A stretch of 64,000 nt of DNA from a virus (taxonomy: Duplodnaviria; Heunggongvirae; Uroviricota; Caudoviricetes): positions 1-64,000 of IMG/VR virus record IMGVR_UViG_2706796742_000001; one strand, written 5' to 3'. A model generated the notes under the pieces. That model did no database searches. It was given only the letters and a program-made list of their open reading frames with translations, and was not told where the DNA came from. The translations under genes and the position numbers were made by a program. This document shows positions 1 through 64,000 of this stretch, piece by piece; positions within the stretch are counted from its first letter, which is position 1; every line of letters starts with the position of its first letter.

Positions 1-2292
1 ATGACACCTGAAATGTTCAGCCTTTTGAGTTCTGGTGTATATACCTTTAAAGAAAGGGCAGTGATTCGTGAACTGTCATGTAACGCAGTAGATGCTCAGA
101 AAGAAGCTGGAAAAGAGAACATCCCGTTCCATGTGCATTTACCTACTCGTTTTGAGCCTTACTTTGAAGTTCGTGATTTTGGAACTGGATTGACTCATGA
201 TAAAGTTATGAGTTTGTATCTAAACTATGGGGCTTCTACGAAGAATGACTCTAATGACTACATTGGTGCAATGGGTATCGGTTCAAAATCTCCATTTGCA
301 ATTGCTCAGTCATTCACAGTATCTAGCTATGTTGATGGTGTTGTTAATAAGTACTCTGTTTACCTTGAGAATGGTATCCCTCAAGTAACTAAGCTGACCA
401 CCAACCCAACAAAAGAGCCTAATGGTTTAGCTGTACGTGTAGCAGTTGCTGACCATCGTATTTCAAAGTTCTTTGAAGAGGCTGGTAATGTATACTCATA
501 CTTTGCTGTAAAACCAGAAAGTAATATCGAGTATGACGATGTGTTAGCAGACATGAATGTCATTGCCCGTGAAGAAGGTGTTTATGATGCCATGATTCAC
601 AAACAAAGCTGGCGTTCTAGTGGCAACAGGACAGAGTTTAATGTGGTGATGGGTAACATTGCCTACCCAGTTAACATGGAAGCATTACTTGGTGATGATT
701 TCTTCAAAGTCTTGCCAGAGTTTTTCCGTAGGAGCGTAGACCTTGTAAACATCTACATGCCTATTGGTTCAGTTGCTATTGCAGCTTCTCGTGAAGCATT
801 GCAGATGAATGACACGACAAAAAATGTTATCATCGAGGCTACTAAAAAGATAACTGAAGCAATTACAAAGGATGTTATCAAGAAAGTTAATAGTCAACCT
901 ACACTCATGGATGCTGCACAGGCTTATGCTGAGTTACGCTTGAACTCACGAGAGATGTTTAATGCTGTGTGTCCAAAGCTAGAGTGGGGAGGCGTTAAGC
1001 TTGATTCTCTGGAAGAAGAATTACTAAACATTCGTCGTGGAATTATCTACGCAGAAGACGGCTCAGTTATCTATGAACGTGATGGTAAAGGTAATATTAA
1101 GGTTGATAGGAACGGAAACAATATCCCTAAAGTAGATTATCTTTATAATCCAGTTGCTTATGTTAAGTTCAACTCTTTAGAAAGTAAGATTCGTGCAACA
1201 GCACTTTCCTACACTCAAGAGGCAAGTATGTTCAATATCTTTGGCGCAATGCGTAAAAGCCAAATTGAACAGTTTTTGTTTGTTATCAATGACCGTCGCA
1301 ATAAAAACGGTACTGAGAAGACTGTAGGACGCAACCAAATCTTACGTGGTGCATGTCGAGACTATGCCAGTGAGTCAAGTCTGTTTCACAGATATAATGG
1401 TATTGTCTTTGTATTCTCTAATGAGGAAGAGCTAGACGACTTAATCAATCTGCACAAACTTGATAAAAGCTTGTTAAAGATTGTGAAGATGTCTGATAAG
1501 GAACATCATTATCAGCGTAAAGAAGCTGTAAGAGGTGTTGTAAAACTCTGGAAAGCTGTTCCAGCAGAAGGTGTAGCTTCATACAAAGAGGTGTCAGAAG
1601 ACTTAGATACAATTGAAGAGCCTCAGCTTTATATTAAGGCAGTAGGTGACACAGTTGATGGCGAATGTTTTTGCTCATCTCCAGAAGATGTAGCTAAGTC
1701 AGTTGCCAATGTCATTGAAAAGACAGTCTATGTTTTCCGAAAAGCAAATTGGAAAAAGATACCAGAAGACTGGATTGAAGTAGATGAGAAGCTCTTGAAC
1801 GACAGCTTAACTGATGTTCACTGGATTAATCATAACAGGTATATGACACGTATCTATATGAATGGTGTCCTTGACCTTACAAGCAGTTGGATTATTGCCA
1901 GAAACTTTACGTTCAATAACAGGAAGATTTCTCGTGGCTATTGCTATTCACGAGACACAAACAAAACTATCTTCTTAGAAGGTAATGAAGATGCTGTTGA
2001 GGCAATGTTTGGTAAAATCCAATACGTTGCTGCACCGTTTGCATACACTTACACTGTTAGTCGGTTGCAAACTTTGAAAGAATGTCTTGATAACGATACA
2101 AAGCTGTACAAGAAAATCAAAAAAGCTGGTGACCGTATGGTCATTAAGGTGACAAACTACCTTTCAAAAAGAAAACAAGAAAACTTCTTGCTTTCTCATT
2201 TAGATTGGAATAAAGTGTCACCCATCGAAGTGAGTAAGTTCTTGGGCTTTGATGTGAAGTGTGTTCCAGAAGGGACTACAATTTACGATTAA
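1..2292 (+). CDS. rIIA: rIIA-like protein with GHKL/HATPase-type ATP-binding N-terminus; true start may lie upstream of the window
   Basis: 763-aa ORF starting at the window edge; N-box-like ELSCNAVDA and G-box-like DFGTGL near the N-terminus; followed by a second large ORF as in rIIA-rIIB pairs. Confidence 0.5.
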   Translation: MTPEMFSLLSSGVYTFKERAVIRELSCNAVDAQKEAGKENIPFHVHLPTRFEPYFEVRDFGTGLTHDKVMSLYLNYGASTKNDSNDYIGAMGIGSKSPFAIAQSFTVSSYVDGVVNKYSVYLENGIPQVTKLTTNPTKEPNGLAVRVAVADHRISKFFEEAGNVYSYFAVKPESNIEYDDVLADMNVIAREEGVYDAMIHKQSWRSSGNRTEFNVVMGNIAYPVNMEALLGDDFFKVLPEFFRRSVDLVNIYMPIGSVAIAASREALQMNDTTKNVIIEATKKITEAITKDVIKKVNSQPTLMDAAQAYAELRLNSREMFNAVCPKLEWGGVKLDSLEEELLNIRRGIIYAEDGSVIYERDGKGNIKVDRNGNNIPKVDYLYNPVAYVKFNSLESKIRATALSYTQEASMFNIFGAMRKSQIEQFLFVINDRRNKNGTEKTVGRNQILRGACRDYASESSLFHRYNGIVFVFSNEEELDDLINLHKLDKSLLKIVKMSDKEHHYQRKEAVRGVVKLWKAVPAEGVASYKEVSEDLDTIEEPQLYIKAVGDTVDGECFCSSPEDVAKSVANVIEKTVYVFRKANWKKIPEDWIEVDEKLLNDSLTDVHWINHNRYMTRIYMNGVLDLTSSWIIARNFTFNNRKISRGYCYSRDTNKTIFLEGNEDAVEAMFGKIQYVAAPFAYTYTVSRLQTLKECLDNDTKLYKKIKKAGDRMVIKVTNYLSKRKQENFLLSHLDWNKVSPIEVSKFLGFDVKCVPEGTTIYD

Positions 2293-2297
2293 AGTGT

Positions 2298-2327
2298 TTG
2301 ACAAGGGGCTTCAAAGCCCCTTAGAAT
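2298..2327 (+). promoter_or_regulatory. sigma70-like promoter with palindromic spacer
   Basis: TTGACA-N18-TAGAAT; spacer contains hairpin GGGGCTTCAAAGCCCC. Confidence 0.4.
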
Positions 2328-2371
2328 AGCCTTACAAAATGATTTATTAACTAACAAGAGAGAGTAATAAG

Positions 2372-3481
2372 ATGACTACTAAAACTAAAGCACAGATTGA
2401 CGCAGAAATCTACAAACTGGTTAAAGAAGGTAAGCTGACTAAAACAGCTATTGCACAGAAGTTCAATACTTCAACCCGTTCAGTTGGTCGTGCTGTAGAG
2501 CGTCATGAAGCAACCTTAAAAGGTAAGAAAAAGGTAGCTTCTAAACCAGCTAAGAAGACTTTGAAGCAAGTTGCTAAGTCAGTTAAAAAGAAAGCTGGCA
2601 AACCAGTTGAAAAGGTTGTTAAAGAGGCTGTACAAAAGGCTCCGGTAAATAAACTACACGAAGCTATGCAGAATGGTGACCGGATTGAGTATATGATTAC
2701 TGGCGATTCTGTTATCATGACTTTCGGTGCAGATTCTGAAATCGTTGAATCTACCCATCCGAACTACAAAGAAATCGTAATGGCTGTTGTAGGTGGTGAG
2801 TACAAGAAAGCTTTCGAACTGATGAACATTCGTAAGTCTATCGAAAACTTCACTCAGGGTGCTATCACAATCAAAGGTGATAAGTTATTCTACGGTGCTG
2901 TTGAAATGCGTTCTACTCTGGTTGACCGTATCCTTCACATGATGAAGACTGGCGATAAAGGTTTTGAACGACTTGTAATGTTCTTCGAAAAACTGATGGA
3001 AAACCCATCTAAAGACTCTGTAGAACAACTTTGGGGGTTTGTATCTCACCTTGATGTTGAAATTGATGAAGAAGGCTACATCATTGGTTGGAAGAAAGTC
3101 TCTACTCGTGAAGGTAAGCTGGTTGACTCCCACACCCACAGAGTACCTAATGATTTGGGTAACATTGTAGAAATGCCACGTTGGATGGTTGATAACAACC
3201 GTAACGTAACTTGTTCTCAAGGTCTTCATGTTGGTGCTTGGGATTATGTTCGTTACTTCTCAGGTGATACCATCCTGAAGGTTCGTGTCCATCCACGAGA
3301 TGTTGTATCTGTTCCAACTGATTACAACGATATGAAGATGCGTTCATCCCGTTATGAAGTTGCAGCAATCGTTGATAATCAACGTAAAGTGCTGAAAGTA
3401 TGGGATGGTAAGACTGAAGCTTTGCATGTCATCGTTGGCACTGCTGGAGAACTCATCTCCCAACGTAAACGTGAAATCTAA
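2372..3481 (+). CDS. putative rIIB-like protein (by position after rIIA-like gene); basic Lys-rich linker
   Basis: 369-aa ORF directly downstream of the rIIA-like ORF; preceded by a TTGACA-N18-TAGAAT element and followed by a hairpin plus T-run. Confidence 0.35.
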   Translation: MTTKTKAQIDAEIYKLVKEGKLTKTAIAQKFNTSTRSVGRAVERHEATLKGKKKVASKPAKKTLKQVAKSVKKKAGKPVEKVVKEAVQKAPVNKLHEAMQNGDRIEYMITGDSVIMTFGADSEIVESTHPNYKEIVMAVVGGEYKKAFELMNIRKSIENFTQGAITIKGDKLFYGAVEMRSTLVDRILHMMKTGDKGFERLVMFFEKLMENPSKDSVEQLWGFVSHLDVEIDEEGYIIGWKKVSTREGKLVDSHTHRVPNDLGNIVEMPRWMVDNNRNVTCSQGLHVGAWDYVRYFSGDTILKVRVHPRDVVSVPTDYNDMKMRSSRYEVAAIVDNQRKVLKVWDGKTEALHVIVGTAGELISQRKREI

Positions 3482-3497
3482 TAAGTAATTTCTTAAA

Positions 3498-3522
3498 AGG
3501 CTGCTTCGGCGGCCTTTTTTAT
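3498..3522 (+). terminator. rho-independent terminator
   Basis: Hairpin AGGCTGC-TTCG-GCGGCCT followed by TTTTTT. Confidence 0.6.
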
Positions 3523-3581
3523 TTGTATTTTGTGCAGAGTGCTGTATAATTGTGGTCACGATAAACTAAACAGGAGAACCA

Positions 3582-4130
3582 ATGAAGAAGTTGATTCTAG
3601 GTTTGTGCTTAATGTTTACAGCACACTTATCTTATGCAGTTGACTGCCCAGAGCTATCAATTAGCCAAAAAGTAAACATGTTAAAAGCTTACCAGTATGG
3701 TGAGAATAATATGGGCAAAGGCTGGGGTATTACTCTAGCTGCTATAGCCTTACAAGAGTCAGAGTTAGGTCTGAATATGGAGAATAAAAAGACCCATGAC
3801 TATGGTATCTTCCAGAATCACTTGAAGACTGTTGTAAAGCGTAACAAAATTAGTCCTAATGTAGCTAAAAAGAAACTCTTAAAAGATTTTGACTATGCTG
3901 CAAAGGAAACACACAAAGAGCTTGAGTTTTGGACGAAGGTACATGGTCACCCAAAGTCAAAGAAGACTTTACAAAAAGTTTTAGCGTCATATAATGCTGG
4001 GTATTCGTACAAAATCCCTAAAGCTAAGAAATACTCTCAAGATGTCTACAACAATATGAAAGTTATTGCTCAATGTGAATTTGCAACAAACATTTCTAAG
4101 GTAAACCATGAAAAAATTAAGAAGGTTTGA
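3582..4130 (+). CDS. secreted lytic-transglycosylase-like (SLT-domain) protein
   Basis: N-terminal signal peptide MKKLILGLCLMFTAHLSYA; catalytic-Glu-like motif LQESELG and SLT-like YNAGYSY motif; RBS caggag upstream. Confidence 0.5.
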   Translation: MKKLILGLCLMFTAHLSYAVDCPELSISQKVNMLKAYQYGENNMGKGWGITLAAIALQESELGLNMENKKTHDYGIFQNHLKTVVKRNKISPNVAKKKLLKDFDYAAKETHKELEFWTKVHGHPKSKKTLQKVLASYNAGYSYKIPKAKKYSQDVYNNMKVIAQCEFATNISKVNHEKIKKV

Positions 4131-4803
4131 TGAAGTACTGTGTCATGCTTATGACTTACATCCTCATGAGTTAGGTCTTGATTCCTGTGTATGGACCCCA
4201 GAACAGTGCAGAGATTTTGAAGATACTGCAAGAGAGGTTGTATGTTCACTTGAAGAGTTCCACACATCAGAATCAATTGTGAACGTTGTGGACAAAGAGA
4301 CTGGACAATCTATAGGTGTAAGACGTGACAGTTTAGTCATAGTCAATAAAGACCTTGTAGAAAAAGGTAACCTCATCCTAGCAGATATTGATGGTGTTCT
4401 TACAAATTTTAATCACGAAGATTACTCAACAGAGTTGACTGACGGGTCATTTTCACAGTACACTAATCTTCTTGACTCTGTAAGAGCAAAACCAACATAT
4501 ATTTTCAATATCATTGATGCAATTGCTAATCATGCTGCTATCGGACTCTTGACAGCAAGAGGTGAAACTCAGAGAATACCTACTGAGATGTTCTTGAGGC
4601 ACAATATAGAACATGATTACATGCTTTTTATGCGTGGTTTTGGGACTAATTCTTTAAGTGCAGAAAGTTTAAAAGTCAGGATGATTCAGTCTTGCATTCT
4701 TCCTTACTTTAATATAGTATGTTTTATAGAAGATACAGAGAAGAATGTTCAGAAGGTTAACAGAATCCTTCCACACATCAAAACCATGTTAGTTAAACAT
4801 TGA
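4108..4803 (+). CDS. HAD-superfamily phosphatase-like protein (nucleotidase or polynucleotide 3'-phosphatase type)
   Basis: HAD motif I ILADIDGVLT, later GLLTARGE and FIEDTEKN acidic motif; overlaps upstream ORF by 23 nt. Confidence 0.45.
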   Translation: MKKLRRFDEVLCHAYDLHPHELGLDSCVWTPEQCRDFEDTAREVVCSLEEFHTSESIVNVVDKETGQSIGVRRDSLVIVNKDLVEKGNLILADIDGVLTNFNHEDYSTELTDGSFSQYTNLLDSVRAKPTYIFNIIDAIANHAAIGLLTARGETQRIPTEMFLRHNIEHDYMLFMRGFGTNSLSAESLKVRMIQSCILPYFNIVCFIEDTEKNVQKVNRILPHIKTMLVKH

Positions 4804-4813
4804 GAGAAAACTT

Positions 4814-5278
4814 ATGAACAATATCATTACGGTAGCACTGGACGTTACGGAAAACAAATCTGAAGTAGTTCGTAACATTATCAAGAGCAACTTTGAGGGT
4901 AAAATCTTCCGTGCTGTCAATGTAAAAGCAGACGGTAATATCCGAGAGTATCGTGCTCTTCTGAATGTTAAGAAACACGTCAAAGGTGCTGGTTCAACGA
5001 CTGCACACAAAGAAAACCTGATGACTATCTATGATATGGGCATGGCTTCAGAGTTAGGTGCTGAAGGTATCGTTAAAGAAGGTGCTCCGTATCGCTCTTT
5101 CAATCTGGAAACTGCTCTTATGCTTTCCTTTACAAGTGGTTCTAAAACAACTACTTATCTCTTTACTGATGCTGCAACGGTATCTGCTATTAAGGATAGC
5201 ACTGTCAAAGCTGGGGTAGCTGCTGCTGCAAAAGCTTCTTCGATGGCTGCAAATGTCCTTGCTAAAGTCCTCAGTTAA
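4814..5278 (+). CDS. hypothetical protein
   Basis: 154-aa ORF with RBS; followed by GGCTCCTTCGGGAGCC hairpin plus T-run. Confidence 0.5.
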   Translation: MNNIITVALDVTENKSEVVRNIIKSNFEGKIFRAVNVKADGNIREYRALLNVKKHVKGAGSTTAHKENLMTIYDMGMASELGAEGIVKEGAPYRSFNLETALMLSFTSGSKTTTYLFTDAATVSAIKDSTVKAGVAAAAKASSMAANVLAKVLS

Positions 5279-5290
5279 GGTTAAGATACA

Positions 5291-5312
5291 GGCTCCTTCG
5301 GGAGCCTTTTTA
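5291..5312 (+). terminator. rho-independent terminator
   Basis: GGCTCC-TTCG-GGAGCC followed by TTTTT. Confidence 0.65.
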
Positions 5313-5329
5313 AATTTCAAGGAGTATTA

Positions 5330-6214
5330 ATGAAGCCGATGTTCAAATATCTTGGTGGTAAAACAAGAATATTAAAAGAGTATGAGCGTTTAGGTGTCTT
5401 TCCAGACAACTGTAAAAACTTCTATGACCTGTTTTCAGGTGGTGGTTCAGTAGCTATCTGGGCTTATAACAGATACCCAGAGGCAAAAGTGTTTATTAAT
5501 GAGATAAATAAACATATTATAGGTCTTTACACAACTTTCAGAAATGACTATGAAAACTTCATGGAAGAGTTTGAGTACTTATCAAAGAGGTACTTAGCCT
5601 TACCTATGCAGGAAGAGTATGCCGTGAAAGGCCAGCGTCATAACCGTCTACGCTATAAGATGTATTACAGTGTAAGAGAGGAACTTCTTTTGCTTGGTGA
5701 AGAAGGAGCATATGACTACAGGTACTATGCCAGACAGTTTTTCCTTCAAAAATTAAGTTTTGGTGGTGTATGGCAGACTACTAAAGAGATGAAAGGTCAC
5801 TATGCAACACCTTGTGGGTATTTGCTGGAAGAAGAGATTTTCTTCACAAAAACTAAAGAATCACTATCCGAGTTTTACAGTTTTATCACCGATGAAAGGG
5901 TAATACTTAGCAGTGAACCTTATGACAGGGTTGACATAAAACATGGAGAAGGCACAGTTATTTACTGTGACCCCCCATATATCAACACCAACCAGAAATA
6001 TGGTGCAAAGTTTGATATTGAGATGTCTGTAAAATTATGCAAAGATATGATTTCTTGGGGGGAGTTAGGCTCTAAAGTTTTGATGTCAAACTCTCAGTGG
6101 GATGGATGGGCAAACCTAATTCCTGAAAATTTTAACTTGACAGAGGTTAGCCATTCATACACAATACATGCACAGAGAAGCAAAGATATTAACGAAGTAA
6201 TTATTCACAACTAA
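5330..6214 (+). CDS. dam: DNA N6-adenine methyltransferase, Dam family
   Basis: Dam-like N-terminus FKYLGGK, SAM-binding DLFSGGGS, catalytic DPPY motif. Confidence 0.7.
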   Translation: MKPMFKYLGGKTRILKEYERLGVFPDNCKNFYDLFSGGGSVAIWAYNRYPEAKVFINEINKHIIGLYTTFRNDYENFMEEFEYLSKRYLALPMQEEYAVKGQRHNRLRYKMYYSVREELLLLGEEGAYDYRYYARQFFLQKLSFGGVWQTTKEMKGHYATPCGYLLEEEIFFTKTKESLSEFYSFITDERVILSSEPYDRVDIKHGEGTVIYCDPPYINTNQKYGAKFDIEMSVKLCKDMISWGELGSKVLMSNSQWDGWANLIPENFNLTEVSHSYTIHAQRSKDINEVIIHN

Positions 6215-6225
6215 GGTATCAAGTT

Positions 6226-7038
6226 ATGGCAAACAGCATCAATGTAGCACTGAATGGTAAGGTTGTTAAAATTCACACTAAGATTATCAGTGTCGAGGAT
6301 TTCCTTAATGAAAAACGTTACAAAGAAAACCCTCGTCAACGAAATACACTTAAGCGTCTGAAAAGCAAACACCTTAATGGTGACGTATCACCAGACCAAA
6401 CAGTAGTCCATGTGGCTAAGTTCGGTAGTTCACTGTTCATCATTGATGGTCACTCACGTCGAGAGGCATGGAAAGTTGGTAACCTGACACGACCAGAAAA
6501 CTTGATTGCAGTTATATACCATGTGAACTCCATATTGGATGTCACAGATTTGTACACTCATTTTGACTCTGAGTTAGCAAGAGAAAAACCTTCAGAAGTT
6601 TATTACGGAAATATGAAGATGATTTCTTTCAACCCAGAGTCAGAACTGATGAAAGCATCTTGGGCAACTGCTATTAAGTATGTTGCTGCATACTACGGTG
6701 TACAACAGGTATCTAACACTGAAACAGTTAAATACCTTAATGACTTTAAAAATGAGCTGGAACAAATTGATTCTCTTGAAGTACAGCTTAAAGGTGTAGT
6801 AAACGCAAAACGGAAATATTCTTCTGGGATTCGCGCAGCAATGTTAATTACTCTACGCCTATATGGTGATGCTGCATTTTCCTTTTGGGAAGACTATAAT
6901 GACTACTGTGAAGGTATGTCTAACAAATATGTTACAGAGTTATACCAACTGGCATTACAAGCTGGTCGCGGAGCACAGGCTGATAAGTTGTTGATGAATC
7001 AAGTGATTTCACTTGTCAACTATTACAGTCAAGAATAA
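6226..7038 (+). CDS. ParB-like nuclease-domain protein
   Basis: ParB/DUF262-type motif IIDGHSRREAW in the N-terminal half; 270-aa ORF; terminator hairpin downstream. Confidence 0.45.
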   Translation: MANSINVALNGKVVKIHTKIISVEDFLNEKRYKENPRQRNTLKRLKSKHLNGDVSPDQTVVHVAKFGSSLFIIDGHSRREAWKVGNLTRPENLIAVIYHVNSILDVTDLYTHFDSELAREKPSEVYYGNMKMISFNPESELMKASWATAIKYVAAYYGVQQVSNTETVKYLNDFKNELEQIDSLEVQLKGVVNAKRKYSSGIRAAMLITLRLYGDAAFSFWEDYNDYCEGMSNKYVTELYQLALQAGRGAQADKLLMNQVISLVNYYSQE

Positions 7039-7044
7039 TACACA

Positions 7045-7066
7045 GGCTCCTTCGGGAGCCTTTTTC
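7045..7066 (+). terminator. rho-independent terminator (same hairpin as at 5291)
   Basis: GGCTCC-TTCG-GGAGCC followed by TTTTT. Confidence 0.65.
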
Positions 7067-7084
7067 ATTTCAGGAGGTTGTTAA

Positions 7085-7432
7085 ATGACATTTAAAGAGT
7101 TCTGTCAAGCTACTTTCATAATTGTTTTCTTAGTTGGGGCAGGTGTCTGGGGAGGATACTCCTACAGAGACTACCAAGTTGCTGAAGCTGAGCTAAATAA
7201 TGAGAAACTGATAAGTGTCGCTAAAGATGCTTATCAGGAAGGTTTAGTCACACTCAGCACTAATTACAAAAATGATTTGAAAGACGTGCTTGCTAAGAAT
7301 AAGCATACAAAAGAGGTACTAACATATGAAAAAACTAAGCCAGAGTTTTATAATGTTTGTGTTACTGATAATTATGTCAGGGTGTTCAACGAACAAAGTG
7401 AGCAGTACATTCAAAAACTCCCAAGTAAGTGA
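7085..7432 (+). CDS. i-spanin-like protein (N-terminal transmembrane helix, periplasmic helical domain)
   Basis: TM segment FIIVFLVGAGVWGGYSY near N-terminus; 3' end overlapped out of frame by a lipoprotein ORF. Confidence 0.4.
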   Translation: MTFKEFCQATFIIVFLVGAGVWGGYSYRDYQVAEAELNNEKLISVAKDAYQEGLVTLSTNYKNDLKDVLAKNKHTKEVLTYEKTKPEFYNVCVTDNYVRVFNEQSEQYIQKLPSK

Positions 7433-7595
7433 GAGTGACAAGTACACTCAAGAAGAATCAAGATTCACTGTCAAAGGCAACACTGGTAGTGATGTGGCAG
7501 CAGCCCTTGAGTTTTATCGTGATGGTTTTTACCAGTGCACAATCAAAGCTAATAACCTTATTGACATGATTTTATTAGGGAACAAACAGCAATGA
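7326..7595 (+). CDS. o-spanin-like outer-membrane lipoprotein
   Basis: Lipoprotein signal with lipobox IMSGC; RBS gagg upstream; starts inside the preceding ORF in a different frame. Confidence 0.4.
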   Translation: MKKLSQSFIMFVLLIIMSGCSTNKVSSTFKNSQVSESDKYTQEESRFTVKGNTGSDVAAALEFYRDGFYQCTIKANNLIDMILLGNKQQ

Positions 7596-7861
7596 CAGAG
7601 AACGAAGACACTTTCTATGTAGAAGGGTACTTACTGCTACCACGACCAAAAGAAACTTATATGCGTGTTGATTTCTCACCAACCATTATGGACAACGTGA
7701 TGTGTCATATCTTTATGCAAGGTGTCACAGCACAGCTTAAGCATGTTGGTAAAGAGTGCAAAATAAAGGTTGACACTCATCCAGAAATCAAAGAGAATCA
7801 CTACACATGGTTCTTACCAGACTCTAAAGAAATCTTAGCAGTTCTTAAAACGAGGAAGTAA
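7592..7861 (+). CDS. hypothetical protein
   Basis: 89-aa ORF, start overlaps previous stop. Confidence 0.45.
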   Translation: MTENEDTFYVEGYLLLPRPKETYMRVDFSPTIMDNVMCHIFMQGVTAQLKHVGKECKIKVDTHPEIKENHYTWFLPDSKEILAVLKTRK

Positions 7862-7863
7862 CT

Positions 7864-8190
7864 ATGCAGATTAATGGAAGAGACTTTGTAGCAGTTTACT
7901 ACGAGAAAGATAAAGAAGTTGGCGTAGCACAAATATCTTATGGTAATGGTAAGTGGTTGTATGGGACAATCGCAGTAGTCGGGACAAGGAGTGATACAAA
8001 AACTTTTAAAGATTGTGTTGACCTTCTTGAAGAATCCATCCACAATCGTTGGTGTCTGATATGGATGACTGACAACGAAGTGATAGAACGCTTCAAAAAG
8101 ATTGGTATCAACATTGATAGCATTGAGCATGTTGATTTATATGAGCTAACTGAGAAGGTAAACTATGAAAGTAATACTAGCCAGAGATAA
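7864..8190 (+). CDS. hypothetical protein
   Basis: 108-aa ORF, tightly packed. Confidence 0.45.
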   Translation: MQINGRDFVAVYYEKDKEVGVAQISYGNGKWLYGTIAVVGTRSDTKTFKDCVDLLEESIHNRWCLIWMTDNEVIERFKKIGINIDSIEHVDLYELTEKVNYESNTSQR

Positions 8191-8392
8191 AAAGACACGG
8201 AAAATTATCCGGTCAGCAGTATCTATTGGAAGAAATGAAGTGATTCCTTTTACAGCAAATGATGTGATAATCTACAGGAAAAAATTAGCATTCAGTTATT
8301 GCTTACGTGGCTTTATCTCCCAGCCATTGGAAGACTTTAAAAGTCGTTGTGGTAAAGGTATCATCATTCAAGAGGCAATTATCAATGGCTGA
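8165..8392 (+). CDS. hypothetical protein
   Basis: 75-aa ORF with aaggt RBS, overlaps neighbours. Confidence 0.35.
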   Translation: MKVILARDKKTRKIIRSAVSIGRNEVIPFTANDVIIYRKKLAFSYCLRGFISQPLEDFKSRCGKGIIIQEAIING

Positions 8393-8585
8393 CCTCTGCA
8401 AAGACTGTTCTATCGAAATGTTCGGACGTGATACAGGTGACTTAAAAGGTCTCATCACTGAGGATGATTTTAAAGCTGGCTATGCAATGCCAGTAATCTG
8501 TGAAGGTTGTGGATGTATCTGGGTAGACCACGAAGGACAACGTGTAAAACCTTCAGAAGATAAAGAATCTTGGGAGAGATGCTAA
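8385..8585 (+). CDS. small Cys-rich (zinc-ribbon-like) protein
   Basis: Internal start MADLCKDCS; paired CxxC motifs (CKDC, CEGCGC). Confidence 0.4.
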   Translation: MADLCKDCSIEMFGRDTGDLKGLITEDDFKAGYAMPVICEGCGCIWVDHEGQRVKPSEDKESWERC

Positions 8586-9371
8586 ATGGGTATTGTAAAA
8601 ATTATCAATGGTGATATCTTTGCCGCATTTGATAAAAGTAAGTTTGATGTCATTGGTCATGGCTGTAACTGTATGAATTTCATGGGTGCAGGTATTGCAG
8701 CAACTATTTCTAAGCGTTATCCAAAAGTATATGATACTGATACAGAAGTTTACCTGTTTGCAGGTGGTATTCGCCACAAACCATGTGAAAACCTACTAGG
8801 TAATTTCTCTGTAACACGCTTAAAACAAGGCCGTGTAGCTAACCTTTACACCCAACTTCATACTGGTAAAGATGCCCGATACAGTGCTTTAGAGTCATCT
8901 TTGAAGCAACTTAACAGATACTGTGAAGTTAATAAGTTGAAGAAAGTTGGTTTACCTATGATTGGTGCAGGTATCGGTGGACTAGACCCTCAAGCCGTCA
9001 CAGTTATCATTAATCAGGTGATGAAGAGCGTAGATGTTTACCTGTATGTCTACGAGACAGAGATGTACAACGAGTTACACTCAGGTTGGAAGAACTATTG
9101 CGAACCGGAATACTTTGCAGGTGTAGTAACGTTCACAGACAATACAGTTACCCTCTTCAGACGAAGAAAAGGTAAGATACATCAAAGTAACCCTCCGGTT
9201 GAAAAGATGTCCCTAAGTAACGCTCTAGTTACCCACCTGTCGAAGAGCAATCACAGAATTGCCGTGACATTTGGTAGCGATGCAGACACCTACATCTATG
9301 CAAGAACTGATGAGGATATCGAGACAGTTTTCTCATCACCGGAAGTTACCTTCTTAGACGCAAAGAACTAA
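8586..9371 (+). CDS. macro-domain protein (ADP-ribose binding or hydrolase-like) with C-terminal extension
   Basis: N-terminal pattern GDIF...DVIGHGCNCMNFMGAGIA and later LPMIGAGIGG resemble macro-domain glycine motifs. Confidence 0.5.
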   Translation: MGIVKIINGDIFAAFDKSKFDVIGHGCNCMNFMGAGIAATISKRYPKVYDTDTEVYLFAGGIRHKPCENLLGNFSVTRLKQGRVANLYTQLHTGKDARYSALESSLKQLNRYCEVNKLKKVGLPMIGAGIGGLDPQAVTVIINQVMKSVDVYLYVYETEMYNELHSGWKNYCEPEYFAGVVTFTDNTVTLFRRRKGKIHQSNPPVEKMSLSNALVTHLSKSNHRIAVTFGSDADTYIYARTDEDIETVFSSPEVTFLDAKN

Positions 9372-9439
9372 GAAACCCTGTAGAATATTCACAATAGACT
9401 AAGCCTTTCTTATCTGGTAAATTTTTCAGGTAAGGAGGG

Positions 9440-9640
9440 CTTTTTCATTTCAGGATTGTGCAGGTAGATTTCTGTAGAGAAATCTGTAGAGAGAATTTTG
9501 AACTCCAAAGAGAAAATCCATTTTCAAACTGTGCAGGTAATCTCCAAAGAGCTTTTTCATTTTCAAAACGTGCAGATAAAAATCAGGTCGGGCAAGAAAA
9601 ATCATTTTAGAATTGTGCAGGTAGGTGGGTGCAGGTGGGG
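9440..9640 (+). repeat. iteron-like array: four direct repeats of about 23 nt ending in TGTGCAGGTA plus degenerate copies
   Basis: CTTTTTCATTTCAGGATTGTGCAGGTA, TCCATTTTCAAACTGTGCAGGTA, CTTTTTCATTTTCAAAACGTGCAGATA, ATCATTTTAGAATTGTGCAGGTA, then GGTGGGTGCAGGTGGGG. Confidence 0.6.
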
Positions 9641-9799
9641 ATGTCGCCATTTCTCACAAGACTACCACATCTGAAAAGAAAAGTCAACAGAAAAATTTGT
9701 AGCGGATTGAAAAATAATTCTTGATTGTAGTTCTGTTTTGTGGTAGTCGCGTGCGCCCGTTTCATTACATTTTTGCCAAAAATATTTTTAAAATTTTTC

Positions 9800-9828
9800 T
9801 TGACTCCTCGAACGGGGTTATCTAGTAT
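9800..9828 (+). promoter_or_regulatory. sigma70-like early promoter with A/T-rich upstream region
   Basis: TTGACT-N17-TAGTAT preceded by AAAAATATTTTTAAAATTTTTC. Confidence 0.5.
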
Positions 9829-9838
9829 TTGCATCAAC

Positions 9839-9859
9839 GGGGAGGGAATGACCTTCCCC
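9839..9859 (+). repeat. class-B early cassette hairpin, copy 1
   Basis: GGGGAGGGAATGACCTTCCCC followed by conserved ..TAAACTAGGAGATTCAAAAATG leader. Confidence 0.6.
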
Positions 9860-9893
9860 ACTAAGTAAAACCCTTAAACTAGGAGATTCAAAA

Positions 9894-10085
9894 ATGGCAT
9901 CAAGAAAAATCAAAGTTGGCGACGAGGTTAACGTAAAACATGAATACTCTTACAAAATGTTAACTATTCGCTCTTACAAGGTTTATCAGGTGGAAGCTAT
10001 CCACGAAGATGGAACATTTTCACTAAAAGGATATAGCGAACGTTTCCCTGCTGAATTGTTCGAAAAATGGAGCACTAAAAAATGA
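9894..10085 (+). CDS. hypothetical early protein
   Basis: Small ORF preceded by class-B cassette hairpin and GGAG RBS. Confidence 0.5.
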   Translation: MASRKIKVGDEVNVKHEYSYKMLTIRSYKVYQVEAIHEDGTFSLKGYSERFPAELFEKWSTKK

Positions 10086-10288
10086 TTTACAGCCGTGAAT
10101 TGATGGTCACAACTAACGTTAACACAAAGGTAAAACGTTTTTATATGCAAGTATGCGGCGCATGGCGTAGAATATCAGAATCTGACTATTGCAACTATGT
10201 AGAAACGGCTATTAATTCTAATTGCTATCTTACAAAGAATACAAAGCGACATATAAAACAGACAGCGGTTTACTATTACGATATATAA
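10082..10288 (+). CDS. hypothetical early protein
   Basis: ATGA start-stop overlap with upstream ORF. Confidence 0.45.
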   Translation: MIYSRELMVTTNVNTKVKRFYMQVCGAWRRISESDYCNYVETAINSNCYLTKNTKRHIKQTAVYYYDI

Positions 10289-10302
10289 AAAGTACTTTAC
10301 AA

Positions 10303-10331
10303 GGGGCTTAAAAGCTGATATCTTAAGCCCC
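10303..10331 (+). repeat. class-A early cassette hairpin, copy 1
   Basis: GGGGCTTAAAAGCTGATATCTTAAGCCCC preceded by AAGTACTTTACAA, followed by conserved leader with GGAG. Confidence 0.6.
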
Positions 10332-10378
10332 AGATAAAAAGCTTTATCACATTAACCTTAAACTAGGAGATTCAAAAA

Positions 10379-10759
10379 ATGGCTTATCGTGCACCGAAAT
10401 TCATCAACAAAGACAACTTCCGCAACGCACTGGAGAAGTCACTTGATGAAAAATTTAACGGCAAATTGATTGTTGTTCACGCATTCAATTTTAAGTATGA
10501 TATTAACGGGAATAAAATCAACCATTACACGGCAACCATGTTAGATGGTGCGCTTTCAAGTGAAAAAGCCATTATCAATGCGCTTGCTGGACGTGGTAAA
10601 AACCTGATAAAATGCAATAAGAGACGTTATCAGGGCGGCGCATATGGTTACGATGATGCTGTTTATCATCTTGAAAATATGGGCTATTCAGTGGAAAAAG
10701 CTGGAGTGTCTCAAATAATCGGCAGTGACGGCTATGTGACAATTTTCAAAATTAACTGA
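10379..10759 (+). CDS. hypothetical early protein
   Basis: Preceded by class-A cassette and GGAG RBS. Confidence 0.5.
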   Translation: MAYRAPKFINKDNFRNALEKSLDEKFNGKLIVVHAFNFKYDINGNKINHYTATMLDGALSSEKAIINALAGRGKNLIKCNKRRYQGGAYGYDDAVYHLENMGYSVEKAGVSQIIGSDGYVTIFKIN

Positions 10760-10774
10760 TAAAGTACTTTACAA

Positions 10775-10803
10775 GGGGCTTATAGTTCGATAAAGTAAGC
10801 CCC
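10775..10803 (+). repeat. class-A cassette hairpin, copy 2 (loop variant)
   Basis: GGGGCTTATAGTTCGATAAAGTAAGCCCC. Confidence 0.6.
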
Positions 10804-10847
10804 AGATAAAGAGCTTTACCACTAAATCCTAAATTGGAGATTCTAAG

Positions 10848-11138
10848 ATGGCTATTATCAAAAACGTTGTAATTACTGCAAAAACTCGTGATGATGCTCG
10901 TGTTATGGCTAAAAAGTTATGCGGGAAAGTGATTGACAACGGGAAACAATCTGCTGTAAGGTGGGGCGTGAAGGCTGATAAACAGTTGAAGTTAAAAAAT
11001 TCACCGATAAACCTTTTTACATGTGTAAACACTATTGGGAAGACAAATGTATACACGAAAAAGGCATACATTAGACGCGTAGCATTAACATCCCCCATTC
11101 GTACAATGAGAAGTTATGCAAAGCTAAAAATTAATTAA
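10848..11138 (+). CDS. hypothetical early protein (basic)
   Basis: Preceded by class-A cassette variant and GGAG RBS. Confidence 0.5.
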   Translation: MAIIKNVVITAKTRDDARVMAKKLCGKVIDNGKQSAVRWGVKADKQLKLKNSPINLFTCVNTIGKTNVYTKKAYIRRVALTSPIRTMRSYAKLKIN

Positions 11139-11152
11139 TAAAGTACTTTACA

Positions 11153-11182
11153 GGGGGCTTAAAAGCTGATATCTTAAGCCCC
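11153..11182 (+). repeat. class-A cassette hairpin, copy 3
   Basis: GGGGGCTTAAAAGCTGATATCTTAAGCCCC. Confidence 0.6.
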
Positions 11183-11228
11183 AGATAAAGAACTTTACCA
11201 CTAAATCCTTAAACTAGGAGATTCAAAA

Positions 11229-11525
11229 ATGAAATTATCAAATAAAGTTAGGGAAAATCTAAGCAAATTACTCAACAAAATTGATTTTATCGAGACCTCA
11301 AGAAATACTCATGAGGTGATGGAATGGATACACGGCAAAATAAAAGGCCGTCGTGTAGTAATTTGCTTATGGAATAGCTGCAGGGAGTATAAGAAACCTG
11401 TTTTGCAAATTAATGTTTATGATGATACTTTTAAAAGCCCAGTAAAGTCTAAAAGTGACTTATTAGAATCTTATGAGATAACTGTAAGTGGCAAGGTATC
11501 ACGTAAAGAGGGAACACCATGCTAA
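11229..11525 (+). CDS. hypothetical early protein
   Basis: Preceded by class-A cassette. Confidence 0.5.
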   Translation: MKLSNKVRENLSKLLNKIDFIETSRNTHEVMEWIHGKIKGRRVVICLWNSCREYKKPVLQINVYDDTFKSPVKSKSDLLESYEITVSGKVSRKEGTPC

Positions 11526-11851
11526 TGACTGGCATTACTGCAATCATAGCCATTATAGCGCTATATAAGGCATATAAAGCCTATAATCTGGCAAGTAAGG
11601 CAATCACGCAGCAGGTTAATAATAGCCTTGTAGAAAGCTTTCTAGGGCGTTTAAGTGATGAGCAAATAAAGCGGCTAGAAATGAGCTTCAGATTTCAATC
11701 AAAAACTTATCAAATCAGCGACATTTTCAAAGAGGATTTTCAGCTTGTCGATGATTATAACGCCCTGATAAATGCTTTAAATATCAGTGACTTAAAAGAC
11801 TATTACACTGTAATTGTTCAAGAAATGAGCAAACGAAAAAATTCCTCTTGA
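11519..11851 (+). CDS. hypothetical early protein with N-terminal hydrophobic segment
   Basis: Start overlaps upstream stop; TM-like ITAIIAIIALY. Confidence 0.45.
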   Translation: MLMTGITAIIAIIALYKAYKAYNLASKAITQQVNNSLVESFLGRLSDEQIKRLEMSFRFQSKTYQISDIFKEDFQLVDDYNALINALNISDLKDYYTVIVQEMSKRKNSS

Positions 11852-11886
11852 TTTTGGTTTTAAAAGCAAGTAAATTACTAATCAAC

Positions 11887-11907
11887 GGGGAGGGAATGAC
11901 CTTCCCC
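11887..11907 (+). repeat. class-B cassette hairpin, copy 2
   Basis: AAGCAAGTAAATTACTAATCAAC then GGGGAGGGAATGACCTTCCCC. Confidence 0.6.
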
Positions 11908-11939
11908 ACTAAACAAAGTCCTAAACTGGAGATTCTAAA

Positions 11940-12212
11940 ATGTATACTACTAACAACGGTCGCACCTTAAACGTAACACTGCGCCACTATGTGAACGGTG
12001 TAATGCACTTCGAGGATTTACAAGCTGAACAACATATCTTGGATTGGCAACTTGCAGGATTCCAAAAAACTGCTACCGGATACGGGAAAAAGATTCCAAC
12101 TAGTTGGAAAGTATACTACAAAGGACGTTTGCGCAGAATTTATCAGGATGTTTACAGCAATAGCGCAACAAGTTACATCATGGTAAAAGGTAAAAAGCTG
12201 CATTTAGTGTAA
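11940..12212 (+). CDS. hypothetical early protein
   Basis: Preceded by class-B cassette. Confidence 0.5.
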   Translation: MYTTNNGRTLNVTLRHYVNGVMHFEDLQAEQHILDWQLAGFQKTATGYGKKIPTSWKVYYKGRLRRIYQDVYSNSATSYIMVKGKKLHLV

Positions 12213-12224
12213 AGTACTTTACAA

Positions 12225-12253
12225 GGGGCTTAAAAGCTGATATCTTAAGCCCC
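12225..12253 (+). repeat. class-A cassette hairpin, copy 4
   Basis: GGGGCTTAAAAGCTGATATCTTAAGCCCC. Confidence 0.6.
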
Positions 12254-12297
12254 AGATAAAGAGTTTTACCGCTAAATCCTAGACTGGAGATTCAAAA

Positions 12298-12702
12298 ATG
12301 GCTATCAATAAACGCGAATTATCAATTTTAAAAGCACGTTTGACCGTCAACCGGATTAATGTTATTACATCATCTGCACCAGATGAAACATTGCACAACA
12401 TTATTGGGAAGATTCAAAGTGTTATCTTGGACGTTGAAAACGTGAAAAACTCATTAACTGACGTTGCAGCAGGTATCACGCTAGACGGTGCACAATATGA
12501 AATGGCTGACATGTTAGGCAAATCTAAGGTAATGAATAAAGAGTTAGACTTGAAAATGTTTAGATTTGCTGTTAAAGTATGGTTATCCGTCGAATATGAC
12601 GCAAATTTTGCAATCGCTGACTTTTTCGCCACCTGGTTACAACGTAATTTAACAAATCACGATTTTCGTGATATCTGCGATGCAATTTATGCAGAACTAT
12701 AA
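12298..12702 (+). CDS. hypothetical early protein
   Basis: Preceded by class-A cassette. Confidence 0.5.
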   Translation: MAINKRELSILKARLTVNRINVITSSAPDETLHNIIGKIQSVILDVENVKNSLTDVAAGITLDGAQYEMADMLGKSKVMNKELDLKMFRFAVKVWLSVEYDANFAIADFFATWLQRNLTNHDFRDICDAIYAEL

Positions 12703-12711
12703 AAATTTCTC

Positions 12712-12897
12712 TTGATTTTGGTTTTAAAAGCAAGTAAATTACTAATCAACGGGGAGGGAATGACCTTCCCCACTAAACAAAGTCCTAAACTGGAGATTCT
12801 AAAATGTTTGGTTTTAAAAGCAAGTAAATTACTAATCAACGGGGAGGGAATGACCTTCCCCACTAAACAAAGTCCTAAACTGGAGATTCTAAAATGG
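12712..12897 (+). repeat. tandem duplication of class-B cassette (two complete units of about 90 bp)
   Basis: Block GGTTTTAAAAGCAAGTAAATTACTAATCAACGGGGAGGGAATGACCTTCCCCACTAAACAAAGTCCTAAACTGGAGATTCTAAAATG occurs twice in tandem; first unit has no downstream gene. Confidence 0.65.
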
Positions 12898-13097
12898 CTA
12901 TTATTAACGGTTTAAACATTGAAACTACTCACATCAAAGATATCAAAGTAGGGGATATAGTCCTTTTTCACGGCGTAGAAAAAACCGTCACGGCGAAAGA
13001 CATCAAAGAGGATTCTTTCATGGGTCGGTCTCTCTTCGGTGATTCGTATTGCTTAGGTTACCGTGCAGTTTTAAAAGTTGTAAAAAATAATAAATAA
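12894..13097 (+). CDS. hypothetical early protein
   Basis: Preceded by two tandem class-B cassettes. Confidence 0.45.
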   Translation: MAIINGLNIETTHIKDIKVGDIVLFHGVEKTVTAKDIKEDSFMGRSLFGDSYCLGYRAVLKVVKNNK

Positions 13098-13109
13098 AGT
13101 ACTTTACAA

Positions 13110-13138
13110 GGGGCTTATAGTTCGATAAAGTAAGCCCC
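13110..13138 (+). repeat. class-A cassette hairpin, copy 5
   Basis: GGGGCTTATAGTTCGATAAAGTAAGCCCC. Confidence 0.6.
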
Positions 13139-13182
13139 AGATAAAGAGCTTTACCACTAAATCCTAAACTGGAGATTCTAAA

Positions 13183-13725
13183 ATGAAATGCTTTCACGGT
13201 ACTACTCAAGAAAACTTCACCAACCTGATTAATAACGGTGATAAGCCATCAGGTGCATGGAATTGTTCGGATATGGATGGAAATTTTTACGTTTATCCAG
13301 AAAATAAAATCTATGGCGACGATGCGGAAGAGATAATCTCTGAAGGTATCCAACAAGCTCTGGGCAATGCCGCTATTACCGCAGCTTTTCAGATGAAAAC
13401 CCAAAACATTGTTATCTTGGAACTTGATATTCCAGAAGATGAGTTAAACGATGATTACTCATGTGATAATATGTCTGGCGTGGCAAGTTTTACAGAATAT
13501 TTTGATATAAGCTGGATTAAAAAAGTTTACACCACTGAATTTAATGCTATGTTTTCACCATTTTGTCTACCTTCACTGGATAACCCGAATTTAAACTATA
13601 TTGATGAGTCTCTGGAACTCCTCGCTAAAAGCGTTCAACAGTCCGACAGTATTCAGGTTTTTTGTGACATCATGGACACACTGACGGAAAACATCATAGA
13701 AAGAGATTTGAAGGGCTTTTTCTGA
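13183..13725 (+). CDS. hypothetical early protein (acidic)
   Basis: Preceded by class-A cassette variant. Confidence 0.5.
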   Translation: MKCFHGTTQENFTNLINNGDKPSGAWNCSDMDGNFYVYPENKIYGDDAEEIISEGIQQALGNAAITAAFQMKTQNIVILELDIPEDELNDDYSCDNMSGVASFTEYFDISWIKKVYTTEFNAMFSPFCLPSLDNPNLNYIDESLELLAKSVQQSDSIQVFCDIMDTLTENIIERDLKGFF

Positions 13726-13757
13726 AAACCTATACAATCACCTTATAAACACTGATT

Positions 13758-13778
13758 AGCCCCTGCAAGGGGCTTTTA
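13758..13778 (+). terminator. hairpin with short U-tract (weak terminator)
   Basis: AGCCCCTGCAAGGGGCT followed by TTTA. Confidence 0.35.
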
Positions 13779-13791
13779 GGAGGCTTTAATC

Positions 13792-14025
13792 ATGCTTACA
13801 ACCGTTTACCTTATCCTTTCCATCTGTAATGGTCATTCATGTGATTTTAAAGGTCTCGAGGAGTTTACAGGGAGTAAAGAAAATGCTATTCAGGTTTGCC
13901 AGATAGCAAGACAAGACTACCCCGCCAGTGATGATATTCAATGTTACTTTAAGACAGAAGACAGCGACGGCGTTTATTTTGACAGCGTTGATGGTCAATA
14001 TGAAATTATCATTGATAAAGACTAG
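13792..14025 (+). CDS. hypothetical early protein
   Basis: Preceded by GCCCCTGCAAGGGGC hairpin and aggagg RBS. Confidence 0.5.
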   Translation: MLTTVYLILSICNGHSCDFKGLEEFTGSKENAIQVCQIARQDYPASDDIQCYFKTEDSDGVYFDSVDGQYEIIIDKD

Positions 14026-14060
14026 ACAAGCCGGATAAAAGCCTGTAAATTGTCAATCAA

Positions 14061-14081
14061 CGGGGAGGGAATGACCTTCCC
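14061..14081 (+). repeat. class-B cassette hairpin, copy 5
   Basis: GGGGAGGGAATGACCTTCCCC. Confidence 0.6.
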
Positions 14082-14114
14082 CACTAAGTAAAGCCCTAAA
14101 CTGGAGTTCTCACA

Positions 14115-14261
14115 ATGTCAAATGCAGTTGAAACGGTTTTTAACAATCCGGTATTTTCAGAGATGATTTTCTCGTTTATCATGATGTTACTTGTTAAAAC
14201 CATGAAAAAGGCCGAAAAATTACACTCAAAGAAAAAAGCTATTGCAAACCGTTTTAAGTAA
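14115..14261 (+). CDS. small membrane protein (48 aa)
   Basis: Hand-traced ORF MSNAVETVFNNPVFSEMIFSFIMMLLVKTMKK... after class-B cassette; below the ORF-track length cutoff. Confidence 0.35.
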   Translation: MSNAVETVFNNPVFSEMIFSFIMMLLVKTMKKAEKLHSKKKAIANRFK

Positions 14262-14309
14262 AGATATAGTATCAATCAAGCCCACTTCCTAAACTGGAGA
14301 TTCAAAAAA

Positions 14310-14651
14310 ATGGCTTATGTAACCGTAGTAACCGATAAAGCGGATTCATCTTGGTCAACTCAAGTAAGTGATAAGATGACACCTATGCAGTGCCTAAAAT
14401 ACTTTGAGCAATGGAATAAAGGCGAGGATGTAAGCCCCTTCCAAGTAATGCAGATTATCCATACAGACGACGAAGGGATTAAAACGGTTTTAAATAGTGA
14501 GTACTATGCAACCAGATTTGAAACGAGATGTAAAACGATGAAACTATTACGCGAATCCGGTTATTCTCATATTGCCGCGCTAATCTGGGATGACTTGCTA
14601 AAAAATCAGCGTATCAGCTACGTAAAACCTGAAAAAATATTCATCAGTTAA
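14310..14651 (+). CDS. hypothetical early protein
   Basis: GGAG RBS with cassette-like leader. Confidence 0.5.
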   Translation: MAYVTVVTDKADSSWSTQVSDKMTPMQCLKYFEQWNKGEDVSPFQVMQIIHTDDEGIKTVLNSEYYATRFETRCKTMKLLRESGYSHIAALIWDDLLKNQRISYVKPEKIFIS

Positions 14652-14683
14652 TCAATAACTTACAAAAAACTTTCAAAAAAGTG

Positions 14684-14712
14684 TTGACAATGCCCCTTGA
14701 CATTGGTAATGT
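14684..14712 (+). promoter_or_regulatory. sigma70-like promoter
   Basis: TTGACA-N17-TAATGT with upstream A-tract. Confidence 0.5.
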
Positions 14713-14820
14713 TGTTCGAGGGGGTTTATCTTAAAGGGATTCACTTAAAAGATTTCTTTAAAGATAAGTTTAAAAAATTGCTTGCAATCAGATATCAAAG
14801 CAAGTAAATTACTAATCAAC

Positions 14821-14841
14821 GGGAAGGAAATGACCTTCCCC
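14821..14841 (+). repeat. class-B cassette hairpin, copy 6 (variant)
   Basis: GGGAAGGAAATGACCTTCCCC. Confidence 0.55.
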
Positions 14842-14873
14842 ACTAAACAAAGTCCTAAACTGGAGATTCTAAA

Positions 14874-15404
14874 ATGAACAAATTTCAAGCTATCAACTAT
14901 ATTCGTTCCGTCAATGTCATGTCAAAGCCTGTAAAAGATACGTATGAATTTCGTTGTAATGGTGTACACTTCGCAACAATCACCAAATCAGAAAACGGGG
15001 CTTATTACGTTCATCGCCGTAATGTTGCAACCGTTGTAGTCTCTCATTTTATGCAAGCTGTCGCGGAACTTCTCCCGATGTTTTTGGGTCTTTACTTGGA
15101 TGAGTGTAAAAACGTTCATAATCACGTTAAAAACCTTTTAAACAGTTATAAAATGGCTTATGAGCGTTCAATCAAGTCCTTGAACAAGTTTTATAAAGCC
15201 CCTGAAAACACCATATCAATGGCCTACGCTGAAAATGGTGAGGTCGTGAGTATCTTCGAAGTGGAAGAAATCGAACTGCATGACTTACGCCCTGAAGGTT
15301 ATTCTAAAACCATCGGCGAAGGTTTAACGTTCAATATCAAGAATTTAGAAAAAACTTTAAAAGATATCGAAAAAGATATTGACGAGACAATCAAAAGTCT
15401 GTAA
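14874..15404 (+). CDS. hypothetical early protein
   Basis: Preceded by sigma70-like promoter and class-B cassette variant. Confidence 0.5.
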   Translation: MNKFQAINYIRSVNVMSKPVKDTYEFRCNGVHFATITKSENGAYYVHRRNVATVVVSHFMQAVAELLPMFLGLYLDECKNVHNHVKNLLNSYKMAYERSIKSLNKFYKAPENTISMAYAENGEVVSIFEVEEIELHDLRPEGYSKTIGEGLTFNIKNLEKTLKDIEKDIDETIKSL

Positions 15405-15417
15405 GTTACTAATCAAC

Positions 15418-15438
15418 GGGGAGGGAATGACCTTCCCC
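15418..15438 (+). repeat. class-B cassette hairpin, copy 7
   Basis: GGGGAGGGAATGACCTTCCCC. Confidence 0.6.
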
Positions 15439-15470
15439 ACTAAACAAAGTCCTAAACTGGAGATTCTAAA

Positions 15471-15719
15471 ATGGCAACTATCCGCGCAATTGTAAATTCT
15501 TATGGCTGCTACACTCTGGATGTTAAATTTGATATTGGTGGAACTGATGAATGCTTTTCATTAGTGAAGACGGTTATCAAGCAAGTTATCCCAGATTATA
15601 ACCCTACTGATGACTTCTGGAAAGATGCCGTGAAAGAGGCGTTAAACGATGAATACCATTACCATTACTGGGGTGATTTGATTGTATCCCTGTACTACGA
15701 TAAAAAAGGTACTAACTAA
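15471..15719 (+). CDS. hypothetical early protein
   Basis: Preceded by class-B cassette; last plus-strand gene before terminator. Confidence 0.5.
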   Translation: MATIRAIVNSYGCYTLDVKFDIGGTDECFSLVKTVIKQVIPDYNPTDDFWKDAVKEALNDEYHYHYWGDLIVSLYYDKKGTN

Positions 15720-15757
15720 TCAACGCAGCGGGGCTAAATAGCCCCAGATACCTTTAA

Positions 15758-15783
15758 AGCCCCTTTATATGGGGCTTTTTTAC
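15758..15783 (+). terminator. rho-independent terminator closing the plus-strand early block
   Basis: AGCCCC-TTTATAT-GGGGCT followed by TTTTTT. Confidence 0.6.
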
Positions 15784-15785
15784 GT

Positions 15786-17369
15786 CCTATCAAATCCCTT
15801 TCCTTTCCCTTTCCAGAATCTATCCCATACCTTAAAAGGCAATAACTCTATAGCTTACTCTATAGCCCCTTATCAAATTAACTTAAATATAAGCCCATAA
15901 CCCGAAAGGGAAGGGCAACCATTTAAACGCTCTATAAAGCCCTATAACAGCCTTATCAACCCAACTTAAGGGATTGCATTACCTCACCCTTAAAAACCCT
16001 TTATAAAGCTTCTTAGAGCCTTAAAAGAGCCTTAAAAGAATCTTATAAGGGTGTAAGCTTTATCATCTCGTTAGTATCTAGTGAACTACTAGAAAGGGCT
16101 TGATAATACTTAAAAGGTATGCTATGGAAAGCTTAAAAGAGGCTATAAAGTTACGTAAATGCTAGCCCCCTTAACATTTTCTTAACAATTTCTTAACAAT
16201 CCCTACATAGTTATGCTTGTTAGTAACTTGTTAGCCCCTTGTTAAATCTCTGTTAAAACCACGTAAAAGCCTTGTAAGAGCCTTTGGCATAGCCTTTAAA
16301 GCCCCTGAAAAGCCCTATAAAGAGCCTTCTATACAGTTGGGGTGCAATTACTAGGGAGAGACTAAAAGGAGCTTATAAGGGGCTATAAAGGGCTTTTAAA
16401 AGGGCTGTTTAAAAGGTCACTAAGAGAGAAAGGGAACGATAAGAAAAGAGAAGTTGTGTTTGTTAACAACCACTGTGCCCATGTTAACAGCTTGTTAAAA
16501 AGATTAAACACTTGTTAGGAACTTGTTAATTATCTTAACAAAATAACCCTTTAAAATTAACTTGTTAGCTCCTGTTAGTCATCTGTTAAGCATCCGTAAA
16601 GACTATTAAGCACTTGTTAGAAAACTGTTACCCTCTTGTTAAAACTGTTAAGAATCTGTTAATACCTCTGAAGAGATGTTAAAAGGTTGTAAGAACTGTT
16701 AAGAGATTGTTAATGATATTTTAAAATTCTGCAAAGGGGATGTTAAGGGGATGTTAAGGGCTACCAAGCAGATATACATCATGAGGTAGATTCTACCGAA
16801 TCAACTCTACAGATATTTTTGAGTTCCTTCAAAGACCCTAAAAAATGACTTGATAGTCCTATTTTATAAAAATTTTAAAATTCTGAATAATTACCTATAC
16901 AGTCTTTTAAAAATACAGGCATAAACAGGCTTATAAGATACCTTGTTAATACCGTGTTAGACCTTGTGAGATAAGGTCTGTAAAGATATTCCTGTTAAGT
17001 TTGTTAAAACAGTCTATATAGAGGCTTAGTAATACCCAGTGAACACCTATAGAGGGTAACATAGCTAACCTAGAGATTAAGAGGTGTATAGGGGCTTCTA
17101 AGAGGCTATAGAGGGATGGTTAAGGTGATTGTATAGGTTGTTAAGAAGACTTGTTAGAAGAGTGTTTAGAAGGGCTATACAGAGGTGCTATTAAGACCAC
17201 TAGATAGATACTAAGATACTATATAGTACTATATAACTATATATAGAGAGTAAGCTTAAGAAGGATGTTAAGAAGGTTAGATATTTTTATTCACATATGA
17301 TGGTGACCCAGAGGTTGGGACAACCGATAAAATTTTATAAAAATTATAAATTTCGTAAAATTTACTCAA
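15786..17369. repeat. 1.6-kb ORF-free region densely packed with short degenerate repeats, between convergent terminators
   Basis: No ORF of 60 aa or more in any frame; sub-blocks of CCTTAAAAG/CTTATAAG/CTATAAAG (about 15790-16400), YTGTTAR such as CTTGTTAG and CTGTTAAG with at least 18 copies (about 16440-16760), and TATAG/GTTAAG (about 16980-17280). Confidence 0.7.
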
Positions 17370-17400
17370 TAAAAAGCCCCCAAATAAGGAGGCTCTTAAG
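17370..17400 (-). terminator. probable rho-independent terminator closing the minus-strand block
   Basis: On minus strand AGCCTCC-TTATTTG-GGGGCT followed by TTTTT. Confidence 0.45.
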
Positions 17401-17405
17401 ATATT

Positions 17406-17999
17406 TTAAATCAGTGTTTCCAGAACTGTCTTCAGTGATGACTTGGTTGTCTGATAAAAATGAGTAAATCCATTGTTGTTATCAAATATCTGCATCATGA
17501 TATCATCTCCCTTGATTGGGTACACTCGGATATCATAGTGGAACCCATTAAAGACAGCAGAACCATTACAGAATGCACTAAAGTCATCCACTGAGATATA
17601 CTCTTCATGACCTGTGATTTTTATACAAACACCTTTACTCGGTCTCTTAGGGTTGATATCTTCCATCACAGACATACTCTGTCCACCAAGAGATACCATA
17701 GTGACCACTTTACGGTTCTTCTGTCTAAAGTACATTTTAACTTTCTGCAAAGTGTCTTCATAGAACGGATAAGACTTCTCTACAAAGATTCCTTCAAGTG
17801 GCTCTTTACCGTTTACAATACCTCTGGTATGACGTACTGCAAAGATAATTTGTTGGAGCCAGTCAAGATTTTCTTCGGAGAGTGCTTCCCGAATATCATT
17901 CCAGTCAAGGACTAGGTAGTTGCCTTCAACTTCTTTTAAGTTATCTTTTTCCATAGCTATCATACCATTATCGTAAAACTTGGTAATCTGGTACTGCAA
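17406..17999 (-). CDS. hypothetical protein
   Basis: 197-aa ORF, first of a tightly packed minus-strand series. Confidence 0.5.
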   Translation of the reverse strand: MQYQITKFYDNGMIAMEKDNLKEVEGNYLVLDWNDIREALSEENLDWLQQIIFAVRHTRGIVNGKEPLEGIFVEKSYPFYEDTLQKVKMYFRQKNRKVVTMVSLGGQSMSVMEDINPKRPSKGVCIKITGHEEYISVDDFSAFCNGSAVFNGFHYDIRVYPIKGDDIMMQIFDNNNGFTHFYQTTKSSLKTVLETLI

Positions 18000-18432
18000 A
18001 CTTGTTGTTGTTGTTCTTAATGAGGTCTTCTTCTGTTACTAAGAATGTAAGACCACACAAGTGTGTATATCTGCTATCATACTCAAATATTTTAAGTAAG
18101 TATTTACCATCATGGTAGACAGATTCTACTACACCTTTTGCAACAATCTTTCCAGTCTTGAAGTCTTTAAGAGGGTATACGTTACCAACTTTAGGAACTG
18201 TTTTCATCTCAGGTTCTTTTAGTTTCTCACCAGCTTCTACATCACCTAGTAAGTTAGAACTTTCAAAAGCTACATGTTGCATATAAGCTTCTGAGCATTC
18301 CCAGATAAAGCAATGTACAAGAGCCTTAGCAGCATGTCTTGAACAATTCAACTTATCACAAAGCTCTTTGTACATTTCATCTTTAGTTGAGTTATCAAGC
18401 ATTGCTTTTTGAACGACTTCTTTAATTTTCAT
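17968..18432 (-). CDS. hypothetical protein
   Basis: 154-aa ORF, overlapping starts and stops with neighbours. Confidence 0.45.
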   Translation of the reverse strand: MKIKEVVQKAMLDNSTKDEMYKELCDKLNCSRHAAKALVHCFIWECSEAYMQHVAFESSNLLGDVEAGEKLKEPEMKTVPKVGNVYPLKDFKTGKIVAKGVVESVYHDGKYLLKIFEYDSRYTHLCGLTFLVTEEDLIKNNNNKFAVPDYQVLR

Positions 18433-18850
18433 AAGCTCTCCGAATAACCCTATTAAGCATCTCTAAAGTCAGCTTTCCAGATTCTAAATGTGGCATAACA
18501 AGCTTTAAAGCTTTTTCAACATCATGCACAACATCTATTATACCTTCTGCATAGGCTTCTACAAGAATATCTTTTACGCTTTGTGGTTTACCTTTTTGTG
18601 GTATCACTAGACGCATATCAAACTCATTTGCTTGAGGATGGTTCTTACCACGCCAGAAACCGTCCTTATCAAAGGTTATAAAGTTATCCTCATTAAAATT
18701 AATACCACAGACCTCAAATTTGTCTAGCACTATGCAGTAGAGAGGATAAAAATCACTCATATCACTAATTCCAAGAAACTTAACAGTGGTTATATACCTC
18801 TGTGTCTTTACATCTACAATGTCAAGCTCTTTACCTACATACTCTTTCAT
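18422..18850 (-). CDS. hypothetical protein
   Basis: 142-aa ORF. Confidence 0.45.
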   Translation of the reverse strand: MKEYVGKELDIVDVKTQRYITTVKFLGISDMSDFYPLYCIVLDKFEVCGINFNEDNFITFDKDGFWRGKNHPQANEFDMRLVIPQKGKPQSVKDILVEAYAEGIIDVVHDVEKALKLVMPHLESGKLTLEMLNRVIRRAYEN

Positions 18851-18853
18851 TTC

Positions 18854-19126
18854 TTAAACCCTATCAATTTGAAATTCTTCAGGTAACTCAGCAACCACTT
18901 TTAAATAGTAAGCATCAGAGATTGTATGCTCTGTCTCATAGCTACCATTCTTAATCCAGTTATAATTTTCTGGTACTCCATCATCATTACAGAAACCTGA
19001 GTACATAATTGCTCTGTGGATTATATTTTTATTAGAATATGCCACATCTACAATATAGTATGTTTTTTCTTTCCAACCACCTTCGGGTTTACAAATACCT
19101 GAGATACCTTCTAATTCTGGTGTCAT
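18854..19126 (-). CDS. hypothetical protein
   Basis: 90-aa ORF. Confidence 0.45.
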   Translation of the reverse strand: MTPELEGISGICKPEGGWKEKTYYIVDVAYSNKNIIHRAIMYSGFCNDDGVPENYNWIKNGSYETEHTISDAYYLKVVAELPEEFQIDRV

Positions 19127-19179
19127 TTCGCTACCTTCTAAGTTTCTACAAAGGGGCTATCAAGTAACCCCTCAAGTTA

Positions 19180-19404
19180 TTACTCAGACTTTTCAGTCTT
19201 CTTGTCGGATTTCTTACTAGTCTTCTTCTCAGCTTTCTGCTCAGGTTCCTTCTCAGAAGTTTCCTTGATAATCATATCAAGAAGCTCTGATAAGTCACTC
19301 TTCAGTAGAGTAACAGGTTGCTCATTGTAGAAGTTTTTGTCAAGATATTCTTTGAACTCTTCAATAGAAGGAAATCCAAAAATCGGTACAGGTGTCTTAA
19401 TCAT
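19180..19404 (-). CDS. hypothetical protein with Lys/Glu-rich C-terminal tail
   Basis: 74-aa ORF. Confidence 0.4.
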   Translation of the reverse strand: MIKTPVPIFGFPSIEEFKEYLDKNFYNEQPVTLLKSDLSELLDMIIKETSEKEPEQKAEKKTSKKSDKKTEKSE

Positions 19405-19480
19405 TACTTAGTTTCTCCATAAGCATCTTTCAAAATTGCCTTGTTAATCATTTCAGCGATTGCAAAACGAACACATACAG

Positions 19481-20014
19481 CTATAATTGTAGGTTGCATT
19501 CTTTACTTACCTCTTCAAGTTTAACCTCAGAGTCCTTAAGTCGTTTCTTATGAACTCTGAATCTCATTAGTGAGATGATGATACCAACTAAAGGAACAGC
19601 ATACAAGTACCAAACATCATATACCTTTGCAGTAATCTGTGTAATGGTCAAATCTTGAGCTATGGAACTGATTGCTGATACTGCTAGTAATGTTGCTAAG
19701 AAAAATGCCAGTACCATTACCGTACTTAAACAACCTCTGGCATGGTGTTCATGCTTAATACACTTGTTCTTTTCGTCAACAACCCTGTTGTAGTCATTTG
19801 TAAAGTCTCTGTAGAAGGCTTTCAAGTATTCTTGACTGTAGCCTTCAAAGCAACCTGTACCATACCAATAATCACCACCAAAATGTGCTATGATGCCAGT
19901 ATCACCATTTGGTTTGGTTACTCTCAAAGAAGTATGATGACGAGTATCCTGATAATCTATCTTATATCTTTCTTCGTAAATCATTTTCCAACCCCTCTCA
20001 ATCGTTTGTCCCAC
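19481..20014 (-). CDS. membrane protein (two predicted TM helices)
   Basis: Hydrophobic segments VMVLAFFLATLLAVSAI and YAVPLVGIIISLM. Confidence 0.45.
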   Translation of the reverse strand: MGQTIERGWKMIYEERYKIDYQDTRHHTSLRVTKPNGDTGIIAHFGGDYWYGTGCFEGYSQEYLKAFYRDFTNDYNRVVDEKNKCIKHEHHARGCLSTVMVLAFFLATLLAVSAISSIAQDLTITQITAKVYDVWYLYAVPLVGIIISLMRFRVHKKRLKDSEVKLEEVSKECNLQL

Positions 20015-20214
20015 TCAAGGTCAACAAGTCTTTGCAGGACTTTCCCTCTAGGTGTTACACCTTTTAAATCTGCATCGTAGCAACGGTAAAAGTCACCTTC
20101 AGCGTGTTTACCATAGCATTTTCTGATATTCTGACTTCTACGGTATTGTTCTAATAGGGACAGCCTGTAGTAATCTTCAACTGTAGTTAGTTTTTTCATT
20201 CTTTCACCACGCAT
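19981..20214 (-). CDS. hypothetical protein
   Basis: 77-aa ORF. Confidence 0.4.
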   Translation of the reverse strand: MRGERMKKLTTVEDYYRLSLLEQYRRSQNIRKCYGKHAEGDFYRCYDADLKGVTPRGKVLQRLVDLEWDKRLRGVGK

Positions 20215-20282
20215 CTTCTTAAGAAACTAAAAAGGGAACTACCTCTCGATAGCTCCCATCATAGTTAACATTGTATATTTGG

Positions 20283-20864
20283 TCAAGAGTATTTTTTAGG
20301 CAGTAATGCGCTTCTTTTGTTGCTCTCTTCACTCAACAGTGTGATGAAGTCATCACCTTTGCCTTTCCACGGGCTGAATGAAGGGATATGCTCACGAATA
20401 GCTTCAATCACTGTCTTCAGTGCTGTATTTTTCATCCACCAGTCAGAATCTGCTGATGCTACAACATAGTACCCGCCATCATCAGTAAGGATTGGCTCTG
20501 AGATACACGGTGAAATTAGGGTGGTGATAATTGAACCATTGTTCATGTAGTATGTACGCTTCATAACCTTTTCAAGAAGCTTGTGAAGGTCACCAAACAG
20601 TGTTACAAGTTCTTTATGGTCAATATCTTTTTCGAGACTAGCTCGATACTTCAAAAGTGCAGCATCAACTTCTCTGTCATTAAACTTGAAGTACTGGACT
20701 TCATCAACAAGGCAGACACTAATGTTATTAACATTCATAGTCAACTTGCAAACTTTTGCAGGGGAATTGATACTTGGTTGAAAAAGTGCAACACACCCTT
20801 CAATGTTTCCAAAATGTTGGACTAATGTTACTTGTGGGATGATATCCTGTTGCTCTTCGGACAT
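20283..20864 (-). CDS. hypothetical protein
   Basis: 193-aa ORF. Confidence 0.5.
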   Translation of the reverse strand: MSEEQQDIIPQVTLVQHFGNIEGCVALFQPSINSPAKVCKLTMNVNNISVCLVDEVQYFKFNDREVDAALLKYRASLEKDIDHKELVTLFGDLHKLLEKVMKRTYYMNNGSIITTLISPCISEPILTDDGGYYVVASADSDWWMKNTALKTVIEAIREHIPSFSPWKGKGDDFITLLSEESNKRSALLPKKYS

Positions 20865-21208
20865 TACAGTTTCCTCATTAAATACTTTTTAAGTTGTGTG
20901 TTAGGTTTCTCAAAAACTTCTATAGAAGATATCTTGACAGATTCGCCACGCATACCTGTATGTTTGAATATATAGTACTCTAGCATCCCTATATACTTTG
21001 CTGGTAAGTCGTGTTTGACATACACCGTTACAGAATCTTCAAATTCAACAACCTTTGTACCATCTTTGTAGTTAAACTCTTTAGGATGGTCGTAGTTGTC
21101 GATATCGTACATTAAAAAGAGTCTTTTCCGTTGCATGTCAAGCTTATTGGTTAAAGACTCTTTGATATCTGAGAAGTTTTTATAGACCGTTACGTGGAGC
21201 TTACTCAT
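20864..21208 (-). CDS. hypothetical protein
   Basis: 114-aa ORF. Confidence 0.45.
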   Translation of the reverse strand: MSKLHVTVYKNFSDIKESLTNKLDMQRKRLFLMYDIDNYDHPKEFNYKDGTKVVEFEDSVTVYVKHDLPAKYIGMLEYYIFKHTGMRGESVKISSIEVFEKPNTQLKKYLMRKL

Positions 21209-21494
21209 CGTTAAACTCTCTGACGAAGAAATAGTTGACTTTATTATTACCTACCATAAGGTCAAAGCAGGTGTTCTCAAAAGGTTTGTTGTAGGCATCA
21301 TATGAAGTGTACGTATCAGATACTTGTTTAGTGTTGAGCTTTTTACTTGATGGATTTAAGAGGCCACCATACAGTTTCTTGATAGCCTCTTCTACAACAG
21401 ACCAGATGATTTCGTCAGTAATTTCTTCGTACAGGTCAAGTTCACGCTCTAGTGAGAAGTCACAAATAGGGAAAATAACCTGTACTTTACTCAT
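21201..21494 (-). CDS. hypothetical protein
   Basis: 97-aa ORF. Confidence 0.45.
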   Translation of the reverse strand: MSKVQVIFPICDFSLERELDLYEEITDEIIWSVVEEAIKKLYGGLLNPSSKKLNTKQVSDTYTSYDAYNKPFENTCFDLMVGNNKVNYFFVREFNDE

Positions 21495-21904
21495 TAACGG
21501 ATAACCTGTGTGACTTGAATTGCTTCAGTTACGGACAATTCACCTACTTTCTCTTCTTTGATAAAAGTGAAGGTGAGTTCAACAGGTTCTTCCTCTTCTT
21601 CTTCTTCTTCTTGCTCAACTGGAACACCATTAAGCTCATCAAAGATTGATTGGGTTGTCCAGTCTTCACCACCATCTGGGTAGTGGATTGCGTAGAGAGG
21701 GAACTCCCTGTCAAACCAACCAAATACAGGGCAGCCATCTTCATCATCTCGCACTCTATGAAGGGTTCTTCCAGACCCTGTAAAACGAAGGAATAAATCT
21801 CCGTTGCACTTGAATATTACTGCGTCGGCAAAACCAATGTCTTCTCGACCATCATGACCAAATGTGTCCACCTTTACTTGGATATCTCTAACATCTTTAT
21901 TCAT
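21494..21904 (-). CDS. hypothetical protein with poly-Glu tract
   Basis: 136-aa ORF containing EQEEEEEEEEP. Confidence 0.45.
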   Translation of the reverse strand: MNKDVRDIQVKVDTFGHDGREDIGFADAVIFKCNGDLFLRFTGSGRTLHRVRDDEDGCPVFGWFDREFPLYAIHYPDGGEDWTTQSIFDELNGVPVEQEEEEEEEEPVELTFTFIKEEKVGELSVTEAIQVTQVIR

Positions 21905-22295
21905 AAAAACCTCTCTCTGCTTGTTCGATTTTCGCTTTTAGAACTTCACACCGTTCAATGTGATATCTGGCTTCATGTTCATGTGTCGCCAAAGTTCTTT
22001 CAAGAATGGTTTTATAGTAACCTGCAAGTTGCTCTCTTGTCAATGGGTTCTCTGAAATAATATCAAGACCACTTTCACCCAGAGTATTAAACTGTCCATG
22101 TTCATTTACATGATAAGTCTCAAACTTGAATAAACCGTTATTAGCAGCCTCAATAGGTGAGAGTTCAACCAACTCAACGGTGAACATTGTATGCACCCTA
22201 TCACCAACTGTAACAATGTTACTTCCAATGATGCGTACAAGCGAACCATTACGAGTGTACTTAAAAGTCCCAAAGTCACTAGCCCAAAGCTTCAT
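21897..22295 (-). CDS. hypothetical protein
   Basis: 132-aa ORF. Confidence 0.45.
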   Translation of the reverse strand: MKLWASDFGTFKYTRNGSLVRIIGSNIVTVGDRVHTMFTVELVELSPIEAANNGLFKFETYHVNEHGQFNTLGESGLDIISENPLTREQLAGYYKTILERTLATHEHEARYHIERCEVLKAKIEQAERGFYE

Positions 22296-22314
22296 AGTTT
22301 TCTCCTTAGAAAAT

Positions 22315-22336
22315 AAAAAAGGCTCCCGAAGGAGCC
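22315..22336 (-). terminator. rho-independent terminator downstream of endolysin
   Basis: On minus strand GGCTCC-TTCG-GGAGCC followed by TTTTTT. Confidence 0.6.
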
Positions 22337-22346
22337 TATGAAGATA

Positions 22347-22811
22347 TTACTTTGGATATACACTGTCAAGATAAATGTCAGCTTCCATTCTACGTCTGTT
22401 TTTCAGGCCGTTTGAAGTGACCTTCTTACCCTTGACTGTGACCTTGTTCCACCACTGCATAGCTTCTGCACAACCTACCTTATTACCAGCATTGTGGCGC
22501 TTGATAAATGTAGAATCCTGCATAGCTGTGATACCGATGTTGTATGTTTCACTTACAAGTGCATCGAATTCATTCTGAGAAGTTGGAACCTTGATAGCTT
22601 TATTCACTACTGCAACAAACTTCTCAACATCTGCAAGAAGATACTGTTCAGCTTGCTCGGCAGTGATTTTCATACCCATCTTAACAGGTTTTCCGTCAAT
22701 ACGGATTGTACCATACCCAATTGTTGGGATTCCGGCAGAGTCTTCGTAAGCCTCTAACTTCAGACCTTCGAAGAACTTAATAGCCTCTAAACCTTTTCTT
22801 GAGAGTTGCAT
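22347..22811 (-). CDS. endolysin, T4-lysozyme-like (GH24)
   Basis: Motif EGLKLEAYEDSAGIPTIGYGT with catalytic Glu/Asp spacing typical of T4-type lysozymes; terminator downstream on minus strand. Confidence 0.7.
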   Translation of the reverse strand: MQLSRKGLEAIKFFEGLKLEAYEDSAGIPTIGYGTIRIDGKPVKMGMKITAEQAEQYLLADVEKFVAVVNKAIKVPTSQNEFDALVSETYNIGITAMQDSTFIKRHNAGNKVGCAEAMQWWNKVTVKGKKVTSNGLKNRRRMEADIYLDSVYPK

Positions 22812-23443
22812 TATGCCTCCCCTGCTGGGTTAACTGTAACTGTTGCCGCATTAGATGTTACAGAGCCACCTGCACCAGTAACTACACAGGTGTAGCTTCC
22901 TGCATCAGCAGCAGTTGCACCTTCTTTGGTGTAAGTTGCAGAAGTGGCACTAGGGATGTCCTCACCATCTTTCTTCCACTGATAACCAGTGGCATTAGAC
23001 GCAACAACACTTAGAGTAAGCGTTCCACCTTCATTGACTGTTTGGTTTGTTGGTTGCTGAGTGATTGATGGTGGTGTGATGGCATCTTTCAACTTAGCAT
23101 TCAGCATTGAGAACGGTTTAACTCTTGCCAGCCATTCACAGTAAATTGTGTCAACATCTTTACCGTTGATGATTGCATACTGTAAATCCATGAAGAAATC
23201 AGAAGTCCTCATTTGAGCACCAATGCTGTAAAGAAGTTCATCACTGAAAGGAACTTTGTAGTCTGGTTTGTAGTCAAACTTCTCAACCTCTGCAATATCA
23301 GCTTCAGGCCAATACGAACTATAGGTAAGTGGTAAAATAGCCTCTTGATATGTTCTAAAATCATATCTCTTACCAGCCTTTACGTTTGCAACAAAACCTT
23401 TTACAAACTCTTTGAAGTCTGGGTAAGTCTTTGCTTTAATCAT
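22811..23443 (-). CDS. protein with C-terminal Ig-like (Big_2-type) domain
   Basis: C-terminal stretch TLTLSVVASNATGYQWKKDG...GSYTCVVTGAGGSVTSNAATVTV has the Ig-like strand pattern. Confidence 0.45.
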   Translation of the reverse strand: MIKAKTYPDFKEFVKGFVANVKAGKRYDFRTYQEAILPLTYSSYWPEADIAEVEKFDYKPDYKVPFSDELLYSIGAQMRTSDFFMDLQYAIINGKDVDTIYCEWLARVKPFSMLNAKLKDAITPPSITQQPTNQTVNEGGTLTLSVVASNATGYQWKKDGEDIPSATSATYTKEGATAADAGSYTCVVTGAGGSVTSNAATVTVNPAGEA

Positions 23444-23635
23444 TTCTTTTTATCCTCTAAATGTGCGTTTAATCTCAAATAAACTTTATGTAGTGGGACA
23501 CATCACCAACAATGACGCACTTCACTATTTTCACGGAATTGATGTGTAGTTGTGGGAGCAATAAAAGTCTTTTACACTTTTACCTTATGGGGTGTACTTA
23601 TAAACAATTAAAGGGGCATTAGCCCCTGTTTATAC

Positions 23636-24226
23636 TTAAGCTTTGGTCTTAAGTAGGTTCTTAAGTTTTTTGAGATTCATGCTCTCGTCAAACTTAAAAC
23701 CAAATCCATTGACATAATCAATGAACTCGGATTTCTTACTAAGTGATAGCGCGTAACTCATATCGAAGTTATTACTTGTTTCTGCGTCTGGACTAGAGTT
23801 CACATCAAATGAAATCTCTGTAGGCTCTTGCTTGCTACTTCTCATATTATCAATCAATAGACAGGTATAGTTAGCTGGATAGAAGTTAACACTCCCGTCA
23901 ACATACCCATACTTATTATTATGAATAAGGTTTGAAAATACCTTCAGAAATGTTTCTGAGTCGTGGCAGACAAGTTTGAATTGACTGCTTTCACCAAGAG
24001 CTACTAAAGAGTAAGGACTTTCACTATCAATGTCATAGTTTGGATTTGATGTTGTAACCGTTACACGCATCAGGTTATTGGCAATAGTCTTCTGCTTGAA
24101 AGAATTTGGAACATAGTGAAGACCTCTATCACACTGATTAACTAGCTCTTTCAATAGGTCATTTGCATATGGTGAATTAATTGATACAGAGCCATCACTA
24201 TTATAATTAAAACTTACTGTTAACAT
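23636..24226 (-). CDS. hypothetical protein
   Basis: 196-aa ORF. Confidence 0.5.
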   Translation of the reverse strand: MLTVSFNYNSDGSVSINSPYANDLLKELVNQCDRGLHYVPNSFKQKTIANNLMRVTVTTSNPNYDIDSESPYSLVALGESSQFKLVCHDSETFLKVFSNLIHNNKYGYVDGSVNFYPANYTCLLIDNMRSSKQEPTEISFDVNSSPDAETSNNFDMSYALSLSKKSEFIDYVNGFGFKFDESMNLKKLKNLLKTKA

Positions 24227-24453
24227 TTTTCAGTTCTCCTGCGATTTATGATTTTGCTGCAATAGAGAAACGAAGTAAACTCACTGGAAGAAACCATTAA
24301 GTGTTGTTCACTAGATTGAGCCATTGCCCTGAAATACATTCCAGTCAAAGCATCGTAGTGACTATTCTTTCCAATTGAGGTTATATAGCCATGACTCTTT
24401 GCAGTTTTATATAAATCTATAATATCTGCGATTTCTAATTGGGAACTACACAT
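24220..24453 (-). CDS. hypothetical protein
   Basis: 77-aa ORF. Confidence 0.4.
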   Translation of the reverse strand: MCSSQLEIADIIDLYKTAKSHGYITSIGKNSHYDALTGMYFRAMAQSSEQHLMVSSSEFTSFLYCSKIINRRRTEKC

Positions 24454-24617
24454 AGATAATCCTCTTGTCTTCTGTAATTTTGAAAGAACAGGTACAGACC
24501 AATTTCAGAGGATGAATAGTAGAGTAACTCTACCCTTTTTGATTCCTTACAGTGATTGGTATTTTTACCTTTCTTCGGGTTGTTTGATTTTCTCATTAAG
24601 TCTCCTTTGTAGAACAA
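24435..24617 (-). CDS. hypothetical protein (basic)
   Basis: 60-aa ORF, first gene of the leftward block. Confidence 0.35.
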   Translation of the reverse strand: MFYKGDLMRKSNNPKKGKNTNHCKESKRVELLYYSSSEIGLYLFFQNYRRQEDYLCVVPN

Positions 24618-24845
24618 GGCAGACCTACAGCTTTAAGTAAGATGGTACAGTAATCCATACAACAAGTCAAGAACTATTGCAAGTTAAAAAAGTTGTTGAC
24701 AAAGGACTTGACAAGGTGTAGGCTTATAAATACTTAGAAGATAACTTAAAAGGTTCCTCTAAAAAGGCTATTTAAACAGATATCTTTCTGGATATCTATC
24801 TTTTATCTTAAAAGCCTTTTAAGAGGTCTTATAAGAGGCATACCA

Positions 24846-25217
24846 ATGAAAAACAGAACAAACAAAGGCCAGTTTAAAAAAGGCCAGTCTGGAAACCCAT
24901 CTGGAAGACCAAAAGGCTCTCGTAACAAAAGCTCACTCGTAAAAGCTCAACTGACCATTGATAATTCTGCTGAGTTTGCTGCAAAGTTGTTTGAGGCGAT
25001 TGTTACAAGGGACGCTGCTAAGCTTGCAGAGTTCGGTTTGACGACTGACGATGTAAACCTGAAGTCAATGATGGAAGCTGGTAAAACTATCATGACCCAC
25101 TCAGCAGGTGAGATGAAAGCAATTGCAGCAGACACTAAGAAGACTCCTGATAACGGTGGTCAGTCTCAGACAGATAACAAACCAACGTTCTCTGCTGTTG
25201 CAACCCTCAAAAAATAA
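24846..25217 (+). CDS. hypothetical protein with conserved basic Gly-rich N-terminal motif
   Basis: Motif KGQSGNPSGRPKG at the N-terminus. Confidence 0.45.
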   Translation: MKNRTNKGQFKKGQSGNPSGRPKGSRNKSSLVKAQLTIDNSAEFAAKLFEAIVTRDAAKLAEFGLTTDDVNLKSMMEAGKTIMTHSAGEMKAIAADTKKTPDNGGQSQTDNKPTFSAVATLKK

Positions 25218-25229
25218 TTTTAAAAGGTG

Positions 25230-25259
25230 TTGACAGGCTCTACAAAGTTGCTCTAAAGT
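25230..25259 (+). promoter_or_regulatory. sigma70-like promoter upstream of vWA-protein gene
   Basis: TTGACA-N18-TAAAGT preceded by TTTTAAAAGGTG. Confidence 0.45.
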
Positions 25260-25298
25260 CTGTCACATCAAACAACAAATGAGAGAAGAGAGTAAAAT

Positions 25299-26714
25299 AT
25301 GAGCGAATTATTTAAACATGCGCACCTTCATGCAGGTCGAACTGAAAATGGTGCTATAAACCATACTTCACCAATGTCTGCTCTGGTAGACTTCTACAAA
25401 GCCGCTGGCTCAAGCCGTAGCAATGTAGAAATCTTACCAGACCTGTTCTACAAAGCTTTGCGTGAGGATGTTGATGTTGCAGTTCGTATTTTACTGCATA
25501 TGCGAGATGTACGAGAAGGTATGGGTGAGCGTAAAGCTTTCCGAACTGTTTTACTTCAAGCAATTGAAGATAAAGTTTTAGAGCCTACACAGGTTCTTCG
25601 TATTATGGATAAGATTGCAGAACTTGGTCGTTTTGATGACTTCAAAATCTTCGTAGGTACTCGTTTTGAGACAGATGCCTTCAAACATTTAGAAACAGCA
25701 TTACTAGACCCTGCAACAGCAGGTTTAGCAGCTAAGTGGTTACCACGAGTAAAACCACGCCACAAACAGTTTGTAAAACGTTTCTGTAAGTTTGCAAACT
25801 TAAGTGAGAAGGAGTATCGCACACTGTTATCTGCACTGTCTGATACGGTTGAGCAAAAAATCTCTGCTAATGAGTTTGGTAAGATTGACTACAGCAAGAT
25901 TCCTTCACTCGCTGCTGCACGTTACCAAAAACTCTTTAACCGTAAAGATGGGGAACGTTACAAAGCTTACATCGAGTCACTCTCAAAAGGTGAGGCTAAG
26001 ATTAATGCTGGTGCTGTTTACCCATACGATGTGATTAAATCTATTAAATATGGTAATGCAGATGTTGCTAATGAGCAGTGGAAAGCACTACCAAACTGGA
26101 TGGCAGAAGGTGAAAACATCCTGTGTATGACTGATGTTTCAAGCTCAATGTCTTGGGTGAATCTTGGCTCAATCACTGCCCTTGATATTGGTGTATCACT
26201 TGCCTTGTATGTAGCAGAACGCAATACAGGTTGCTTTAAAGATGAGTTAATGGTTTATTCAACAAACCCTCACTTCATCGAACTGAGTGGTGATTTACGA
26301 AACCGTCATCGTCAGGTAATGCGTCATGTTGAATATGGCTCAACTAACTTACAAGCAGCTTTTGACCGCATTCTTGAGACAGGTAAGAGAAACAACTTGA
26401 CTCAGAAAGATATGCCAAGTAAGCTTATCATCTTCTCTGATATGGAGTTTAATCAGGTTGATGGTGCAAATGGTCGTACAAACTTTGAAGCAATTCGTAG
26501 TAAGTACAAAAAAGCTGGATACGAAATGCCACAACTAGTATTCTGGTACTTAGCAAACCGTAATGGTACTTGCGAAGTATCTGTTAAGGATAATGGTGTA
26601 GCAATGGTATCAGGGTTCTCTCCAGCTACTTTAAAAGCTCTGCTTGGTGGTGAGAAGTTTGACCCAATCAGTGTAATGCTCAAAGCAGTAATGATTGACC
26701 GTTACATCTGGTAA
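25299..26714 (+). CDS. vWA-domain protein with alpha-helical N-terminal domain (possible TROVE/Ro60-like or DUF2828-type)
   Basis: MIDAS-like motif CMTDVSSSMS (DxSxS) with downstream Thr and IIFSDMEF acidic motif; preceded by TTGACA-N18-TAAAGT promoter; immediately upstream of tRNA cluster. Confidence 0.5.
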   Translation: MSELFKHAHLHAGRTENGAINHTSPMSALVDFYKAAGSSRSNVEILPDLFYKALREDVDVAVRILLHMRDVREGMGERKAFRTVLLQAIEDKVLEPTQVLRIMDKIAELGRFDDFKIFVGTRFETDAFKHLETALLDPATAGLAAKWLPRVKPRHKQFVKRFCKFANLSEKEYRTLLSALSDTVEQKISANEFGKIDYSKIPSLAAARYQKLFNRKDGERYKAYIESLSKGEAKINAGAVYPYDVIKSIKYGNADVANEQWKALPNWMAEGENILCMTDVSSSMSWVNLGSITALDIGVSLALYVAERNTGCFKDELMVYSTNPHFIELSGDLRNRHRQVMRHVEYGSTNLQAAFDRILETGKRNNLTQKDMPSKLIIFSDMEFNQVDGANGRTNFEAIRSKYKKAGYEMPQLVFWYLANRNGTCEVSVKDNGVAMVSGFSPATLKALLGGEKFDPISVMLKAVMIDRYIW

Positions 26715-26732
26715 AAAGTTTTAAAAAGGGTA

Positions 26733-26761
26733 TTGACAATGTGTTTGATACCCTTTAATAT
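26733..26761 (+). promoter_or_regulatory. strong sigma70-like promoter upstream of tRNA cluster
   Basis: TTGACA-N17-TAATAT preceded by AAAAAGTTTTAAAAAGGG. Confidence 0.6.
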
Positions 26762-26823
26762 GTTCTACATAGAAACGAAATGAGAGCTTTTCTAAGATAC
26801 TGAAAAATATTTTAAAAAAGTTC

Positions 26824-26853
26824 TTGACAACCACTAAAAAATAATGTTAAAGT
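26824..26853 (+). promoter_or_regulatory. second sigma70-like promoter upstream of tRNA cluster
   Basis: TTGACA-N18-TAAAGT, about 27 nt before first tRNA. Confidence 0.5.
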
Positions 26854-26879
26854 GGTTACATAGAGTTTGAAAAGTTTAT

Positions 26880-26956
26880 CTCTGTTTAGCTCAGCTTGGT
26901 AGAGCGTTCCGTTTGGGGCGGTAAGGCCGGAGGTTCAAGTCCTCCAACAGAGACCA
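26880..26956 (+). tRNA. tRNA-Pro (anticodon TGG)
   Basis: Hand-folded cloverleaf: acceptor CTCTGTT/AACAGAG, T-arm GGAGG-TTCAAGT-CCTCC, anticodon loop TTTGGGG, CCA encoded. Confidence 0.6.
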
Positions 26957-26963
26957 AATTAAT

Positions 26964-27040
26964 GTTCCAGTAGACAAAATGGTATAGTCACCACTCTTTC
27001 AAAGTGGATATTTGAGGGTTCAAATCCCTTCTGGAACGCC
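26964..27040 (+). tRNA. tRNA-Glu (anticodon TTC)
   Basis: Acceptor GTTCCAG/CTGGAAC, anticodon stem CCACT/AGTGG, loop CTTTCAA, T-arm GAGGG-TTCAAAT-CCCTT. Confidence 0.65.
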
Positions 27041-27044
27041 AGTT

Positions 27045-27122
27045 TTGACAGAAGACCAATTACAGCAAACTTAATCTTATACATCTGAAGGTAAATCGGA
27101 CAAAGAAGAGATTTGGTCTGGT
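27045..27122 (+). other. conserved inter-tRNA element E1
   Basis: 5' box CAGAAGACCAATTACAGCAAACTTAA and 3' TTTGGTCTGG able to pair with the 5' AGACCAAA; no T-loop. Confidence 0.5.
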
Positions 27123-27131
27123 CATTAAGAA

Positions 27132-27208
27132 TTGCGGGTATAGAGAAAGGGCGTCTCACATGTCTCATTAGCATGGTATCGGCAGGTTCGACTCCTGCAC
27201 CCGCCTCC
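27132..27208 (+). tRNA. tRNA with CAT anticodon (Met, initiator or Ile-lysidine type); 1-72 mismatch
   Basis: T-arm GCAGG-TTCGACT-CCTGC, anticodon stem CATGT/GCATG, loop CTCATTA; U1-C72 unpaired. Confidence 0.45.
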
Positions 27209-27211
27209 AAT

Positions 27212-27277
27212 TTTGCAGAAGACCGTATGCAGCAATAAACTACTTTTTGCGGATAAAAGAAAAAAACACGGTCTGGC
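27212..27277 (+). other. conserved inter-tRNA element E2
   Basis: CAGAAGACCGTATGCAGCAATAAACT ... CGGTCTGG. Confidence 0.5.
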
Positions 27278-27286
27278 AATGTATTA

Positions 27287-27363
27287 AGGTTAGGAAGCAC
27301 ATAAGGTATGTGCGGTCGCCTGTTAAGCGAATGGCACAGGGTTCGAATCCCTGACTAACCGCC
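27287..27363 (+). tRNA. tRNA-Asn (anticodon GTT)
   Basis: D-stem GCAC/GTGC, anticodon loop CTGTTAA, T-arm CAGGG-TTCGAAT-CCCTG. Confidence 0.65.
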
Positions 27364-27432
27364 AAATTTAGGAGAGAAGCGATTGCTCACCGATTTGTAA
27401 GGTGCAAGTCCTTAGCCTGAATAGAAATTAAA

Positions 27433-27520
27433 TGTGTCGTTATCCCGTAGATGGTAGCGGTGGGGACTGTAAATCCCTTGTCATTGAGACTCGGTAGGTT
27501 CGACTCCTACACGGCACACC
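27433..27520 (+). tRNA. tRNA-Tyr (anticodon GTA), long variable arm
   Basis: 88 nt; acceptor GTGTCGT/ACGGCAC, anticodon loop CTGTAAA, T-arm GTAGG-TTCGACT-CCTAC. Confidence 0.6.
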
Positions 27521-27525
27521 AATAA

Positions 27526-27603
27526 AGGCTATGTAGTTTAATAGGGTTAAAATACTCCCCTGTCACGGGAGATGATGTGAGTTCAAGTCTCATCGTAGCC
27601 GCC
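27526..27603 (+). tRNA. tRNA-Asp (anticodon GTC)
   Basis: Anticodon stem CTCCC/GGGAG, loop CTGTCAC, T-arm GTGAG-TTCAAGT-CTCAT. Confidence 0.6.
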
Positions 27604-27635
27604 AATTTTGAGAGGGCTATTTAGCCCCTCCCTTA

Positions 27636-27668
27636 AAGGGTTCTTACGAGTATCCTTTAAAGGGGCAG
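27636..27668 (+). other. conserved hairpin element, copy 1
   Basis: TTAAAGGGTTCTTACGAGTATCCTTTAA (7-bp stem, 14-nt loop). Confidence 0.45.
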
Positions 27669-27741
27669 AAGACCAAATTCAGCAAGTTACTTAAAATTTC
27701 AAGCCAATTCAATTTTGAAAAAATTTAAAACTTGGTCTGGC
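27662..27741 (+). other. conserved inter-tRNA element E3
   Basis: CAGAAGACCAAATTCAGCAAGTTACTTAA ... TTGGTCTGG. Confidence 0.5.
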
Positions 27742-27750
27742 TCAACAAAT

Positions 27751-27835
27751 TTACAGAAGACCGTTTACAGCAAAACTTAAACAATCTATTTCTCGGTAAA
27801 GAAAAGGCGAAGGTTCGATTCCCTCCACTTCTACC
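27751..27835 (+). other. conserved element E4 with tRNA-like 3' half
   Basis: CAGAAGACCGTTTACAGCAAAACTTAA then GAAGG-TTCGATT-CCCTC T-arm-like hairpin and CCA; only 5 acceptor pairs and no convincing D or anticodon arm. Confidence 0.4.
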
Positions 27836-27839
27836 AATA

Positions 27840-27916
27840 TGGTTCAGTCGCAGATAAGGTAATGCAAGGGTTTCATAAGCCCTATGAATGTGGGTTCGAA
27901 TCCCATCTGAACCTCC
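27840..27916 (+). tRNA. tRNA-Met (anticodon CAT)
   Basis: Acceptor GGTTCAG/CTGAACC, anticodon loop TTCATAA with three G-C pairs in stem, T-arm GTGGG-TTCGAAT-CCCAT. Confidence 0.6.
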
Positions 27917-27918
27917 AA

Positions 27919-27993
27919 TTGTGGGTTAGCATAAATGGTAATGCAAACGGCTGATAACCGTTAGAAGAGGGTTCGATACCCTCACCTACAACC
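27919..27993 (+). tRNA. tRNA-Ile (anticodon GAT)
   Basis: Anticodon stem AACGG/CCGTT, loop CTGATAA, T-arm GAGGG-TTCGATA-CCCTC. Confidence 0.65.
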
Positions 27994-28008
27994 AATTTTA
28001 ATAAAGTT

Positions 28009-28037
28009 GTTGACATTGAGATGTGACCACTTTATAG
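28009..28037 (+). promoter_or_regulatory. strong internal sigma70-like promoter in tRNA cluster
   Basis: TTGACA-N17-TATAGT preceded by A/T-rich tract. Confidence 0.6.
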
Positions 28038-28330
28038 TAACTAAAATACTTCATAATATGTATAATTCAAACACCAATACATGAGCATTAGACGTAATGC
28101 AATGTGGGGAAATTTGTTGTACATATTCTGAATAGTTTTCGTTGCGTAGCGTCTATTTTGCAAATTTAAAATAAATGCAAACGACAATGTTTTTCTGGCA
28201 GTAGCTTGATAGGCTAAACACCAGTGAGGTCTTCCAATCCCTCATCAAAGAATTTGGCGTACTAGCCCACGGTATGATTAATAAGGTGGGCATCTTTAAG
28301 GGCTTTCTAAGAGAGTCTTTAAAGATTAAT

Positions 28331-28407
28331 GCACCCTTAGTTCAACTGGACAGAACAAATGACTTCTAATCATTAGGTTACAGGTTCGAATCCTGTAGGG
28401 TGTGCCA
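28331..28407 (+). tRNA. tRNA-Arg (anticodon TCT)
   Basis: D-stem GTTC/GAAC, anticodon stem AATGA/TCATT, loop CTTCTAA, T-arm ACAGG-TTCGAAT-CCTGT. Confidence 0.7.
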
Positions 28408-28549
28408 AATAGTTAGCAGATTGCTTAGACGACCTTATCGGGTCTCCGTGTAGGGAGGTGGTCTGTATCTCATGTTTTCCAGAACATGTAAATAATCTGA
28501 GAAGGGGCTTTACAGTGTTGTGAAAATACGGTAAGCTTCGAATTATAGT

Positions 28550-28632
28550 GTGGGACGATGTTAAGACTCTAAGGCATGAGCAACGGCCTCCAAAACCGTT
28601 TCAAAGTGGTTCAACTCCTCCGTCCCATGCCA
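28550..28632 (+). tRNA. atypical tRNA-like gene, possibly tRNA-Trp (anticodon CCA) with expanded D region
   Basis: 7-bp acceptor GTGGGAC/GTCCCAT plus CCA; candidate loop CTCCAAA; T-arm weak; D region about 7 nt too long. Confidence 0.3.
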
Positions 28633-28645
28633 AAGTCTTATTAGG

Positions 28646-28733
28646 GGTAGGTAGCGGCTAATGGTAGCCAAACAGTCTTGAAAACTGTTGCCACTGTAGA
28701 GATACGGTGAGGGTTCGACTCCTTTACTTACCG
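28646..28733 (+). tRNA. tRNA-Ser (anticodon TGA), long variable arm
   Basis: Anticodon stem ACAGT/ACTGT, loop CTTGAAA, long variable arm, discriminator G; CCA not fully encoded. Confidence 0.6.
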
Positions 28734-28987
28734 CCTAATAAGATTTAGACCGTCATGCTCGCTCGCATTTTCGGTTTATCCCTCGTGTGTTGTCGTACAC
28801 AAGTAAAGCACCTAGTAGGTGTCACGGAGAAGAGATAATATCAAGCTCTCCAAAGGTTCTAGTCACCGGATTAAACAAGACTATGCAAAGACCTATTTAG
28901 GTCTTTTTAGAGAACTTCTAAGGTTATTACAGCTTGTTGTGGAACCTTGTTGCTTAGGTTCTTAGAAGTTCTCTAAAAAGATTTAAT

Positions 28988-29064
28988 GCACCTATAGCCC
29001 AACTGGTAGAGGCAGCAGACTTAGAATCTGCTCAGTGTGAGTTCGAATCTCTCTAGGTGTACCA
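28988..29064 (+). tRNA. tRNA with anticodon TAG (Leu by code) but short variable loop
   Basis: Leu-like D-arm GCC-CAACTGGTAGA-GGC, anticodon stem GCAGA/TCTGC, loop CTTAGAA, 5-nt variable loop, discriminator A. Confidence 0.45.
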
Positions 29065-29071
29065 AATTAAT

Positions 29072-29147
29072 GCAGGTGTAGCAAAATGGTTATGCGGCTG
29101 ACTCTTAATCAGTAAGACGATGGGTTCAATTCCCTCCACCTGTACCA
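29072..29147 (+). tRNA. tRNA-Lys (anticodon CTT)
   Basis: Anticodon stem GCTGA/TCAGT, loop CTCTTAA; T-arm has two mismatches. Confidence 0.5.
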
Positions 29148-29153
29148 GACATT

Positions 29154-29229
29154 GGGGATGTAGTTTACATGGTTAAAACATAAGTTTTGCAAACTTAAGT
29201 ACAGGGTTCAATTCCCTGCTTCTCCACCA
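29154..29229 (+). tRNA. tRNA-Ala (anticodon TGC)
   Basis: G3-U70 wobble pair in acceptor (Ala identity), D-stem GTTT/AAAC, loop TTTGCAA, T-arm CAGGG-TTCAATT-CCCTG. Confidence 0.7.
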
Positions 29230-29235
29230 ATTAGT

Positions 29236-29310
29236 GCATCCATAGTTTAAACGGGAAAATTACAGTCTTCCAAACTGAGGTTGAGGGTTCGATTCCCTCT
29301 GGATGCTCCA
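29236..29310 (+). tRNA. tRNA-Gly (anticodon TCC)
   Basis: Acceptor GCATCCA/TGGATGC, loop CTTCCAA, T-arm GAGGG-TTCGATT-CCCTC. Confidence 0.6.
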
Positions 29311-29317
29311 AATTAAT

Positions 29318-29394
29318 GCTGCTTTCGTATAATTGGCTATTACACATCCATTGTAAGGATGGAAATGCAGGTTCGAGTCCTGTGAGCAGCACCA
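29318..29394 (+). tRNA. tRNA-Thr (anticodon TGT)
   Basis: Anticodon stem CATCC/GGATG, loop ATTGTAA, T-arm GCAGG-TTCGAGT-CCTGT. Confidence 0.65.
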
Positions 29395-29489
29395 ATTCAG
29401 AGGTCAAGTGAAAGACCGCTGGTGTCAACTGAAGACCGTAACAAATTCCACGGAGTTGAGTTAGCGGCACAACTTCAGACCTCTTTCAC
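29395..29489 (+). other. divergent copy E5 of the inter-tRNA element
   Basis: CTGAAGACCGTAACAAATTCCA; flanking inverted repeat CAGAGGTC ... GACCTCT. Confidence 0.35.
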
Positions 29490-29564
29490 ACTCGCTTAGT
29501 TTATATGGTAAAACATCACCCTTACAAGATGAAGAAAAAGGTTCAAGTCCTTTAGTGAGTACCA
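29490..29564 (+). tRNA. tRNA-Val (anticodon TAC)
   Basis: D-stem GTTT/AAAC, loop CTTACAA, T-arm AAAGG-TTCAAGT-CCTTT; one C-A mismatch in anticodon stem. Confidence 0.55.
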
Positions 29565-29565
29565 T

Positions 29566-29643
29566 GTTCCAGTATCCCAATTGGCAGAGGATGCAAGCTC
29601 AAACCTTGTATTAGTGACGGTTCGAATCCGTCTTGGAACACCA
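29566..29643 (+). tRNA. tRNA with anticodon CAA (Leu by code) but short variable loop
   Basis: Leu-like D-arm TCC-CAATTGGCAGA-GGA, anticodon stem GCAAG/CTTGT, loop CTCAAAC, 6-nt variable loop, T-arm GACGG-TTCGAAT-CCGTC. Confidence 0.45.
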
Positions 29644-29659
29644 ATTTTAGGAGAACACT

Positions 29660-29767
29660 ATGAGTGATAAATCAATTGCAAAAAAGTTTATAGCGTCATT
29701 CAAAAATAGGCGTAAAAACAAAGATTGTGAAAATCTGTATGGTGTTCTTGTAGGTAAGCAGGATTAG
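29660..29767 (+). CDS. possible small basic protein (35 aa) inside the tRNA cluster
   Basis: AGGAG RBS 6 nt before ATG; ORF MSDKSIAKKFIASFKNRRKNKDCENLYGVLVGKQD; 3' end overlaps start of a tRNA. Confidence 0.25.
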   Translation: MSDKSIAKKFIASFKNRRKNKDCENLYGVLVGKQD

Positions 29768-29833
29768 TTCAAATGGATAGAGCAGCAGTCTACGAAGCTG
29801 TTAATAGGGGTTCGAATCCCTTATCCTGCGCCA
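29758..29833 (+). tRNA. tRNA-Arg (anticodon ACG)
   Basis: Acceptor GCAGGAT/ATCCTGC, loop CTACGAA, T-arm AGGGG-TTCGAAT-CCCTT. Confidence 0.65.
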
Positions 29834-29852
29834 ATTTAAAGAGGCTATTTAG

Positions 29853-30410
29853 ATGAGATATTTGAAGTATGCTTCATGGATTTTCCTAGCTTTGCTAGAA
29901 CCATTTGCAGCAATCCTAGCAGTCATCTTAGCACCTTTTGTAGTTCCATTCTACAGTGAGAAGAAAGGGCACTTACCTTTCGGCTTCAGATGGATGGAGA
30001 CATATGACAACCCAATTGATGGTGATAAAGGTCATGTTGAACGATGGGCTAAGATTAGAAAGGTTGGTAAGCTTGGTGTCTATATGCAGAGAGTCGGTTG
30101 GCTCTGGAGAAACAAAGCTTATAACTTCTCTTACCATGTGTTAGGAAGAGATGTAAAAGATGTTACTAAGTGGAAAGGTAATATCAATGTAAGTTCTGAC
30201 CCTGAAGATAATCAGACAGGTTATCTCCTAATGTGGAACAGCAATGCTTGGGGATTATTTGCTTTTGTACCATCAATTAAAGTCTTTGGTAAACAGTTTT
30301 ACTGGAGAATTTATATTGGATGGAAACTTAAAAGTGTTGTCCCAGAAGAAAGAGCATTCTCAAGGGAAAGAGTTATGTTGGCATTCTTTATTCATCCACT
30401 AAGAAAATAA
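29853..30410 (+). CDS. membrane protein embedded in tRNA cluster
   Basis: N-terminal hydrophobic stretch WIFLALLEPFAAILAVILAPFVVPF; RBS agagg; flanked by tRNAs. Confidence 0.5.
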   Translation: MRYLKYASWIFLALLEPFAAILAVILAPFVVPFYSEKKGHLPFGFRWMETYDNPIDGDKGHVERWAKIRKVGKLGVYMQRVGWLWRNKAYNFSYHVLGRDVKDVTKWKGNINVSSDPEDNQTGYLLMWNSNAWGLFAFVPSIKVFGKQFYWRIYIGWKLKSVVPEERAFSRERVMLAFFIHPLRK

Positions 30411-30418
30411 AGATTTAA

Positions 30419-30494
30419 AGGGGATTAGTTTACAAGGTTAAAACCTCGGTCTTTGAAATCGAAGAAGTTGGTTCAATTCCAACATCCCCCGCCA
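30419..30494 (+). tRNA. tRNA-Gln (anticodon TTG)
   Basis: D-stem GTTT/AAAC, loop CTTTGAA, T-arm GTTGG-TTCAATT-CCAAC; unpaired 1-72 position. Confidence 0.6.
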
Positions 30495-30496
30495 AT

Positions 30497-30575
30497 GCTC
30501 CATTACTCCAATTGGCAGAGAGGCCAGACTTAAAATCTGTGTTATGTATCGGTTCGAATCCGATATGGAGTACCA
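30497..30575 (+). tRNA. tRNA with anticodon TAA (Leu by code) but short variable loop
   Basis: Leu-like D-arm CTC-CAATTGGCAGA-GAG, loop CTTAAAA, 7-nt variable loop, T-arm ATCGG-TTCGAAT-CCGAT, discriminator A. Confidence 0.45.
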
Positions 30576-30580
30576 AATTT

Positions 30581-30656
30581 AGCGGTATAGCATAACTGGC
30601 AATGCAGCAGTCTCTGAAGCTGTCTTATTAAGGTTCAAATCCTTATGCCGCTGCCA
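30581..30656 (+). tRNA. tRNA-Gln (anticodon CTG)
   Basis: Anticodon stem GCAGT/GCTGT, loop CTCTGAA, T-arm TAAGG-TTCAAAT-CCTTA, weak A1-U72 pair. Confidence 0.6.
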
Positions 30657-30657
30657 C

Positions 30658-30690
30658 TTCTAAGGGTTCTTACGAGAGTCCTTAAATGTG
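30658..30690 (+). other. conserved hairpin element, copy 2
   Basis: CTAAGGGTTCTTACGAGAGTCCTTAAA, same loop core GGGTTCTTACGAG as copy 1. Confidence 0.45.
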
Positions 30691-30763
30691 GCCTTATCAT
30701 AAATGGTAATGACCCATGCTGTGAACATGGTCTATACGGGTTCAAATCCCGTAGGTCACCCCA
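30688..30763 (+). tRNA. tRNA-His (anticodon GTG)
   Basis: Anticodon stem CCATG/CATGG, loop CTGTGAA, T-arm ACGGG-TTCAAAT-CCCGT, discriminator C. Confidence 0.65.
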
Positions 30764-30768
30764 ATTTA

Positions 30769-30843
30769 TAGTCCAAGTAGCTTATATGGTTAAAGCGCGT
30801 GTCTGAAAAACATGAGAAGAGGGTTCAAATCCCACTGGACTAC
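30769..30843 (+). tRNA. tRNA-Phe (anticodon GAA)
   Basis: Acceptor TAGTCCA/TGGACTA, D-stem GCTT/AAGC, anticodon stem CGTGT/ACATG, loop CTGAAAA; two extra nt before D-stem. Confidence 0.5.
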
Positions 30844-30861
30844 CAATTTCAAAGGTGCTTA

Positions 30862-31596
30862 ATGAAAGAGATGACAGAACAAGGTAAGGAGATTTTTAAT
30901 CTCTTAAAAACCGGTAGAGGGTTTTCTAATCCCCTTATTACTGGTGCAGCAGTTCTCGGTGGAACCGTAGCTGCCTCTACATCACTTGTAAGCTCTATTA
31001 GCTCTGTAACAGACCCTACAATAAAGGATAAGCTTATTGCTGCTGGACTTACAACAGTTCTACTTAGCAGCTTTACAACGAGTCTGACAAGCACTACATC
31101 AACCACTAAAACACTGACAGATTACGGTCAAAAGTCCATTGATGAGTTTTCATCACGTATGCAGGTAGCAAAAGGATATTCTAATGCTATGGGTGCAGCA
31201 GGAGAGCAAGTCGGTTGTACACCTTTTAGTGGTATTATGGGTGTTGCTACAGAATATGGTCAAAAAGCTATTGACACAATTAACAGTGCACTAGATAGTG
31301 TTAACGGTGTGTTAAGTGACTTACAGGATGCTATTGACGAAGGTCTTGATACTATTTCTGATTTAGCTAACCAAGCTGTTAGCAAGATTAATGAAGGTAT
31401 CTCGAAGATTACAGCTTATGCAGACGAAGTTGTGCAGATGATTGAAGAAGAAGCTGCCCTTATTGCAGAGTACCTTAAAACGAATATCAATGGGTTCTTA
31501 GCAGGTATCTTACCAGACTGGTTTGATGATGCTTGTAAAACTGGTGTAATTGACACTATTGCAACACCAGAAATGAAGAACGCATTACAGAAATAA
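30862..31596 (+). CDS. hypothetical Ser/Thr-rich protein
   Basis: Start moved from track ATG 30799 (which overlaps a tRNA) to in-frame ATG at 30862 with aaagg RBS. Confidence 0.45.
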   Translation: MKEMTEQGKEIFNLLKTGRGFSNPLITGAAVLGGTVAASTSLVSSISSVTDPTIKDKLIAAGLTTVLLSSFTTSLTSTTSTTKTLTDYGQKSIDEFSSRMQVAKGYSNAMGAAGEQVGCTPFSGIMGVATEYGQKAIDTINSALDSVNGVLSDLQDAIDEGLDTISDLANQAVSKINEGISKITAYADEVVQMIEEEAALIAEYLKTNINGFLAGILPDWFDDACKTGVIDTIATPEMKNALQK

Positions 31597-31597
31597 T

Positions 31598-31690
31598 GGA
31601 AGATTAACCCTAAAAGGTAAGGGAGCAGTTTGCTAAACTGCCAGTAGCTGAGAAATCGGTGTACCAGTTCAAGTCTGGTATCTTCCTCCA
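31598..31690 (+). tRNA. tRNA-Ser (anticodon GCT), long variable arm
   Basis: 93 nt; acceptor GGAAGAT/ATCTTCC, anticodon stem GCAGT/ACTGC, loop TTGCTAA, T-arm ACCAG-TTCAAGT-CTGGT, CCA encoded. Confidence 0.55.
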
Positions 31691-31694
31691 ATTT

Positions 31695-31770
31695 GAATCC
31701 GTGACAGAAATGGCTATGTGCCTGTCTGCAAAACAGGTTTATAAGGGTTCGAGTCCCTTCGGATTCTCCA
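31695..31770 (+). tRNA. tRNA-Cys (anticodon GCA)
   Basis: Acceptor GAATCCG/CGGATTC, anticodon stem CCTGT/ACAGG, loop CTGCAAA, T-arm AAGGG-TTCGAGT-CCCTT, discriminator T. Confidence 0.65.
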
Positions 31771-31807
31771 AGTTATTTTACTCTCTCTCAATTAAAATAA
31801 TAATAAT

Positions 31808-31868
31808 GCCCTGCTATAAGTATTCTTCCTTTCGCTACCGAAGAGTATTTTTAGACAGGGCTTTTTTA
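31808..31868 (+). terminator. long-hairpin terminator after tRNA cluster
   Basis: GCCCTG...CAGGGC imperfect long stem followed by TTTTTT. Confidence 0.5.
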
Positions 31869-31932
31869 CAGAGTTATACTTTATAAGAAGCCTTATACAG
31901 TATGTCTCTGACGTACATTGTGGTTTCTCCTT

Positions 31933-31957
31933 GACGGTCTCTGTACCGTCTTTTTTA
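31933..31957 (+). terminator. rho-independent terminator
   Basis: GACGGTCTCTGTACCGTC followed by TTTTTT. Confidence 0.5.
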
Positions 31958-31992
31958 AGGGGGAACATGATTAATTATTTGGAGAAAACATA

Positions 31993-32193
31993 ATGAGCGA
32001 AAACATCTATAAAGAACTTTATGAAGCTAATAAGAAGCTAGAATTTATGCAGAACACTATCATGGCAATTGCAGATAGATTGTCTGTAGCAACAGGTATT
32101 GATATCAAAGAAGCCTCTATGGATGCACTTCTTGATGCTGTTGATGCAAAGTTCGAAGTTAAGAAAGAAGAGACTGCTACAGACTCTGAATAA
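31993..32193 (+). CDS. hypothetical small protein preceding terminase
   Basis: 66-aa acidic ORF directly upstream of the large terminase gene. Confidence 0.4.
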   Translation: MSENIYKELYEANKKLEFMQNTIMAIADRLSVATGIDIKEASMDALLDAVDAKFEVKKEETATDSE

Positions 32194-32199
32194 TTCTAT

Positions 32200-33816
32200 T
32201 TGCGGAGGTGCTTAATGGATTTAAATGCTGTTAAGCAGAAGCGAGTGGAAGATGTTAGGAAAGTCCTAGCTGGAGAGTTGGGGCTTTCTGATGAAGTAAA
32301 AGAAATTATTAAATCATTCGGTAAAGACCCCTCTAAATTCCTTCCAACTCAAATTCTGACTTTATTAAGATACACACCAGACCAAGTTAGGCTTATCTTC
32401 AAATTAATGACTGATAAGAACTATGTAGCACCTCAACCGGGTTCTCAAGAGGTGTTTTTAAATACTAATGCTGACTTGGTTTTATATGGTGGTGCTGCTG
32501 GTGCTGGTAAAACTGCTGCATTGTTAATGGACTCCTTAAGGTTTATTGAAGACCCTAACTATAATGCTGTATATTTCCGTCGAAATACAACACAGTTACA
32601 AGGTGGTTTATGGCCTGCTGCAAAGAAACTATTTGGTAAGTTTGGCGGGGTTCCTCACGAGCAGAAGATGACTATCACATTCCCTTCTGGGGCAACTATC
32701 AAGTTCACCTACCTAGAACTTGAAAAGCACGCTGAAGGTCATCAGGGTATTGAATACTCAGCTATCTACTTTGACGAAGGTACACACTTCTCTGCTTCAC
32801 AGATTTCATACCTACAGACCCGTCTGCGTTCTGGTGCTGAAGGTGATTCATACATGAAGATTTCTATGAACCCAGATAGAGACCACTTCATTTATGATTG
32901 GGTAGAGCCATTCTTAGATGAAGAAGGTTACCCAGACCCTGAGAAATGTGGTCGTATTCGTTGGTATGTTATGAATGATGGTGTGATGGTTTCTGATTGG
33001 GAGAGAGACAAGATTCTTGAAATGTTCCCTCTTGAGATTCCTCAGACATACACCTTCATCTCTGGTACGATTGATGATAACCCAATTCTTGACTTCTTAG
33101 AGCCTAAATATCGTGGTAAGTTGGAAAACAACACACCTGTAAACGTTGCAAGACTTCGTTTCGGTAACTGGAAGGCTCGTGCAGAAGGTTCAAACTATTG
33201 GCAAAGACAATGGTGTGAGATTGTTGATTCACTACCAGAAGATGTGTTTGATGTCAGAGCATGGGACTTAGCAGCAACTTTACCATCTGAAATTAACCCT
33301 AACCCAGACTGGACAGCGGGTGTTAAGATGGGTAAATCTAAAAAAGACGGTTGCTATTATATCATTGATGTAGTAAGATTTAGAGATAGACCCTCTGGAG
33401 TCGAAACACAAATTAATTTGACTGCTGAAAGTGACGGTAAGCGAACTGGTATTTTTATCCCTCAAGACCCAGGCGCTGCTGGTAAATCCTATGCAACATC
33501 CCTCATCAGGAAACTTGCCGAGAAAGGTTATCGCGCAAGAGCTAAACCAACAAATAAAGATAAAGTTACCCGCTTTGCGGGATTTTCTGCTGCTTCTGAA
33601 GCTGGACTTGTAAAAGTCTTGAGAGGCAGTTGGAACGAAGCTTACTTTCAAGAACTTGAAGGTTTTTGTGGTGATGGTAAAACTAAAGATGACCAAGTGG
33701 ATGCTACCAGTGATGCTTTCAACAGTCTTAACGAAGTTAAATTATTCAAGCCACCATCAATGGGTGCTCATACAGACTTAGTGAGAGGAAACCCATATGA
33801 GGGGCTTAGACGTTGA
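32200..33816 (+). CDS. terL: terminase large subunit
   Basis: Walker A LYGGAAGAGKT near N-terminus, Walker B-like IYFDEG, C-terminal acidic nuclease-like residues; first gene of structural module. Confidence 0.75.
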   Translation: MRRCLMDLNAVKQKRVEDVRKVLAGELGLSDEVKEIIKSFGKDPSKFLPTQILTLLRYTPDQVRLIFKLMTDKNYVAPQPGSQEVFLNTNADLVLYGGAAGAGKTAALLMDSLRFIEDPNYNAVYFRRNTTQLQGGLWPAAKKLFGKFGGVPHEQKMTITFPSGATIKFTYLELEKHAEGHQGIEYSAIYFDEGTHFSASQISYLQTRLRSGAEGDSYMKISMNPDRDHFIYDWVEPFLDEEGYPDPEKCGRIRWYVMNDGVMVSDWERDKILEMFPLEIPQTYTFISGTIDDNPILDFLEPKYRGKLENNTPVNVARLRFGNWKARAEGSNYWQRQWCEIVDSLPEDVFDVRAWDLAATLPSEINPNPDWTAGVKMGKSKKDGCYYIIDVVRFRDRPSGVETQINLTAESDGKRTGIFIPQDPGAAGKSYATSLIRKLAEKGYRARAKPTNKDKVTRFAGFSAASEAGLVKVLRGSWNEAYFQELEGFCGDGKTKDDQVDATSDAFNSLNEVKLFKPPSMGAHTDLVRGNPYEGLRR

Positions 33817-33823
33817 TAGCTAG

Positions 33824-35299
33824 GTGAGAAGAATGGCAGAAATTACAGAAACACAAGAAAGCTTACCACCATTTAGAATGGGTGAAGTAGGTTCTTTGGG
33901 TCTGAAGGTTAAGAGTGGTAGAATCTATGAAGAACCTCGTCAGGCACTAAGGTTCCCTGAAAGTATTAAAACTTTCCAACTAATGATGCGTGACCCTGCT
34001 GTAGCAGCATCTGTAAATATTATTAAGATGTTTGTCAGAAAAGTCAACTGGAGATTCGTACCTCCAAAGGGAAAAGAGCAAGACCCTAAAATGCTTGAAA
34101 GAGCAGACTTCTTTAATTCTTTAATGGATGACATGGAGCATGATTGGGCAGATTTTATTAACTCTGTAATGTCATTCTGCACTTATGGATTCTGTGTTAA
34201 CGAAAAGGTTTATAAGAAACGTCAGGGTAAAAAAGGAAAGTACCAGTCAAAATTTGATGATGGTCTAATTGGGTGGGCTAAATTACCAATCAGAAACCAG
34301 TCAACACTTGATAAGTGGTATTTTGACGAAGACTTTAGAAAAGTTACTGGTGTCAGACAAAATCTAAGAAATGTTTCACATATTGCTGGAGCAATTAATC
34401 TTGGAGAAAGACCACTAACAAGAAAACTCCCACGAGCTAAATTCATGCTGTTTAAGTATGATGATGAGTATGGTAACCCAGAAGGTCGTTCACCATTACT
34501 TAACGCTTATGTACCGTGGAAGTATAAAGTACAGATTGAAGAGTATGAAGCTGTTGGTGTTTCAAGAGACTTAGTAGGTATGCCAAAAATTGGTTTACCA
34601 CCAGATTATCTGGATGAAAATGCAGAACCTGAAAAGAAAGCTTTCGTACAATACTGCAAAACTGTTGTTAATGATATGATTGCTAATGACAGAGCAGGTT
34701 TAATCTGGCCTAGATATATCGACCCAGATACTAAAGAGGATATTTTTGAGTTCTCATTAGTTTCTAGACAGGGTGCTAAAGCATATGACACAGGTTCTAT
34801 CATTGACAGATATTCCAAGCAAATTATGATGGCATTTATGTCAGATATTCTTGCTATGGGTCAGTCAAAATATGGTTCATTCTCTCTTGCAGATTCTAAG
34901 ACAAGCCTATTGGCTATGTCAGTAGATATTCTGCTGAAGCAAATTAAGAACGTAATTAACCGTGATTTAGTTGCACAGACTTATGCTCTTAATATGTGGG
35001 ATGATGAAGAACATGTACAAATCACATATGATGATATCGAAACTCCAGACCTTGAAGCAATTGGTTCTTATATTCAGAAGACTGTTGCAGTAGGTGCTTT
35101 GGAAGTTGACAAAGAGCTATCTAACAAACTTAGAGAGCATATTGGTCTTCCTCCTGCTGATGAGTCTCAGCCAGTATCTGAAAAGCTTTCTCCGAATAGC
35201 CAAAGCCGTTCAGGAGACGGTTATAAGACCGCTGGAGAAGGTACTGCAAAGACACCTTCAGCGAAAGACCCAAGCACAGCAAATAAGGCAAATAAATAA
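33824..35299 (+). CDS. portal protein (by position and size)
   Basis: 491-aa ORF immediately after terminase large subunit. Confidence 0.55.
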   Translation: MRRMAEITETQESLPPFRMGEVGSLGLKVKSGRIYEEPRQALRFPESIKTFQLMMRDPAVAASVNIIKMFVRKVNWRFVPPKGKEQDPKMLERADFFNSLMDDMEHDWADFINSVMSFCTYGFCVNEKVYKKRQGKKGKYQSKFDDGLIGWAKLPIRNQSTLDKWYFDEDFRKVTGVRQNLRNVSHIAGAINLGERPLTRKLPRAKFMLFKYDDEYGNPEGRSPLLNAYVPWKYKVQIEEYEAVGVSRDLVGMPKIGLPPDYLDENAEPEKKAFVQYCKTVVNDMIANDRAGLIWPRYIDPDTKEDIFEFSLVSRQGAKAYDTGSIIDRYSKQIMMAFMSDILAMGQSKYGSFSLADSKTSLLAMSVDILLKQIKNVINRDLVAQTYALNMWDDEEHVQITYDDIETPDLEAIGSYIQKTVAVGALEVDKELSNKLREHIGLPPADESQPVSEKLSPNSQSRSGDGYKTAGEGTAKTPSAKDPSTANKANK

Positions 35300-35799
35300 T
35301 GGCTGAAGTTATCTCTATTTCAAATGCTACACGAGTGCATTCGTATAGAGGTGTCCTTATCATTACTGATAAGTTATCTGTAGAGGCTGGCTCAAGGGTC
35401 AGCCTTTCAGGTTATGTTAGTGATGGTGGAATCTCTGACGTTTTCACTATTTGTAGGTTACTTGATGCACCAATGAGTGGAAAACCGTTTATTTCAGGAA
35501 ATTGTAGTGAAATTGTTAAAATTCCATTTGACAGTTCATGCCTTTTGGGTGTAAAGTTATATAACTGCGAGAATAAACGTATCAATGTTAATAGCATTGA
35601 AGCCGCTTTCATTACCCTCGACACTGCATTTCAATCTCCAATGACAGTTAACAAAGAAACAAACAGACTTGAATACATTTTTTCACAAAATGATTACAAA
35701 GTACTTGTCAAAGGTAAAGTATATGATATGATTGTAAATGTGGTAGATGAATCTGGTAACCATTCAACAGTCCTTAAACAAAAAGTAAGGTTTAATTAA
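35299..35799 (+). CDS. head morphogenesis protein (hypothetical)
   Basis: 166-aa ORF between portal and protease. Confidence 0.35.
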   Translation: MAEVISISNATRVHSYRGVLIITDKLSVEAGSRVSLSGYVSDGGISDVFTICRLLDAPMSGKPFISGNCSEIVKIPFDSSCLLGVKLYNCENKRINVNSIEAAFITLDTAFQSPMTVNKETNRLEYIFSQNDYKVLVKGKVYDMIVNVVDESGNHSTVLKQKVRFN

Positions 35800-36131
35800 T
35801 GGGAACATTAACTATTGATGGTAAGAATAAAATCCTCGCCACGCTAACCCCAACGACTATTATTTTACACAATGTAGACCCAACGGCAGACCCTACAGCA
35901 AATAAGGTTACTCAGCCAGTGGCTATTTATTTTTCTGAACCGGATAATGGCTTAATTGCCTCAGAAGACACAGTTAATATTACTGTCCCAGCTTCTGCAA
36001 CGGTCTCACACTATAGCTTGTGGGATGCTAACGATAAATGCGTGGCAACTGGTGCTCTTAGCAAACCTCAATTCTTTGCTGAAGAAGGTATCTATGTTAT
36101 CTCTTCAGTCTCTGTAGATTTAAACAAATAG
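35799..36131 (+). CDS. hypothetical structural-module protein
   Basis: 110-aa ORF. Confidence 0.35.
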   Translation: MGTLTIDGKNKILATLTPTTIILHNVDPTADPTANKVTQPVAIYFSEPDNGLIASEDTVNITVPASATVSHYSLWDANDKCVATGALSKPQFFAEEGIYVISSVSVDLNK

Positions 36132-36142
36132 GGTGAGTAAAA

Positions 36143-37489
36143 ATGAGTTCGAATATCTTCAGACTTGCTGATAGATTATTCAACCAACCTTTACTAGCCA
36201 CTGAATCATTAGCTCACTCAGCAGCAACTTATGTGAATAACAGATTGCTGGGTGATGTCCAAGCAGCAGTAAACTTTGATAAACCCAAAGGTGAAGCAAG
36301 AAGTCTTTTAAAAGTAAAAGATGACATTGCTATTATCCCTATTATGGGTGGTTTAACTCATCGTATGACATTCATTGATGCAATGTGTACAGGTGGTTTA
36401 AGCTCTTATGAAGGTTTACGTAGAGGCTTTGACGAAGCTTTAGCAGATGAGTCAATCAAGACTATTGTTCTGCATATTGATTCTGGTGGTGGTGAAGCTT
36501 CAGGTTGCTTTGAATTAGCACGTCACATTATGGCTTCAAGAGGCCAAAAGAAAATTATTGCTTATGTAGATGAGTTCGCTTGTTCCGCTGCATATGCTCT
36601 TGCATCTTCTGCTGAAGAAATTATTGCATCACCAGATGCAGATGTTGGTTCTATTGGTGTAATCATGGTTCATCAGGAATTAACTAAGGCATTTGAAAAG
36701 AATGGCGTAACAATTAACGTCATCAAAGCTGGTGAGTTTAAAGGTATGGGTTCACCATTCCAAGCACTTTCAGAAGAAAGCAAAGAAAGACTTCAAAAGA
36801 GAATTAATGATACCTACGCAACCTTTACAGGTTTTGTAGCCGAATCTCGTAATCTCTCTGAAGAAGCTGTAAAGAATACTGAGGCGAATGTTTATTCTGC
36901 TCAGGAAGCTCTTGAACTTGGTTTAATTAACTCAATCATGTCTCAAGATGATTTCTTAAATTACTTACAAGGTTCTGAAGAGGCTCCTGTAAGTTTAAAC
37001 GTTAACAATTCAGGTGAAGAAATGACTGAACAAGAAAAGCAAGAACTAGAAGCTTTGCGTCTTCAGGTTGCTCAAATGAAAGCTAAAGAACAGGAAGCTG
37101 CTTTGTCAGATTTGACTAATAAGATTTCTGCTTCTGCTGAAGCTTTTGGATTTGATGCAAAAGAAGCTGCAACGACTATTTTAGGTGCTGGTCTTGATAA
37201 CCCTCTGAGTGTTCTGTTTATGAATGCTATGGAAGGTGCTAACCAGAAACTTAATGAAACTATCGCATCCCATGCTTCTGCAATGGAAGAAAAAGAATCA
37301 GAAATTACCAAGCTGAAAGAAACTGCTGGTGCTGTTCTTGAACATTCCAACGCTATGGAAGAAGTGGGTAATGACGGCGAAGCTGATTTGGTTGAAGAAG
37401 AAAAAGAACCAGCTAAGAATGCTTCCGAAGACACCGCTGAACAACGCAAACTGGCTCTCCAGAATGCTCTAAAATCTCTTATCAAATAA
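36143..37489 (+). CDS. prohead protease (S49/ClpP-like) fused to scaffold-like C-terminal domain
   Basis: S49-type core LHIDSGGGEASG...CSAAYALASSAEEI...GSIGVIMVHQE; C-terminal acidic, low-complexity tail. Confidence 0.65.
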   Translation: MSSNIFRLADRLFNQPLLATESLAHSAATYVNNRLLGDVQAAVNFDKPKGEARSLLKVKDDIAIIPIMGGLTHRMTFIDAMCTGGLSSYEGLRRGFDEALADESIKTIVLHIDSGGGEASGCFELARHIMASRGQKKIIAYVDEFACSAAYALASSAEEIIASPDADVGSIGVIMVHQELTKAFEKNGVTINVIKAGEFKGMGSPFQALSEESKERLQKRINDTYATFTGFVAESRNLSEEAVKNTEANVYSAQEALELGLINSIMSQDDFLNYLQGSEEAPVSLNVNNSGEEMTEQEKQELEALRLQVAQMKAKEQEAALSDLTNKISASAEAFGFDAKEAATTILGAGLDNPLSVLFMNAMEGANQKLNETIASHASAMEEKESEITKLKETAGAVLEHSNAMEEVGNDGEADLVEEEKEPAKNASEDTAEQRKLALQNALKSLIK

Positions 37490-37500
37490 GGAACACAATA

Positions 37501-37878
37501 ATGGCATATCAAGGTTTTACTAAGTTAGGTAAAAGAGAACCTCTGAATGATATCATTCTTTGGGAACAGGTTACCCCAACAGGCCACTCTCGTAAAGAGT
37601 ACACCCCAGTTGCTTCAACAGAATATCGTGTAGGTGAAGTTCTGAAAGCAGACGGTACTAAAGTTACAGCAGGACAAGAAGCTCAGGCTGATTCAGTATG
37701 TATCGTTAATTTCTACGCAGACCTGCAACTGTCTTACCACAGTCAGTTGAAAGTTGTTGGTATTTACCGTGACGCAGAACTGAAAGACATGCTGACTCTT
37801 GAATCAGGTGTTGATGCTGCCGCAGTCAAGACAGCTCTGGCTGCTAAAGGTATTGATTTTGTACCAACTGGCCTGTAA
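37501..37878 (+). CDS. head decoration or accessory protein (hypothetical)
   Basis: 125-aa ORF between protease and major capsid gene. Confidence 0.35.
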   Translation: MAYQGFTKLGKREPLNDIILWEQVTPTGHSRKEYTPVASTEYRVGEVLKADGTKVTAGQEAQADSVCIVNFYADLQLSYHSQLKVVGIYRDAELKDMLTLESGVDAAAVKTALAAKGIDFVPTGL

Positions 37879-37911
37879 TAACAATAATAAGACATTCTGG
37901 AGAATTTTACA

Positions 37912-39018
37912 ATGTTGACTAATTCTGAAAAAAGCAGATTTTTCCTTGCTGACCTGACTGGTGAAGTCCAGTCTATCCCAAATACTTATGGGTATATTTC
38001 CAACTTAGGTCTGTTCCGTTCAGCACCAATCACCCAAACTACTTTCCTTATGGACTTGACTGATTGGGATGTTAGCTTGCTTGATGCGGTAGACCGTGAT
38101 AGCCGTAAAGCAGAGACTAGCGCACCTGAGCGTGTTCGTCAAATCAGCTTCCCAATGATGTATTTCAAAGAAGTTGAAAGCATCACTCCTGATGAGATTC
38201 AGGGTGTACGTCAGCCAGGCACTGCAAACGAACTGACTACTGAAGCTGTAGTACGTGCTAAGAAGCTGATGAAGATTCGTACCAAGTTCGATATTACTCG
38301 TGAGTTCCTGTTTATGCAAGCTCTGAAGGGTAAAGTTGTTGATGCTCGTGGCACTCTGTATGCTGACCTGTACAAGCAGTTCGACGTTGAGAAGAAGACT
38401 ATTTACTTCGACCTTGACAACCCTAATGCTGACATCGACGCTTCTATCGAAGAACTGCGTATGCACATGGAAGACGAAGCTAAGACTGGCACTGTAATCA
38501 ACGGTGAAGAAATTCACGTAGTTGTTGACCGTGTATTCTTCAGCAAACTGACTAAACATCCTAAGATTCGTGACGCTTATCTTGCACAGCAGACTCCGCT
38601 GGCTTGGCAACAGATTACTGGTTCTCTGAGAACTGGTGGTACTGACGGCGTTCAGGCTCATATGAACACCTTCTACTACGGTGGTGTTAAGTTTGTCCAG
38701 TACAACGGTAAGTTCAAAGACAAGCGTGGTAAGGTTCACACTCTGGTGAGCATTGATAGCGTGGCAGCAACTGTTGGTGTAGGTCATGCTTTCCCTAACG
38801 TTTCTATGCTGGGTGAAGCAAACAACATCTTCGAAGTGGCATATGGTCCATGTCCTAAGATGGGTTATGCAAATACACTTGGTCAGGAACTATACGTATT
38901 CGAATACGAAAAAGACCGTGATGAAGGTATTGACTTTGAAGCTCACTCTTACATGCTGCCATACTGTACTCGTCCTCAGTTGCTGGTAGACGTTCGTTCT
39001 GACGCTAAACCAAACTAA
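37912..39018 (+). CDS. major capsid protein (by position and size)
   Basis: 368-aa ORF downstream of protease/scaffold; strong RBS. Confidence 0.55.
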   Translation: MLTNSEKSRFFLADLTGEVQSIPNTYGYISNLGLFRSAPITQTTFLMDLTDWDVSLLDAVDRDSRKAETSAPERVRQISFPMMYFKEVESITPDEIQGVRQPGTANELTTEAVVRAKKLMKIRTKFDITREFLFMQALKGKVVDARGTLYADLYKQFDVEKKTIYFDLDNPNADIDASIEELRMHMEDEAKTGTVINGEEIHVVVDRVFFSKLTKHPKIRDAYLAQQTPLAWQQITGSLRTGGTDGVQAHMNTFYYGGVKFVQYNGKFKDKRGKVHTLVSIDSVAATVGVGHAFPNVSMLGEANNIFEVAYGPCPKMGYANTLGQELYVFEYEKDRDEGIDFEAHSYMLPYCTRPQLLVDVRSDAKPN

Positions 39019-39039
39019 TATTCTTAAGGAGGGTTATGA

Positions 39040-39489
39040 ATGTGTTATACAGGCGACCCAGCCAATAACCCTCTTGATAGAGTAAGAATCCTCTGCACAG
39101 ACACCAATAATGATGAAATTCTTATTGAACAGTCTGTGCTAGAGTGGTTCTATCTAGAATCTGGAAAGGATGAAAAGAAAGCAGCCATCAAAGCTCTTAA
39201 ATATTTACTCTTTCAAGTAGCCAAGATGGGAGATGAGAAGGTTGGTGGTGTTTACTTACGTAACTCTTCCAGATTCAAATCTCTGAAAGCTGTTTATGAC
39301 GACCTTGTTAAAAGCTCTGTTTCAGGACTGCCCTATGCAGGTGGTATCAATCAGTGTGACATTGACATGCGTCGTCAGAATCCTTGCTCTGTCAAGAAAT
39401 ACACAGAATATGGTGATGCTGCCAGATACGAAGGCAGAGATTACTGCAACCGTGTTAATGGCGTATTTATTATCGAGCGAGATGAATAA
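39040..39489 (+). CDS. head completion/connector protein (hypothetical)
   Basis: 149-aa ORF in head-tail joining block. Confidence 0.35.
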   Translation: MCYTGDPANNPLDRVRILCTDTNNDEILIEQSVLEWFYLESGKDEKKAAIKALKYLLFQVAKMGDEKVGGVYLRNSSRFKSLKAVYDDLVKSSVSGLPYAGGINQCDIDMRRQNPCSVKKYTEYGDAARYEGRDYCNRVNGVFIIERDE

Positions 39490-39971
39490 TGGTTAAAAGG
39501 GTTATTCACCCCGCTAGAGCAAAATTAGTCGGGGCTATGAAGAACTTGCACACGGCTAATGCTCAAGTTGGGTATTTTCAAGAACAAGGTCAACATAGCT
39601 CTGGTTTTTCTTATCCTGCTTTAATGTATTTGCAAGAAGTTATTGGGGTTCCTTCAGCTTCTGGTAAAGTATATCGTAGGTTGTTTGAAATCACTATGAT
39701 GCTAAACAAACAGACCTTGTTAGAGCAGACTAAGAAGAATCTATATAAGCAACTTAGCAGTCTCAACACAGACCCTTCAAATACCTTAGAAGCATTTGCA
39801 AAGAATGCTCAGAAGGTAATTAAAAGAGGTTTTGGTAATTCTGCTATCCTCCCTCCTAACGCACCTTCCACAGTCAAGAAAAAAGGTTTTAATGCACCTC
39901 TTGTTGAGACAGGTGACTTAAGAGATAACCTTGCTTATAAAATTTCTACTAAGAAGGGTATTAAAAAATGA
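39489..39971 (+). CDS. head-tail connector protein (hypothetical)
   Basis: 160-aa ORF, start/stop overlap. Confidence 0.35.
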   Translation: MVKRVIHPARAKLVGAMKNLHTANAQVGYFQEQGQHSSGFSYPALMYLQEVIGVPSASGKVYRRLFEITMMLNKQTLLEQTKKNLYKQLSSLNTDPSNTLEAFAKNAQKVIKRGFGNSAILPPNAPSTVKKKGFNAPLVETGDLRDNLAYKISTKKGIKK

Positions 39972-40369
39972 GGCTCTTAAACAGACACAGCTTTGTAGTA
40001 AAGCGTAAAGTCTCTGAAGATGGTTACTATAATGATGATGGTGATTGGGTAGCTTCACAAGATATTGTTGAGGTTAACTGTAAAGGTAATATCCAGCCAT
40101 ACATCAAAGGTTCTGTAAAGAACGGTACACAGATTGCTTTACCAGAAGGTATTAGACTCACTGATACGAGAATCTTGTATACCACATATAAACTTAGAAC
40201 TTCAGATGATGTAGAGTGGAATGAGTCTGACATTGTTATGATTGATGGCCATGAGTATGAAGTATTTATGACTATGGATTGGTCACAGCAATTAGCCCAT
40301 ACGTCCCATTATGAATATATCATTATTAGAAGGGATAAAATGAATGCAGTTAGAAACAGCAGAACTTGA
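39968..40369 (+). CDS. head-tail joining protein (hypothetical)
   Basis: 133-aa ORF. Confidence 0.35.
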   Translation: MRLLNRHSFVVKRKVSEDGYYNDDGDWVASQDIVEVNCKGNIQPYIKGSVKNGTQIALPEGIRLTDTRILYTTYKLRTSDDVEWNESDIVMIDGHEYEVFMTMDWSQQLAHTSHYEYIIIRRDKMNAVRNSRT

Positions 40370-40943
40370 AAAAGGTCTAGTTAGAACCTTAGTGGATGTT
40401 ATTGGTCACAGACTAGCTCGTGATAAAAATAATAGACCAAATGTAATTAGAGCTTACCCTTCTGATAACTCAAATGACAAAGGTTTAAAACCTGACCAGC
40501 CATTTATTACCGTATATTGTCAAGATGCTGCAACACCTTATGGTTGGGTTCTTGATAAGTTTGTTGAGGATGATGTAGTTTGCTACAGAATTGCTTTTCA
40601 GATTCCTGTACTGATTACGGTAAATGGTAAAGGTGCTCATAGTATTATGCTTGAGCTTAAACAACGATTAGAGATGAGTTCAGTAAGAGATTTAATCCTT
40701 GAAGAAACAGGAGCTACAGTACTAGACACTGGAGCAATCCCTAATGATTATACTTATCTCAATACAGATTTCGAAAATTCTGCACCTCTTGTTGTAACTC
40801 TTGTAAAAAACTCAGTCCTGAAAGATGAACGTGGAAGTATTATTGAGCGTGTCATTGTTGATGGTGAGTTAGTTTATGAAGAAGGACAAGAGCCACCAGA
40901 ATATACTATCCATCTAGATGTAGACTCCAAAGGGGTAAAATAA
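40344..40943 (+). CDS. tail completion protein (hypothetical)
   Basis: 199-aa ORF. Confidence 0.35.
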   Translation: MQLETAELEKGLVRTLVDVIGHRLARDKNNRPNVIRAYPSDNSNDKGLKPDQPFITVYCQDAATPYGWVLDKFVEDDVVCYRIAFQIPVLITVNGKGAHSIMLELKQRLEMSSVRDLILEETGATVLDTGAIPNDYTYLNTDFENSAPLVVTLVKNSVLKDERGSIIERVIVDGELVYEEGQEPPEYTIHLDVDSKGVK

Positions 40944-42296
40944 ATGTGGAATCCAATTGTTAATGTAGATATTACATTGAACACCGCAGGAACTACAAGA
41001 GAAGGTTTTGGCTTACCACTATTCTTAGCTTCAACAGATAACTTTGAAGAAAGAGTCCGTGGTTACACTTCCTTAACTGAAGTTGCTGAAGATTTCGATG
41101 AAAATTCTGCTGCATATAAGGCTGCTAAACAACTTTGGAGTCAAACTCCTAAAGTAACTCAGCTTTATATTGGTAGACGTGCTATGCAGTATACTGTATC
41201 AATTCCTGATGCCGTTACTGAAAGTACAGACTACTCAATTACTGTAGCTGCTGGCGGTGGAATTTCTCAACCATACCAGTATACAGCGCAAAGCTCAGAC
41301 ACTGCCGAAAATGTGTTGCAACAGTTTAAAACACAGATTGAAGCTGACCCAGCAATTAAAGATAAAGTTTCTGTGAACGTAACTGGTAGTGGTGCTTCTG
41401 CCACAATGATTATTACCAAAGCTGGTGATAATGACTTTGTGAAAGTAACAACTACAGCGCAGACTGTGTATGTTGCAAGCACAACTGCTGATACAGCATC
41501 AACTGCTCTGGCAGCCATTGAAGCTTATTCAACTGACTGGTATTTCATTGCAGCAGAAGATAGAACTCAACAGTTTGTCTTAGCAATGGCTTCTGAGATT
41601 CAGGCTCGTAAGAAAATCTTCTTCACTGCCAACTCTGATGTATCAGCACTACAAGGTACAGAATTAAACAGTGCAAATGATGTTCCAGCACAGCTTGCTA
41701 AGAGTATGTACACCCGCACAGTTTGCTTGTGGCATCACACAGCAGCAGAAGATTACCCAGAGATGGCATACATCGCTTATGGTGCTCCATATGATGCGGG
41801 TTCAATTGCTTGGGGTAATGCACAGTTAACTGGTGTAGCTGCTTCTCTACAGCCATCTAATCACAGACCTTTGACAAGTATTCAGAAGTCTGCTTTAGAT
41901 GCACGTCACTGTAACTTTATTGACCTTGATGGTGGTGTTCCAGTGGTTCGTAGAGGGATTACTTCTGGTGGGGAATGGATTGACATCATCCGTGGCGTTG
42001 ACTGGTTAGAATCAGACCTGAAAACTTCTCTGAGAGACTTGCTAATTAACCAGAAGGGTGGTAAGATTACTTATGATGATACTGGTATTACCCGTATTCG
42101 TCAAGTCATTGAAACCTCTCTACAAAGAGCAGTTAACAGAAACTTCCTGTCATCTTACACAGTTAATGTTCCTAAAGCCTCTCAAGTTGCTTTGGCAGAC
42201 AAGAAAGCTCGTATCCTGAAAGATGTTACCTTCGCAGGTATCTTAGCAGGTGCTATCTTGGATGTTGACTTGAAAGGTACAGTGGCTTACGAATAA
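40944..42296 (+). CDS. tail sheath protein (by position and size)
   Basis: 450-aa ORF immediately upstream of a 148-aa tube-sized ORF. Confidence 0.5.
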   Translation: MWNPIVNVDITLNTAGTTREGFGLPLFLASTDNFEERVRGYTSLTEVAEDFDENSAAYKAAKQLWSQTPKVTQLYIGRRAMQYTVSIPDAVTESTDYSITVAAGGGISQPYQYTAQSSDTAENVLQQFKTQIEADPAIKDKVSVNVTGSGASATMIITKAGDNDFVKVTTTAQTVYVASTTADTASTALAAIEAYSTDWYFIAAEDRTQQFVLAMASEIQARKKIFFTANSDVSALQGTELNSANDVPAQLAKSMYTRTVCLWHHTAAEDYPEMAYIAYGAPYDAGSIAWGNAQLTGVAASLQPSNHRPLTSIQKSALDARHCNFIDLDGGVPVVRRGITSGGEWIDIIRGVDWLESDLKTSLRDLLINQKGGKITYDDTGITRIRQVIETSLQRAVNRNFLSSYTVNVPKASQVALADKKARILKDVTFAGILAGAILDVDLKGTVAYE

Positions 42297-42311
42297 TAGA
42301 GGTAAATTGGA

Positions 42312-42758
42312 ATGGCTATGTATCAGCAATATTCCCCTAAAGACGTTGTATGTAGCTGGAATGGCATTGCTATTGAAGGCTTTGCCCCAGACTCATTCTT
42401 ACGTCTACAGAGAACATCACCACTTATTACACCAGTTGTAGGTGCAGGTGGTCAAGTTGCTCTGACAAGAAATGCAGACAAGACAGGTACTATTGAGATT
42501 GAGCTAATGCAGACTTCTCTCTCTAACCAGATGCTTTCTGCAATTCAAGCTAAACAAGACAATATGGAACTTGAAGAAGATATCTCTTCTAACTTCGTAA
42601 TCTACGACCCATCAGGCTCTGTTCTGGCAACTGGTATTAATGCTTGGTTGCAGGAATTACCACAGATTGAACTTGGTCGTGACCAGAACTCTAAGACTTG
42701 GATTTTTGGTTGTGAGAAGCTAGACTACACTTCTACAATTCCAGCGTCAAGTGTTTAA
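42312..42758 (+). CDS. tail tube protein (by position and size)
   Basis: 148-aa ORF followed by strong terminator hairpin. Confidence 0.5.
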   Translation: MAMYQQYSPKDVVCSWNGIAIEGFAPDSFLRLQRTSPLITPVVGAGGQVALTRNADKTGTIEIELMQTSLSNQMLSAIQAKQDNMELEEDISSNFVIYDPSGSVLATGINAWLQELPQIELGRDQNSKTWIFGCEKLDYTSTIPASSV

Positions 42759-42770
42759 TATATCCTATAA

Positions 42771-42803
42771 GGGGGAGACTTTAAAAGGTCTTCCCCTTTT
42801 TTG
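42771..42803 (+). terminator. rho-independent terminator after tail tube gene
   Basis: GGGGGAGACTTTAAAAGGTCTTCCCC followed by TTTTTT. Confidence 0.6.
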
Positions 42804-42831
42804 TTTCTTTTGAAAGTATTAAGGAATCACA

Positions 42832-43230
42832 ATGAAAACAGAATCTAGAGTAATTAACGGTAAGAAAGTAAATATCATTCTGCTTGGGGCAAGAGATGGT
42901 ATTAAGATGTCTATGAAGTTGGGTAAAATTGTTGTTCCAACTTTTGCACAGATGCTATCAAGTCTGACTGATAAAGATAAGAAAGAGGCTCCAACGGTTC
43001 CATTTAAAGAACTTGTTGAGGCTTGTTTTGACAGAATTGAAGAAATTAACCTTGAAGAAATGGCTACCCTACTATTTCAAGGGGCAACTGTTGATGACTT
43101 CCCACTTAATATTGATACGTACTTCCAAGCAAACTATGGTGAATTTATTGATTACTTAGCATTTGCGCTGGAGGCAAACTTCGGAAGTTTTTTCGAAGCA
43201 AGCATTTTCAAAAGCCTAACTTCTCAGTAA
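42832..43230 (+). CDS. tail assembly chaperone (putative)
   Basis: ORF between tube and tape-measure genes. Confidence 0.4.
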   Translation: MKTESRVINGKKVNIILLGARDGIKMSMKLGKIVVPTFAQMLSSLTDKDKKEAPTVPFKELVEACFDRIEEINLEEMATLLFQGATVDDFPLNIDTYFQANYGEFIDYLAFALEANFGSFFEASIFKSLTSQ

Positions 43231-43232
43231 AC

Positions 43233-43471
43233 ATGGGTAACACTCTACAGACACCACTAACTGATGCTGCTGTAGAGTCAACCTATGAAGAAGCAGACGA
43301 GATGAAATTTGTGCTTGCTATTTATGGTATGGAAGGGTGTAAAGAAACACTTGACCAACTCTTTGCTATGACATTCTCTGATTTATTATCATTGAGACAA
43401 TTTCTTGAAATTCAGAGGTCGTATAAAGAGGAAATTGCTTACAACGAACTTAGAAGAGCAGGAAAAATGTA

Positions 43472-43472
<1 letters not shown>
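43233..43472 (+). CDS. tail assembly chaperone, second ORF (putative)
   Basis: Small ORF directly upstream of tape measure. Confidence 0.35.
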
Positions 43473-51506
<8,034 letters not shown>

Positions 51507-51508
51507 TA

Positions 51509-52675
51509 ATGGCAGTAGGTGAAATTCAAATTAGTGCCTTGCCTCAAGCAGCCTTACCAATTGACCTTAGTGATATCTTCCATCTTAAGCAGGGTATTGA
51601 GGATAAGAGATGCACTCTTGAGCAACTACTTGCTCCACACTCAAGCCTAAGAAACAACCCTCATGGTGTTACTAAGACACAGATTGGTTTAGATAATGTT
51701 ATTAATGCTCTTCAGTTAGTTGCTGCAAATAACTTATCAGATGTTACTAATGTTGATGAGGCAAGAGCAAATCTACAGATTATGTCTTCAGAAGAGGTTA
51801 ATAACCTTGTTCAACAGCATATTAATGATAAGAGTAACCCACACAACACAACTAAGGCACAGGTTGGTTTAAGTAATGTTCAGAACTGGACAACATCTAA
51901 CCTTTATAATGAAGATGCAGATAAGTACGCTACAGCAAGAGCAGTAAATAACTTGTACAAGGCTGTTCAGGCTTCTTACCCTGTCGGTACATTACATCTC
52001 TCTATGAATCCTGCAAACCCTTCTACATATTTAATTTGTGGGGGCACTTGGGAGTTAGTATCAAAAGGGCGAGCATTAGTAGGTTACGGTGATAACTCAA
52101 GGCCAGTTGGTAGTAACTTTGGCTCTAGTAGTGTTAGTTTGTCTAGTAACAATTTACCATCACACAGTCATTCAATCTATCTAACTGGTGGTGGGCATAC
52201 ACATGGTGCTGCCATTGCTATTGATAGCTTTGATTATGGTACTAAGGGTACAAGCAGTTTCGATTATGGAACAAAAAACACTAATACTACAGGGAATCAC
52301 TCACACTCAGTCAGTGGTTCTACCAATACCACTGGTAACCACCAGCATAGTGTAGGTGGTCGTTACGGTGGTGACTCTATCGGTGGTAAACAGCGTGTTC
52401 AGGTATCAGGAACAAACCAGATTTCAAGTGTTGCTGGTGACCACTCCCATACTATTAGCGGCTCAACTAATACAGTTGGTGACCACTACCATAGTGTTGC
52501 AATTGGGGCTCATACACATACGGTTGGGATTGGTGCTCATACACATAAAGGCACAGTAACTTTGCAGTCATCTGAACATACTCACTCAGGTACTACGGGT
52601 GCTACTGGTGCTGGTCAAGCATTTAGTATTGAACAACCATCTTTTGTTGTTTATGTGTGGCAAAGAACCGCTTAA
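51509..52675 (+). CDS. tail fiber protein with His-rich HxH repeat C-terminal domain
   Basis: C-terminal repeats HSHS, GNHSHSVSG, GNHQHSVGG, GDHSHTISG, GDHYHSVAIGAHTHTVGIGAHTHKG; terminator downstream. Confidence 0.6.
   Translation: MAVGEIQISALPQAALPIDLSDIFHLKQGIEDKRCTLEQLLAPHSSLRNNPHGVTKTQIGLDNVINALQLVAANNLSDVTNVDEARANLQIMSSEEVNNLVQQHINDKSNPHNTTKAQVGLSNVQNWTTSNLYNEDADKYATARAVNNLYKAVQASYPVGTLHLSMNPANPSTYLICGGTWELVSKGRALVGYGDNSRPVGSNFGSSSVSLSSNNLPSHSHSIYLTGGGHTHGAAIAIDSFDYGTKGTSSFDYGTKNTNTTGNHSHSVSGSTNTTGNHQHSVGGRYGGDSIGGKQRVQVSGTNQISSVAGDHSHTISGSTNTVGDHYHSVAIGAHTHTVGIGAHTHKGTVTLQSSEHTHSGTTGATGAGQAFSIEQPSFVVYVWQRTA
52351..52419 (+). repeat. 69-bp near-identical repeat in tail fiber gene (copy 1)
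   Basis: TGTAGGTGGTCGTTACGGTGGTGACTCTATCGGTGGTAAACAGCGTGTTCAGGTATCAGGAACAAACCA matches 54800-54868 with one mismatch. Confidence 0.75.
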
Positions 52676-52684
52676 TTTCTTTAC

Positions 52685-52706
52685 AGGGGCTTTATAGCCC
52701 CTTTTA
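52685..52706 (+). terminator. hairpin terminator after first tail fiber gene
   Basis: AGGGGCTTTATAGCCCCT followed by TTT. Confidence 0.45.
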
Positions 52707-52721
52707 AGAGGAAAATTTATA

Positions 52722-55064
52722 ATGGTAGATTACAAGTTGAGTGAATTAAACTCAATCGACACAATCCGTTCAGACGACCTTCTTCATGTCAGAGTTAAAA
52801 AGAGACCTGAAATGCTGGGTGATGAAGACCGTCGAATGACCTATCAAGATTTCTTAGCATCTTTTAAACTTGAAAGATTTGTTCAGATTGCTGGTAGTAC
52901 TATGACTGGTGACTTAGGGATTGTTAAGTTACTTTATGGTGGTAAGTCAGTATTTGACCCAACAGGTTCTTCTGAGATTACTATTGGGGATGTTTTAAAG
53001 ACTTTTAAAATTAACGCAAATGGTCTTAAGCTAACCATTGCAGATGCTTCGAGGTCAGCAACTGTTTATCATACTCTTAATAAACCAAGCCCTAATGAAC
53101 TTGGGATGAGAACTAATGAAGAGAATGATGCAAGATATGCAAGGCTTGCTGTCACAAACACATTCTCTGGAACTCAGAACATTCAAGGTGATGTTAACTT
53201 ACTTCGCCTTAGAAACCAAAATGCAAACAATGCACAATATATTGAAGGTGTAAACCTAGATGGTTCAGCTAGATGGTTGGTTGGTATTAGTAAAAATGGC
53301 TCTGATGCAGTGCAACTGTACAATAATAAATATGACTCAGCTTTGACTATTGCAAGCAATGTCTCTGTTAATAAGTCTTTAGCAATCACTGGTCAAGTTC
53401 AACCATCAGATTTCTCTAACTTAGATGCTAGATACTTTACTCAGACAGCAGCTAATCAGAGATTTGCACAGTTAGCTGGCAATAACACTTTTAGTGGCTC
53501 GAACACATTTATTAACAGACTAAGTGTTTTCAAAAAAGATGGTGAGGCAATTAGGCTACAGAATAACAATGCTACACGGCCATTGTACATTATGGCGATT
53601 GATAGCGAAGGTGCCAAAAGATGGTACGTTGGTAATACTGATACAAGTGATAACGTAGTTCTAGAAAACTACAAAACTGGTGGAAAAATTACTGTAGGTA
53701 CAAGTGTTAATATCAATAAAACACTAACTGTAACTGGTCAAGTTCAACCTTCTGATTGGACTAATATTGATTCAAGATATATTCCGGTAGGAACTTTGAG
53801 TAATCTTGCTAAACTTAATGTTAAGAATACTTTTTCTCAAGGCCAGATTATCAATGCTGATGGGGAAGGTCTTAAGATTCAAGGTGTAAAAGATACTGGT
53901 GGATTGTTCTTGCAAGGTTGTACTTCTTCTGGTGCTAAGAAGTGGTTTATGGGTACTAATGATGCAGGTAACTTCACTATCAGGGAGATGGTGCTAGGCA
54001 CTGAACTGTCTCTTAGGGAGAACTATATTCAGTTTAATAAGAATGTGACAATCAATGGTCAAGTTCAACCTTCAGATTTCTCTAACTTAGATGCCAGATA
54101 CTACGTTAAATCGGCAACCGATGCGAAGTACATCTGGTCAGCAGTCAGGGAGACAGTAAGAGAGGAGGATGGTGGTGTAGCTTGGAATAAACCTTCAGGA
54201 ATCTATCTGTGGATGCGCAAGGGTGGTGGGTCAAACCGTTTAGTCTCGCACATGTTCGTTAATACGGGAGCATCAACACCTGCTGCACAATTGATGTTTG
54301 ATTATAGAAATGGTGGGATGTGGTACAGAACAGCCAGAGACGCACATGGTTTTGAGCAGGACTGGGCTAAGGTTTATACAGAGGCTCAGAAGCCAACCCC
54401 TTCAGAAATTGGTGCATACACTAAAGCTGAAACTGACCAGAAGATTGCAACAGCAATTACTAATTCTACAGACCTTAATAAAATCTATCCAGTAGGTATT
54501 GTAACGTGGTTTAACAGTAATGTTGACCCTAATACTGCACTTCCTGGATTAACTTGGACGTACCTGAACAATGGTGTTGGCAGAACTATTAGAATTGCAG
54601 CAGCAAATGGTTCAGATGTTGCTACAACTGGTGGTTCAGACTCTGTAACGTTATCTGTTGGTAACTTGCCTTCACACACTCATAGTTTCTCTGCGACTAC
54701 TTCATCATTTGACTATGGTACAAAGACCACTAACAGTACTGGTGCTCATACACACTCGGTCAGTGGTTCTACTAACAACACTGGTGCTCATACACACACT
54801 GTAGGTGGTCGTTACGGTGGTGACTCCATCGGTGGTAAACAGCGTGTTCAGGTATCAGGAACAAACCAAGTTTCAAGCTCTGCTGGTGCTCACGCTCACA
54901 CTGTGTCTGGTACTGCTGCTTCTGCTGGTGCTCATGCTCACACAGTAGGTATTGGTGCTCACAGCCACACAGTATCTGGTAACACAGGTGGTACAGGTTC
55001 TGGTTCAGCGTTTAGTGTTACTAATCAGTTCTACAAGTTAATGGCTTGGGTAAGGACTGCTTAA
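52722..55064 (+). CDS. long tail fiber protein, paralogous C-terminal His-rich domain
   Basis: 780-aa ORF; internal repeats GQVQPSDFSNLDARY (x3); C-terminus shares GGRYGGDSIGGKQRVQVSGTNQ and HxH motifs with upstream fiber. Confidence 0.6.
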   Translation: MVDYKLSELNSIDTIRSDDLLHVRVKKRPEMLGDEDRRMTYQDFLASFKLERFVQIAGSTMTGDLGIVKLLYGGKSVFDPTGSSEITIGDVLKTFKINANGLKLTIADASRSATVYHTLNKPSPNELGMRTNEENDARYARLAVTNTFSGTQNIQGDVNLLRLRNQNANNAQYIEGVNLDGSARWLVGISKNGSDAVQLYNNKYDSALTIASNVSVNKSLAITGQVQPSDFSNLDARYFTQTAANQRFAQLAGNNTFSGSNTFINRLSVFKKDGEAIRLQNNNATRPLYIMAIDSEGAKRWYVGNTDTSDNVVLENYKTGGKITVGTSVNINKTLTVTGQVQPSDWTNIDSRYIPVGTLSNLAKLNVKNTFSQGQIINADGEGLKIQGVKDTGGLFLQGCTSSGAKKWFMGTNDAGNFTIREMVLGTELSLRENYIQFNKNVTINGQVQPSDFSNLDARYYVKSATDAKYIWSAVRETVREEDGGVAWNKPSGIYLWMRKGGGSNRLVSHMFVNTGASTPAAQLMFDYRNGGMWYRTARDAHGFEQDWAKVYTEAQKPTPSEIGAYTKAETDQKIATAITNSTDLNKIYPVGIVTWFNSNVDPNTALPGLTWTYLNNGVGRTIRIAAANGSDVATTGGSDSVTLSVGNLPSHTHSFSATTSSFDYGTKTTNSTGAHTHSVSGSTNNTGAHTHTVGGRYGGDSIGGKQRVQVSGTNQVSSSAGAHAHTVSGTAASAGAHAHTVGIGAHSHTVSGNTGGTGSGSAFSVTNQFYKLMAWVRTA
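54800..54868 (+). repeat. 69-bp near-identical repeat in long tail fiber gene (copy 2)
   Basis: Same sequence as 52351-52419 with T to C at one position. Confidence 0.75.
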
Positions 55065-55143
55065 TACCTTGTTGACTGATTATTAAGATGGTGTTAATAT
55101 TCTTTATAGGTATTCTCACCATCTTGGCTGGTAAGGTGATTAA

Positions 55144-55338
55144 ATGCCTACAATCCTAGCAATTCTTCTAAAAAATCTAGGTAGCTTCTTCTGGAAACTC
55201 ATTTTATCCCTTCTAAGTGAATACATGATTGAGAAAGTGTTCTTTAGGCTTGCAAGATACCTTGCGAGTAAAACAGACACACCTATTGATGATGAGTTCG
55301 TAGATAACTTAGAAAAAGCTTTTAAGGGGGAGAAATAA
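55144..55338 (+). CDS. small membrane protein
   Basis: 64-aa ORF with hydrophobic N-terminus. Confidence 0.35.
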   Translation: MPTILAILLKNLGSFFWKLILSLLSEYMIEKVFFRLARYLASKTDTPIDDEFVDNLEKAFKGEK

Positions 55339-55710
55339 ATGAAGTGGCTAGAGGAAGCTTTTAAAAATAATATTGGTGCAATTGTAGTTGGTATTTTTAG
55401 TGTTATTGGGACATTTACCACGATGCAGGTTTCAAGTGGTAAACAAGAAGTGTCTGTCACAACGAAATTACAGCAGTTAGATAGTTATTCAAAAAGTAAC
55501 TACTCAGCTATTCGTGATTTACAATCTGACATGAGACTACTCCAGCTAGGGATGGAGAACCAGAAAGTCCAGTTAGAGAATGTTAAGGGTGAGAACGCAA
55601 AACTTACCAAAACCCTTGATAAATTCTCTGATAGCGTGAACAATCTGGCTCAATCAGTATCAGCCCTCCAAGCTATTACTGAGAAGAACACAAAGAATAC
55701 TGAAAAATAA
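55339..55710 (+). CDS. membrane-anchored coiled-coil protein
   Basis: TM segment IGAIVVGIFSVIGTF then heptad-like Gln/Leu-rich region. Confidence 0.4.
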   Translation: MKWLEEAFKNNIGAIVVGIFSVIGTFTTMQVSSGKQEVSVTTKLQQLDSYSKSNYSAIRDLQSDMRLLQLGMENQKVQLENVKGENAKLTKTLDKFSDSVNNLAQSVSALQAITEKNTKNTEK

Positions 55711-55716
55711 AATTTT

Positions 55717-55747
55717 AAGGCTCCCGTAAAAAGGAGCCTTTTTTTGT
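55717..55747. terminator. terminator between convergent late and replication blocks (possibly bidirectional)
   Basis: AAGGCTCC-CGTAAAAA-GGAGCCTT followed by TTTTTTTG; A-rich on other side. Confidence 0.55.
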
Positions 55748-55749
55748 TT

Positions 55750-56649
55750 TCACTTACCTACTGATAGAGGTGCTTCAATCTTCCCTGCATGTTGGTAGTT
55801 GTTAATGCCACCAATAAAATCACTTGCAGTGAGATGTTTTAAGTCACTTAAAGTGTTAAGTGGGACACCAATCTCAAAAGTTGGTGCATGGAACTCTTCA
55901 TTGTTCATCAGTTCATAAACCTGCTTCATATGGTTCTGATAAATCTGAGTATCTCCAAAGACACCTATCAAGTACCGTGGAGTGTATCCAGTCATCTTAC
56001 AAAGAACTTCCAGAATAAAACCGTAAGATGCAATATTAAACGGAAGTCCTAAAAAGGTGTCTACTGAACGCTGATACCATTGTAAGTCAACTTCACCCTC
56101 GTTAGTAATATAAATCTGAAACAGAACATGACAAGGTGCTAAAGCCATTGAGTTTGCTGCAATATCTGCTGCATTCCAAGCATTAACAAGCATGTAACGG
56201 TCTGTGATATCACCCTTCATCTTTGTTACTAAGGTCTCTAACTGGTCTACAACACAACCATTATGACCTTCAAAGTTTCTCCACTGAACCCCGTAGATTC
56301 TTCCACCTGCATCTTCTAACCAATCTTGTTCAGAAGAATAATTAGAGCTTAACCAGCGTTTAAAATCATCTGACCAGATAGTCCAACGTTCCCCATCATT
56401 TTCACCCCAAGTACGATAACGGAGTTCACCCAGCTTATTCTCTCCGTTCAGGAACCATAGAGCTTCCCCAATAACTTGCCGTGTAAACACCTGTTTAGAT
56501 GTTAAGAGTGGGAAACCAGTTCGCATATCAAAACGAAACTGAGGTGGAGCAAATGCAGAGATAACATCTCCAGTTCGTGTAGTACGCAGTTCACCAACGG
56601 ATAAAACATGGCTCAGGATATTTTTGTAACTTGTATCTGCTTGTGACAT
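55750..56649 (-). CDS. thyA: thymidylate synthase
   Basis: Active-site motif ALAPCHVLFQIY (PCH...QFY); 299 aa. Confidence 0.75.
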   Translation of the reverse strand: MSQADTSYKNILSHVLSVGELRTTRTGDVISAFAPPQFRFDMRTGFPLLTSKQVFTRQVIGEALWFLNGENKLGELRYRTWGENDGERWTIWSDDFKRWLSSNYSSEQDWLEDAGGRIYGVQWRNFEGHNGCVVDQLETLVTKMKGDITDRYMLVNAWNAADIAANSMALAPCHVLFQIYITNEGEVDLQWYQRSVDTFLGLPFNIASYGFILEVLCKMTGYTPRYLIGVFGDTQIYQNHMKQVYELMNNEEFHAPTFEIGVPLNTLSDLKHLTASDFIGGINNYQHAGKIEAPLSVGK

Positions 56650-56650
56650 A

Positions 56651-57196
56651 TCAAAAGTGTCCTTTTACTTGTGGAACATAAATTTCAAAAGTTGCTTTAC
56701 CATCCTCTGATGGTTTTGACTGTACCTTTGTAAATACACGGTTATCATACAACTTATCAAAGAAGTTTTCAAAAGGTAAATGCACAGTGGCCTCTTCAGT
56801 AACTTTATGAAAGACTGTATGGAAAACTACATCAGCATACGGTAAAGCATTGACAAGGACACCTGCACCACCAATTACAAAGACATCTTCATCAATAGAG
56901 CTATCAAGATACTTCAAAAATGCTCCAAATGACTCTTTACTGGCTTTAGCATACATCACATCATCTTTTCCAAAGTCTATGCCTAAGTATGGTACAGAAT
57001 TTGTTAAGATGAGGTTTGCACGTTCTGGTAAAGGTTTACTACCCAGAGTCTTAAAAGTTTCGTTACCCATCACTACTAAGTTATTTTTAGTGAGTCTCTT
57101 AAACTCTTGCATGTCCTGTTTATGTCGAGGCCACGGCATACCAGTTGGAGTACCAAACTCACCATTTTCACCACTTGCAAAGATTAATTTAATCAT
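56651..57196 (-). CDS. folA: dihydrofolate reductase
   Basis: N-terminal MIKLIFASGENGEFG...MPW and VVMGNETFKTLG match DHFR motifs; adjacent to thymidylate synthase. Confidence 0.7.
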   Translation of the reverse strand: MIKLIFASGENGEFGTPTGMPWPRHKQDMQEFKRLTKNNLVVMGNETFKTLGSKPLPERANLILTNSVPYLGIDFGKDDVMYAKASKESFGAFLKYLDSSIDEDVFVIGGAGVLVNALPYADVVFHTVFHKVTEEATVHLPFENFFDKLYDNRVFTKVQSKPSEDGKATFEIYVPQVKGHF

Positions 57197-57453
57197 TTTG
57201 TAAACCCTTTCTTAATAAACCAGTTGATAACATTCTTCACAGCTTTATTGCTATGGTAGATTAAGTGTGGTGTAGGTTGGTATGAACCGTAAGCCCAGAA
57301 AGCAATAATTTCACTACACCCTGTACATCTTGTACTCTCTTCCGCAATATGACCGTTGACTATTTCACTTACCTCACCTTGTAAGTCTGTACATCCACAA
57401 TGTGGACAACGGATAGGTGCTCCGTCAGACTCATAGCAGTGTTCAATTTTCAT
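57193..57453 (-). CDS. small zinc-ribbon protein
   Basis: CPHCGC and CTGC pairs. Confidence 0.4.
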   Translation of the reverse strand: MKIEHCYESDGAPIRCPHCGCTDLQGEVSEIVNGHIAEESTRCTGCSEIIAFWAYGSYQPTPHLIYHSNKAVKNVINWFIKKGFTK

Positions 57454-57969
57454 TTATTTAACCTCAAAAACTGGCTCAAGAGCCAATATAAAATCTACAC
57501 AGTCATCTTCTTCATCCAGAATACCATCAAAGTTCTTAGGAACGAAGTCGAAGAGGCTCATAGAGTAGCGGTCAGAAGTAATCCTGATAGTTCCTCCGAT
57601 ATTCTCTACAGTTAATATTGTACGGCTTTCTGTTACCTCACTAAGAAGATTACTTACAAAGTCATCTAAGAAGTGCTTCATCAGTGATTTAAAACCTTTA
57701 GGGTAATCTGTACCAGAGTATGTTTCAATCTGAGGTACAAGCTTAACATTTATACTAGTCTTTGTTAAGAATGTGTTAGAGAACATACTATCAGGTAACT
57801 TACAAACAGTCTTTCCAGTACCTTCATGTTCAATCTCAACAAAACCAGCTTCATCGCCACATGTAACTATTTTAAAAGATGCTTCATTATCACCCTGTGA
57901 AGCCATAAACTTTTTAAGCATCACTTTAAGGAAATCTGCATGAGCATCTTGTAAGTAGATATCAATCAT
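57454..57969 (-). CDS. hypothetical protein
   Basis: 171-aa ORF. Confidence 0.45.
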   Translation of the reverse strand: MIDIYLQDAHADFLKVMLKKFMASQGDNEASFKIVTCGDEAGFVEIEHEGTGKTVCKLPDSMFSNTFLTKTSINVKLVPQIETYSGTDYPKGFKSLMKHFLDDFVSNLLSEVTESRTILTVENIGGTIRITSDRYSMSLFDFVPKNFDGILDEEDDCVDFILALEPVFEVK

Positions 57970-57982
57970 AGTTAATCACCTA

Positions 57983-58342
57983 TTATGGGAACAAACATTT
58001 AATGTCATCGTTTTTGAAAACGAAGCTTGTGTAGTTGTGACCGTCAACATCCAACCAAACAGCCTGAACATCTACACCATCAAGATTGTGGTAAAGCTCT
58101 TTGATGAAGTGGTCTTTCACAATCTGGCTGCTAGTTGTTTCCAGCTTAATGTTTGAGATTGCTGAACCTACAGCCATATAACCCATGACTCGCTTCTTCT
58201 CAGTATGCTTAATCTTACCATCTTTGTAAGCCATAATGAGATTGGAGAGAATCTTTACACCATAATACTTTTCAAGGTGAGTAGGTGCACCATAAAAGCC
58301 TAATGCGAAGTTTTCAGAGTGGATAATGTTTTCACGTTTCAT
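57983..58342 (-). CDS. hypothetical protein
   Basis: 119-aa ORF. Confidence 0.45.
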   Translation of the reverse strand: MKRENIIHSENFALGFYGAPTHLEKYYGVKILSNLIMAYKDGKIKHTEKKRVMGYMAVGSAISNIKLETTSSQIVKDHFIKELYHNLDGVDVQAVWLDVDGHNYTSFVFKNDDIKCLFP

Positions 58343-58343
58343 A

Positions 58344-58673
58344 TTAATCTGCCAACCTTAAATTAAAATTAACACCAAATTTTTCACATACTTCCAACAT
58401 AAACTCAAGAGAGACATTACCAGTGAGGTTGATTATGTTGGATACACGAGCCTGAGAGATACCACAAATTTTAGCAACTTGCTCTTGAGAAAGACCTCTG
58501 GATTTAATCTCTCTCTTAAAACGATGTGCAACGAAATCTCTCATTTCGTCTACATCCATTGGACAAATATAACTTTCCATTTCAGCCTCTCTGTCAGCCT
58601 CCCAATCATCTTGTGGAGCATAAGGGTCAAAAACCTCATTCATCTTTCTTCTTCCGTTTTCGTGAAGTGTCAA
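58344..58673 (-). CDS. XRE-family helix-turn-helix DNA-binding protein
   Basis: HTH segment LSQEQVAKICGISQARVSNI. Confidence 0.55.
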   Translation of the reverse strand: MTLHENGRRKMNEVFDPYAPQDDWEADREAEMESYICPMDVDEMRDFVAHRFKREIKSRGLSQEQVAKICGISQARVSNIINLTGNVSLEFMLEVCEKFGVNFNLRLAD

Positions 58674-58848
58674 TCAATGAATCTATGTTTGTAGCTCTAA
58701 CCTTTTCACGTTCATCGTTAAGATAATCATCAAGAGCCTTCTCAATCTGTGAATCATCTTGACAGATAACTGTAAAGACTGTAAAGCCATCTGTATCATC
58801 AATTATCTTACCATAACCGCTTCTGGGATGTAACTTTTTAAGAGCCAT
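58636..58848 (-). CDS. hypothetical protein
   Basis: 70-aa ORF. Confidence 0.35.
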   Translation of the reverse strand: MALKKLHPRSGYGKIIDDTDGFTVFTVICQDDSQIEKALDDYLNDEREKVRATNIDSLIDTSRKRKKKDE

Positions 58849-58849
58849 A

Positions 58850-59233
58850 TCAAATACCTGTGCAGCTTCTGTTTTCTAAGAAATACTCAACACCATACAT
58901 AGCTTTTTGCATCAAATCTTCTTTAAACTGGATGCGATGATTGAGCATAGCTTGTACATCAATATCCTCATGGTGCTTCTCTTTAATGTTTGCAGATTGC
59001 AGGAAATACTCTGCAAGAACGCGATACTGATAGTCAGTTACCTTATCAGTCATCTCTGTTAAAGACTCTTCAGAGATTGGTTTAAGCAACTCACCATTAG
59101 ATATAGCAACACCTTTTACAATCTGGCAAGTGTCTTCTGGAACACCTGACAAGTCCACATTTGGGAGTTCTGTTGCATTGACTGGTAAATTCATTGCCAT
59201 AACCATTGCAGCAGCTAATAAAATCTTTTTCAT
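58850..59233 (-). CDS. secreted/periplasmic protein
   Basis: Signal peptide MKKILLAAAMVMAMNLPVNA; repeat-rich leader upstream. Confidence 0.45.
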   Translation of the reverse strand: MKKILLAAAMVMAMNLPVNATELPNVDLSGVPEDTCQIVKGVAISNGELLKPISEESLTEMTDKVTDYQYRVLAEYFLQSANIKEKHHEDIDVQAMLNHRIQFKEDLMQKAMYGVEYFLENRSCTGI

Positions 59234-59349
59234 AATGACCTCAAAGTTATATTAAATTTTGTATTACGTTGAGTATAAAAATAAGCTATAACACCTGACT
59301 TGTCAACAGATTTTATAGCTTATTTGGCAGATTTTTTATAAGGCTACTG

Positions 59350-59606
59350 CCATCCTTCCATACCATACTAAACCCGACCTTACCTCACCTTACCTAACCT
59401 TACCCCAACCTATCCTACCAGACCAAACCTTATTAAAAGACCCTGTTTAAAGACCTTTTAAAAAGGTAAGTCTCATTTTAATGTAGCTGAGACTAACTAC
59501 CCGCACCGAACCTAACCGGACCCGACCTGACATAACCGGACCTAGCCTTGCATTGCCGTACATCACTTAAAAATCCTCTTAGAAGACTCTTAAGTGATGC
59601 TGGTGA
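59350..59606. repeat. intergenic region with tandem ACCTTACC-type repeats and two inverted repeats
   Basis: GACCTTACCTCACCTTACCTAACCTTACCCCAACCTATCCTACCAGACC; CCGAACCTAACCGGACCCGACCTGACATAACCGGACC; inverted repeats GTCTCA...TGAGAC and CATCACTTAA...TTAAGTGATG. Confidence 0.6.
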
Positions 59607-59663
59607 GTACCCGTTGGTTTATGCTGCTCAGTATACTCACCAAATTTTCTATGTCAACAACTT

Positions 59664-60764
59664 TTATTCATAATCCCTAATAACTAACCCAACAGGGAAC
59701 TGTAAAGAACCCTTACGAGTCATCTTCTGGAACTGAACCGTTAAAGGTTTCCCGATAAACTCTTCAGGATGCTCAGCAAGATACTGTTTCTTCTCATGGG
59801 TAGTCTTCCATGAGACATCCACAAAGACGTTAGGAAGAGTCTCTACAACGAACTTGCCATGACCACGTTTATCGGTCTTTACACCAGTAACTTTAAACTC
59901 TTCAGTGTGCATCTTCTTGTGCTTAATCAAGAAGTATGAACGGTGACAACACTCATAGAAGGAGTCTTCAGAGATTGAGCGGTACATTGCACCTTCAAAC
60001 TGAGCTTCAACCCACTTATCATGGGCTTCATCAAACTCTTCCCAAGAATTTACACGACGAGACTTAACAGGGACAACTTTACAGCCGTCTCTGAAGTCAT
60101 TCAATGGTGAAGTCTCAATAATATCTCTACGCTCAGGCCACGTCATAGTACTGTCACAGATATCGTACCAGTAGAACTGGAGTAGATGTCGGTCTGGATT
60201 GTCAGCATTCTTAATCATAGACACAATATCTTCTAAGTCCCAACCATGAGCATAAATCTCACCATCAAAGTCTTCGACTTGTGGATGTAATTTAAGCAAC
60301 AAAAGCAAATCTGGGATTAGTTCTGCTGGGACGTTGTAAATAGTATTCTCACGAGAATAAGCCGTGAAGCTAACTAAATCAGCGTCTCTTGAAATTCTAC
60401 AACGAACACCATCAAGCTTCGGTTGAGCATCAGCAGGGAACTTCAGATACTTTGCATGGCTAACCTTTGCAGCATCATGAGCAAGCTGTACACCTACCTT
60501 CTCAGTATTCTGTGCAGACTCTTTTGTGTAAGCATAACCTTTACGGTCAACTTGCTTTTTATACTTAGCAGCAACTTCAAAGAGAGCTTGCTGTTCAGCG
60601 TTACGCTCATTCTTTTTACCGATGTTCTTAGGCTCTGCTGTATACTCTTCAAACATCATCTTGCCATTCTCTTTACCGTAGGTTGTAATAACTTTGTCAC
60701 CTACAGCAACACATGACCAGACGTTGAAAGAGCCGTCTTTATTTTGTTTGTACAGAATTGTCAT
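59664..60764 (-). CDS. ATP-dependent DNA ligase
   Basis: Adenylation motif KLDGVRC (KxDG); 366 aa. Confidence 0.7.
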   Translation of the reverse strand: MTILYKQNKDGSFNVWSCVAVGDKVITTYGKENGKMMFEEYTAEPKNIGKKNERNAEQQALFEVAAKYKKQVDRKGYAYTKESAQNTEKVGVQLAHDAAKVSHAKYLKFPADAQPKLDGVRCRISRDADLVSFTAYSRENTIYNVPAELIPDLLLLLKLHPQVEDFDGEIYAHGWDLEDIVSMIKNADNPDRHLLQFYWYDICDSTMTWPERRDIIETSPLNDFRDGCKVVPVKSRRVNSWEEFDEAHDKWVEAQFEGAMYRSISEDSFYECCHRSYFLIKHKKMHTEEFKVTGVKTDKRGHGKFVVETLPNVFVDVSWKTTHEKKQYLAEHPEEFIGKPLTVQFQKMTRKGSLQFPVGLVIRDYE

Positions 60765-60958
60765 TTTTTAACCTCTGAGTGATACCAAGTGTAACAAGCA
60801 TTACATGCGTAAAGCTCTAAGTCATTTTTATCTGGTTTATGGAAACAGTTTGACCCACAACGACACCGGAATAGCTTACCATCAACACGAAGAATGAATG
60901 TTTCAAGCTCACCATCTTCTGTAAGAACTGCGTTCTTAAATTTATCTTCTACAGTCAT
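60761..60958 (-). CDS. small zinc-finger protein
   Basis: CRCGSNC...CNAC Cys pairs. Confidence 0.4.
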   Translation of the reverse strand: MTVEDKFKNAVLTEDGELETFILRVDGKLFRCRCGSNCFHKPDKNDLELYACNACYTWYHSEVKK

Positions 60959-61161
60959 TTTCTCTTACCACCAATCTCTACGTCGATAACCTGAACATCA
61001 CCAGCAACATCGAACTTATGGATGATGCTTTCCACAGTGTAAGTCCAACCCTCGATTCGAACTAACTCACCTTCTCGTGGGACGATTGGGTTACGTTGAG
61101 CTACGGTTGTAGTGGAGTGAACAACATCATAACAGTGGATATAGTTTACTAGGACTTCCAT
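60955..61161 (-). CDS. hypothetical protein
   Basis: 68-aa ORF. Confidence 0.4.
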   Translation of the reverse strand: MEVLVNYIHCYDVVHSTTTVAQRNPIVPREGELVRIEGWTYTVESIIHKFDVAGDVQVIDVEIGGKRK

Positions 61162-61170
61162 ATCTTCACC

Positions 61171-61425
61171 TTAAAAGAATAAGTCAGATGCTTTTGGGTT
61201 TCTAAAACTCATGCAGTTTTGAAGCATGGCTTCATTGTACCCATCTTGACAAACTACGTAGAGTTTATCGAAAGTTTCTTTTGATACTGGGGAGACTGAT
61301 AAATCTTGGCATACACTAAGATACCATTCGTAATCTAAGCCTCTGCTCCAAGCATCAGCGATTAGGGCTGTAGCTTTGTCTTTGCTTCTGATAACTTCAT
61401 CAGACTTTTCAATTTTACTGTTCAC
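61171..61425 (-). CDS. hypothetical protein
   Basis: 84-aa ORF. Confidence 0.4.
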   Translation of the reverse strand: MNSKIEKSDEVIRSKDKATALIADAWSRGLDYEWYLSVCQDLSVSPVSKETFDKLYVVCQDGYNEAMLQNCMSFRNPKASDLFF

Positions 61426-61587
61426 GATGTTCTACCTCTCTGTACGTTCGTCGATAGTATATAATAAGCTGTGCTAACTCGTTGCTTTTAACATCTGAAC
61501 GTAGCAGTTGCCAATCAAAACCTTTACCGACTCTTCCATATAAGCTAAATAATTTTACTTTGCGTTTCATTTTGGTACTCCCAATAC

Positions 61588-61800
61588 TCAGAGGACAATA
61601 CTAATACGTTCACCCTTGAGGACCCCTGTACGGTCTCTTGCAATCTTACCATCAACAATAAGGATATGCGCAGACTTTAAAGATTCACTATTAAAACCTT
61701 TTACGAACTTACTAGGCATCACCACAATAAGCATCTCCTGAATCAACTCTGGAGTATAGCAATTGTCGTGAAGTTGCTGGATAACGTCTGCAAGTTTCAT
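61588..61800 (-). CDS. hypothetical protein
   Basis: 70-aa ORF. Confidence 0.4.
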   Translation of the reverse strand: MKLADVIQQLHDNCYTPELIQEMLIVVMPSKFVKGFNSESLKSAHILIVDGKIARDRTGVLKGERISIVL

Positions 61801-61851
61801 ATAACCTCCTATATAAGATATTGTATAAGGTACTCTTCCCTGAGCACCTTG

Positions 61852-62367
61852 TCAAGATAGTTTTGCAAACTCTCCGTGGAGTTTTATAGCAGCTTCACAG
61901 TAAGCTTTATGGGCTTCTTCTTCTGTTGTGTACGTCCCGATATGTATAGTCTTACCATTATGGTTAATCTGGGCTTTCCACTTACCAGACTTACTTCTAC
62001 TTGTACCTTTTAAGTTTTTTGATGTTCTAGGTTGCCTCCTATTAGACATGTTCTGTTCTTTTGTGGCCTCTCTAAGATTGTCCCAAGCATTATTCAAACC
62101 GTTCCCGTCTTTGTGGTCAATATGATTGTCAGGCCACTTACCTGTCATCCAGAACCAAGCAATTCGGTGATTGCCTGTCCTGTATCCTAAAATCTGGGTT
62201 TGCATATACACACCAGACCTTGTGCGCTTGATTGTACCAGCCTGTCTTCCAATTACCACCCTACTGCTATGTGGAGGTCTGCCAATCCAAGTCAAGACCC
62301 CTGTTTCGGGGTCGTAGTCTAACCAAGATTTTAACTGTTCATGTGTGAATCCACAATCTCTCATCAA
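61852..62367 (-). mobile_element. free-standing HNH homing endonuclease with AP2-like DNA-binding domain
   Basis: HNH motif HIDHKDGNGLNNAWDNL; C-terminal AP2-like GKWKAQINHNGKTIHIGTYTTEEEAHKAY; start overlaps polymerase stop by 4 nt. Confidence 0.65.
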
Positions 62368-64000
62368 TGTACCTCATACCACGATTTACCAACCTTTGCT
62401 GTACCAGTTACAAGTGTTTCTTTCCTCAAACCTAAGTTTTTTGAAGCTTGCCCATACATCCAGTCAGCAATTGCTTTCATATCATGTGTCATACCCTCTG
62501 GACATTCCCAACTATTTTCATCGTGATATGCCAGAAGTAACCTTGCTCCGATAGCTGGTTTTCGAGCATTCAGTTTTGTCAGGCCATCTTCACAGGCTTT
62601 TCTTGCTGCTAGGTTGATGGCCTCATTCTGAATCTGTGCTTCCGAACTCATCAGGAGGTAGTTCAGCAGTTTATGTGGAGATTTGCACCATATCCATGCT
62701 CCAGCGACCCTGATATAACCACCTTTAGCAATTGAAGAATTCTTCCCAAAAACCTCTTCCAGAGCCTTTTTAGACGCCTTAAAATCGGCTTCTAAGCTAT
62801 CAAGTAACTTCTTAATCTTTGGCAGACGCATATAGTAAGTTTGTTTAGTCAATGCACCTTCTTCCGTAGATGATGCCTTGATAGTTTTTGCAAACTTCTC
62901 GTCTCCGGCTCCAAATAACAGGGCGTAGATGCCATTTTTGCTCTTCTTACGACCTTTTGTAATCTCGTGGAGAAGTTCCTCATCCTGTGTCTCCCTACAA
63001 CGAACAATGTCTTCTTCCTTGTTCAGACCAAAGTAAATACTGTTCAGTGTATGCGCATCAGTCCCTGTGTAGACTTCATAGAGGTCATTTTCAGCATCAT
63101 AACGCAGATACTTGTCAGTTTCTGGATTTAGGTACTTATCAAGATGCTTGCAGTAGTATCGTCCATCATCCTGTTTAGTGAACTCTACAAACTCTTTACC
63201 TTCAGTTACCGCTTTGGTGAAGTCTTTATCACCCATAAAGTTACACAGTAAAACAAGCTGTGCAGAGTTCTGGTCAACTGAAACGATATTAGTTCCTTCC
63301 TCGCAAATCCAAACCTCCCTCATAGGTGCTCCATAGACAGCAGCACCGGACGGTACGTTTACAATACCATATTGTGTCATACGTCCAGTTGAAGTACCAA
63401 ACACCATTGCACCAGCACTAAGGCGACCATCAGGACGAATCTGGTTCAACCAACCTTTTTCATCATCCTTTGAGTTCTCAATAGTTCTGCGTCGGTGCAT
63501 CAAAGTATAGTATTTAGCAATCTTCTGTCCAAGCTCACCTTCAATCGTATCATAAGATGATTCGGTAAGTTTTGGTGAAGTCCTAATCAGACAAGGTTCA
63601 AGCAAATCTGTGTACTTCTTCACAGACCAGTTATGCTCAATGTACTGGACACCTTCATGTTCAACATAACTCAAACCACACCGTTCCACCATTTCATCCC
63701 ATTTAGGATGCTTGGTAATCATCTTTTTGTTGTCTTTGAAACGACAAACCTTAACAGGACGACCATCTGAGTCTTTCTTGTAGTTCCAGTCATCTGGAAT
63801 CCAACCAACTGATTTCAAGTAGTCTTTAACAACTGCTACCTGAGTCATACGAGAAACTTCGAACTCAATTGGTGTATATGGTGCATCAATCAAACCTGTG
63901 TAGCGACTTGACTCAAGTTCAAAGTGGTTAACAACATGGCTGTTATAGTACTTCACAGTTTTAACTGTTTTTACTGGCTTCCAGTCTTTGCACTTCTTAC
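62364..64000 (-). CDS. DNA polymerase, family A, C-terminal polymerase domain (partial)
   Basis: Motif C-like LLAYHDEN, motif B-like KSKNGIYALLFGAG, C-terminus SWYEVH; reading frame stays open upstream to the window end. Confidence 0.65.
   Translation of the reverse strand, partial: KKCKDWKPVKTVKTVKYYNSHVVNHFELESSRYTGLIDAPYTPIEFEVSRMTQVAVVKDYLKSVGWIPDDWNYKKDSDGRPVKVCRFKDNKKMITKHPKWDEMVERCGLSYVEHEGVQYIEHNWSVKKYTDLLEPCLIRTSPKLTESSYDTIEGELGQKIAKYYTLMHRRRTIENSKDDEKGWLNQIRPDGRLSAGAMVFGTSTGRMTQYGIVNVPSGAAVYGAPMREVWICEEGTNIVSVDQNSAQLVLLCNFMGDKDFTKAVTEGKEFVEFTKQDDGRYYCKHLDKYLNPETDKYLRYDAENDLYEVYTGTDAHTLNSIYFGLNKEEDIVRCRETQDEELLHEITKGRKKSKNGIYALLFGAGDEKFAKTIKASSTEEGALTKQTYYMRLPKIKKLLDSLEADFKASKKALEEVFGKNSSIAKGGYIRVAGAWIWCKSPHKLLNYLLMSSEAQIQNEAINLAARKACEDGLTKLNARKPAIGARLLLAYHDENSWECPEGMTHDMKAIADWMYGQASKNLGLRKETLVTGTAKVGKSWYEVH

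What the first reader, a model, noticed from the sequence alone, without database searches (positions are those of the whole stretch)
9830..15470. Modular early-gene array built from two classes of repeated hairpin-plus-RBS cassettes, including an empty tandem duplicate
About 15 small ORFs are each preceded by one of two roughly 80-90-bp cassettes: class A (AAGTACTTTACAA-GGGGCTTAAAAGCTGATATCTTAAGCCCC-AGATAAAGAGCTTTACCACTAAATCCTAAACTGGAGATTC) or class B (AAGCAAGTAAATTACTAATCAAC-GGGGAGGGAATGACCTTCCCC-ACTAAACAAAGTCCTAAACTGGAGATTCTAAAATG). Both end in an identical translation initiation region. At 12712-12897 the class-B cassette is tandemly duplicated with no gene after the first copy, which looks like a footprint of cassette-mediated gene gain or loss. 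This resembles promoter-early stem-loop shuffling cassettes described in T4-type phages.
Basis: partly seen in the sequence, partly recalled or inferred. Interest (0 to 1): 0.6.

Follow-up and report, generated by a model that had tools for sequence, protein, structure and literature searches.

The report
Promoter-hairpin gene cassettes in Felix-O1-like phage
A 6-kb block of small early genes of unknown function in a Felix-O1-type phage is punctuated by two kinds of repeated promoter + hairpin + ribosome-site units, and related phages have gained, lost and moved genes at these units, much as described for "PeSL" cassettes of T4-type phages.

Summary
The window is a Felixounavirus. Between a terminator at 9401-9442 and another at 15756-15782 lie 15 small ORFs of unknown function, 5 class-A cassettes, 7 class-B cassettes and one hairpin-less B variant, all on the + strand and found nowhere else in the 64 kb.

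In class B, a TTGNNN hexamer, 17 nt and TAAATT precede the hairpin by 10 nt, so the hairpin would cap the mRNA 5' end. In class A, TTTACA, 17 nt and TAnnnT enclose the hairpin.

Across 26 relatives the hexamers and their spacing are conserved while the spacers are unrelated. The class-A stem shows compensatory changes. Three other Ounavirinae genera keep the same layout with different hairpin sequences.

Gene content differs at cassette boundaries: 90% of homology breakpoints fall in cassettes, which cover 19% of the array. Phage DE7 carries a circularly permuted, translocated segment with reciprocal hybrid cassettes, as excision as a circle and re-insertion would predict.

The "empty" tandem copy is a perfect 90-nt duplication private to this genome. 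It is more likely a recent duplication than a gene-loss scar.

Verdict: a PeSL-like system in a new phage subfamily. All functional roles are inferred, not measured.

The parts
9401..9442 (+). Intrinsic terminator closing the upstream unit (equivalent to Felix O1 't13'); left boundary of the array
   Evidence: 17-bp stem followed by a T run. Same sequence as t13 in Table 2 of PMC3185647.
9800..9896 (+). Class-B cassette 1 (promoter module P1): -35 TTGACT 9800-9805, -10 TAGTAT 9823-9828, hairpin 9839-9859, AGGAG, ATG 9894 of F01
9894..10288 (+). F01 (63 aa) and F02 (68 aa); their reading frames overlap (ATGA)
   Evidence: PHROG families of unknown function
10289..10381 (+). Class-A cassette 1: -35 TTTACA 10296-10301, hairpin 10303-10331, -10 TATCTT 10319-10324 in the loop and 3' arm, initiation region, ATG 10379 of F03
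10760..10850 (+). Class-A cassette 2 (loop variant TAGTTCGATAAAG; -10 TAAAGT 10791-10796), ATG 10848 of F04
11139..11231 (+). Class-A cassette 3, ATG 11229 of F05 (F06 overlaps F05)
11848..11942 (+). Class-B cassette 2 (module P2): -35 TTGATT 11848-11853 overlapping the stop codon of F06, -10 TAAATT 11871-11876, hairpin 11887-11907, ATG 11940 of F07
12210..12300 (+). Class-A cassette 4, ATG 12298 of F08
12712..12827 (+). Class-B cassette 3 (module P2), the 'empty' copy: -35 12712-12717, -10 12735-12740, hairpin 12751-12771, ATG 12804 followed only by a 7-codon ORF (MFGFKSK, stop 12825-12827)
12807..12896 (+). Class-B cassette 4: exact second copy of the 90-nt unit. The -35 is lost (AAATGT); -10 12825-12830, hairpin 12841-12861, ATG 12894 of F10
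13095..13185 (+). Class-A cassette 5, ATG 13183 of F11
14023..14117 (+). Class-B cassette 5 (module P4): -35 TAGACA 14023-14028 overlapping the stop codon of F12, -10 TAAATT 14046-14051, hairpin 14062-14082, ATG 14115 of F13
14242..14312 (+). Hairpin-less B-type cassette: TTGCAA, 17 nt, TATAGT, then ATCAATCAAG and the shared initiation region; ATG 14310 of F14
   Evidence: the same form occurs in SUSP2
14782..14876 (+). Class-B cassette 6 (module P5): -35 TTGCAA 14782-14787, -10 TAAATT 14805-14810, hairpin 14821-14841 (two substitutions, still folds), ATG 14874 of F15
15379..15473 (+). Class-B cassette 7 (module P6): -35 TTGACG 15379-15384 inside the end of F15, -10 TAAGTT 15402-15407 overlapping the F15 stop codon, hairpin 15418-15438, ATG 15471 of F16
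15706..15750 (+). Degenerate hybrid cassette remnant: class-B ACTAATCAAC, then GGGGCTAAATAGCCCC, then class-A AGATA
   Evidence: (D5)
15756..15782 (+). Intrinsic terminator (equivalent to Felix O1 't23'); right boundary of the array
   Evidence: Sequence read. Matches t23 in Table 2 of PMC3185647.

Best explanation
The array is a hyperplastic early-gene region of a Felixounavirus. Most genes in it carry their own portable expression unit, made of a host sigma-70-type promoter, a GC-rich stem-loop and a standard translation initiation region.

Class B: an A-rich tract, a -35 hexamer (TTGNNN or TAGACA), 17 nt, a -10 hexamer (TAAATT), then ATCAAC, then an 8-bp hairpin. Transcription is predicted to start 3-4 nt before the hairpin. 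The mRNA would then begin with a 5'-terminal stem-loop, inferred to protect it from 5'-end-dependent decay.

Class A: TTTACA, 17 nt, TAnnnT, with a 9-bp hairpin filling the spacer and the -10 lying in the loop and 3' arm. This is the commonest PeSL layout. The hairpin would form only on transcripts arriving from upstream. There it is inferred to attenuate read-through, stabilise the 3' end or direct processing, while the promoter restarts transcription for the next gene.

The roughly 70-100-nt units are near-identical and all face the same way, so homologous recombination between them deletes, inserts, swaps and transposes the genes they flank, probably through excised circles. This explains the variable gene content among relatives.

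Shown here: the repeats, promoter-like conservation, hairpin covariation, and breakpoints and hybrid cassettes in relatives. Inferred: promoter activity, transcription start sites, the role of the hairpins, and circular intermediates.

The empty tandem B copy is a recent 90-nt duplication. Its effect is a promoter, a 7-codon ORF, and a second copy that has lost its -35.
For: Identity and context:
- 250 phage records match, nearly all Felixounavirus.
- Cassettes are confined to 9.8-15.5 kb of the window and are absent from Felix O1 56-86 kb.
- All array genes searched (10 of the 15) fall in PHROG families of unknown function.
- In Felix O1, homologous ORFs 16, 20, 21 and 22 peak 5 min after infection (PMC3185647 Table 3).

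Class-B promoter (90 unique copies):
- Information content peaks at TTGA (1.0-1.7 bits) and TAAATT (1.4-2.0 bits; the last T is present in 90/90).
- The 17-nt spacer carries 0.1-0.7 bits, apart from A-rich positions -26, -24 and -22 (1.0-1.4 bits), and occurs in at least 7 unrelated versions.
- An A tract lies upstream.

Class-A promoter:
- TTTACA is present in 94/94 unique copies and TAnnnT lies exactly 17 nt away in 97.9%.
- T25 and A26 are the only invariant loop columns.
- The promoter scan finds all 5 window copies.
- In phiEa21-4 the same hairpin is preceded by either TTGCAA or TTTACA.

Hairpins:
- The class-A stem is 96.8% paired, with 3 pairs changed on both sides and 0/500 shuffles reaching the covariation score.
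- Nearly all variants fold at -10 to -16 kcal/mol.
- An internal G.U pair makes class B specific to the sense strand (z = -2.4 sense against -1.0 antisense).
- Other genera keep a hairpin at the same place with a different sequence.

Recombination:
- Gene order maps of 26 + 6 genomes show cassette-bounded presence/absence of families 01-02, 03-07, 10, 13, 17, 18, 19, 20 and 22. Gene 10 sits on either side of gene 22 in different genomes.
- 213 of 236 homology breakpoints fall in cassettes, which cover 19% of the array.
- In DE7 all four rearrangement junctions are 82-112-nt overlaps inside cassettes. Promoter module P5 is joined to gene 07 and module P2 to gene 15.
- Class-B cores are as similar between slots as within a slot (0.898 against 0.900), and slightly more alike within a genome (0.909; 1/300 permutations).

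The layout matches PeSL subclasses described in PMC2839356.
Against: - There are no transcript data for any Felixounavirus in the searchable literature. Promoter activity, start sites and hairpin roles are predictions.
- The hexamers are only moderate matches to the consensus (8-9 of 12).
- The unique copies analysed are related by descent, so the conservation counts are not independent.
- Indels that survive selection must be intergenic, and here almost all intergenic DNA is cassette. The 90% breakpoint figure therefore overstates the specificity.
- The DE7 arrangement occurs in one record only. Because its flanking cassettes are identical over 72-77 nt, it is also an alternative path through a repeat-collapsed assembly graph, so misassembly cannot be excluded.
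- Neither hairpin is followed by a U tract, so terminator function is doubtful.
- Class A can also be drawn as a 19-bp interrupted helix, which suggests RNA processing instead.
Confidence: 0.7

Rival explanations
1. The hairpins are RNA processing or stability signals in one long early transcript made from the first promoter (9800), as with the RNase III sites between phage T7 early genes. On this reading the promoter-like hexamers in the internal cassettes are inactive. Cleavage would leave a 3' hairpin on the upstream mRNA and a standard leader on the downstream one.
For: - Class A can fold into an extended structure: AAAGU/GCUUU plus CUUUA/UAAAG plus the 9-bp stem, 19 bp in all, with a 3x3 internal loop. 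It folds at -23.1 kcal/mol with z = -3.3.
- The cells of the outer helices are 95-99% paired.
- The array is bracketed by one strong promoter and one terminator, like the T7 early operon.
- G.U pairs show that the structures act on the sense RNA strand.
Against: - The outer helices are almost invariant, so they give no covariation signal, and one pair is broken in 7 of 32 rows.
- The class-B stem is only 8 bp, too short for RNase III (established knowledge: about two helical turns are needed).
- This model does not explain why -35 and -10 hexamers at exactly 17 nt are kept across 7 unrelated spacers.
- It does not explain why only the TA of the -10 is invariant in the class-A loop.
- It does not explain why TTGCAA can replace TTTACA in front of the same hairpin in phiEa21-4, where no outer helix is possible.
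Confidence: 0.15
2. The hairpins are mainly transcription terminators or attenuators that insulate each small gene. The repeats are conserved for that reason alone.
For: - They are GC-rich stems in intergenic positions.
- The stem-loop of one RB49 PeSL reduced downstream lacZ expression about as much as the rrnB T1 terminator (PMC2839356).
- Overlapping promoter-terminator elements are reported to be common in bacteria (bioRxiv 10.64898/2026.08.19.745784).
Against: - No cassette hairpin is followed by a T run, and the terminator scan reports none of them, whereas it does report the upstream boundary terminator 9401-9442.
- Class-B hairpins lie downstream of their own -10, so efficient termination there would abort their own transcripts.
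Confidence: 0.08
3. The hairpin plus the conserved leader is the binding site of a phage-encoded regulator, such as a translational repressor or nuclease of the T4 RegA/RegB kind. Such a regulator would shut off or process all early messages together.
For: - The ATCAAC motif and the 30-nt leader with GGAG are more conserved than a ribosome site alone needs (1.7-2.0 bits).
- Both classes share this leader.
- The leader contains GGAG, the sequence T4 RegB cuts in early messages (from my own knowledge of T4).
Against: - No candidate regulator was identified.
- The hairpin sequence differs between genera while its position is kept. That fits a structural role better than a sequence-specific one.
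- No Rfam family matches.
Confidence: 0.05
4. About the tandem copy only: the empty cassette at 12712-12806 is the scar of a gene that once sat between two class-B cassettes and was deleted.
For: - Empty fused cassettes with non-identical halves exist in Mordin.
- In LF82P2 and L009 another gene (family 22) lies immediately downstream of F08.
Against: - The two copies are 100% identical over 90 nt.
- All 25 listed records that cover the stretch have one cassette there, and 105 records cover at least 80% of it.
- The junction ATG|TTTGG is not a homologous crossover point.
- Phage Barry shows an independent 132-nt tandem duplication that includes a class-A cassette and the 3' end of the upstream gene, so local duplications do occur here.
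Confidence: 0.15

Closest known systems
PeSL (promoter-early stem-loop) cassettes of T4-type phages (Arbiol et al. 2010, PMC2839356; Comeau et al. 2014, PMC4122927)
   Same: - Units of about 100 nt that run from the stop codon of one gene to the start codon of the next.
- Each unit has a sigma-70-like promoter, a GC-rich stem-loop placed between -35 and -10 or just after the -10, and a ribosome-binding site.
- They are clustered in a hyperplastic region full of small genes of unknown function.
- Indels and replacements between close relatives have their junctions in the units.
- The DE7 translocation has the shape predicted by the mini-circle model.
   Different: - The host phage belongs to another subfamily (Ounavirinae, 87-kb genome), and no sequence relationship to T4 PeSLs was tested or is expected.
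- There are only two sharply defined classes, which share one 30-nt leader.
- The class-B hairpin is predicted to lie inside the transcript, at its 5' end.
- Promoter, terminator and circle formation have been shown experimentally for RB49/phi1 but not here.
RNase III processing sites of the phage T7 early operon (own knowledge)
   Same: Hairpins between small early genes on one strand, bounded by strong promoter(s) and one terminator. Class A can form an interrupted helix of about 19 bp with an internal loop.
   Different: T7 sites carry no promoters and are not recombination hot spots. The class-B stem is too short. The outer helix of class A has no covariation support.
5'-terminal stem-loops that stabilise mRNA (for example the ompA leader; own knowledge)
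   Same: The class-B hairpin is predicted to begin 3-4 nt from the 5' end of the message.
   Different: Here the element is repeated 7 times, is fused to a promoter, and its role is untested.
Promoter-coupled terminators in bacteria (bioRxiv 10.64898/2026.08.19.745784)
   Same: One DNA element both holds a stem-loop acting on the upstream transcript and contributes to the promoter of the next unit.
   Different: The class-A hairpins lack the U tract of intrinsic terminators. The phage elements are repeated and recombinogenic.
Integron gene cassettes
   Same: An array of small promoter-dependent genes, separated by structured repeats, whose order and content vary through circular intermediates.
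   Different: No attC-type site was seen, and no integrase is annotated in the parts of the Felix O1 record examined. Exchange is presumed to be by general homologous recombination, and each unit brings its own promoter.

Membership tests
PeSL cassettes (T4-type phages) | A sigma-70-like early promoter (-35, about 17 nt, -10) in every repeat | tested here: met
   Tested at sequence level only.
- Class B: hexamers conserved over at least 7 unrelated spacers, with the last T of the -10 in 90/90 copies.
- Class A: TTTACA in 94/94 and TAnnnT at 17 nt in 97.9%.
PeSL cassettes (T4-type phages) | A stable stem-loop within or next to the promoter (between -35 and -10, overlapping a box, or just downstream of the -10) | tested here: met
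   - Class A lies between -35 and -10 and overlaps the -10.
- Class B starts 10 nt after the -10.
- Folding energies are -10 to -16 kcal/mol in nearly all variants.
- Class A shows covariation.
- The layouts are those listed in PMC2839356.
PeSL cassettes (T4-type phages) | An AT-rich stretch upstream of the -35, and a Shine-Dalgarno sequence plus start codon at the 3' end | tested here: met
   - Class B has an A tract 5-10 nt upstream of the -35 hexamer (1.1-1.4 bits).
- Class A has AATAAAGTA upstream.
- GGAG or AGGAG lies 8-9 nt before the ATG in all copies.
PeSL cassettes (T4-type phages) | Concentration in a hyperplastic region of small genes of unknown function | tested here: met
   - Twelve cassettes lie in 5.7 kb, with none elsewhere in the window or in Felix O1 56-86 kb.
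- The genes searched have no known function.
- Relatives carry from 8 to about 17 array genes.
PeSL cassettes (T4-type phages) | Insertion, deletion and replacement junctions between close relatives lie in the cassettes | tested here: met
   - 213 of 236 breakpoints fall in cassettes.
- DE7 junction overlaps of 82-112 nt lie inside cassettes, and its cassettes are reciprocal hybrids.
- Caveat: intergenic DNA here is almost entirely cassette.
PeSL cassettes (T4-type phages) | Measured promoter and attenuator/terminator activity | not testable with these tools
   Needs reporter fusions or transcript end mapping. No transcript data were found.
PeSL cassettes (T4-type phages) | Formation of excised mini-circles by recombination between neighbouring cassettes | not testable with these tools
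   There is only the indirect signature in DE7: a circularly permuted, translocated segment. It is present in one record.
Intrinsic (rho-independent) terminators | A GC-rich hairpin immediately followed by a U tract | tested here: not met
   The hairpins are followed by AGATAAAG (class A) or ACTAAA (class B). The scan reports none of the 12, whereas it does report the upstream boundary terminator.
RNase III processing sites (T7 type) | About two turns of double-stranded RNA, often with an internal loop | tested here: inconclusive
   Class A can form 19 bp with a 3x3 loop, but the outer 10 bp are invariant or partly broken. Class B has 8 bp only.
Any curated RNA family (Rfam 15) | A match to a covariance model | tested here: not met
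   No match with an E-value up to 1 in 9300-16900, on either strand.

The most novel reading that the evidence does not exclude
The Ounavirinae cassettes could form a recombinase-independent gene-cassette system. Small anti-host genes would be excised as circles at class-A or class-B units and re-inserted at any other unit of the same or, through the shared leader, the other class. Each would arrive with a ready-made promoter and ribosome site. Class A would in addition be a dual element, acting as a promoter on DNA and as an RNase-III-type processing or 3'-stabilising hairpin on read-through RNA. That would make the array a natural, self-shuffling expression platform shared by four genera.
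Probability: 0.3. Interest if true: 0.65.

Novelty: new member of a known kind. Interest (0 to 1): 0.45.

Why it matters
Felix O1 and its relatives are widely used for Salmonella and E. coli typing, biocontrol and therapy. Yet the Felix O1 genome paper states that its promoters and temporal control are not understood, and it lists these sequences only as '57-bp and 39-bp direct repeats'. The wV8 and Mordin records likewise annotate them as bare repeat regions.

Reading them as promoter-hairpin-leader cassettes has three consequences:
- It gives a concrete, testable map of the early transcription units.
- It explains why the early gene set differs between otherwise near-identical therapeutic phages.
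- It extends the PeSL idea beyond T4-type phages, which suggests that repeated regulatory cassettes are a general way for virulent phages to shuffle accessory genes.

The cassettes are also compact natural parts (promoter, 5' hairpin and strong leader) for phage engineering. They are also repeats that can mislead short-read assembly.

Tried and rejected
- Rfam search of 9300-16900 at E-value up to 1: nothing.
- Pfam on nine array proteins and the flanking F00: no hit for any array protein above Pfam's threshold; F00 matches the Macro domain. PHROGs on ten array proteins: all unknown function.
- Literature searches for Felix O1 or Felixounavirus promoters, stem-loops, transcriptomes or PeSL gave no functional description of these repeats.
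- The wV8 paper has no mention of promoters or repeats.
- Intrinsic terminator reading rejected: there is no U tract.
- N4-type hairpin promoters were considered and dropped. Felix O1 encodes no RNA polymerase (PMC3185647), and the hairpins have large loops and G.U pairs.
- A transposon or MITE reading was dropped. There are no terminal inverted repeats or target duplications, and all copies share one orientation.
- Within-genome homogenisation of class A was tested and not found (27/300 permutations). It is only weak for class B.
- Outer-helix covariation for class A was tested and is inconclusive.
- I looked for relatives with the B-B tandem or a gene inside it and found none among the records examined.
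- I looked for other records with the DE7 order and found none.
- The first script failed on multi-record files, and one fold request was too long.

Full report
**What the window is**

A megablast search of 9800-15800 hits 250 phage records, almost all Felixounavirus (the Felix-O1-like myoviruses of Escherichia, Salmonella and Shigella). The best hit covers 94% at 89% identity (Shigella phage Z31). Most records cover only 53-80% of the query, in 4-15 pieces. The region is therefore conserved in kind but mosaic in content.

It lies between two intrinsic terminators that correspond to t13 and t23 of Felix O1: 9401-9442 and 15756-15782. All genes are on the + strand.

**Check of the observation**

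- The class-B hairpin occurs 7 times (0.00 expected).
- The class-A core occurs 5 times (0.02 expected).
- The shared initiation region occurs 9 times in the array (0.86 expected in the whole window).
- The repeat finder recovers the same families at 60-100% identity over 90-130 nt.
- The tandem copy is 2.0 exact copies of a 90-nt unit at 12717-12896.

There are 15 real ORFs of 48-180 aa. Eleven directly follow a full cassette. F14 follows a B-type cassette without a hairpin. F02 and F06 overlap the preceding gene. F12 has its own hairpin and ribosome-binding site.

Loose searches find no further copies in the 64-kb window or in Felix O1 56-86 kb.

**Anatomy: both classes contain promoter-like elements**

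Class B:
- All seven window copies have a -35-like hexamer (TTGACT, TTGATT, TAGACA, TTGCAA or TTGACG), exactly 17 nt, a -10-like hexamer (TAGTAT, TAAATT or TAAGTT), then 10 nt ending in ATCAAC, then the hairpin.
- Over 90 unique copies from 26 genomes, information content peaks at TTGA and TAAATT, and the last T is present in 90/90.
- The 17-nt spacer carries 0.1-0.7 bits, apart from A-rich positions -26, -24 and -22 (1.0-1.4 bits), and an A tract lies upstream.
- The spacer comes in at least seven unrelated versions. Two of them sit inside the end of the upstream coding sequence.
- This is what a working sigma-70 promoter looks like under comparison.
- A start 6-8 nt after the -10 would put the hairpin 3-4 nt from the 5' end of the RNA (inference).

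Class A:
- TTTACA is present in 94/94 unique copies, and a TAnnnT hexamer lies exactly 17 nt downstream in 97.9%.
- The loop otherwise varies freely. In the alignment of 37 variants, the only invariant loop columns are the T and A that begin this hexamer.
- The simple promoter scan picks up all five window copies.

**The hairpins are selected structures on the sense strand**

- Nearly all variants of both classes fold at -10 to -16 kcal/mol.
- For the class-A 9-bp stem, 96.8% of cells are paired and three pairs change on both sides (UA to AU; AU to UA; AU to CG or UG). No shuffle out of 500 reaches the covariation score, and slid registers collapse to 22-67% paired. The copies are related, so this count is supportive rather than a probability.
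- Class B has an internal G.U pair that would be an A-C mismatch on the other strand. The sense strand folds better (z = -2.4) than the antisense strand (z = -1.0).
- Neither hairpin is followed by a T run.
- No Rfam family matches.

**Other genera**

Homologous arrays exist in Mordin (Mooglevirus), SUSP2 (Suspvirus) and phiEa21-4 (Kolesnikvirus). They keep the same layout with different hairpins.

- After ATCAAC or ATCAGAC, the hairpin is GGGGCAAGATAAAGCCCC, GGGCAAACAAGCCC or GGGGAAGAAATCACTTCCCC.
- The class-A stem becomes GGTGTTTAGA...TCTAAGCACC, with compensating changes, and TAATCT or TAGTAT still lies 17 nt from TTTACA.
- In phiEa21-4 one hairpin is preceded by either TTGCAA or TTTACA. 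Another carries TAAAAT in its loop, 18 nt from TTGACA.

Conservation of position and promoter geometry across changed sequence is the strongest argument that promoter and hairpin are both functional.

**Gene content and recombination**

I clustered the array proteins and mapped cassettes in 26 genomes, then in six more.

- Order and content vary at cassette boundaries.
- Families 01-02, 10, 13, 17, 18, 19, 20 and 22 are present or absent.
- LF82P2 lacks families 03-07, 10 and 13-15.
- Gene 10 lies before gene 22 in some genomes and after it in others.
- A homologue of F01 sits in another slot in Mordin.
- Of 236 ends of homology between the window array and 31 loci, 213 (90%) fall in cassettes, which cover 19% of the array. 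Surviving indels must be intergenic, so this figure alone is weak.

The stronger evidence is at sequence level, in phage DE7.

- The segment F04-F07 is missing from its usual place (F03-[A]-F08). It reappears, circularly permuted, between F14 and F15 as [B]-F07-[A]-F04-F06-[B].
- All four junctions are 82-112-nt overlaps of homology inside cassettes.
- The two flanking B cassettes are reciprocal hybrids. The promoter module that normally follows F14 now drives F07, and the module that normally ends F06 now drives F15. Both share a rare loop variant.
- This is the product expected from excision of a circle by A-with-A recombination and re-insertion by B-with-B recombination, the mechanism shown experimentally for PeSLs (PMC2839356).
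- Caveat: the arrangement is in one record only. Because the repeats are identical over 72-77 nt, it could also be a repeat-induced misassembly.

Class-B cores are as alike between different slots as between the same slot of different genomes (0.898 against 0.900). They are slightly more alike within a genome (0.909; 1/300 permutations). Class A follows its slot (0.914 against 0.864).

**The empty tandem copy**

- The two 90-nt units are identical.
- In all 25 listed records that cover this stretch the match spans about 231 nt, that is one cassette; 105 records cover at least 80% of the query.
- No mapped relative has B-B here.
- The junction ...AAAATG|TTTGG... shares no bases with the flanks, so it is not a homologous crossover.
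- The first copy keeps a full promoter, hairpin and ATG, followed by seven codons (MFGFKSK). The second has lost its -35.
- Phage Barry has an independent 132-nt tandem duplication that includes a class-A cassette.
- Mordin has two class-A cores with different loops fused head to tail with no gene between them. That is a better candidate for a gene-loss scar.
- I therefore read the window's tandem as a recent local duplication (about 0.8) rather than a deletion scar (about 0.15).

**What is known**

- The Felix O1 genome paper lists these sequences as 57-bp and 39-bp direct repeats. It names five unrelated putative promoters and states that how transcription is organised is not known.
- Its RT-PCR table places ORFs 16, 20, 21 and 22 at 5 min and ORFs 14, 17, 19 and 23 at 25 min.
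- The wV8 record annotates DR_1 to DR_9 here. Mordin annotates a 14-nt repeat before each ribosome site, and Barry annotates a 'Repeat_01'.
- I found no paper that interprets them, no Felixounavirus transcript map, and no use of 'PeSL' outside T4-type phages apart from passing mentions.
- The library lacks many subscription papers, for example the phiEa21-4 genome paper, so prior description cannot be excluded.

**Comparison and verdict**

The units meet every sequence-level criterion of PeSLs: promoter, stem-loop in the listed positions, AT-rich upstream tract, ribosome site, clustering among genes of unknown function, and junctions in the units. The experimental criteria (activity, circles) could not be tested.

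The units differ from T4-type PeSLs in three ways. They lie in another subfamily. They come in two sharply defined classes with a common leader. The class-B hairpin is predicted to lie at the 5' end of its own message.

The main rival is RNA processing in a single long transcript. It remains possible for class A, which can form a 19-bp interrupted helix, but it does not explain the promoter signatures. A dual role is plausible.

I rate this a new member of a known kind, of moderate interest.

Noticed in passing
window 9436-9623: Four direct repeats of about 38-45 nt ending in ...CATTTTCAAACTGTGCAGGTA lie between the upstream terminator and the first array promoter (families D8/D10). Some relatives annotate a small ORF here. 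Their purpose is unknown.
   Followed up: no
window about 16000-17400: About 1.4 kb after the array terminator has no convincing ORF and is dense in 10-13-nt repeats (CTTGTTA, AAGGGGCTTAT, CTTAACAATTT). Several of the GenBank relatives examined are opened close to this point, so it may hold the genome end or an origin.
   Followed up: no
window 2298-2345 and 52680-52720: Two isolated elements of similar design lie outside the array. One is TTGACA-AGGGGCTTCAAAGCCCCT-TAGAAT, a GC hairpin in a promoter spacer. The other is CTTTACA-GGGGCTTTATAGCCCC-TTTT, a hairpin with a T run.
   Followed up: partly
window 14652-14781: A non-coding gap of about 220 nt between F14 and F15 (14652-14873), also present in relatives, contains overlapping TTGACA motifs (TTGACAATGCCCCTTGACATTGGTAATGT) in this part, upstream of the P5 class-B cassette.
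   Followed up: no
window 8586-9371: The gene just upstream of the array encodes a 261-aa macro-domain protein (Pfam PF01661, E = 1.7e-7). It is annotated 'phosphatase' in relatives. I used it as the anchor to fetch related loci.
   Followed up: partly
L028 (phage Barry) 4897-5161; L031 (phage Mordin) 1884-2026: Independent cassette tandems occur in other isolates. Barry has a 132-nt duplication of the end of gene 07 plus a class-A cassette. Mordin has two different class-A cores fused with no gene between them.
   Followed up: yes
L029 (Felixounavirus LF82P2): This isolate has a strongly reduced array of 8 genes: it lacks families 03-07, 10 and 13-15. The whole block is therefore dispensable in at least one host.
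   Followed up: partly
GenBank records JLBYU28, vB_SflM_004, ESCO49/50 (table): Small array genes (98-110 aa) are annotated there as 'tail sheath monomer', 'tail tube protein' and 'prohead assembly scaffold protein'. Given their size and position, these look like annotation errors that are being propagated.
   Followed up: no

Follow-up and report, generated by a model that had tools for sequence, protein, structure and literature searches.

What does a tailed phage gain from 1.6 kb of DNA that carries no gene? The window analysed here (64,000 nucleotides of a caudoviricete genome, positions 1 to 64,000 of record IMGVR_UViG_2706796742_000001) holds such a stretch at 15786-17369, referred to below as the field. 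An initial annotation, made from the sequence, had seen it as a stop-codon-saturated repeat field between two convergent gene blocks, possibly an undescribed element, and had listed four candidate roles: a replication origin or terminus, a binding-site array, a packaging site, or a long non-coding transcript. Here we ask which of these roles the field can be given and which of its features are beyond chance.

A gene-free repeat field between convergent terminators

No ORF of at least 60 codons lies within 15786-17369, as had been claimed; the longest fully contained ORF is 43 aa, and a 56-aa ORF (17297-17467) crosses the right edge. The gap is also as unusual as described, since the field is the sole 1.6-kb ORF-free stretch of the window (only 2 of 313 sliding windows qualified, and each of them overlaps the field). 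The stop-codon saturation did not hold up: the six frames contain 270 stops versus 272.9 +/- 8.3 in dinucleotide shuffles, a number for which composition suffices, and 33% of the shuffles of the field likewise lack a 60-codon open run. Neither the lack of ORFs nor the stop density of the field exceeds the expectation from base composition.

The convergent terminators placed at both field edges are real by fold and pattern, as hairpins with U-runs that each reach z = -3.2 against shuffles. The plus-strand gene block ends in two hairpins (15730-15783, plus strand), the first at 15730-15745 and the second an intrinsic terminator (stem 15756-15778, U-run to 15783) whose RNA fold of -25.7 kcal/mol was equalled by 0 of 200 shuffles. 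On the opposite side a pattern scan located the intrinsic terminator of the minus-strand block (stem 17372-17397, minus strand; fold -15.2 kcal/mol), the last minus-strand gene before it being 17406-17999. Both terminators are annotated at matching places in AYO145A and Moogle, and the two keep the junction described below free of transcription.

The field matches 255 phage records, nearly all Felixounavirus or Mooglevirus, and it aligns over ~100% of its length across genera, while the flanking genes align over just 28-51%. Ordinary genes at this locus in relatives would speak against a non-coding field; they were looked for, and none was found across four genera. Judged from these alignments, the field is non-coding DNA under selection.

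The repeats, which could have been no more frequent than base composition predicts, go far beyond that expectation. TGTTA occurs 29 times on the plus strand of the field versus 2.9 expected from the rest of the window (~10-fold), CTATA 16 times versus 1.1, CT[AT]4AG (CTWWWWAG) 17 times versus 1.5, and CTATANAG in 11 copies versus 0.1. Base autocorrelation peaks at lag 11 in 16165-16765 (z = 10.6) and in the left flank (z = 5.1), and at lags 10 and 12 in the right flank (z = 4.5 each); two control stretches gave no comparable peak. A conserved array of binding-type repeats, one of the proposed roles, was supported, and the count of 18 copies of YTGTTAR in 16440-16760 proved exact (18 TGTTA at 16461-16752). 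The three sub-blocks drawn earlier are replaced here by a left flank (15786-16164), a terminal repeat (16165-16765) and a right flank (16766-17369).

Terminal repeat and physical genome ends

The window is a Felixounavirus genome conventionally opened at rIIA, a circular permutation. Because the record is opened there, the ends of the virion DNA are internal to it and the direct terminal repeat (DTR), present twice in the virion, is collapsed to one copy in the window, as expected of a collapsed assembly. The exact terminal redundancies of relatives, 579 bp (OQ708377.1), 613 bp (ON868915.1) and 651 bp (MN994499.1), all map to 16165-16765, which defines a DTR of 601 bp whose ends are placed here from relatives 84-90% identical in the field. 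Records CRP22, H12 and NBEco005 start at 16165 and SPJ41 finishes there; four independent records share one pair of termini in window coordinates.

Experimental support comes from phage UAB_Phi87, for which a DTR of 608 bp was determined by Bal31 digestion and run-off sequencing, two specific fragments being Bal31-sensitive (PMC4837284). The 608-bp run-off DTR printed for that phage begins AACATTTTCTTAACA, ends GGGCTACCAA and aligns to window positions 16173-16767. Its left end is therefore 8 nt off the deposited records (16173 versus 16165), and its right end is at 16767 versus 16765 in those records; the junction motifs of UAB_Phi87 are 614 bp apart, and 614 - 8 + 2 gives the 608 bp published. 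We used the DTR sequence printed in the supplement as anchor in place of the UAB_Phi87 GenBank record, which starts in the tRNA cluster and not at an end. The repeat_region features of pinkbiff and ekra were also rejected as DTRs: they are short local repeats, and the ekra assembly merely breaks in the field. Many relatives' assemblies break or start within it.

Published DTRs of the group agree with this picture: 613 bp in vB_EcoM-Ro111lw (PMC6454146), 581 bp in Pr103Blw (PMC8303462) and, by PhageTerm, 439 bp in a Hafnia Kolesnikvirus (PMC8928762). PhageTerm also found DTRs in H12 according to its authors (PMC11737134), and the terminases of the Felix O1 group form their own DTR cluster (PMC4837284). 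In relatives the termini show both identical sequence at the two ends and unique, sequence-specific cut sites.

Both junctions are conserved, with ~30-36 bp around each near-invariant in 12 genomes and partly kept in an Erwinia phage. The left junction (16145-16190; GTTACGTAAATGCTA up to the cut and GCCCCCTTAACATTTTCTTAACA beyond it) hardly varies among 12 genomes, one group of them being Mooglevirus, whose overall identity is 77%. Across the cut of the right junction (16735-16790; GGGGATGTTAAGGGGATGTTAAGGGCTACC before and AAGCAGATATACATCATGAGG after it), ~36 bp (roughly 16756-16791) are invariant or nearly so in 12 of 12 aligned genomes. AGATATACA, just outside the right cut, is kept in the Erwinia Kolesnikvirus too, where the right junction is the sole field segment still detected by BLAST. 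That phage, vEam_S_24, has a terminal redundancy of 442-444 bp with a like layout.

The terminal redundancy of relatives and the UAB_Phi87 terminal repeat map into the field, which makes it a concatemer junction. We consider it highly likely that the terminal repeat and the genome ends are located here, and the chromosome-end region of a Felix O1-like myovirus is very probably the best explanation of the field as a whole. The packaging site was thus the closest to the truth of the four roles first proposed, the physical genome ends and the DTR lying inside the field. Being the terminus of a well-known phage genus, the field is not to be counted as an unknown element.

The flanks of the terminal repeat

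In the virion the left flank (379 bp, 15786-16164) lies just inside the right-end copy of the DTR. It bears an array of CTWWWWAG quasi-palindromes (CTTAAAAG, CTATAAAG, CTTATAAG), often 11 bp apart, and holds 8 of the 17 CT[AT]4AG sites of the field. The Erwinia relative has a different flank motif, TTCTAA, in 11 copies of a single orientation 11-12 bp apart.

The right flank (604 bp, 16766-17369) lies in the virion just inside the left-end copy of the DTR and carries arrays of the CTATAG, CTATATAG and GTTAAG types at ~16980-17280. Its core (16840-17060) is 96-98% identical within the genus, versus 81-92% for neighbouring genes, and a cis-acting packaging signal could sit in this core, which is better conserved than the TGTTA array. 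An AT-rich 34-bp box (ATTTTATAAAAATTTTAAAATTCTGAATAATTAC; direct-repeat family D15) occurs twice on the plus strand, at 16861-16894 and at 17332-17365, the copies being 82% identical and the second abutting the minus-strand terminator.

A phased TGTTA array inside the terminal repeat

The DTR carries ~25 TGTTA elements on one helical face with a period of 10.3-10.4 bp. Three minus-strand elements 11 bp apart (16171-16199) face the left junction and are almost invariant in the 12-genome alignment. The orientation switches from minus- to plus-strand elements near 16208, and four plus-strand elements follow at exactly 11-bp intervals (16217-16256; motifs at 16218, 16229, 16240 and 16251), in a region where relatives differ by insertion or deletion of whole 11-bp units. 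The central part of the DTR (16257-16455) is free of TGTTA and contains CTWWWWAG sites (16294, 16315, 16372 and 16383) flanked by GCC/GGC and mirrored around ~16345, with two inverted repeats (I4, 16308-16331/16374-16397, 79%; I6, 16293-16313/16371-16391, 86%). The main array of 18 plus-strand TGTTA (16461-16757) has spacings of 9-11, 20-21 or 31-39 bp, again on one helical face, and its final two elements (16741, 16752) face the right junction.

The phasing is strong (Rayleigh R = 0.83 at a period of 10.3 bp, the 99.9th percentile of random positions being 0.70), and 13 direct-repeat TGTTA pairs at 11 bp fall in runs of 3, 4, 3 and 5 elements. Conservation is 0.94 in TGTTA cores versus 0.81 elsewhere in the repeat (permutation p = 2e-4), and 0.88 versus 0.67-0.69 in Mooglevirus; three of the four DTR indels of at least 5 bp are 11, 22 or 23 bp long. 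By these measures, the TGTTA elements are under purifying selection.

Calling the field an undescribed element was an overstatement. DTRs of 581-613 bp have been published for the genus, so this kind of element was already known; its internal TGTTA architecture appears to be undescribed, as the literature searched gave no description of a phased TGTTA array, its orientation to the junctions, its likeness to ArcA sites or the 1.6-kb non-coding setting.

A phage protein or host ArcA-P as candidate binder

We predict with good confidence that the array is a protein-binding platform; whether it serves terminase positioning is, from its layout, an even call. Of the candidate binders, the one that fares best is a phage-encoded protein, either an unrecognised small terminase subunit or another DNA-binding protein, which would bind head-to-tail along one DNA face and recruit the large terminase, the likeness to ArcA sites being convergent. 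We hold this to be a serious candidate at slightly below even odds. Small terminase subunits usually bind runs of short repeats, the lambda cosB R sites and the SPP1 pacL/pacR boxes being examples, and short repeats make up the T7 DTR as well. Array and DTR have exactly the same extent, with elements facing both cut sites, and the non-core positions of the phage elements do not fit ArcA. No small terminase is annotated in this phage group (PMC4837284), and hence one remains to be found. Two candidates for it were tried and neither could be identified as such. One, a 66-aa ORF (31993-32193) that precedes the large terminase gene, encodes an acidic product of no known family. The DUF5681 protein (24846-25217) has a basic N-terminal arm, but its AlphaFold model is of low confidence (pLDDT 64.6, pTM 0.34) and unsuited to fold comparison, it has no match among PDB sequences, and its 54 homologues are all unnamed. 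Against a phage-encoded binder, ~30 neighbouring proteins show no DNA-binding Pfam domain, and one would expect a phage protein and its sites to diverge from genus to genus, as has happened with the flank motifs.

The second candidate is the phosphorylated form (ArcA-P) of ArcA, the oxygen-sensing response regulator of the host, acting as an architectural or regulatory cofactor at the chromosome ends. Host redox state would then influence how the ends are processed, recombined or replicated. An ArcA site consists of 10-bp direct-repeat elements (ATGTTAAAAA, core TGTTA) spaced 11 bp centre to centre; binding to the 2-5 elements of natural sites is cooperative and bends the DNA, and a repeat shifted outwards by a single base pair is left unbound (PMC3798270, PMC4173790). 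We scored the window with a matrix built from the 115 E. coli boxes in Table S3 of these papers (PMC3798270, PMC4173790; own maximum 21.5 bits), using the published cut-offs of 9 bits (lowest real box) and 15 bits (genome scan). Core, orientation and 11-bp spacing of the DTR elements equal those of the ArcA-P box. The 601-bp DTR has 18 ArcA-type boxes at 9 bits or more, 11 at 12 or more and 7 at 15 or more; at the last cut-off there are none in the left or right flank and 3 in the other 62.4 kb, and 2000 dinucleotide shuffles of the DTR averaged 0.06 boxes and never exceeded 2. The minus-strand trio at 16171-16199 makes two overlapping near-perfect boxes, TTGTTAAGAAAATGTTAA and TTGTTAAGAAATTGTTAA, which at 22.7 and 22.5 bits score above all 115 E. 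coli boxes (non-core positions +5.8 and +5.5).

The ArcA-box pattern is common to four genera. In 11 aligned relatives there are 6-9 boxes per DTR and none in the flanks, and the Erwinia phage has 6 boxes in its DTR and lacks any in 4.1 kb of DNA next to it. Whether the host is E. coli, Salmonella, Shigella, Citrobacter or Erwinia, the DTR motif is constant; the flank motif changes, which fits a conserved host protein. By tblastn, neither the window nor genuine Felixounavirus records contain an ArcA/OmpR-family gene; matches to a phage-encoded homologue in the phage collection were discarded as host-DNA contigs. ArcA is also known as an accessory architectural protein in Xer recombination at psi (bioRxiv 10.64898/2026.02.23.706985; PMC9113270).

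Other features speak against ArcA-P. Outside the pentamer, the 13 phage boxes match ArcA preferences at chance level, with a mean non-core score of -1.8 versus -2.6 expected for random composition (z = 0.67), while E. coli boxes reach +3.5, and only the two left-edge boxes fit the A/T-rich non-core positions of the ArcA logo. TGTTAG accounts for 24% of the phage elements versus 3-4% of ArcA boxes, and positions -2 and -1 are often C. Felix O1-like phages are as a rule propagated in air, where most ArcA lacks its phosphate, and an essential role of ArcA is therefore unlikely. Moreover, a scan of viral contigs for four TGTTA at 11 bp returned, besides Ounavirinae relatives, unrelated environmental contigs with short, perfect 11-mer tandem arrays, so other proteins may share this geometry. 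On balance, binding by ArcA-P is a tentative proposal that we consider rather improbable from the sequence evidence. With the same reserve, the DTR of Felixounavirus, Mooglevirus, Suspvirus and Kolesnikvirus might be a super-array of ~25 ArcA-P elements, several times the size of the 2-5-element sites known from the E. coli ChIP work (PMC3798270); if ArcA-bound, its possible roles are terminase positioning, control of end recombination or replication, and ArcA titration.

Replication origin, RNA, decayed genes and ParB

We think it unlikely that all or some of the field doubles as an origin of phage replication, with the repeats as iterons and the AT-rich boxes as unwinding elements. Phased iteron-like arrays, the two D15 boxes and the highly conserved non-coding core at 16840-17060 would suit an origin; ArcA-P binds oriC and inhibits initiation in vitro, and T7 has secondary origins near its DNA ends. 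Host-type origin signals are lacking: the single DnaA box carries one mismatch, an IHF consensus does not occur, Fis-like patterns do not exceed chance, and the genes beside the field, which have no assigned function, include no recognisable initiator. That the TGTTA array ends precisely where the DTR does fits an end role better than an origin role. GC skew follows the direction of transcription and is therefore uninformative on replication.

That the field is long, ORF-free and conserved might also suggest long non-coding or small RNAs, a graveyard of decayed genes or a ParB-bound centromere, readings that we regard as very improbable. The long non-coding transcript proposed earlier found no backing, with Rfam hits in the field sub-threshold (best 19-25 bits versus gathering scores of 34-79), sigma-70-like sites unenriched (12 versus 7.5 +/- 2.9) and terminators facing the field from both sides. 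Against decayed genes, relatives across four genera are all without genes here, the small CDSs of some records are unconserved, and most indels are not multiples of three. For the supposed ParB-like partner (6226-7038), searches of Pfam (to E <= 10), PHROGs and PDB sequences returned nothing resembling ParB, and the protein falls in phrog_2615, of unknown function; no ParB domain was found in it, and the repeats of the field are direct, not parS-like palindromes.

Proposed mechanism and significance

Returning to the chromosome-end reading, we propose the following sequence of events. By homology, replication and recombination produce concatemers in which a single DTR copy separates successive genomes. 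The T4-type large terminase (32200-33816; Pfam Terminase_6N and Terminase_6C) would cut at both junctions, as their invariant sequences suggest, and staggered nicks on opposite strands followed by strand-displacement synthesis may then copy the DTR to both virion ends, by analogy with the T7 model. The anatomy of the repeat, in which direct-repeat TGTTA elements 11 bp apart share a helical face and those next to the junctions face them, is of a geometry that OmpR/PhoB-family winged-helix proteins bound head-to-tail would use. We propose that host ArcA-P or a phage protein coats and bends the array into a platform by which both cut sites are marked and positioned, with a possible added role in regulating end-related steps such as recombination or replication.

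For annotators, 16165-16765 should be marked as terminal repeat, and small ORF calls there, as in some records, should be avoided. The locus also offers the anatomy of a short DTR outside the T7 group, with invariant junctions, outward-facing elements, 11-bp unit indels and genus-specific flank motifs, which provides targets for the question of how fixed ends arise in a myovirus whose terminase is T4-type and whose small subunit is yet to be recognised. If ArcA-P were the binder, this would be a new type of link between lytic phage chromosome ends and host redox sensing, and it would make the phage life cycle responsive to oxygen and redox conditions in a gut host. Such a link would be relevant to Felix O1-type phages used for biocontrol of Salmonella and E. 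coli in the anaerobic gut.

Comparison with known systems

The element is the same as the published DTRs of Felix O1-like phages, with junctions identical or nearly so and a length in the same range; those papers give its existence, length or raw sequence alone. T7 and T3 are alike in having a short, non-permuted DTR that, together with its flanks, forms non-coding fields of 7-8-bp degenerate repeats. Bases 1-340 of T7 contain 11 copies of CCTAAAG (lag-13 autocorrelation z = 7.4), with CCTAAGG and CATAAAG on the right side, and these repeats resemble the CTTAAAAG/CTATAAAG elements in the flanks of the present phage; duplication of the DTR during packaging is presumed to be alike in both. The differences are several. 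The DTR is 601 bp here versus 160 bp in T7/T3, and the repeat period is 10.4-11 bp, the helical repeat, versus 12-13 bp in T7. The present phage has a distinct DTR-specific motif, TGTTA, that flips orientation near the left edge, while bases 1-400 of T7 contain zero ArcA-type boxes of 12 bits or more. As a myovirus it combines a T4-type large terminase with a Mu-type portal, and a phage RNA polymerase gene or phage-type promoter near the junction was not noticed, though no dedicated search was made. Transcription converges on the junction and stops short of it here, whereas T7 has early promoters beside its left DTR.

The E. coli ArcA-P sites at icdA, astC and acs share with the array TGTTA, direct repeats, 11- or 22-bp spacing and runs of 3-5 elements (PMC3798270, PMC4173790), and seven DTR boxes reach the 15-bit cut-off of those authors. 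They differ in size (~25 elements over 600 bp here versus 2-5 over 20-55 bp) and in setting, a phage terminal repeat here and a promoter in E. coli; the spacers here contain G and C, against the A/T preference of ArcA, and ArcA binding here is a prediction only. IHF acts at lambda cosB. Lambda cosB with IHF and pSC101 psi with ArcA and PepA use one or few binding sites, unlike the ~25-element array described here, and they offer a model of how a host protein that bends DNA could organise a site for subsequent cutting by an enzyme specific to the element.

Identity of the phage and composition of the field

The 1.6-kb gene-free field (window 15786-17369) matches 255 phage records at 80-90% identity, nearly all of them from Felixounavirus or Mooglevirus, and 210 records match the terminase-portal region at 95-99% identity. 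These genera are Felix O1-like myoviruses with genomes of ~86-90 kb. The first three bases of the window are the start codon (ATG) of a 763-aa ORF, which fits the convention of opening Felix O1-like genomes at rIIA (PMC3185647); the ends of the virion DNA thus need not coincide with those of the record. An equivalent unannotated gap of ~1.6 kb lies between two terminators in AYO145A, Felix O1, Moogle, Sf17 and SUSP2. Elsewhere in the window we observed 25 clustered tRNA genes (26880-31770, plus strand), typical of Felix O1-like phages, and two genes unrelated to the field, one for a Macro-domain protein in the early block (PF01661, E = 1.7e-7; 8586-9371, plus strand) and one for an immunoglobulin-domain protein adjoining the lysozyme gene (22811-23443, minus strand). 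The Dam/MboI-type site GATC is completely avoided in the 64-kb window (0 versus 180 +/- 14 expected from dinucleotide shuffles), despite which a D12-class N6-adenine DNA methyltransferase gene is found at 5330-6214 (Pfam PF02086, E = 2.4e-23).

The initial annotation described a field devoid of ORFs of 60 codons or more between two terminators facing each other, and both points are borne out. The longest ORF wholly within the field is 43 aa; a hairpin (15730-15745) followed by a stem with a U-run (15756-15778) forms the plus-strand terminator at the left edge, and a minus-strand terminator stem (17372-17397) marks the right edge. Composition explains why no open run reaches 60 codons (nor does one in 33% of shuffles), but the field is the sole such stretch in the window: among 313 sliding windows of field size only two are ORF-free, both overlapping it. 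The description "stop-codon-saturated" does not hold, with 270 stops versus 273 +/- 8 in shuffles preserving dinucleotide composition. The short repeats are real and far exceed chance expectation by motif counts and autocorrelation: TGTTA occurs 29 times (2.9 expected), CTATA 16 times (1.1 expected) and CT[AT]4AG 17 times (1.5 expected). Base autocorrelation shows a lag-11 peak (z = 10.6 for the field's middle block) that is not found in two coding-DNA control stretches.

Chromosome ends in the field

The field is where many deposited assemblies begin, end or are interrupted. The exact terminal redundancies of phages CRP22 (OQ708377.1, 579 bp), SPJ41 (ON868915.1, 613 bp) and NBEco005 (MN994499.1, 651 bp) all map to window 16165-16765, the 601-bp direct terminal repeat (DTR). 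Position 1 of the H12 record maps to 16165, and DTRs were found in H12 by PhageTerm according to its authors (PMC11737134). The DTR of UAB_Phi87, 608 bp by Bal31 digestion and run-off sequencing, is printed in Figure S1 of that study as 5'-AACATTTTCTTAACAATT...GGGATGTTAAGGGCTACCAA-3' (PMC4837284); other lengths in the genus are 613 bp (PMC6454146) and 581 bp (PMC8303462). The junction motifs of UAB_Phi87 are 614 bp apart and, since 614 - 8 + 2 = 608, its experimental ends correspond to window 16173 and 16767, that is, 8 nt (left) and 2 nt (right) from the deposited-record ends. The DTR is single-copy in the window, as expected if the assembler collapsed two virion copies. We concluded that the field holds chromosome ends, which for the window's own phage we infer from its relatives, and that the element is a short terminal repeat of the Felix O1 type, a known kind. 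Among the interpretations offered in the initial annotation, the packaging site and the binding-site array stand; the ParB partner falls, as does the "undescribed element", given the DTRs of 581-613 bp already published for the genus.

Organisation of the terminal repeat

The DTR contains 22 TGTTA elements on the plus strand and three on the minus strand. The latter (16172, 16183 and 16194) come directly inside the left junction (~16165-16173) and point at it. Orientation switches near 16208, and four plus-strand copies follow at 16218-16251 in exact 11-bp steps. The centre, 200 bp free of TGTTA, carries CTWWWWAG elements in mirror arrangement (inverted-repeat families I4 and I6), and the main array comprises 18 plus-strand copies (16461-16752), the last two pointing at the right junction (~16765-16767). 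Spacing between elements is mostly 11 bp, otherwise ~20 or ~31-39 bp. Phase is held over 300 bp at a 10.3-bp period (Rayleigh R = 0.83, against 0.70 at the 99.9th percentile for random positions), which places the elements on one face of B-DNA. The pentamers are more conserved than the rest of the repeat (0.94 versus 0.81 in a 12-genome alignment, permutation p = 2e-4; 0.88 versus 0.67-0.69 in Mooglevirus), and three of four DTR indels of at least 5 bp measure 11, 22 or 23 bp, i.e., whole units. At each junction ~30-36 bp are near-invariant. Read on the strand with its 3' end there, both termini close with ...ATGTTAAGGG(GGC or CTACC)-3'; the DTR thus has short inverted edges, compatible with the action of a single enzyme on one strand at the left junction and on the other at the right. 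In JN225449.1 (Phi87_32 to Phi87_34) and PP952733.1 (CDS0001, CDS0002), the annotation places "hypothetical protein" CDSs of 25-53 aa within the DTR and flank, equivalent to window 16165-17369; they are absent from the annotation of other relatives and are probably artefacts.

Flanks and proposed packaging mechanism

The left (15786-16164, 379 bp) and right (16766-17369, 604 bp) flanks are non-coding in all relatives and carry other phased repeat types (CTWWWWAG, CTATAG). Between genera ~100% of the field is alignable versus 28-51% of the neighbouring genes. Within the genus a right-flank core (16840-17060) is 96-98% identical, compared to 81-92% for adjacent genes. This core, with a small hairpin (GACCTT...AAGGTC, ~16960-16978) and TGTTA/TGTGA/TGTAA elements in ~11-bp steps, is a candidate for an origin element or for the site that the terminase recognises. 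Most of the right flank lies between the two copies (16861-16894 and 17332-17365) of an AT-rich 34-bp direct repeat (family D15, 82% identity).

The established model of end formation comes from phages with short DTRs, T7 among them. Homology and the invariant junctions make T7-like end formation most likely here: concatemers would carry one DTR copy between genomes, the terminase would cut sequence-specifically at both junctions, and strand-displacement synthesis would duplicate the DTR to leave a copy at both ends of each packaged genome. The window encodes a large terminase of T4 type and a portal of Mu type; a small terminase subunit was not recognised in it. A conserved 66-aa ORF directly upstream of the large terminase gene (31993-32193, plus strand; phrog_4397) looks too acidic for a DNA-binding small subunit. 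The gene that opens the plus-strand block beyond the divergent region 24226-24846 encodes a 123-aa DUF5681 protein (24846-25217, plus strand). Its N terminus bears an invariant basic motif (GxFKKGQSGNPxGRPKGSRN), with helices after it; its 54 homologues are all without a name, and its AlphaFold model is of low confidence (pLDDT 64.6). The protein may bind DNA or act as a small terminase subunit.

Candidate proteins binding the TGTTA array

Winged-helix proteins of the OmpR/PhoB family bind direct repeats with 11-bp spacing on one face of the DNA. The published ArcA-P site has 2-5 10-bp elements ATGTTAAAAA with a TGTTA core and centres 11 bp apart; ArcA-P binds cooperatively and bends the DNA, a repeat 1 bp further off stays unbound, and the 115 boxes in Table S3 of the ArcA study gave the matrix used here (PMC3798270, PMC4173790). 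Seven boxes of at least 15 bits lie in the DTR (mean of 0.06 in shuffled DTRs), none in the flanks and three in the remaining 62.4 kb; two at the left edge (22.7 and 22.5 bits) score above all E. coli boxes. In all 11 aligned relatives the repeat has 6-9 boxes and the flanks have none; the repeat of an Erwinia phage has six, and 4.1 kb of DNA adjoining it has none.

It is quite conceivable that a phage-encoded protein binds the array. Host ArcA-P is a more tentative candidate, suggested by the shared core, direct-repeat arrangement and 11-bp spacing, by the box sets in this DTR, its relatives and the Erwinia phage, and by a known mobile-element precedent, the architectural role of ArcA in Xer recombination at psi. 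Also in its favour, neither the window nor genuine Felixounavirus records yielded an ArcA-family gene to a probe 99.6% identical to Salmonella ArcA. Against ArcA-P, the phage boxes match ArcA outside the pentamer at chance level (z = 0.67), TGTTAG and a flanking C are over-represented in the phage elements, Felix O1-like phages grow well aerobically, and TGTTA 11-mer arrays also occur on unrelated environmental contigs. In the literature searched we found no paper linking arcA and Felix O1. The environmental arrays, on six IMG/VR viral contigs, are non-coding, perfect tandems of 5-12 TGTTA with an 11-bp period; some are at locus or contig ends, one is beside promoter-like sequence and one forms a large inverted pair. 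The geometry may be widespread among phages. The internal DTR architecture and the ArcA-like code seem to be undescribed, and both are directly testable.

An additional role of the field, or part of it, as a replication origin is rather unlikely: apart from one DnaA box with a mismatch, the field has no DnaA or IHF signals, and the TGTTA array ends at the DTR junctions. The long noncoding transcript of the initial annotation and a ParB centromere are not upheld, the former for want of an Rfam match or promoter enrichment and with terminators on both sides, the latter since Pfam, PHROG and PDB sequence searches gave no ParB domain in the protein at 6226-7038. Decayed genes were rejected because genes are absent from this position in all relatives.

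Comparison with Kolesnikvirus and T7

Erwinia phage vEam_S_24 (Kolesnikvirus) has only ~108 detectable bases in common with the field, at the right junction. Its terminal redundancy is 442-444 bp, and a Kolesnikvirus DTR of 439 bp has been reported (PMC8928762). The plan of its DTR is the same, with reverse elements on the left and forward elements on the right, and AGATATACA lies directly outside the right cut. Its left flank differs in carrying 11 copies of TTCTAA, in one orientation and 11-12 bp apart, in place of the CTWWWWAG and CTATAG types; the flank motif is therefore lineage-specific, whereas the DTR motif is not. In the T7 sequence, examined directly, short repeats likewise fill the 160-bp terminal repeat and its flanks, with 11 copies of CCTAAAG in bases 1-340 at a 12-13-bp period. 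This makes the T7 concatemer junction the closest well-studied analogue.

What the first reader, a model, noticed from the sequence alone, without database searches (positions are those of the whole stretch)
25299..26880. vWA-domain protein gene placed directly upstream of the tRNA and tRNA-like cluster: possible ribonucleoprotein module
The 471-aa protein has a clear MIDAS-type motif (DVSSSMS, then Thr and a later SDME acidic motif) C-terminal to a roughly 270-aa helical domain. Domain order and size resemble Ro60-type (TROVE plus vWA) proteins, which in bacteria are encoded next to Y RNAs that mimic tRNAs. Here the gene is co-oriented with and immediately upstream of a cluster containing tRNAs plus non-canonical tRNA-like elements. 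The TROVE assignment is not something I can confirm by eye.
Basis: partly seen in the sequence, partly recalled or inferred. Interest (0 to 1): 0.65.

Follow-up and report, generated by a model that had tools for sequence, protein, structure and literature searches.

The report
Phage Ro60-like protein with partner RNAs
The gene encodes a divergent relative of the ring-shaped RNA-binding protein Ro60 (its near-identical twin in phage Bas63 is already reported to disarm a bacterial defence), and it travels through many phage lineages with a previously undescribed family of small hairpin RNAs that are its likely RNA partners.

Summary

The protein is 98% identical to Bas63 gp130. A 2024 preprint showed gp130 counters the Ppl defence, noted its Ro60 fold, and guessed that some neighbouring "tRNAs" are Y RNAs.

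What appears new is a small RNA element: a 7-bp terminal stem, then N-U-A and CAGCAA, a G-poor loop, and an ending CUG. It occurs three times in the window (27053-27120, 27220-27275, 27670-27739) plus a truncated fourth copy, and nowhere else in the 64 kb. In 72 diverse homologous loci it gives 83 hits on the gene strand and 0 on the opposite strand. 54 of 72 loci carry it within 1 kb of the gene, including loci without tRNAs. Some copies enclose YrlA-like tRNA mimics. The motif matches Dictyostelium Class I RNAs. RNA binding is inferred, not shown.

The parts
25230..25259 (+). sigma70-like promoter match (TTGACA-18-TAAAGT) upstream of the Ro-like gene
   Evidence: consensus match only
25299..26714 (+). 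Ro60-like protein gene (471 aa; DUF2828 + DUF7788; PHROG 850 'RNA-binding protein'; 98% identical to Bas63 gp130)
25299..26102 (+). N-terminal all-helical domain (about aa 1-268), a TROVE-like HEAT-repeat part of the Ro60 fold
26112..26711 (+). C-terminal vWA domain (about aa 272-471). MIDAS codons: DxSxS at 26133-26147, T349 at 26343-26345, D381 at 26439-26441
26725..26756 (+). 12-bp hairpin just after the stop codon; it overlaps a promoter-like site and has no clear T-tract, so read-through is likely
26824..26853 (+). promoter-like site (TTGACA-18-TAAAGT with TG) in front of the tRNA array; a second one lies at 26733-26761
   Evidence: repeat family D13
26880..31770 (+). array of 25 tRNA genes, co-oriented with the gene
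27053..27120 (+). E1: AGACCAA-UUA-CAGCAA...UUGGUCU-G, placed between tRNA-Glu and tRNA-Met with 11-12 nt spacers
27220..27275 (+). E2: AGACCGU-AUG-CAGCAA...ACGGUCU-G, placed between tRNA-Met and tRNA-Asn. Its stem differs from E1 by compensatory changes. Weak Rfam Dicty_Class_I_RNA hit (19.5 bits)
27670..27739 (+). E3: AGACCAA-AUU-CAGCAA...UUGGUCU-G
27754..27840 (+). E4 remnant. It keeps the 5' stem strand, UUACAGCAA and the T-arm of a YrlA-type element, fused by a deletion of about 275 bp to the 3' end of tRNA-Lys(UUU). The element is intact (118-127 nt, with T-arm, stem and D-arm) in other Felixounaviruses
31933..31950 (+). terminator-like hairpin with a T-run after the last tRNA; possible end of the operon

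Best explanation
The gene encodes a highly diverged member of the Ro60 structural family: a helical TROVE-like domain joined to a vWA domain with a complete MIDAS site. It belongs to the very large, mostly viral DUF2828/DUF7788 family and is the orthologue of Bas63 gp130, a reported counter-defence factor against the Ppl system. It sits at the head of the phage's tRNA operon together with 3-4 copies of a small RNA element. The element has a 7-bp terminal stem (W-G-R-NNNN), a 3-nt spacer (N-U-A/U), single-stranded CAGCAA, a G-poor and A-rich loop, and an ending Y-C-W-G. I propose these elements play the role that Y RNAs play for Ro60. In Felixounaviruses they would be cut out of the tRNA precursor by the tRNA-processing enzymes, because each occupies a 'tRNA slot' with 10-12 nt spacers. 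The Ro-like protein would bind them through the stem plus the CAGCAA motif. The resulting RNP would then modulate, tether or gate the protein's action on host or phage RNA-processing and defence factors. Shown here: the fold, the orthology, and the existence, strand bias, covariation and gene linkage of the RNA element. Inferred: expression and processing of the elements, direct binding, and any effect on function.
For: Fold. Family: Pfam DUF2828 E 3.6e-28 and DUF7788 E 5.8e-43; PHROG 850 E 5e-183; 8,807 cluster representatives at 50% identity with E<=1e-3. Orthology and function: 460/471 residues identical to bas63_0130 with the same downstream tRNA order; the preprint PMC11482910 reports the Ppl phenotype and complementation. 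RNA element in the window: exactly 3 hits to the descriptor in 64 kb, all on the + strand and 339-1025 nt after the gene's stop codon. RNA element in 72 diverse loci (731 kb): 83 hits on the gene strand, 0 on the other strand and 0-1 in 20 shuffles; 73 of the 83 lie within 1 kb of the gene, and 54 of 72 loci have at least one within 1 kb. Features that the descriptor did not impose are also conserved: spacer position 2 is U in 75/77, stem position 5 is U in 66/77, loops are almost free of G, and the median length is 62 nt. Independent covariation: RNAalifold on a syntenic alignment that was not selected for pairing finds the hairpin with 4 of 7 pairs compensatory and none broken. It also finds a long-range stem closing an RNA of about 280 nt that carries the same motif. 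Link to Y RNAs: L065 4459-4594 (stem + CAGCAA) encloses a YrlA match of 43.5 bits, E 2e-6, with the T-arm before the D-arm. L139 has a YrlA match of 32.9 bits beside four such elements upstream of its Ro-like gene. Felixounavirus E4 folds into a T-arm, a stem and a D-arm inside the closing stem. Reverse test: of 120 IMG/VR hits to AAGGNNNCTTACAGCAA, a Ro-like gene was found in 11 of the 47 that form the hairpin and in 0 of the 73 that do not. No protein family co-occurs with the gene in more than 14 of 72 loci, so the RNA element is its only general companion.
Against: There are no binding or expression data. In the preprint, gp130 alone, from a plasmid or inserted into T7 (which has no such RNAs), restored plaquing on ppl cells, so the anti-Ppl activity does not need the phage RNAs. 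The canonical Ro60/Rsr recognition motif GNCGAAN0-1G is absent from E1-E3, and no Y_RNA or YrlA hit occurs in the window at E<=10. 18 of 72 loci lack a descriptor hit within 1 kb. In the reverse test most hairpins with 3 kb of flank had no Ro-like gene nearby (8 of 11) and sat in tRNA arrays. E1-E3 fold no better than shuffled sequence (z about -1.3). The descriptor was refined on the same loci on which it was counted, although the opposite strand, the shuffles, the window and the Rfam model are independent controls.
Confidence: 0.55

Rival explanations
1. The protein is a protein-only anti-defence inhibitor. It blocks Ppl (ATPase + PHP) directly, for example through its MIDAS face as vWA domains do with AAA+ partners. 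The neighbouring RNAs are irrelevant and are co-located only because this is the phage's accessory/early region.
For: gp130 alone rescues T7 and complements the Bas63 g130 deletion on ppl hosts. The MIDAS site is invariant across the family. The nearest vWA-only structural neighbours are midasin and NorD, which are partners of AAA+ ATPases.
Against: This does not explain why an RNA element with covarying stems stays within 1 kb of the gene, on the same strand, in 54 of 72 lineages with otherwise unrelated neighbours. It also does not explain why the whole Ro60 ring fold, not only the vWA domain, is conserved. The family (8,807 clusters) is far broader than any single defence system would suggest.
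Confidence: 0.2
2. The true RNA clients are the phage tRNAs or pre-tRNAs. The ring would act as a quality-control, 3'-end or processing chaperone, or as a shield, for the tRNA array. The E elements would be mere processing punctuation.
For: 32 of 72 diverse loci have tRNAs within 5 kb, and 243 of 246 are on the gene's strand, often 18-770 nt downstream. Ro60 is known to bind misfolded small-RNA precursors (the PDB entries include Ro60 with misfolded pre-5S rRNA). Orphan hairpins sit inside tRNA arrays.
Against: 40 of 72 loci have no tRNA within 5 kb, and no T-loop motif lies next to the gene in them, yet they keep the gene and the stem-CAGCAA RNAs. A conserved single-stranded hexamer is not expected for a simple spacer.
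Confidence: 0.15
3. The stem-CAGCAA elements are cis-acting sites on the mRNA or precursor, not stable trans-acting RNAs. They could be an autoregulatory operator or an RNase entry or stop site.
For: In several loci a short copy (33-40 nt) lies 27-60 nt upstream of the start codon of the Ro-like gene (L012, L013, L019, L047). In tRNA-less phages the elements are co-transcribed with the gene, ahead of a shared terminator.
Against: The elements occur in tandem arrays of 3-5 copies. They sit inside tRNA arrays with tRNA-like spacing. Larger copies enclose tRNA-like domains. They closely resemble Dictyostelium Class I RNAs, which are abundant stable RNAs.
Confidence: 0.1

Closest known systems
Bas63 (Escherichia phage JohannRWettstein, MZ501086) gp130, a counter of the Ppl defence (PhageMaP preprint, PMC11482910)
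   Same: 98% identical protein of the same length (471 aa), in the same position directly upstream of tRNA-Pro/Glu/Met/Asn. The authors already noted the Ro60-like predicted structure and speculated that some neighbouring tRNA genes are Y RNAs.
   Different: The preprint did not identify the stem-CAGCAA elements. In the Bas63 record E3/E4 are overlaid by tiny minus-strand 'hypothetical' CDSs. The window's phage has lost the intact E4 and tRNA-Lys(UUU) through a deletion.
Ro60/Rsr-Y RNA ribonucleoproteins: Xenopus and human Ro60, D. radiodurans Rsr-Yrn1, Salmonella rsr-yrlBA-rtcBA, mycobacteriophage Ro, Thermus phage phiLo phiRo60-Yrl1/2
   Same: The whole-protein fold is shared: a helical TROVE ring plus a MIDAS vWA domain. 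Small structured RNAs are encoded within a few hundred nt on the same strand (Chen 2014; phiLo). The RNAs close with a terminal stem next to a conserved motif on the 5' side. Some copies carry a permuted tRNA-like (T then D) domain, as YrlA does.
   Different: There is no detectable sequence membership: no Pfam TROVE hit, and no PDB hit by sequence or by profile. The protein is about 60 residues shorter. The RNA motif is N-U-A-CAGCAA after a 7-bp stem instead of GNCGAAN0-1G or GGUCCGA. Most copies are simple hairpins of about 60 nt with no tRNA-like domain. No RtcB/RtcA or PNPase gene lies in the neighbourhood.
Dictyostelium Class I RNAs (Rfam RF01414; Kjellin et al. 2021, PMC7919456)
   Same: Length is about 60 nt. 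A 6-7 bp terminal stem covaries. The single-stranded motif CCUUACAGCAA lies right after the 5' stem strand. The 3' loop is A-rich. The RNAs start with AAG and end with CUGU, and they occur in clusters. The Rfam model, built only from amoeba sequences, hits the phage elements at 26-31 bits exactly where the descriptor places them.
   Different: All hits are below the Rfam gathering score of 41.5; the window's E2 scores only 19.5 bits. Class I RNAs are reported as unique to Dictyostelia, are transcribed from their own DUSE promoters, and are known to bind the RRM protein Rnp1A. Whether dictyostelids encode a DUF2828 protein could not be tested here.
vWA-MIDAS co-factors of AAA+ ATPases (midasin/Rea1 MIDAS, NorD, MoxR-vWA pairs)
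   Different: These proteins lack the N-terminal TROVE-like ring. No AAA+ partner gene is adjacent.

Membership tests
Ro60 / TROVE family | Whole-protein architecture: N-terminal helical (HEAT-repeat) TROVE domain followed by a C-terminal vWA domain | tested here: met
Ro60 / TROVE family | Sequence match to Pfam TROVE (PF05731) or to solved Ro60 sequences | tested here: not met
   No TROVE hit at E<=10 for any of 38 family members; 5 of 38 give weak hits to vWA_Ro60 PF25045, best E 0.0022. phmmer and a profile search against PDB sequences find no Ro60.
Ro60 / TROVE family | MIDAS motif DxSxS...T...D in the vWA domain | tested here: met
   D279, S281, S283, T349 and D381 are invariant in 38 sequences.
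Ro60 / TROVE family | A Y RNA (Rfam Y_RNA or YrlA, with the GNCGAAN0-1G or GGUCCGA motif) encoded within about 4 kb on the same strand | tested here: not met
   No Y_RNA or YrlA hit in 24400-32200 at E<=10. GNCGAAG occurs only once in the array, inside the E4 remnant's T-arm. In relatives, YrlA matches are sub-threshold (43.5 and 32.9 bits against a gathering score of 69) and lie next to the gene.
Ro60 / TROVE family | Direct binding of Y RNA or misfolded RNA | not testable with these tools
   Needs RIP/CLIP or EMSA.
DUF2828 + DUF7788 (PF11443 + PF25043) / PHROG 850 | Scores above the curated Pfam cut-offs for both domains; full-length PHROG match | tested here: met
   99 bits (cut-off 29) and 147 bits (cut-off 27.1). 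PHROG 850 E 4.6e-183 over residues 1-471.
Bas63 gp130-type anti-Ppl factor | Orthology: near-identity and conserved synteny | tested here: met
   460/471 residues identical; same flanking genes and same tRNA order.
Bas63 gp130-type anti-Ppl factor | Counteracts the Ppl defence in vivo | not testable with these tools
   Reported for Bas63 gp130 only.
Dictyostelium Class I RNA (RF01414), tested on the E elements | Rfam gathering score of 41.5 bits | tested here: not met
   Window E2 19.5 bits. Related phage elements score 21-31 bits.
Dictyostelium Class I RNA (RF01414), tested on the E elements | About 60 nt; short covarying terminal stem; single-stranded ..UUACAGCAA motif next to the 5' strand; AAG start and CUGU end | tested here: met
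   Consensus of 77 instances, element sequences and covariation, compared with the published description. The window's E1-E3 have the stem, the CAGCAA and the CUG end. Their 3-nt spacers are UUA (E1, as in the Class I motif), AUG (E2) and AUU (E3).
YrlA-type Y RNA, tested on E4 | Permuted tRNA-like domain (T-arm, then stem, then D-arm) inside a terminal stem | tested here: inconclusive
   These features are present by folding and inspection in the intact E4 of SLAM_phiST56 and Bas63, with only a 22-bit tRNA hit. In the window E4 is truncated.

The most novel reading that the evidence does not exclude
DUF2828-type Ro-like proteins and stem-UUACAGCAA RNAs form an ancient, unrecognised ribonucleoprotein family parallel to Ro60-Y RNA. 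It is spread through thousands of phage lineages and giant viruses. The enigmatic Class I RNAs of dictyostelid amoebae, described as unique to that group and with no known mechanism, would be members of the same RNA family, possibly acquired with or acting through a DUF2828 protein. In phages the RNP would be a general RNA-based counter-defence or RNA-surveillance module attached to tRNA arrays.
Probability: 0.3. Interest if true: 0.9.

Novelty: new variant of a known kind. Interest (0 to 1): 0.66.

Why it matters
The protein family is very large: 8,807 clusters at 50% identity, nearly all viral or metagenomic. It is usually annotated as 'hypothetical', and one member has a demonstrated anti-defence phenotype whose mechanism is unknown. 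A sequence-defined candidate RNA ligand, present in most lineages, turns 'Ro60-like by structure' into a testable RNP. Binding, processing from tRNA precursors and the effect on Ppl can all be tested with Bas63 or Felix O1 and a handful of oligonucleotides. The work also offers a first lead on a protein partner and an evolutionary origin for Dictyostelium Class I RNAs. Finally, it explains recurrent unannotated or mis-annotated gaps in phage tRNA arrays.

Tried and rejected
- Sequence routes to Ro60 found nothing: phmmer and a 38-sequence profile against PDB sequences, and Pfam TROVE. Only structure comparison shows the relationship.
- Rfam Y_RNA/YrlA: no hit in the window, and nothing at gathering thresholds in 13 tRNA-less loci.
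- The canonical Rsr-binding motif GNCGAAG is absent from E1-E3 and from 28552-28632. It shows no concentration in the array and is only marginally above chance window-wide (20 matches against 10.25 expected; 1 of 100 shuffles reached 20). I therefore dropped the idea that E1-E3 or the tRNA-like gene carry the classical Ro-binding helix.
- A conserved protein partner (RtcB, RNA ligase, PNPase, AAA+): none found. The best co-occurring ORF cluster is present in 14 of 72 loci, all from one clade.
- T-loop motifs next to the gene in tRNA-less loci: none.
- An alternative pairing, in which GGUCUGG and CAGAAGACC would flank a tRNA (Y-RNA-like embedding of tRNA-Met): rejected. Only one of three cases fits, and the compensatory changes support the hairpin within each element.
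- No covariance model of the hairpin was built, because MAFFT split the 3' strand in both trial alignments. An explicit descriptor with opposite-strand and shuffle controls was used instead.
- Testing for a Dictyostelium DUF2828 protein failed. The afdb50 library was unavailable, and a search seeded with a giant-virus homologue returned only unnamed metagenomic proteins.
- The Avesson 2011 and Burroughs & Aravind 2016 papers are not held.
Full report
**1. The observation**

The window holds an ORF at 25299..26714 (+), 471 aa. 165 nt further on, an array of 25 tRNA genes runs from 26880 to 31770, all on the + strand; 23 of them pass the Rfam tRNA threshold. The finding's end coordinate (26880) is the first base of tRNA-Pro.

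They are invariant in an alignment of 38 homologues that go down to 40% identity. Promoter-like sites precede the gene (25230) and the array (26733, 26824). A hairpin without a clear T-tract follows the stop codon, so the array probably has its own promoters as well as read-through.

The window is a Felixounavirus (Felix O1-like) genome. About 250 phage records carry the same gene-tRNA junction at 79-98% DNA identity.

**2. What the protein is**

By sequence it is DUF2828 (PF11443) plus DUF7788 (PF25043). It is also PHROG 850, labelled 'RNA-binding protein'. It does not match Pfam TROVE or any PDB sequence, either alone or as a profile.

An AlphaFold2 model built on the 38-sequence alignment is confident (pLDDT 86.3, pTM 0.86). 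It has 16 helices up to residue 263, then an alpha/beta domain.

- Foldseek against the PDB returns Ro60 as the eight best hits, aligned over the full length (E 2e-7 to 6e-6, TM up to 0.65). vWA-only proteins follow at E>4e-3.

The N-terminal domain is therefore TROVE-like, and the whole protein has the Ro60 architecture. The relationship is visible only by structure. The family is very large: the profile finds 8,807 cluster representatives at 50% identity with E<=1e-3, and 4,050 with E<=1e-30.

**3. Prior art**

The protein is 98% identical (460/471) to bas63_0130 of Escherichia phage JohannRWettstein (Bas63, MZ501086). That gene lies in the same place, in front of the same tRNA order.

The PhageMaP preprint (PMC11482910) reports the following.

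- Deleting g130 gives small plaques on cells carrying the Ppl defence (ATPase + PHP).
- The defect is complemented in trans.
- gp130 alone, from a plasmid or placed in T7, restores T7 plaquing on ppl cells.
[quoted passage not shown] A Vibrio jumbo-phage paper also noted a Ro60-like ORF. Canonical Ro60 with Y-like RNAs is known in mycobacteriophages, phage G, CcrColossus and Thermus phage phiLo.

**4. Is there an RNA partner?**

Rfam finds no Y_RNA or YrlA in 24400-32200, even at E<=10. The tRNA-like sequence at 28552-28626 scores only 21 bits against tRNA-Sec, and ARAGORN does not call it.

The array does contain four copies of CAGAAGACC-N5-CAGCAA, where 0.16 are expected by chance. Three are followed 40-50 nt later by the complement. 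The stems differ by compensatory changes: AGACCAA/UUGGUCU against AGACCGU/ACGGUCU. E1 and E2 each fill a slot between two tRNAs, with 10-12 nt spacers.

**5. The same element accompanies the gene family**

I fetched 72 loci from IMG/VR that encode homologues of 39-48% identity.

- 32 of them have tRNAs within 5 kb, and 243 of the 246 tRNAs are on the gene's strand. The other 40 have none.
- No protein family is shared by more than 14 loci.
- In a clade of tRNA-less marine phages, a conserved ORF-free stretch of about 400 nt follows the gene and ends in an intrinsic terminator.
- That stretch starts with a hairpin GGUUCC-UUA-CAGCAA...GGAACC-AGG. Next comes a second copy of the motif, whose 5' strand pairs about 270 nt downstream.
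- RNAalifold on this syntenic alignment was not selected for pairing. It predicts both helices, with 4 of 7 and 2 of 6 pairs showing compensatory changes and almost no broken pairs.

A descriptor was then defined: [A/U]-G-R-N4, then N3, then CAGCAA, then a loop of 8-300 nt, then the 7-nt complement with at most one G-U pair, then G. Its results are as follows.

| Sequence set | Gene strand | Opposite strand | Shuffles |
|---|---|---|---|
| 72 diverse loci (731 kb) | 83 hits | 0 hits | 0-1 in 20 |
| The 64-kb window | 3 hits (E1, E2, E3) | 0 hits | not run |
| Nine other Felixounaviruses | 4 hits each | 0 hits | not run |

- 73 of the 83 hits lie within 1 kb of the gene, on either side.
- 54 of the 72 loci have at least one hit within 1 kb.
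- A looser version of the descriptor gave 113 hits on the gene strand against 27 on the other.

Positions that the descriptor did not constrain are also conserved: spacer position 2 is U in 75/77, stem position 5 is U in 66/77, loops are almost free of G, the stretch before the 3' strand is A-rich, and the median length is 62 nt.

**6. Reverse test**

An IMG/VR scan for AAGGNNNCTTACAGCAA returned 120 loci.

- 47 form the closing hairpin. A Ro-like gene was found in 11 of these and in none of the 73 that do not fold.
- With 3 kb of flank on both sides the counts are 3 of 11 against 0 of 15.
- Most 'orphan' hairpins lie inside phage tRNA arrays on the tRNA strand, as in the window. The gene may simply lie further away on those contigs.
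- Three hits are giant-virus MAGs. One of them has three tandem elements next to a DUF2828/DUF7788 gene.

**7. Relation to known RNAs**

*YrlA-type Y RNAs.*

- In L065 the element 4459-4594 encloses a YrlA match of 43.5 bits (E 2e-6 in 66 kb), with the T-arm before the D-arm.
- In L139, an independent locus, a 32.9-bit YrlA match lies beside four tandem elements upstream of the Ro-like gene; a fifth element lies among the tRNAs.
- The intact E4 of other Felixounaviruses (118-127 nt) folds into a T-arm (GAAGG-UUCGAUU-CCUUC), a stem and a D-arm-like hairpin inside the closing stem.
- In the window, a deletion of about 275 bp between E4's T-arm and that of tRNA-Lys(UUU) has fused the two. As a result 27754-27840 is a chimera, and this phage lacks both the intact E4 and tRNA-Lys(UUU).

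*Dictyostelium Class I RNAs.*

- The short elements repeatedly hit Rfam RF01414 at 19.5-30.7 bits, exactly at the descriptor sites. The gathering score is 41.5.
- The Rfam consensus is a 6-bp stem, CUUACAGCAA, an A-rich 3' loop and an ending CUG. The published description gives about 60 nt, a covarying terminal stem, an 11-nt single-stranded motif, an AAG start, a CUGU end and clustered genes. The phage consensus fits both.
- Class I RNAs are reported to be unique to Dictyostelia.
- No paper in the library links them to Ro60 or TROVE, and 'DUF2828' occurs in only five unrelated papers.
- Whether dictyostelids encode a DUF2828 protein could not be tested here.

**8. Mechanism**

*Shown:* the Ro60 fold with an intact MIDAS site; orthology to an experimentally supported anti-Ppl factor; and a strand-specific, covarying RNA element linked to the gene, some copies of which are tRNA mimics of the YrlA kind.

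*Inferred:* the elements are expressed; in Felixounaviruses they are released from the tRNA precursor by RNase P and 3' processing; the protein binds them through the stem plus CAGCAA; and they act as Y RNAs do for Ro60, as gates or tethers.

*Against an obligate RNP:* gp130 alone suffices against Ppl in T7. The RNAs may therefore regulate the protein, or serve another function of it. Alternatively the protein's anti-Ppl effect may be a protein-protein one through the MIDAS site.

The rival explanations are a protein-only inhibitor, tRNA precursors as the real clients, and the elements as cis-acting sites. All three are weighed in the rival-explanations section of this report.

**9. Verdict**

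The Ro60/TROVE interpretation is supported by structure but not by sequence. The 'RNP module' idea is strengthened, with a different RNA from the one proposed. The protein-level insight is already published. The RNA element and its family-wide linkage, and the resemblance to Class I RNAs, appear to be new. They make the question directly testable.

Noticed in passing
window 28552-28632 (+): tRNA-like sequence not called by ARAGORN. It has a 10-bp acceptor-like stem, a degenerate T-arm, a CCA end and a possible CCA (Trp) anticodon loop. Its only Rfam match is 21 bits to tRNA-Sec. The array otherwise has no tRNA-Trp. It carries no CAGCAA or GNCGAAG motif.
   Followed up: partly
window 27754-27840 compared with L001 8843-9200 and L082 22780-23135: A deletion of about 275 bp between two T-arms has fused the Y-like E4 element to the 3' end of tRNA-Lys(UUU). 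This phage lacks both genes, which are intact in Bas63 and SLAM_phiST56.
   Followed up: yes
window 27995-28330 (+): A 337-nt gap in the tRNA array with no tRNA. It has a near-consensus promoter match at 28010-28038 and weak tmRNA-like hits (tmRNA_permuted 23 bits at 27937-28209; tmRNA 15 bits at 28141-28330). In the Bas63 record the equivalent gap between tRNA-Ile and tRNA-Arg holds a small minus-strand 'hypothetical' CDS (bas63_0142). Its content is unexplained.
   Followed up: no
window 26713-26739, 26804-26830, 27990-28016: Three copies of an A/T-rich box, AAAA(N)TTTTAAAAA..TTGACA. It looks like a shared phage early-promoter upstream element.
   Followed up: no
window 27636-27666 and 30662-30692: A 31-nt repeat (84% identical; AAGGGTTCTTACGAG..TCCTT) that forms hairpins between tRNAs. 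The region 27605-27750 folds better than shuffled sequence (z -2.8).
   Followed up: no
window 27365-27433 (+): A 69-nt spacer between tRNA-Asn and tRNA-Tyr folds into a stable hairpin (z -2.6; 0 of 200 shuffles fold as well). It contains a T-loop-like GGTGCAAGTCC. It may be another degenerate tRNA-like element.
   Followed up: no
window 24846-25217, 29853-30410, 30799-31596 (+): Protein genes around and inside the tRNA array: DUF5681 just upstream of the Ro-like gene, DUF7338 (annotated 'holin' in one related record) and DUF7217 embedded among the tRNAs.
   Followed up: partly
L015/L023/L024 and related loci, about 100-380 nt after the Ro-like gene (alignment A2, columns 102-382): A conserved structured RNA of about 280 nt in tRNA-less marine phages. 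It is closed by a covarying stem with the UACAGCAA motif, ends before a terminator, and contains two nearly invariant GNCGAAG matches (GGUCGAAG and GCCGAAGAC). It has no Rfam match.
   Followed up: partly
L082 (Bas63, MZ501086) record 82748-83022: The small minus-strand 'hypothetical protein' CDSs bas63_0137 and bas63_0138 overlie the E3/E4 elements and are probably mis-annotations.
   Followed up: partly
L139 3462-3704 (-) and L065 11103-11310 (+): Group I intron matches (59 bits, above threshold, in L139; 36.7 bits in L065) near the tRNA arrays of unrelated phages that carry the Ro-like gene.
   Followed up: no
L044 1257-1707 and L060 10822-11176: ARAGORN predicts phage-encoded tmRNA genes within 5 kb of the Ro-like gene in two loci. 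tmRNA calls also occur in the orphan-hairpin loci L122 and L202.
   Followed up: no
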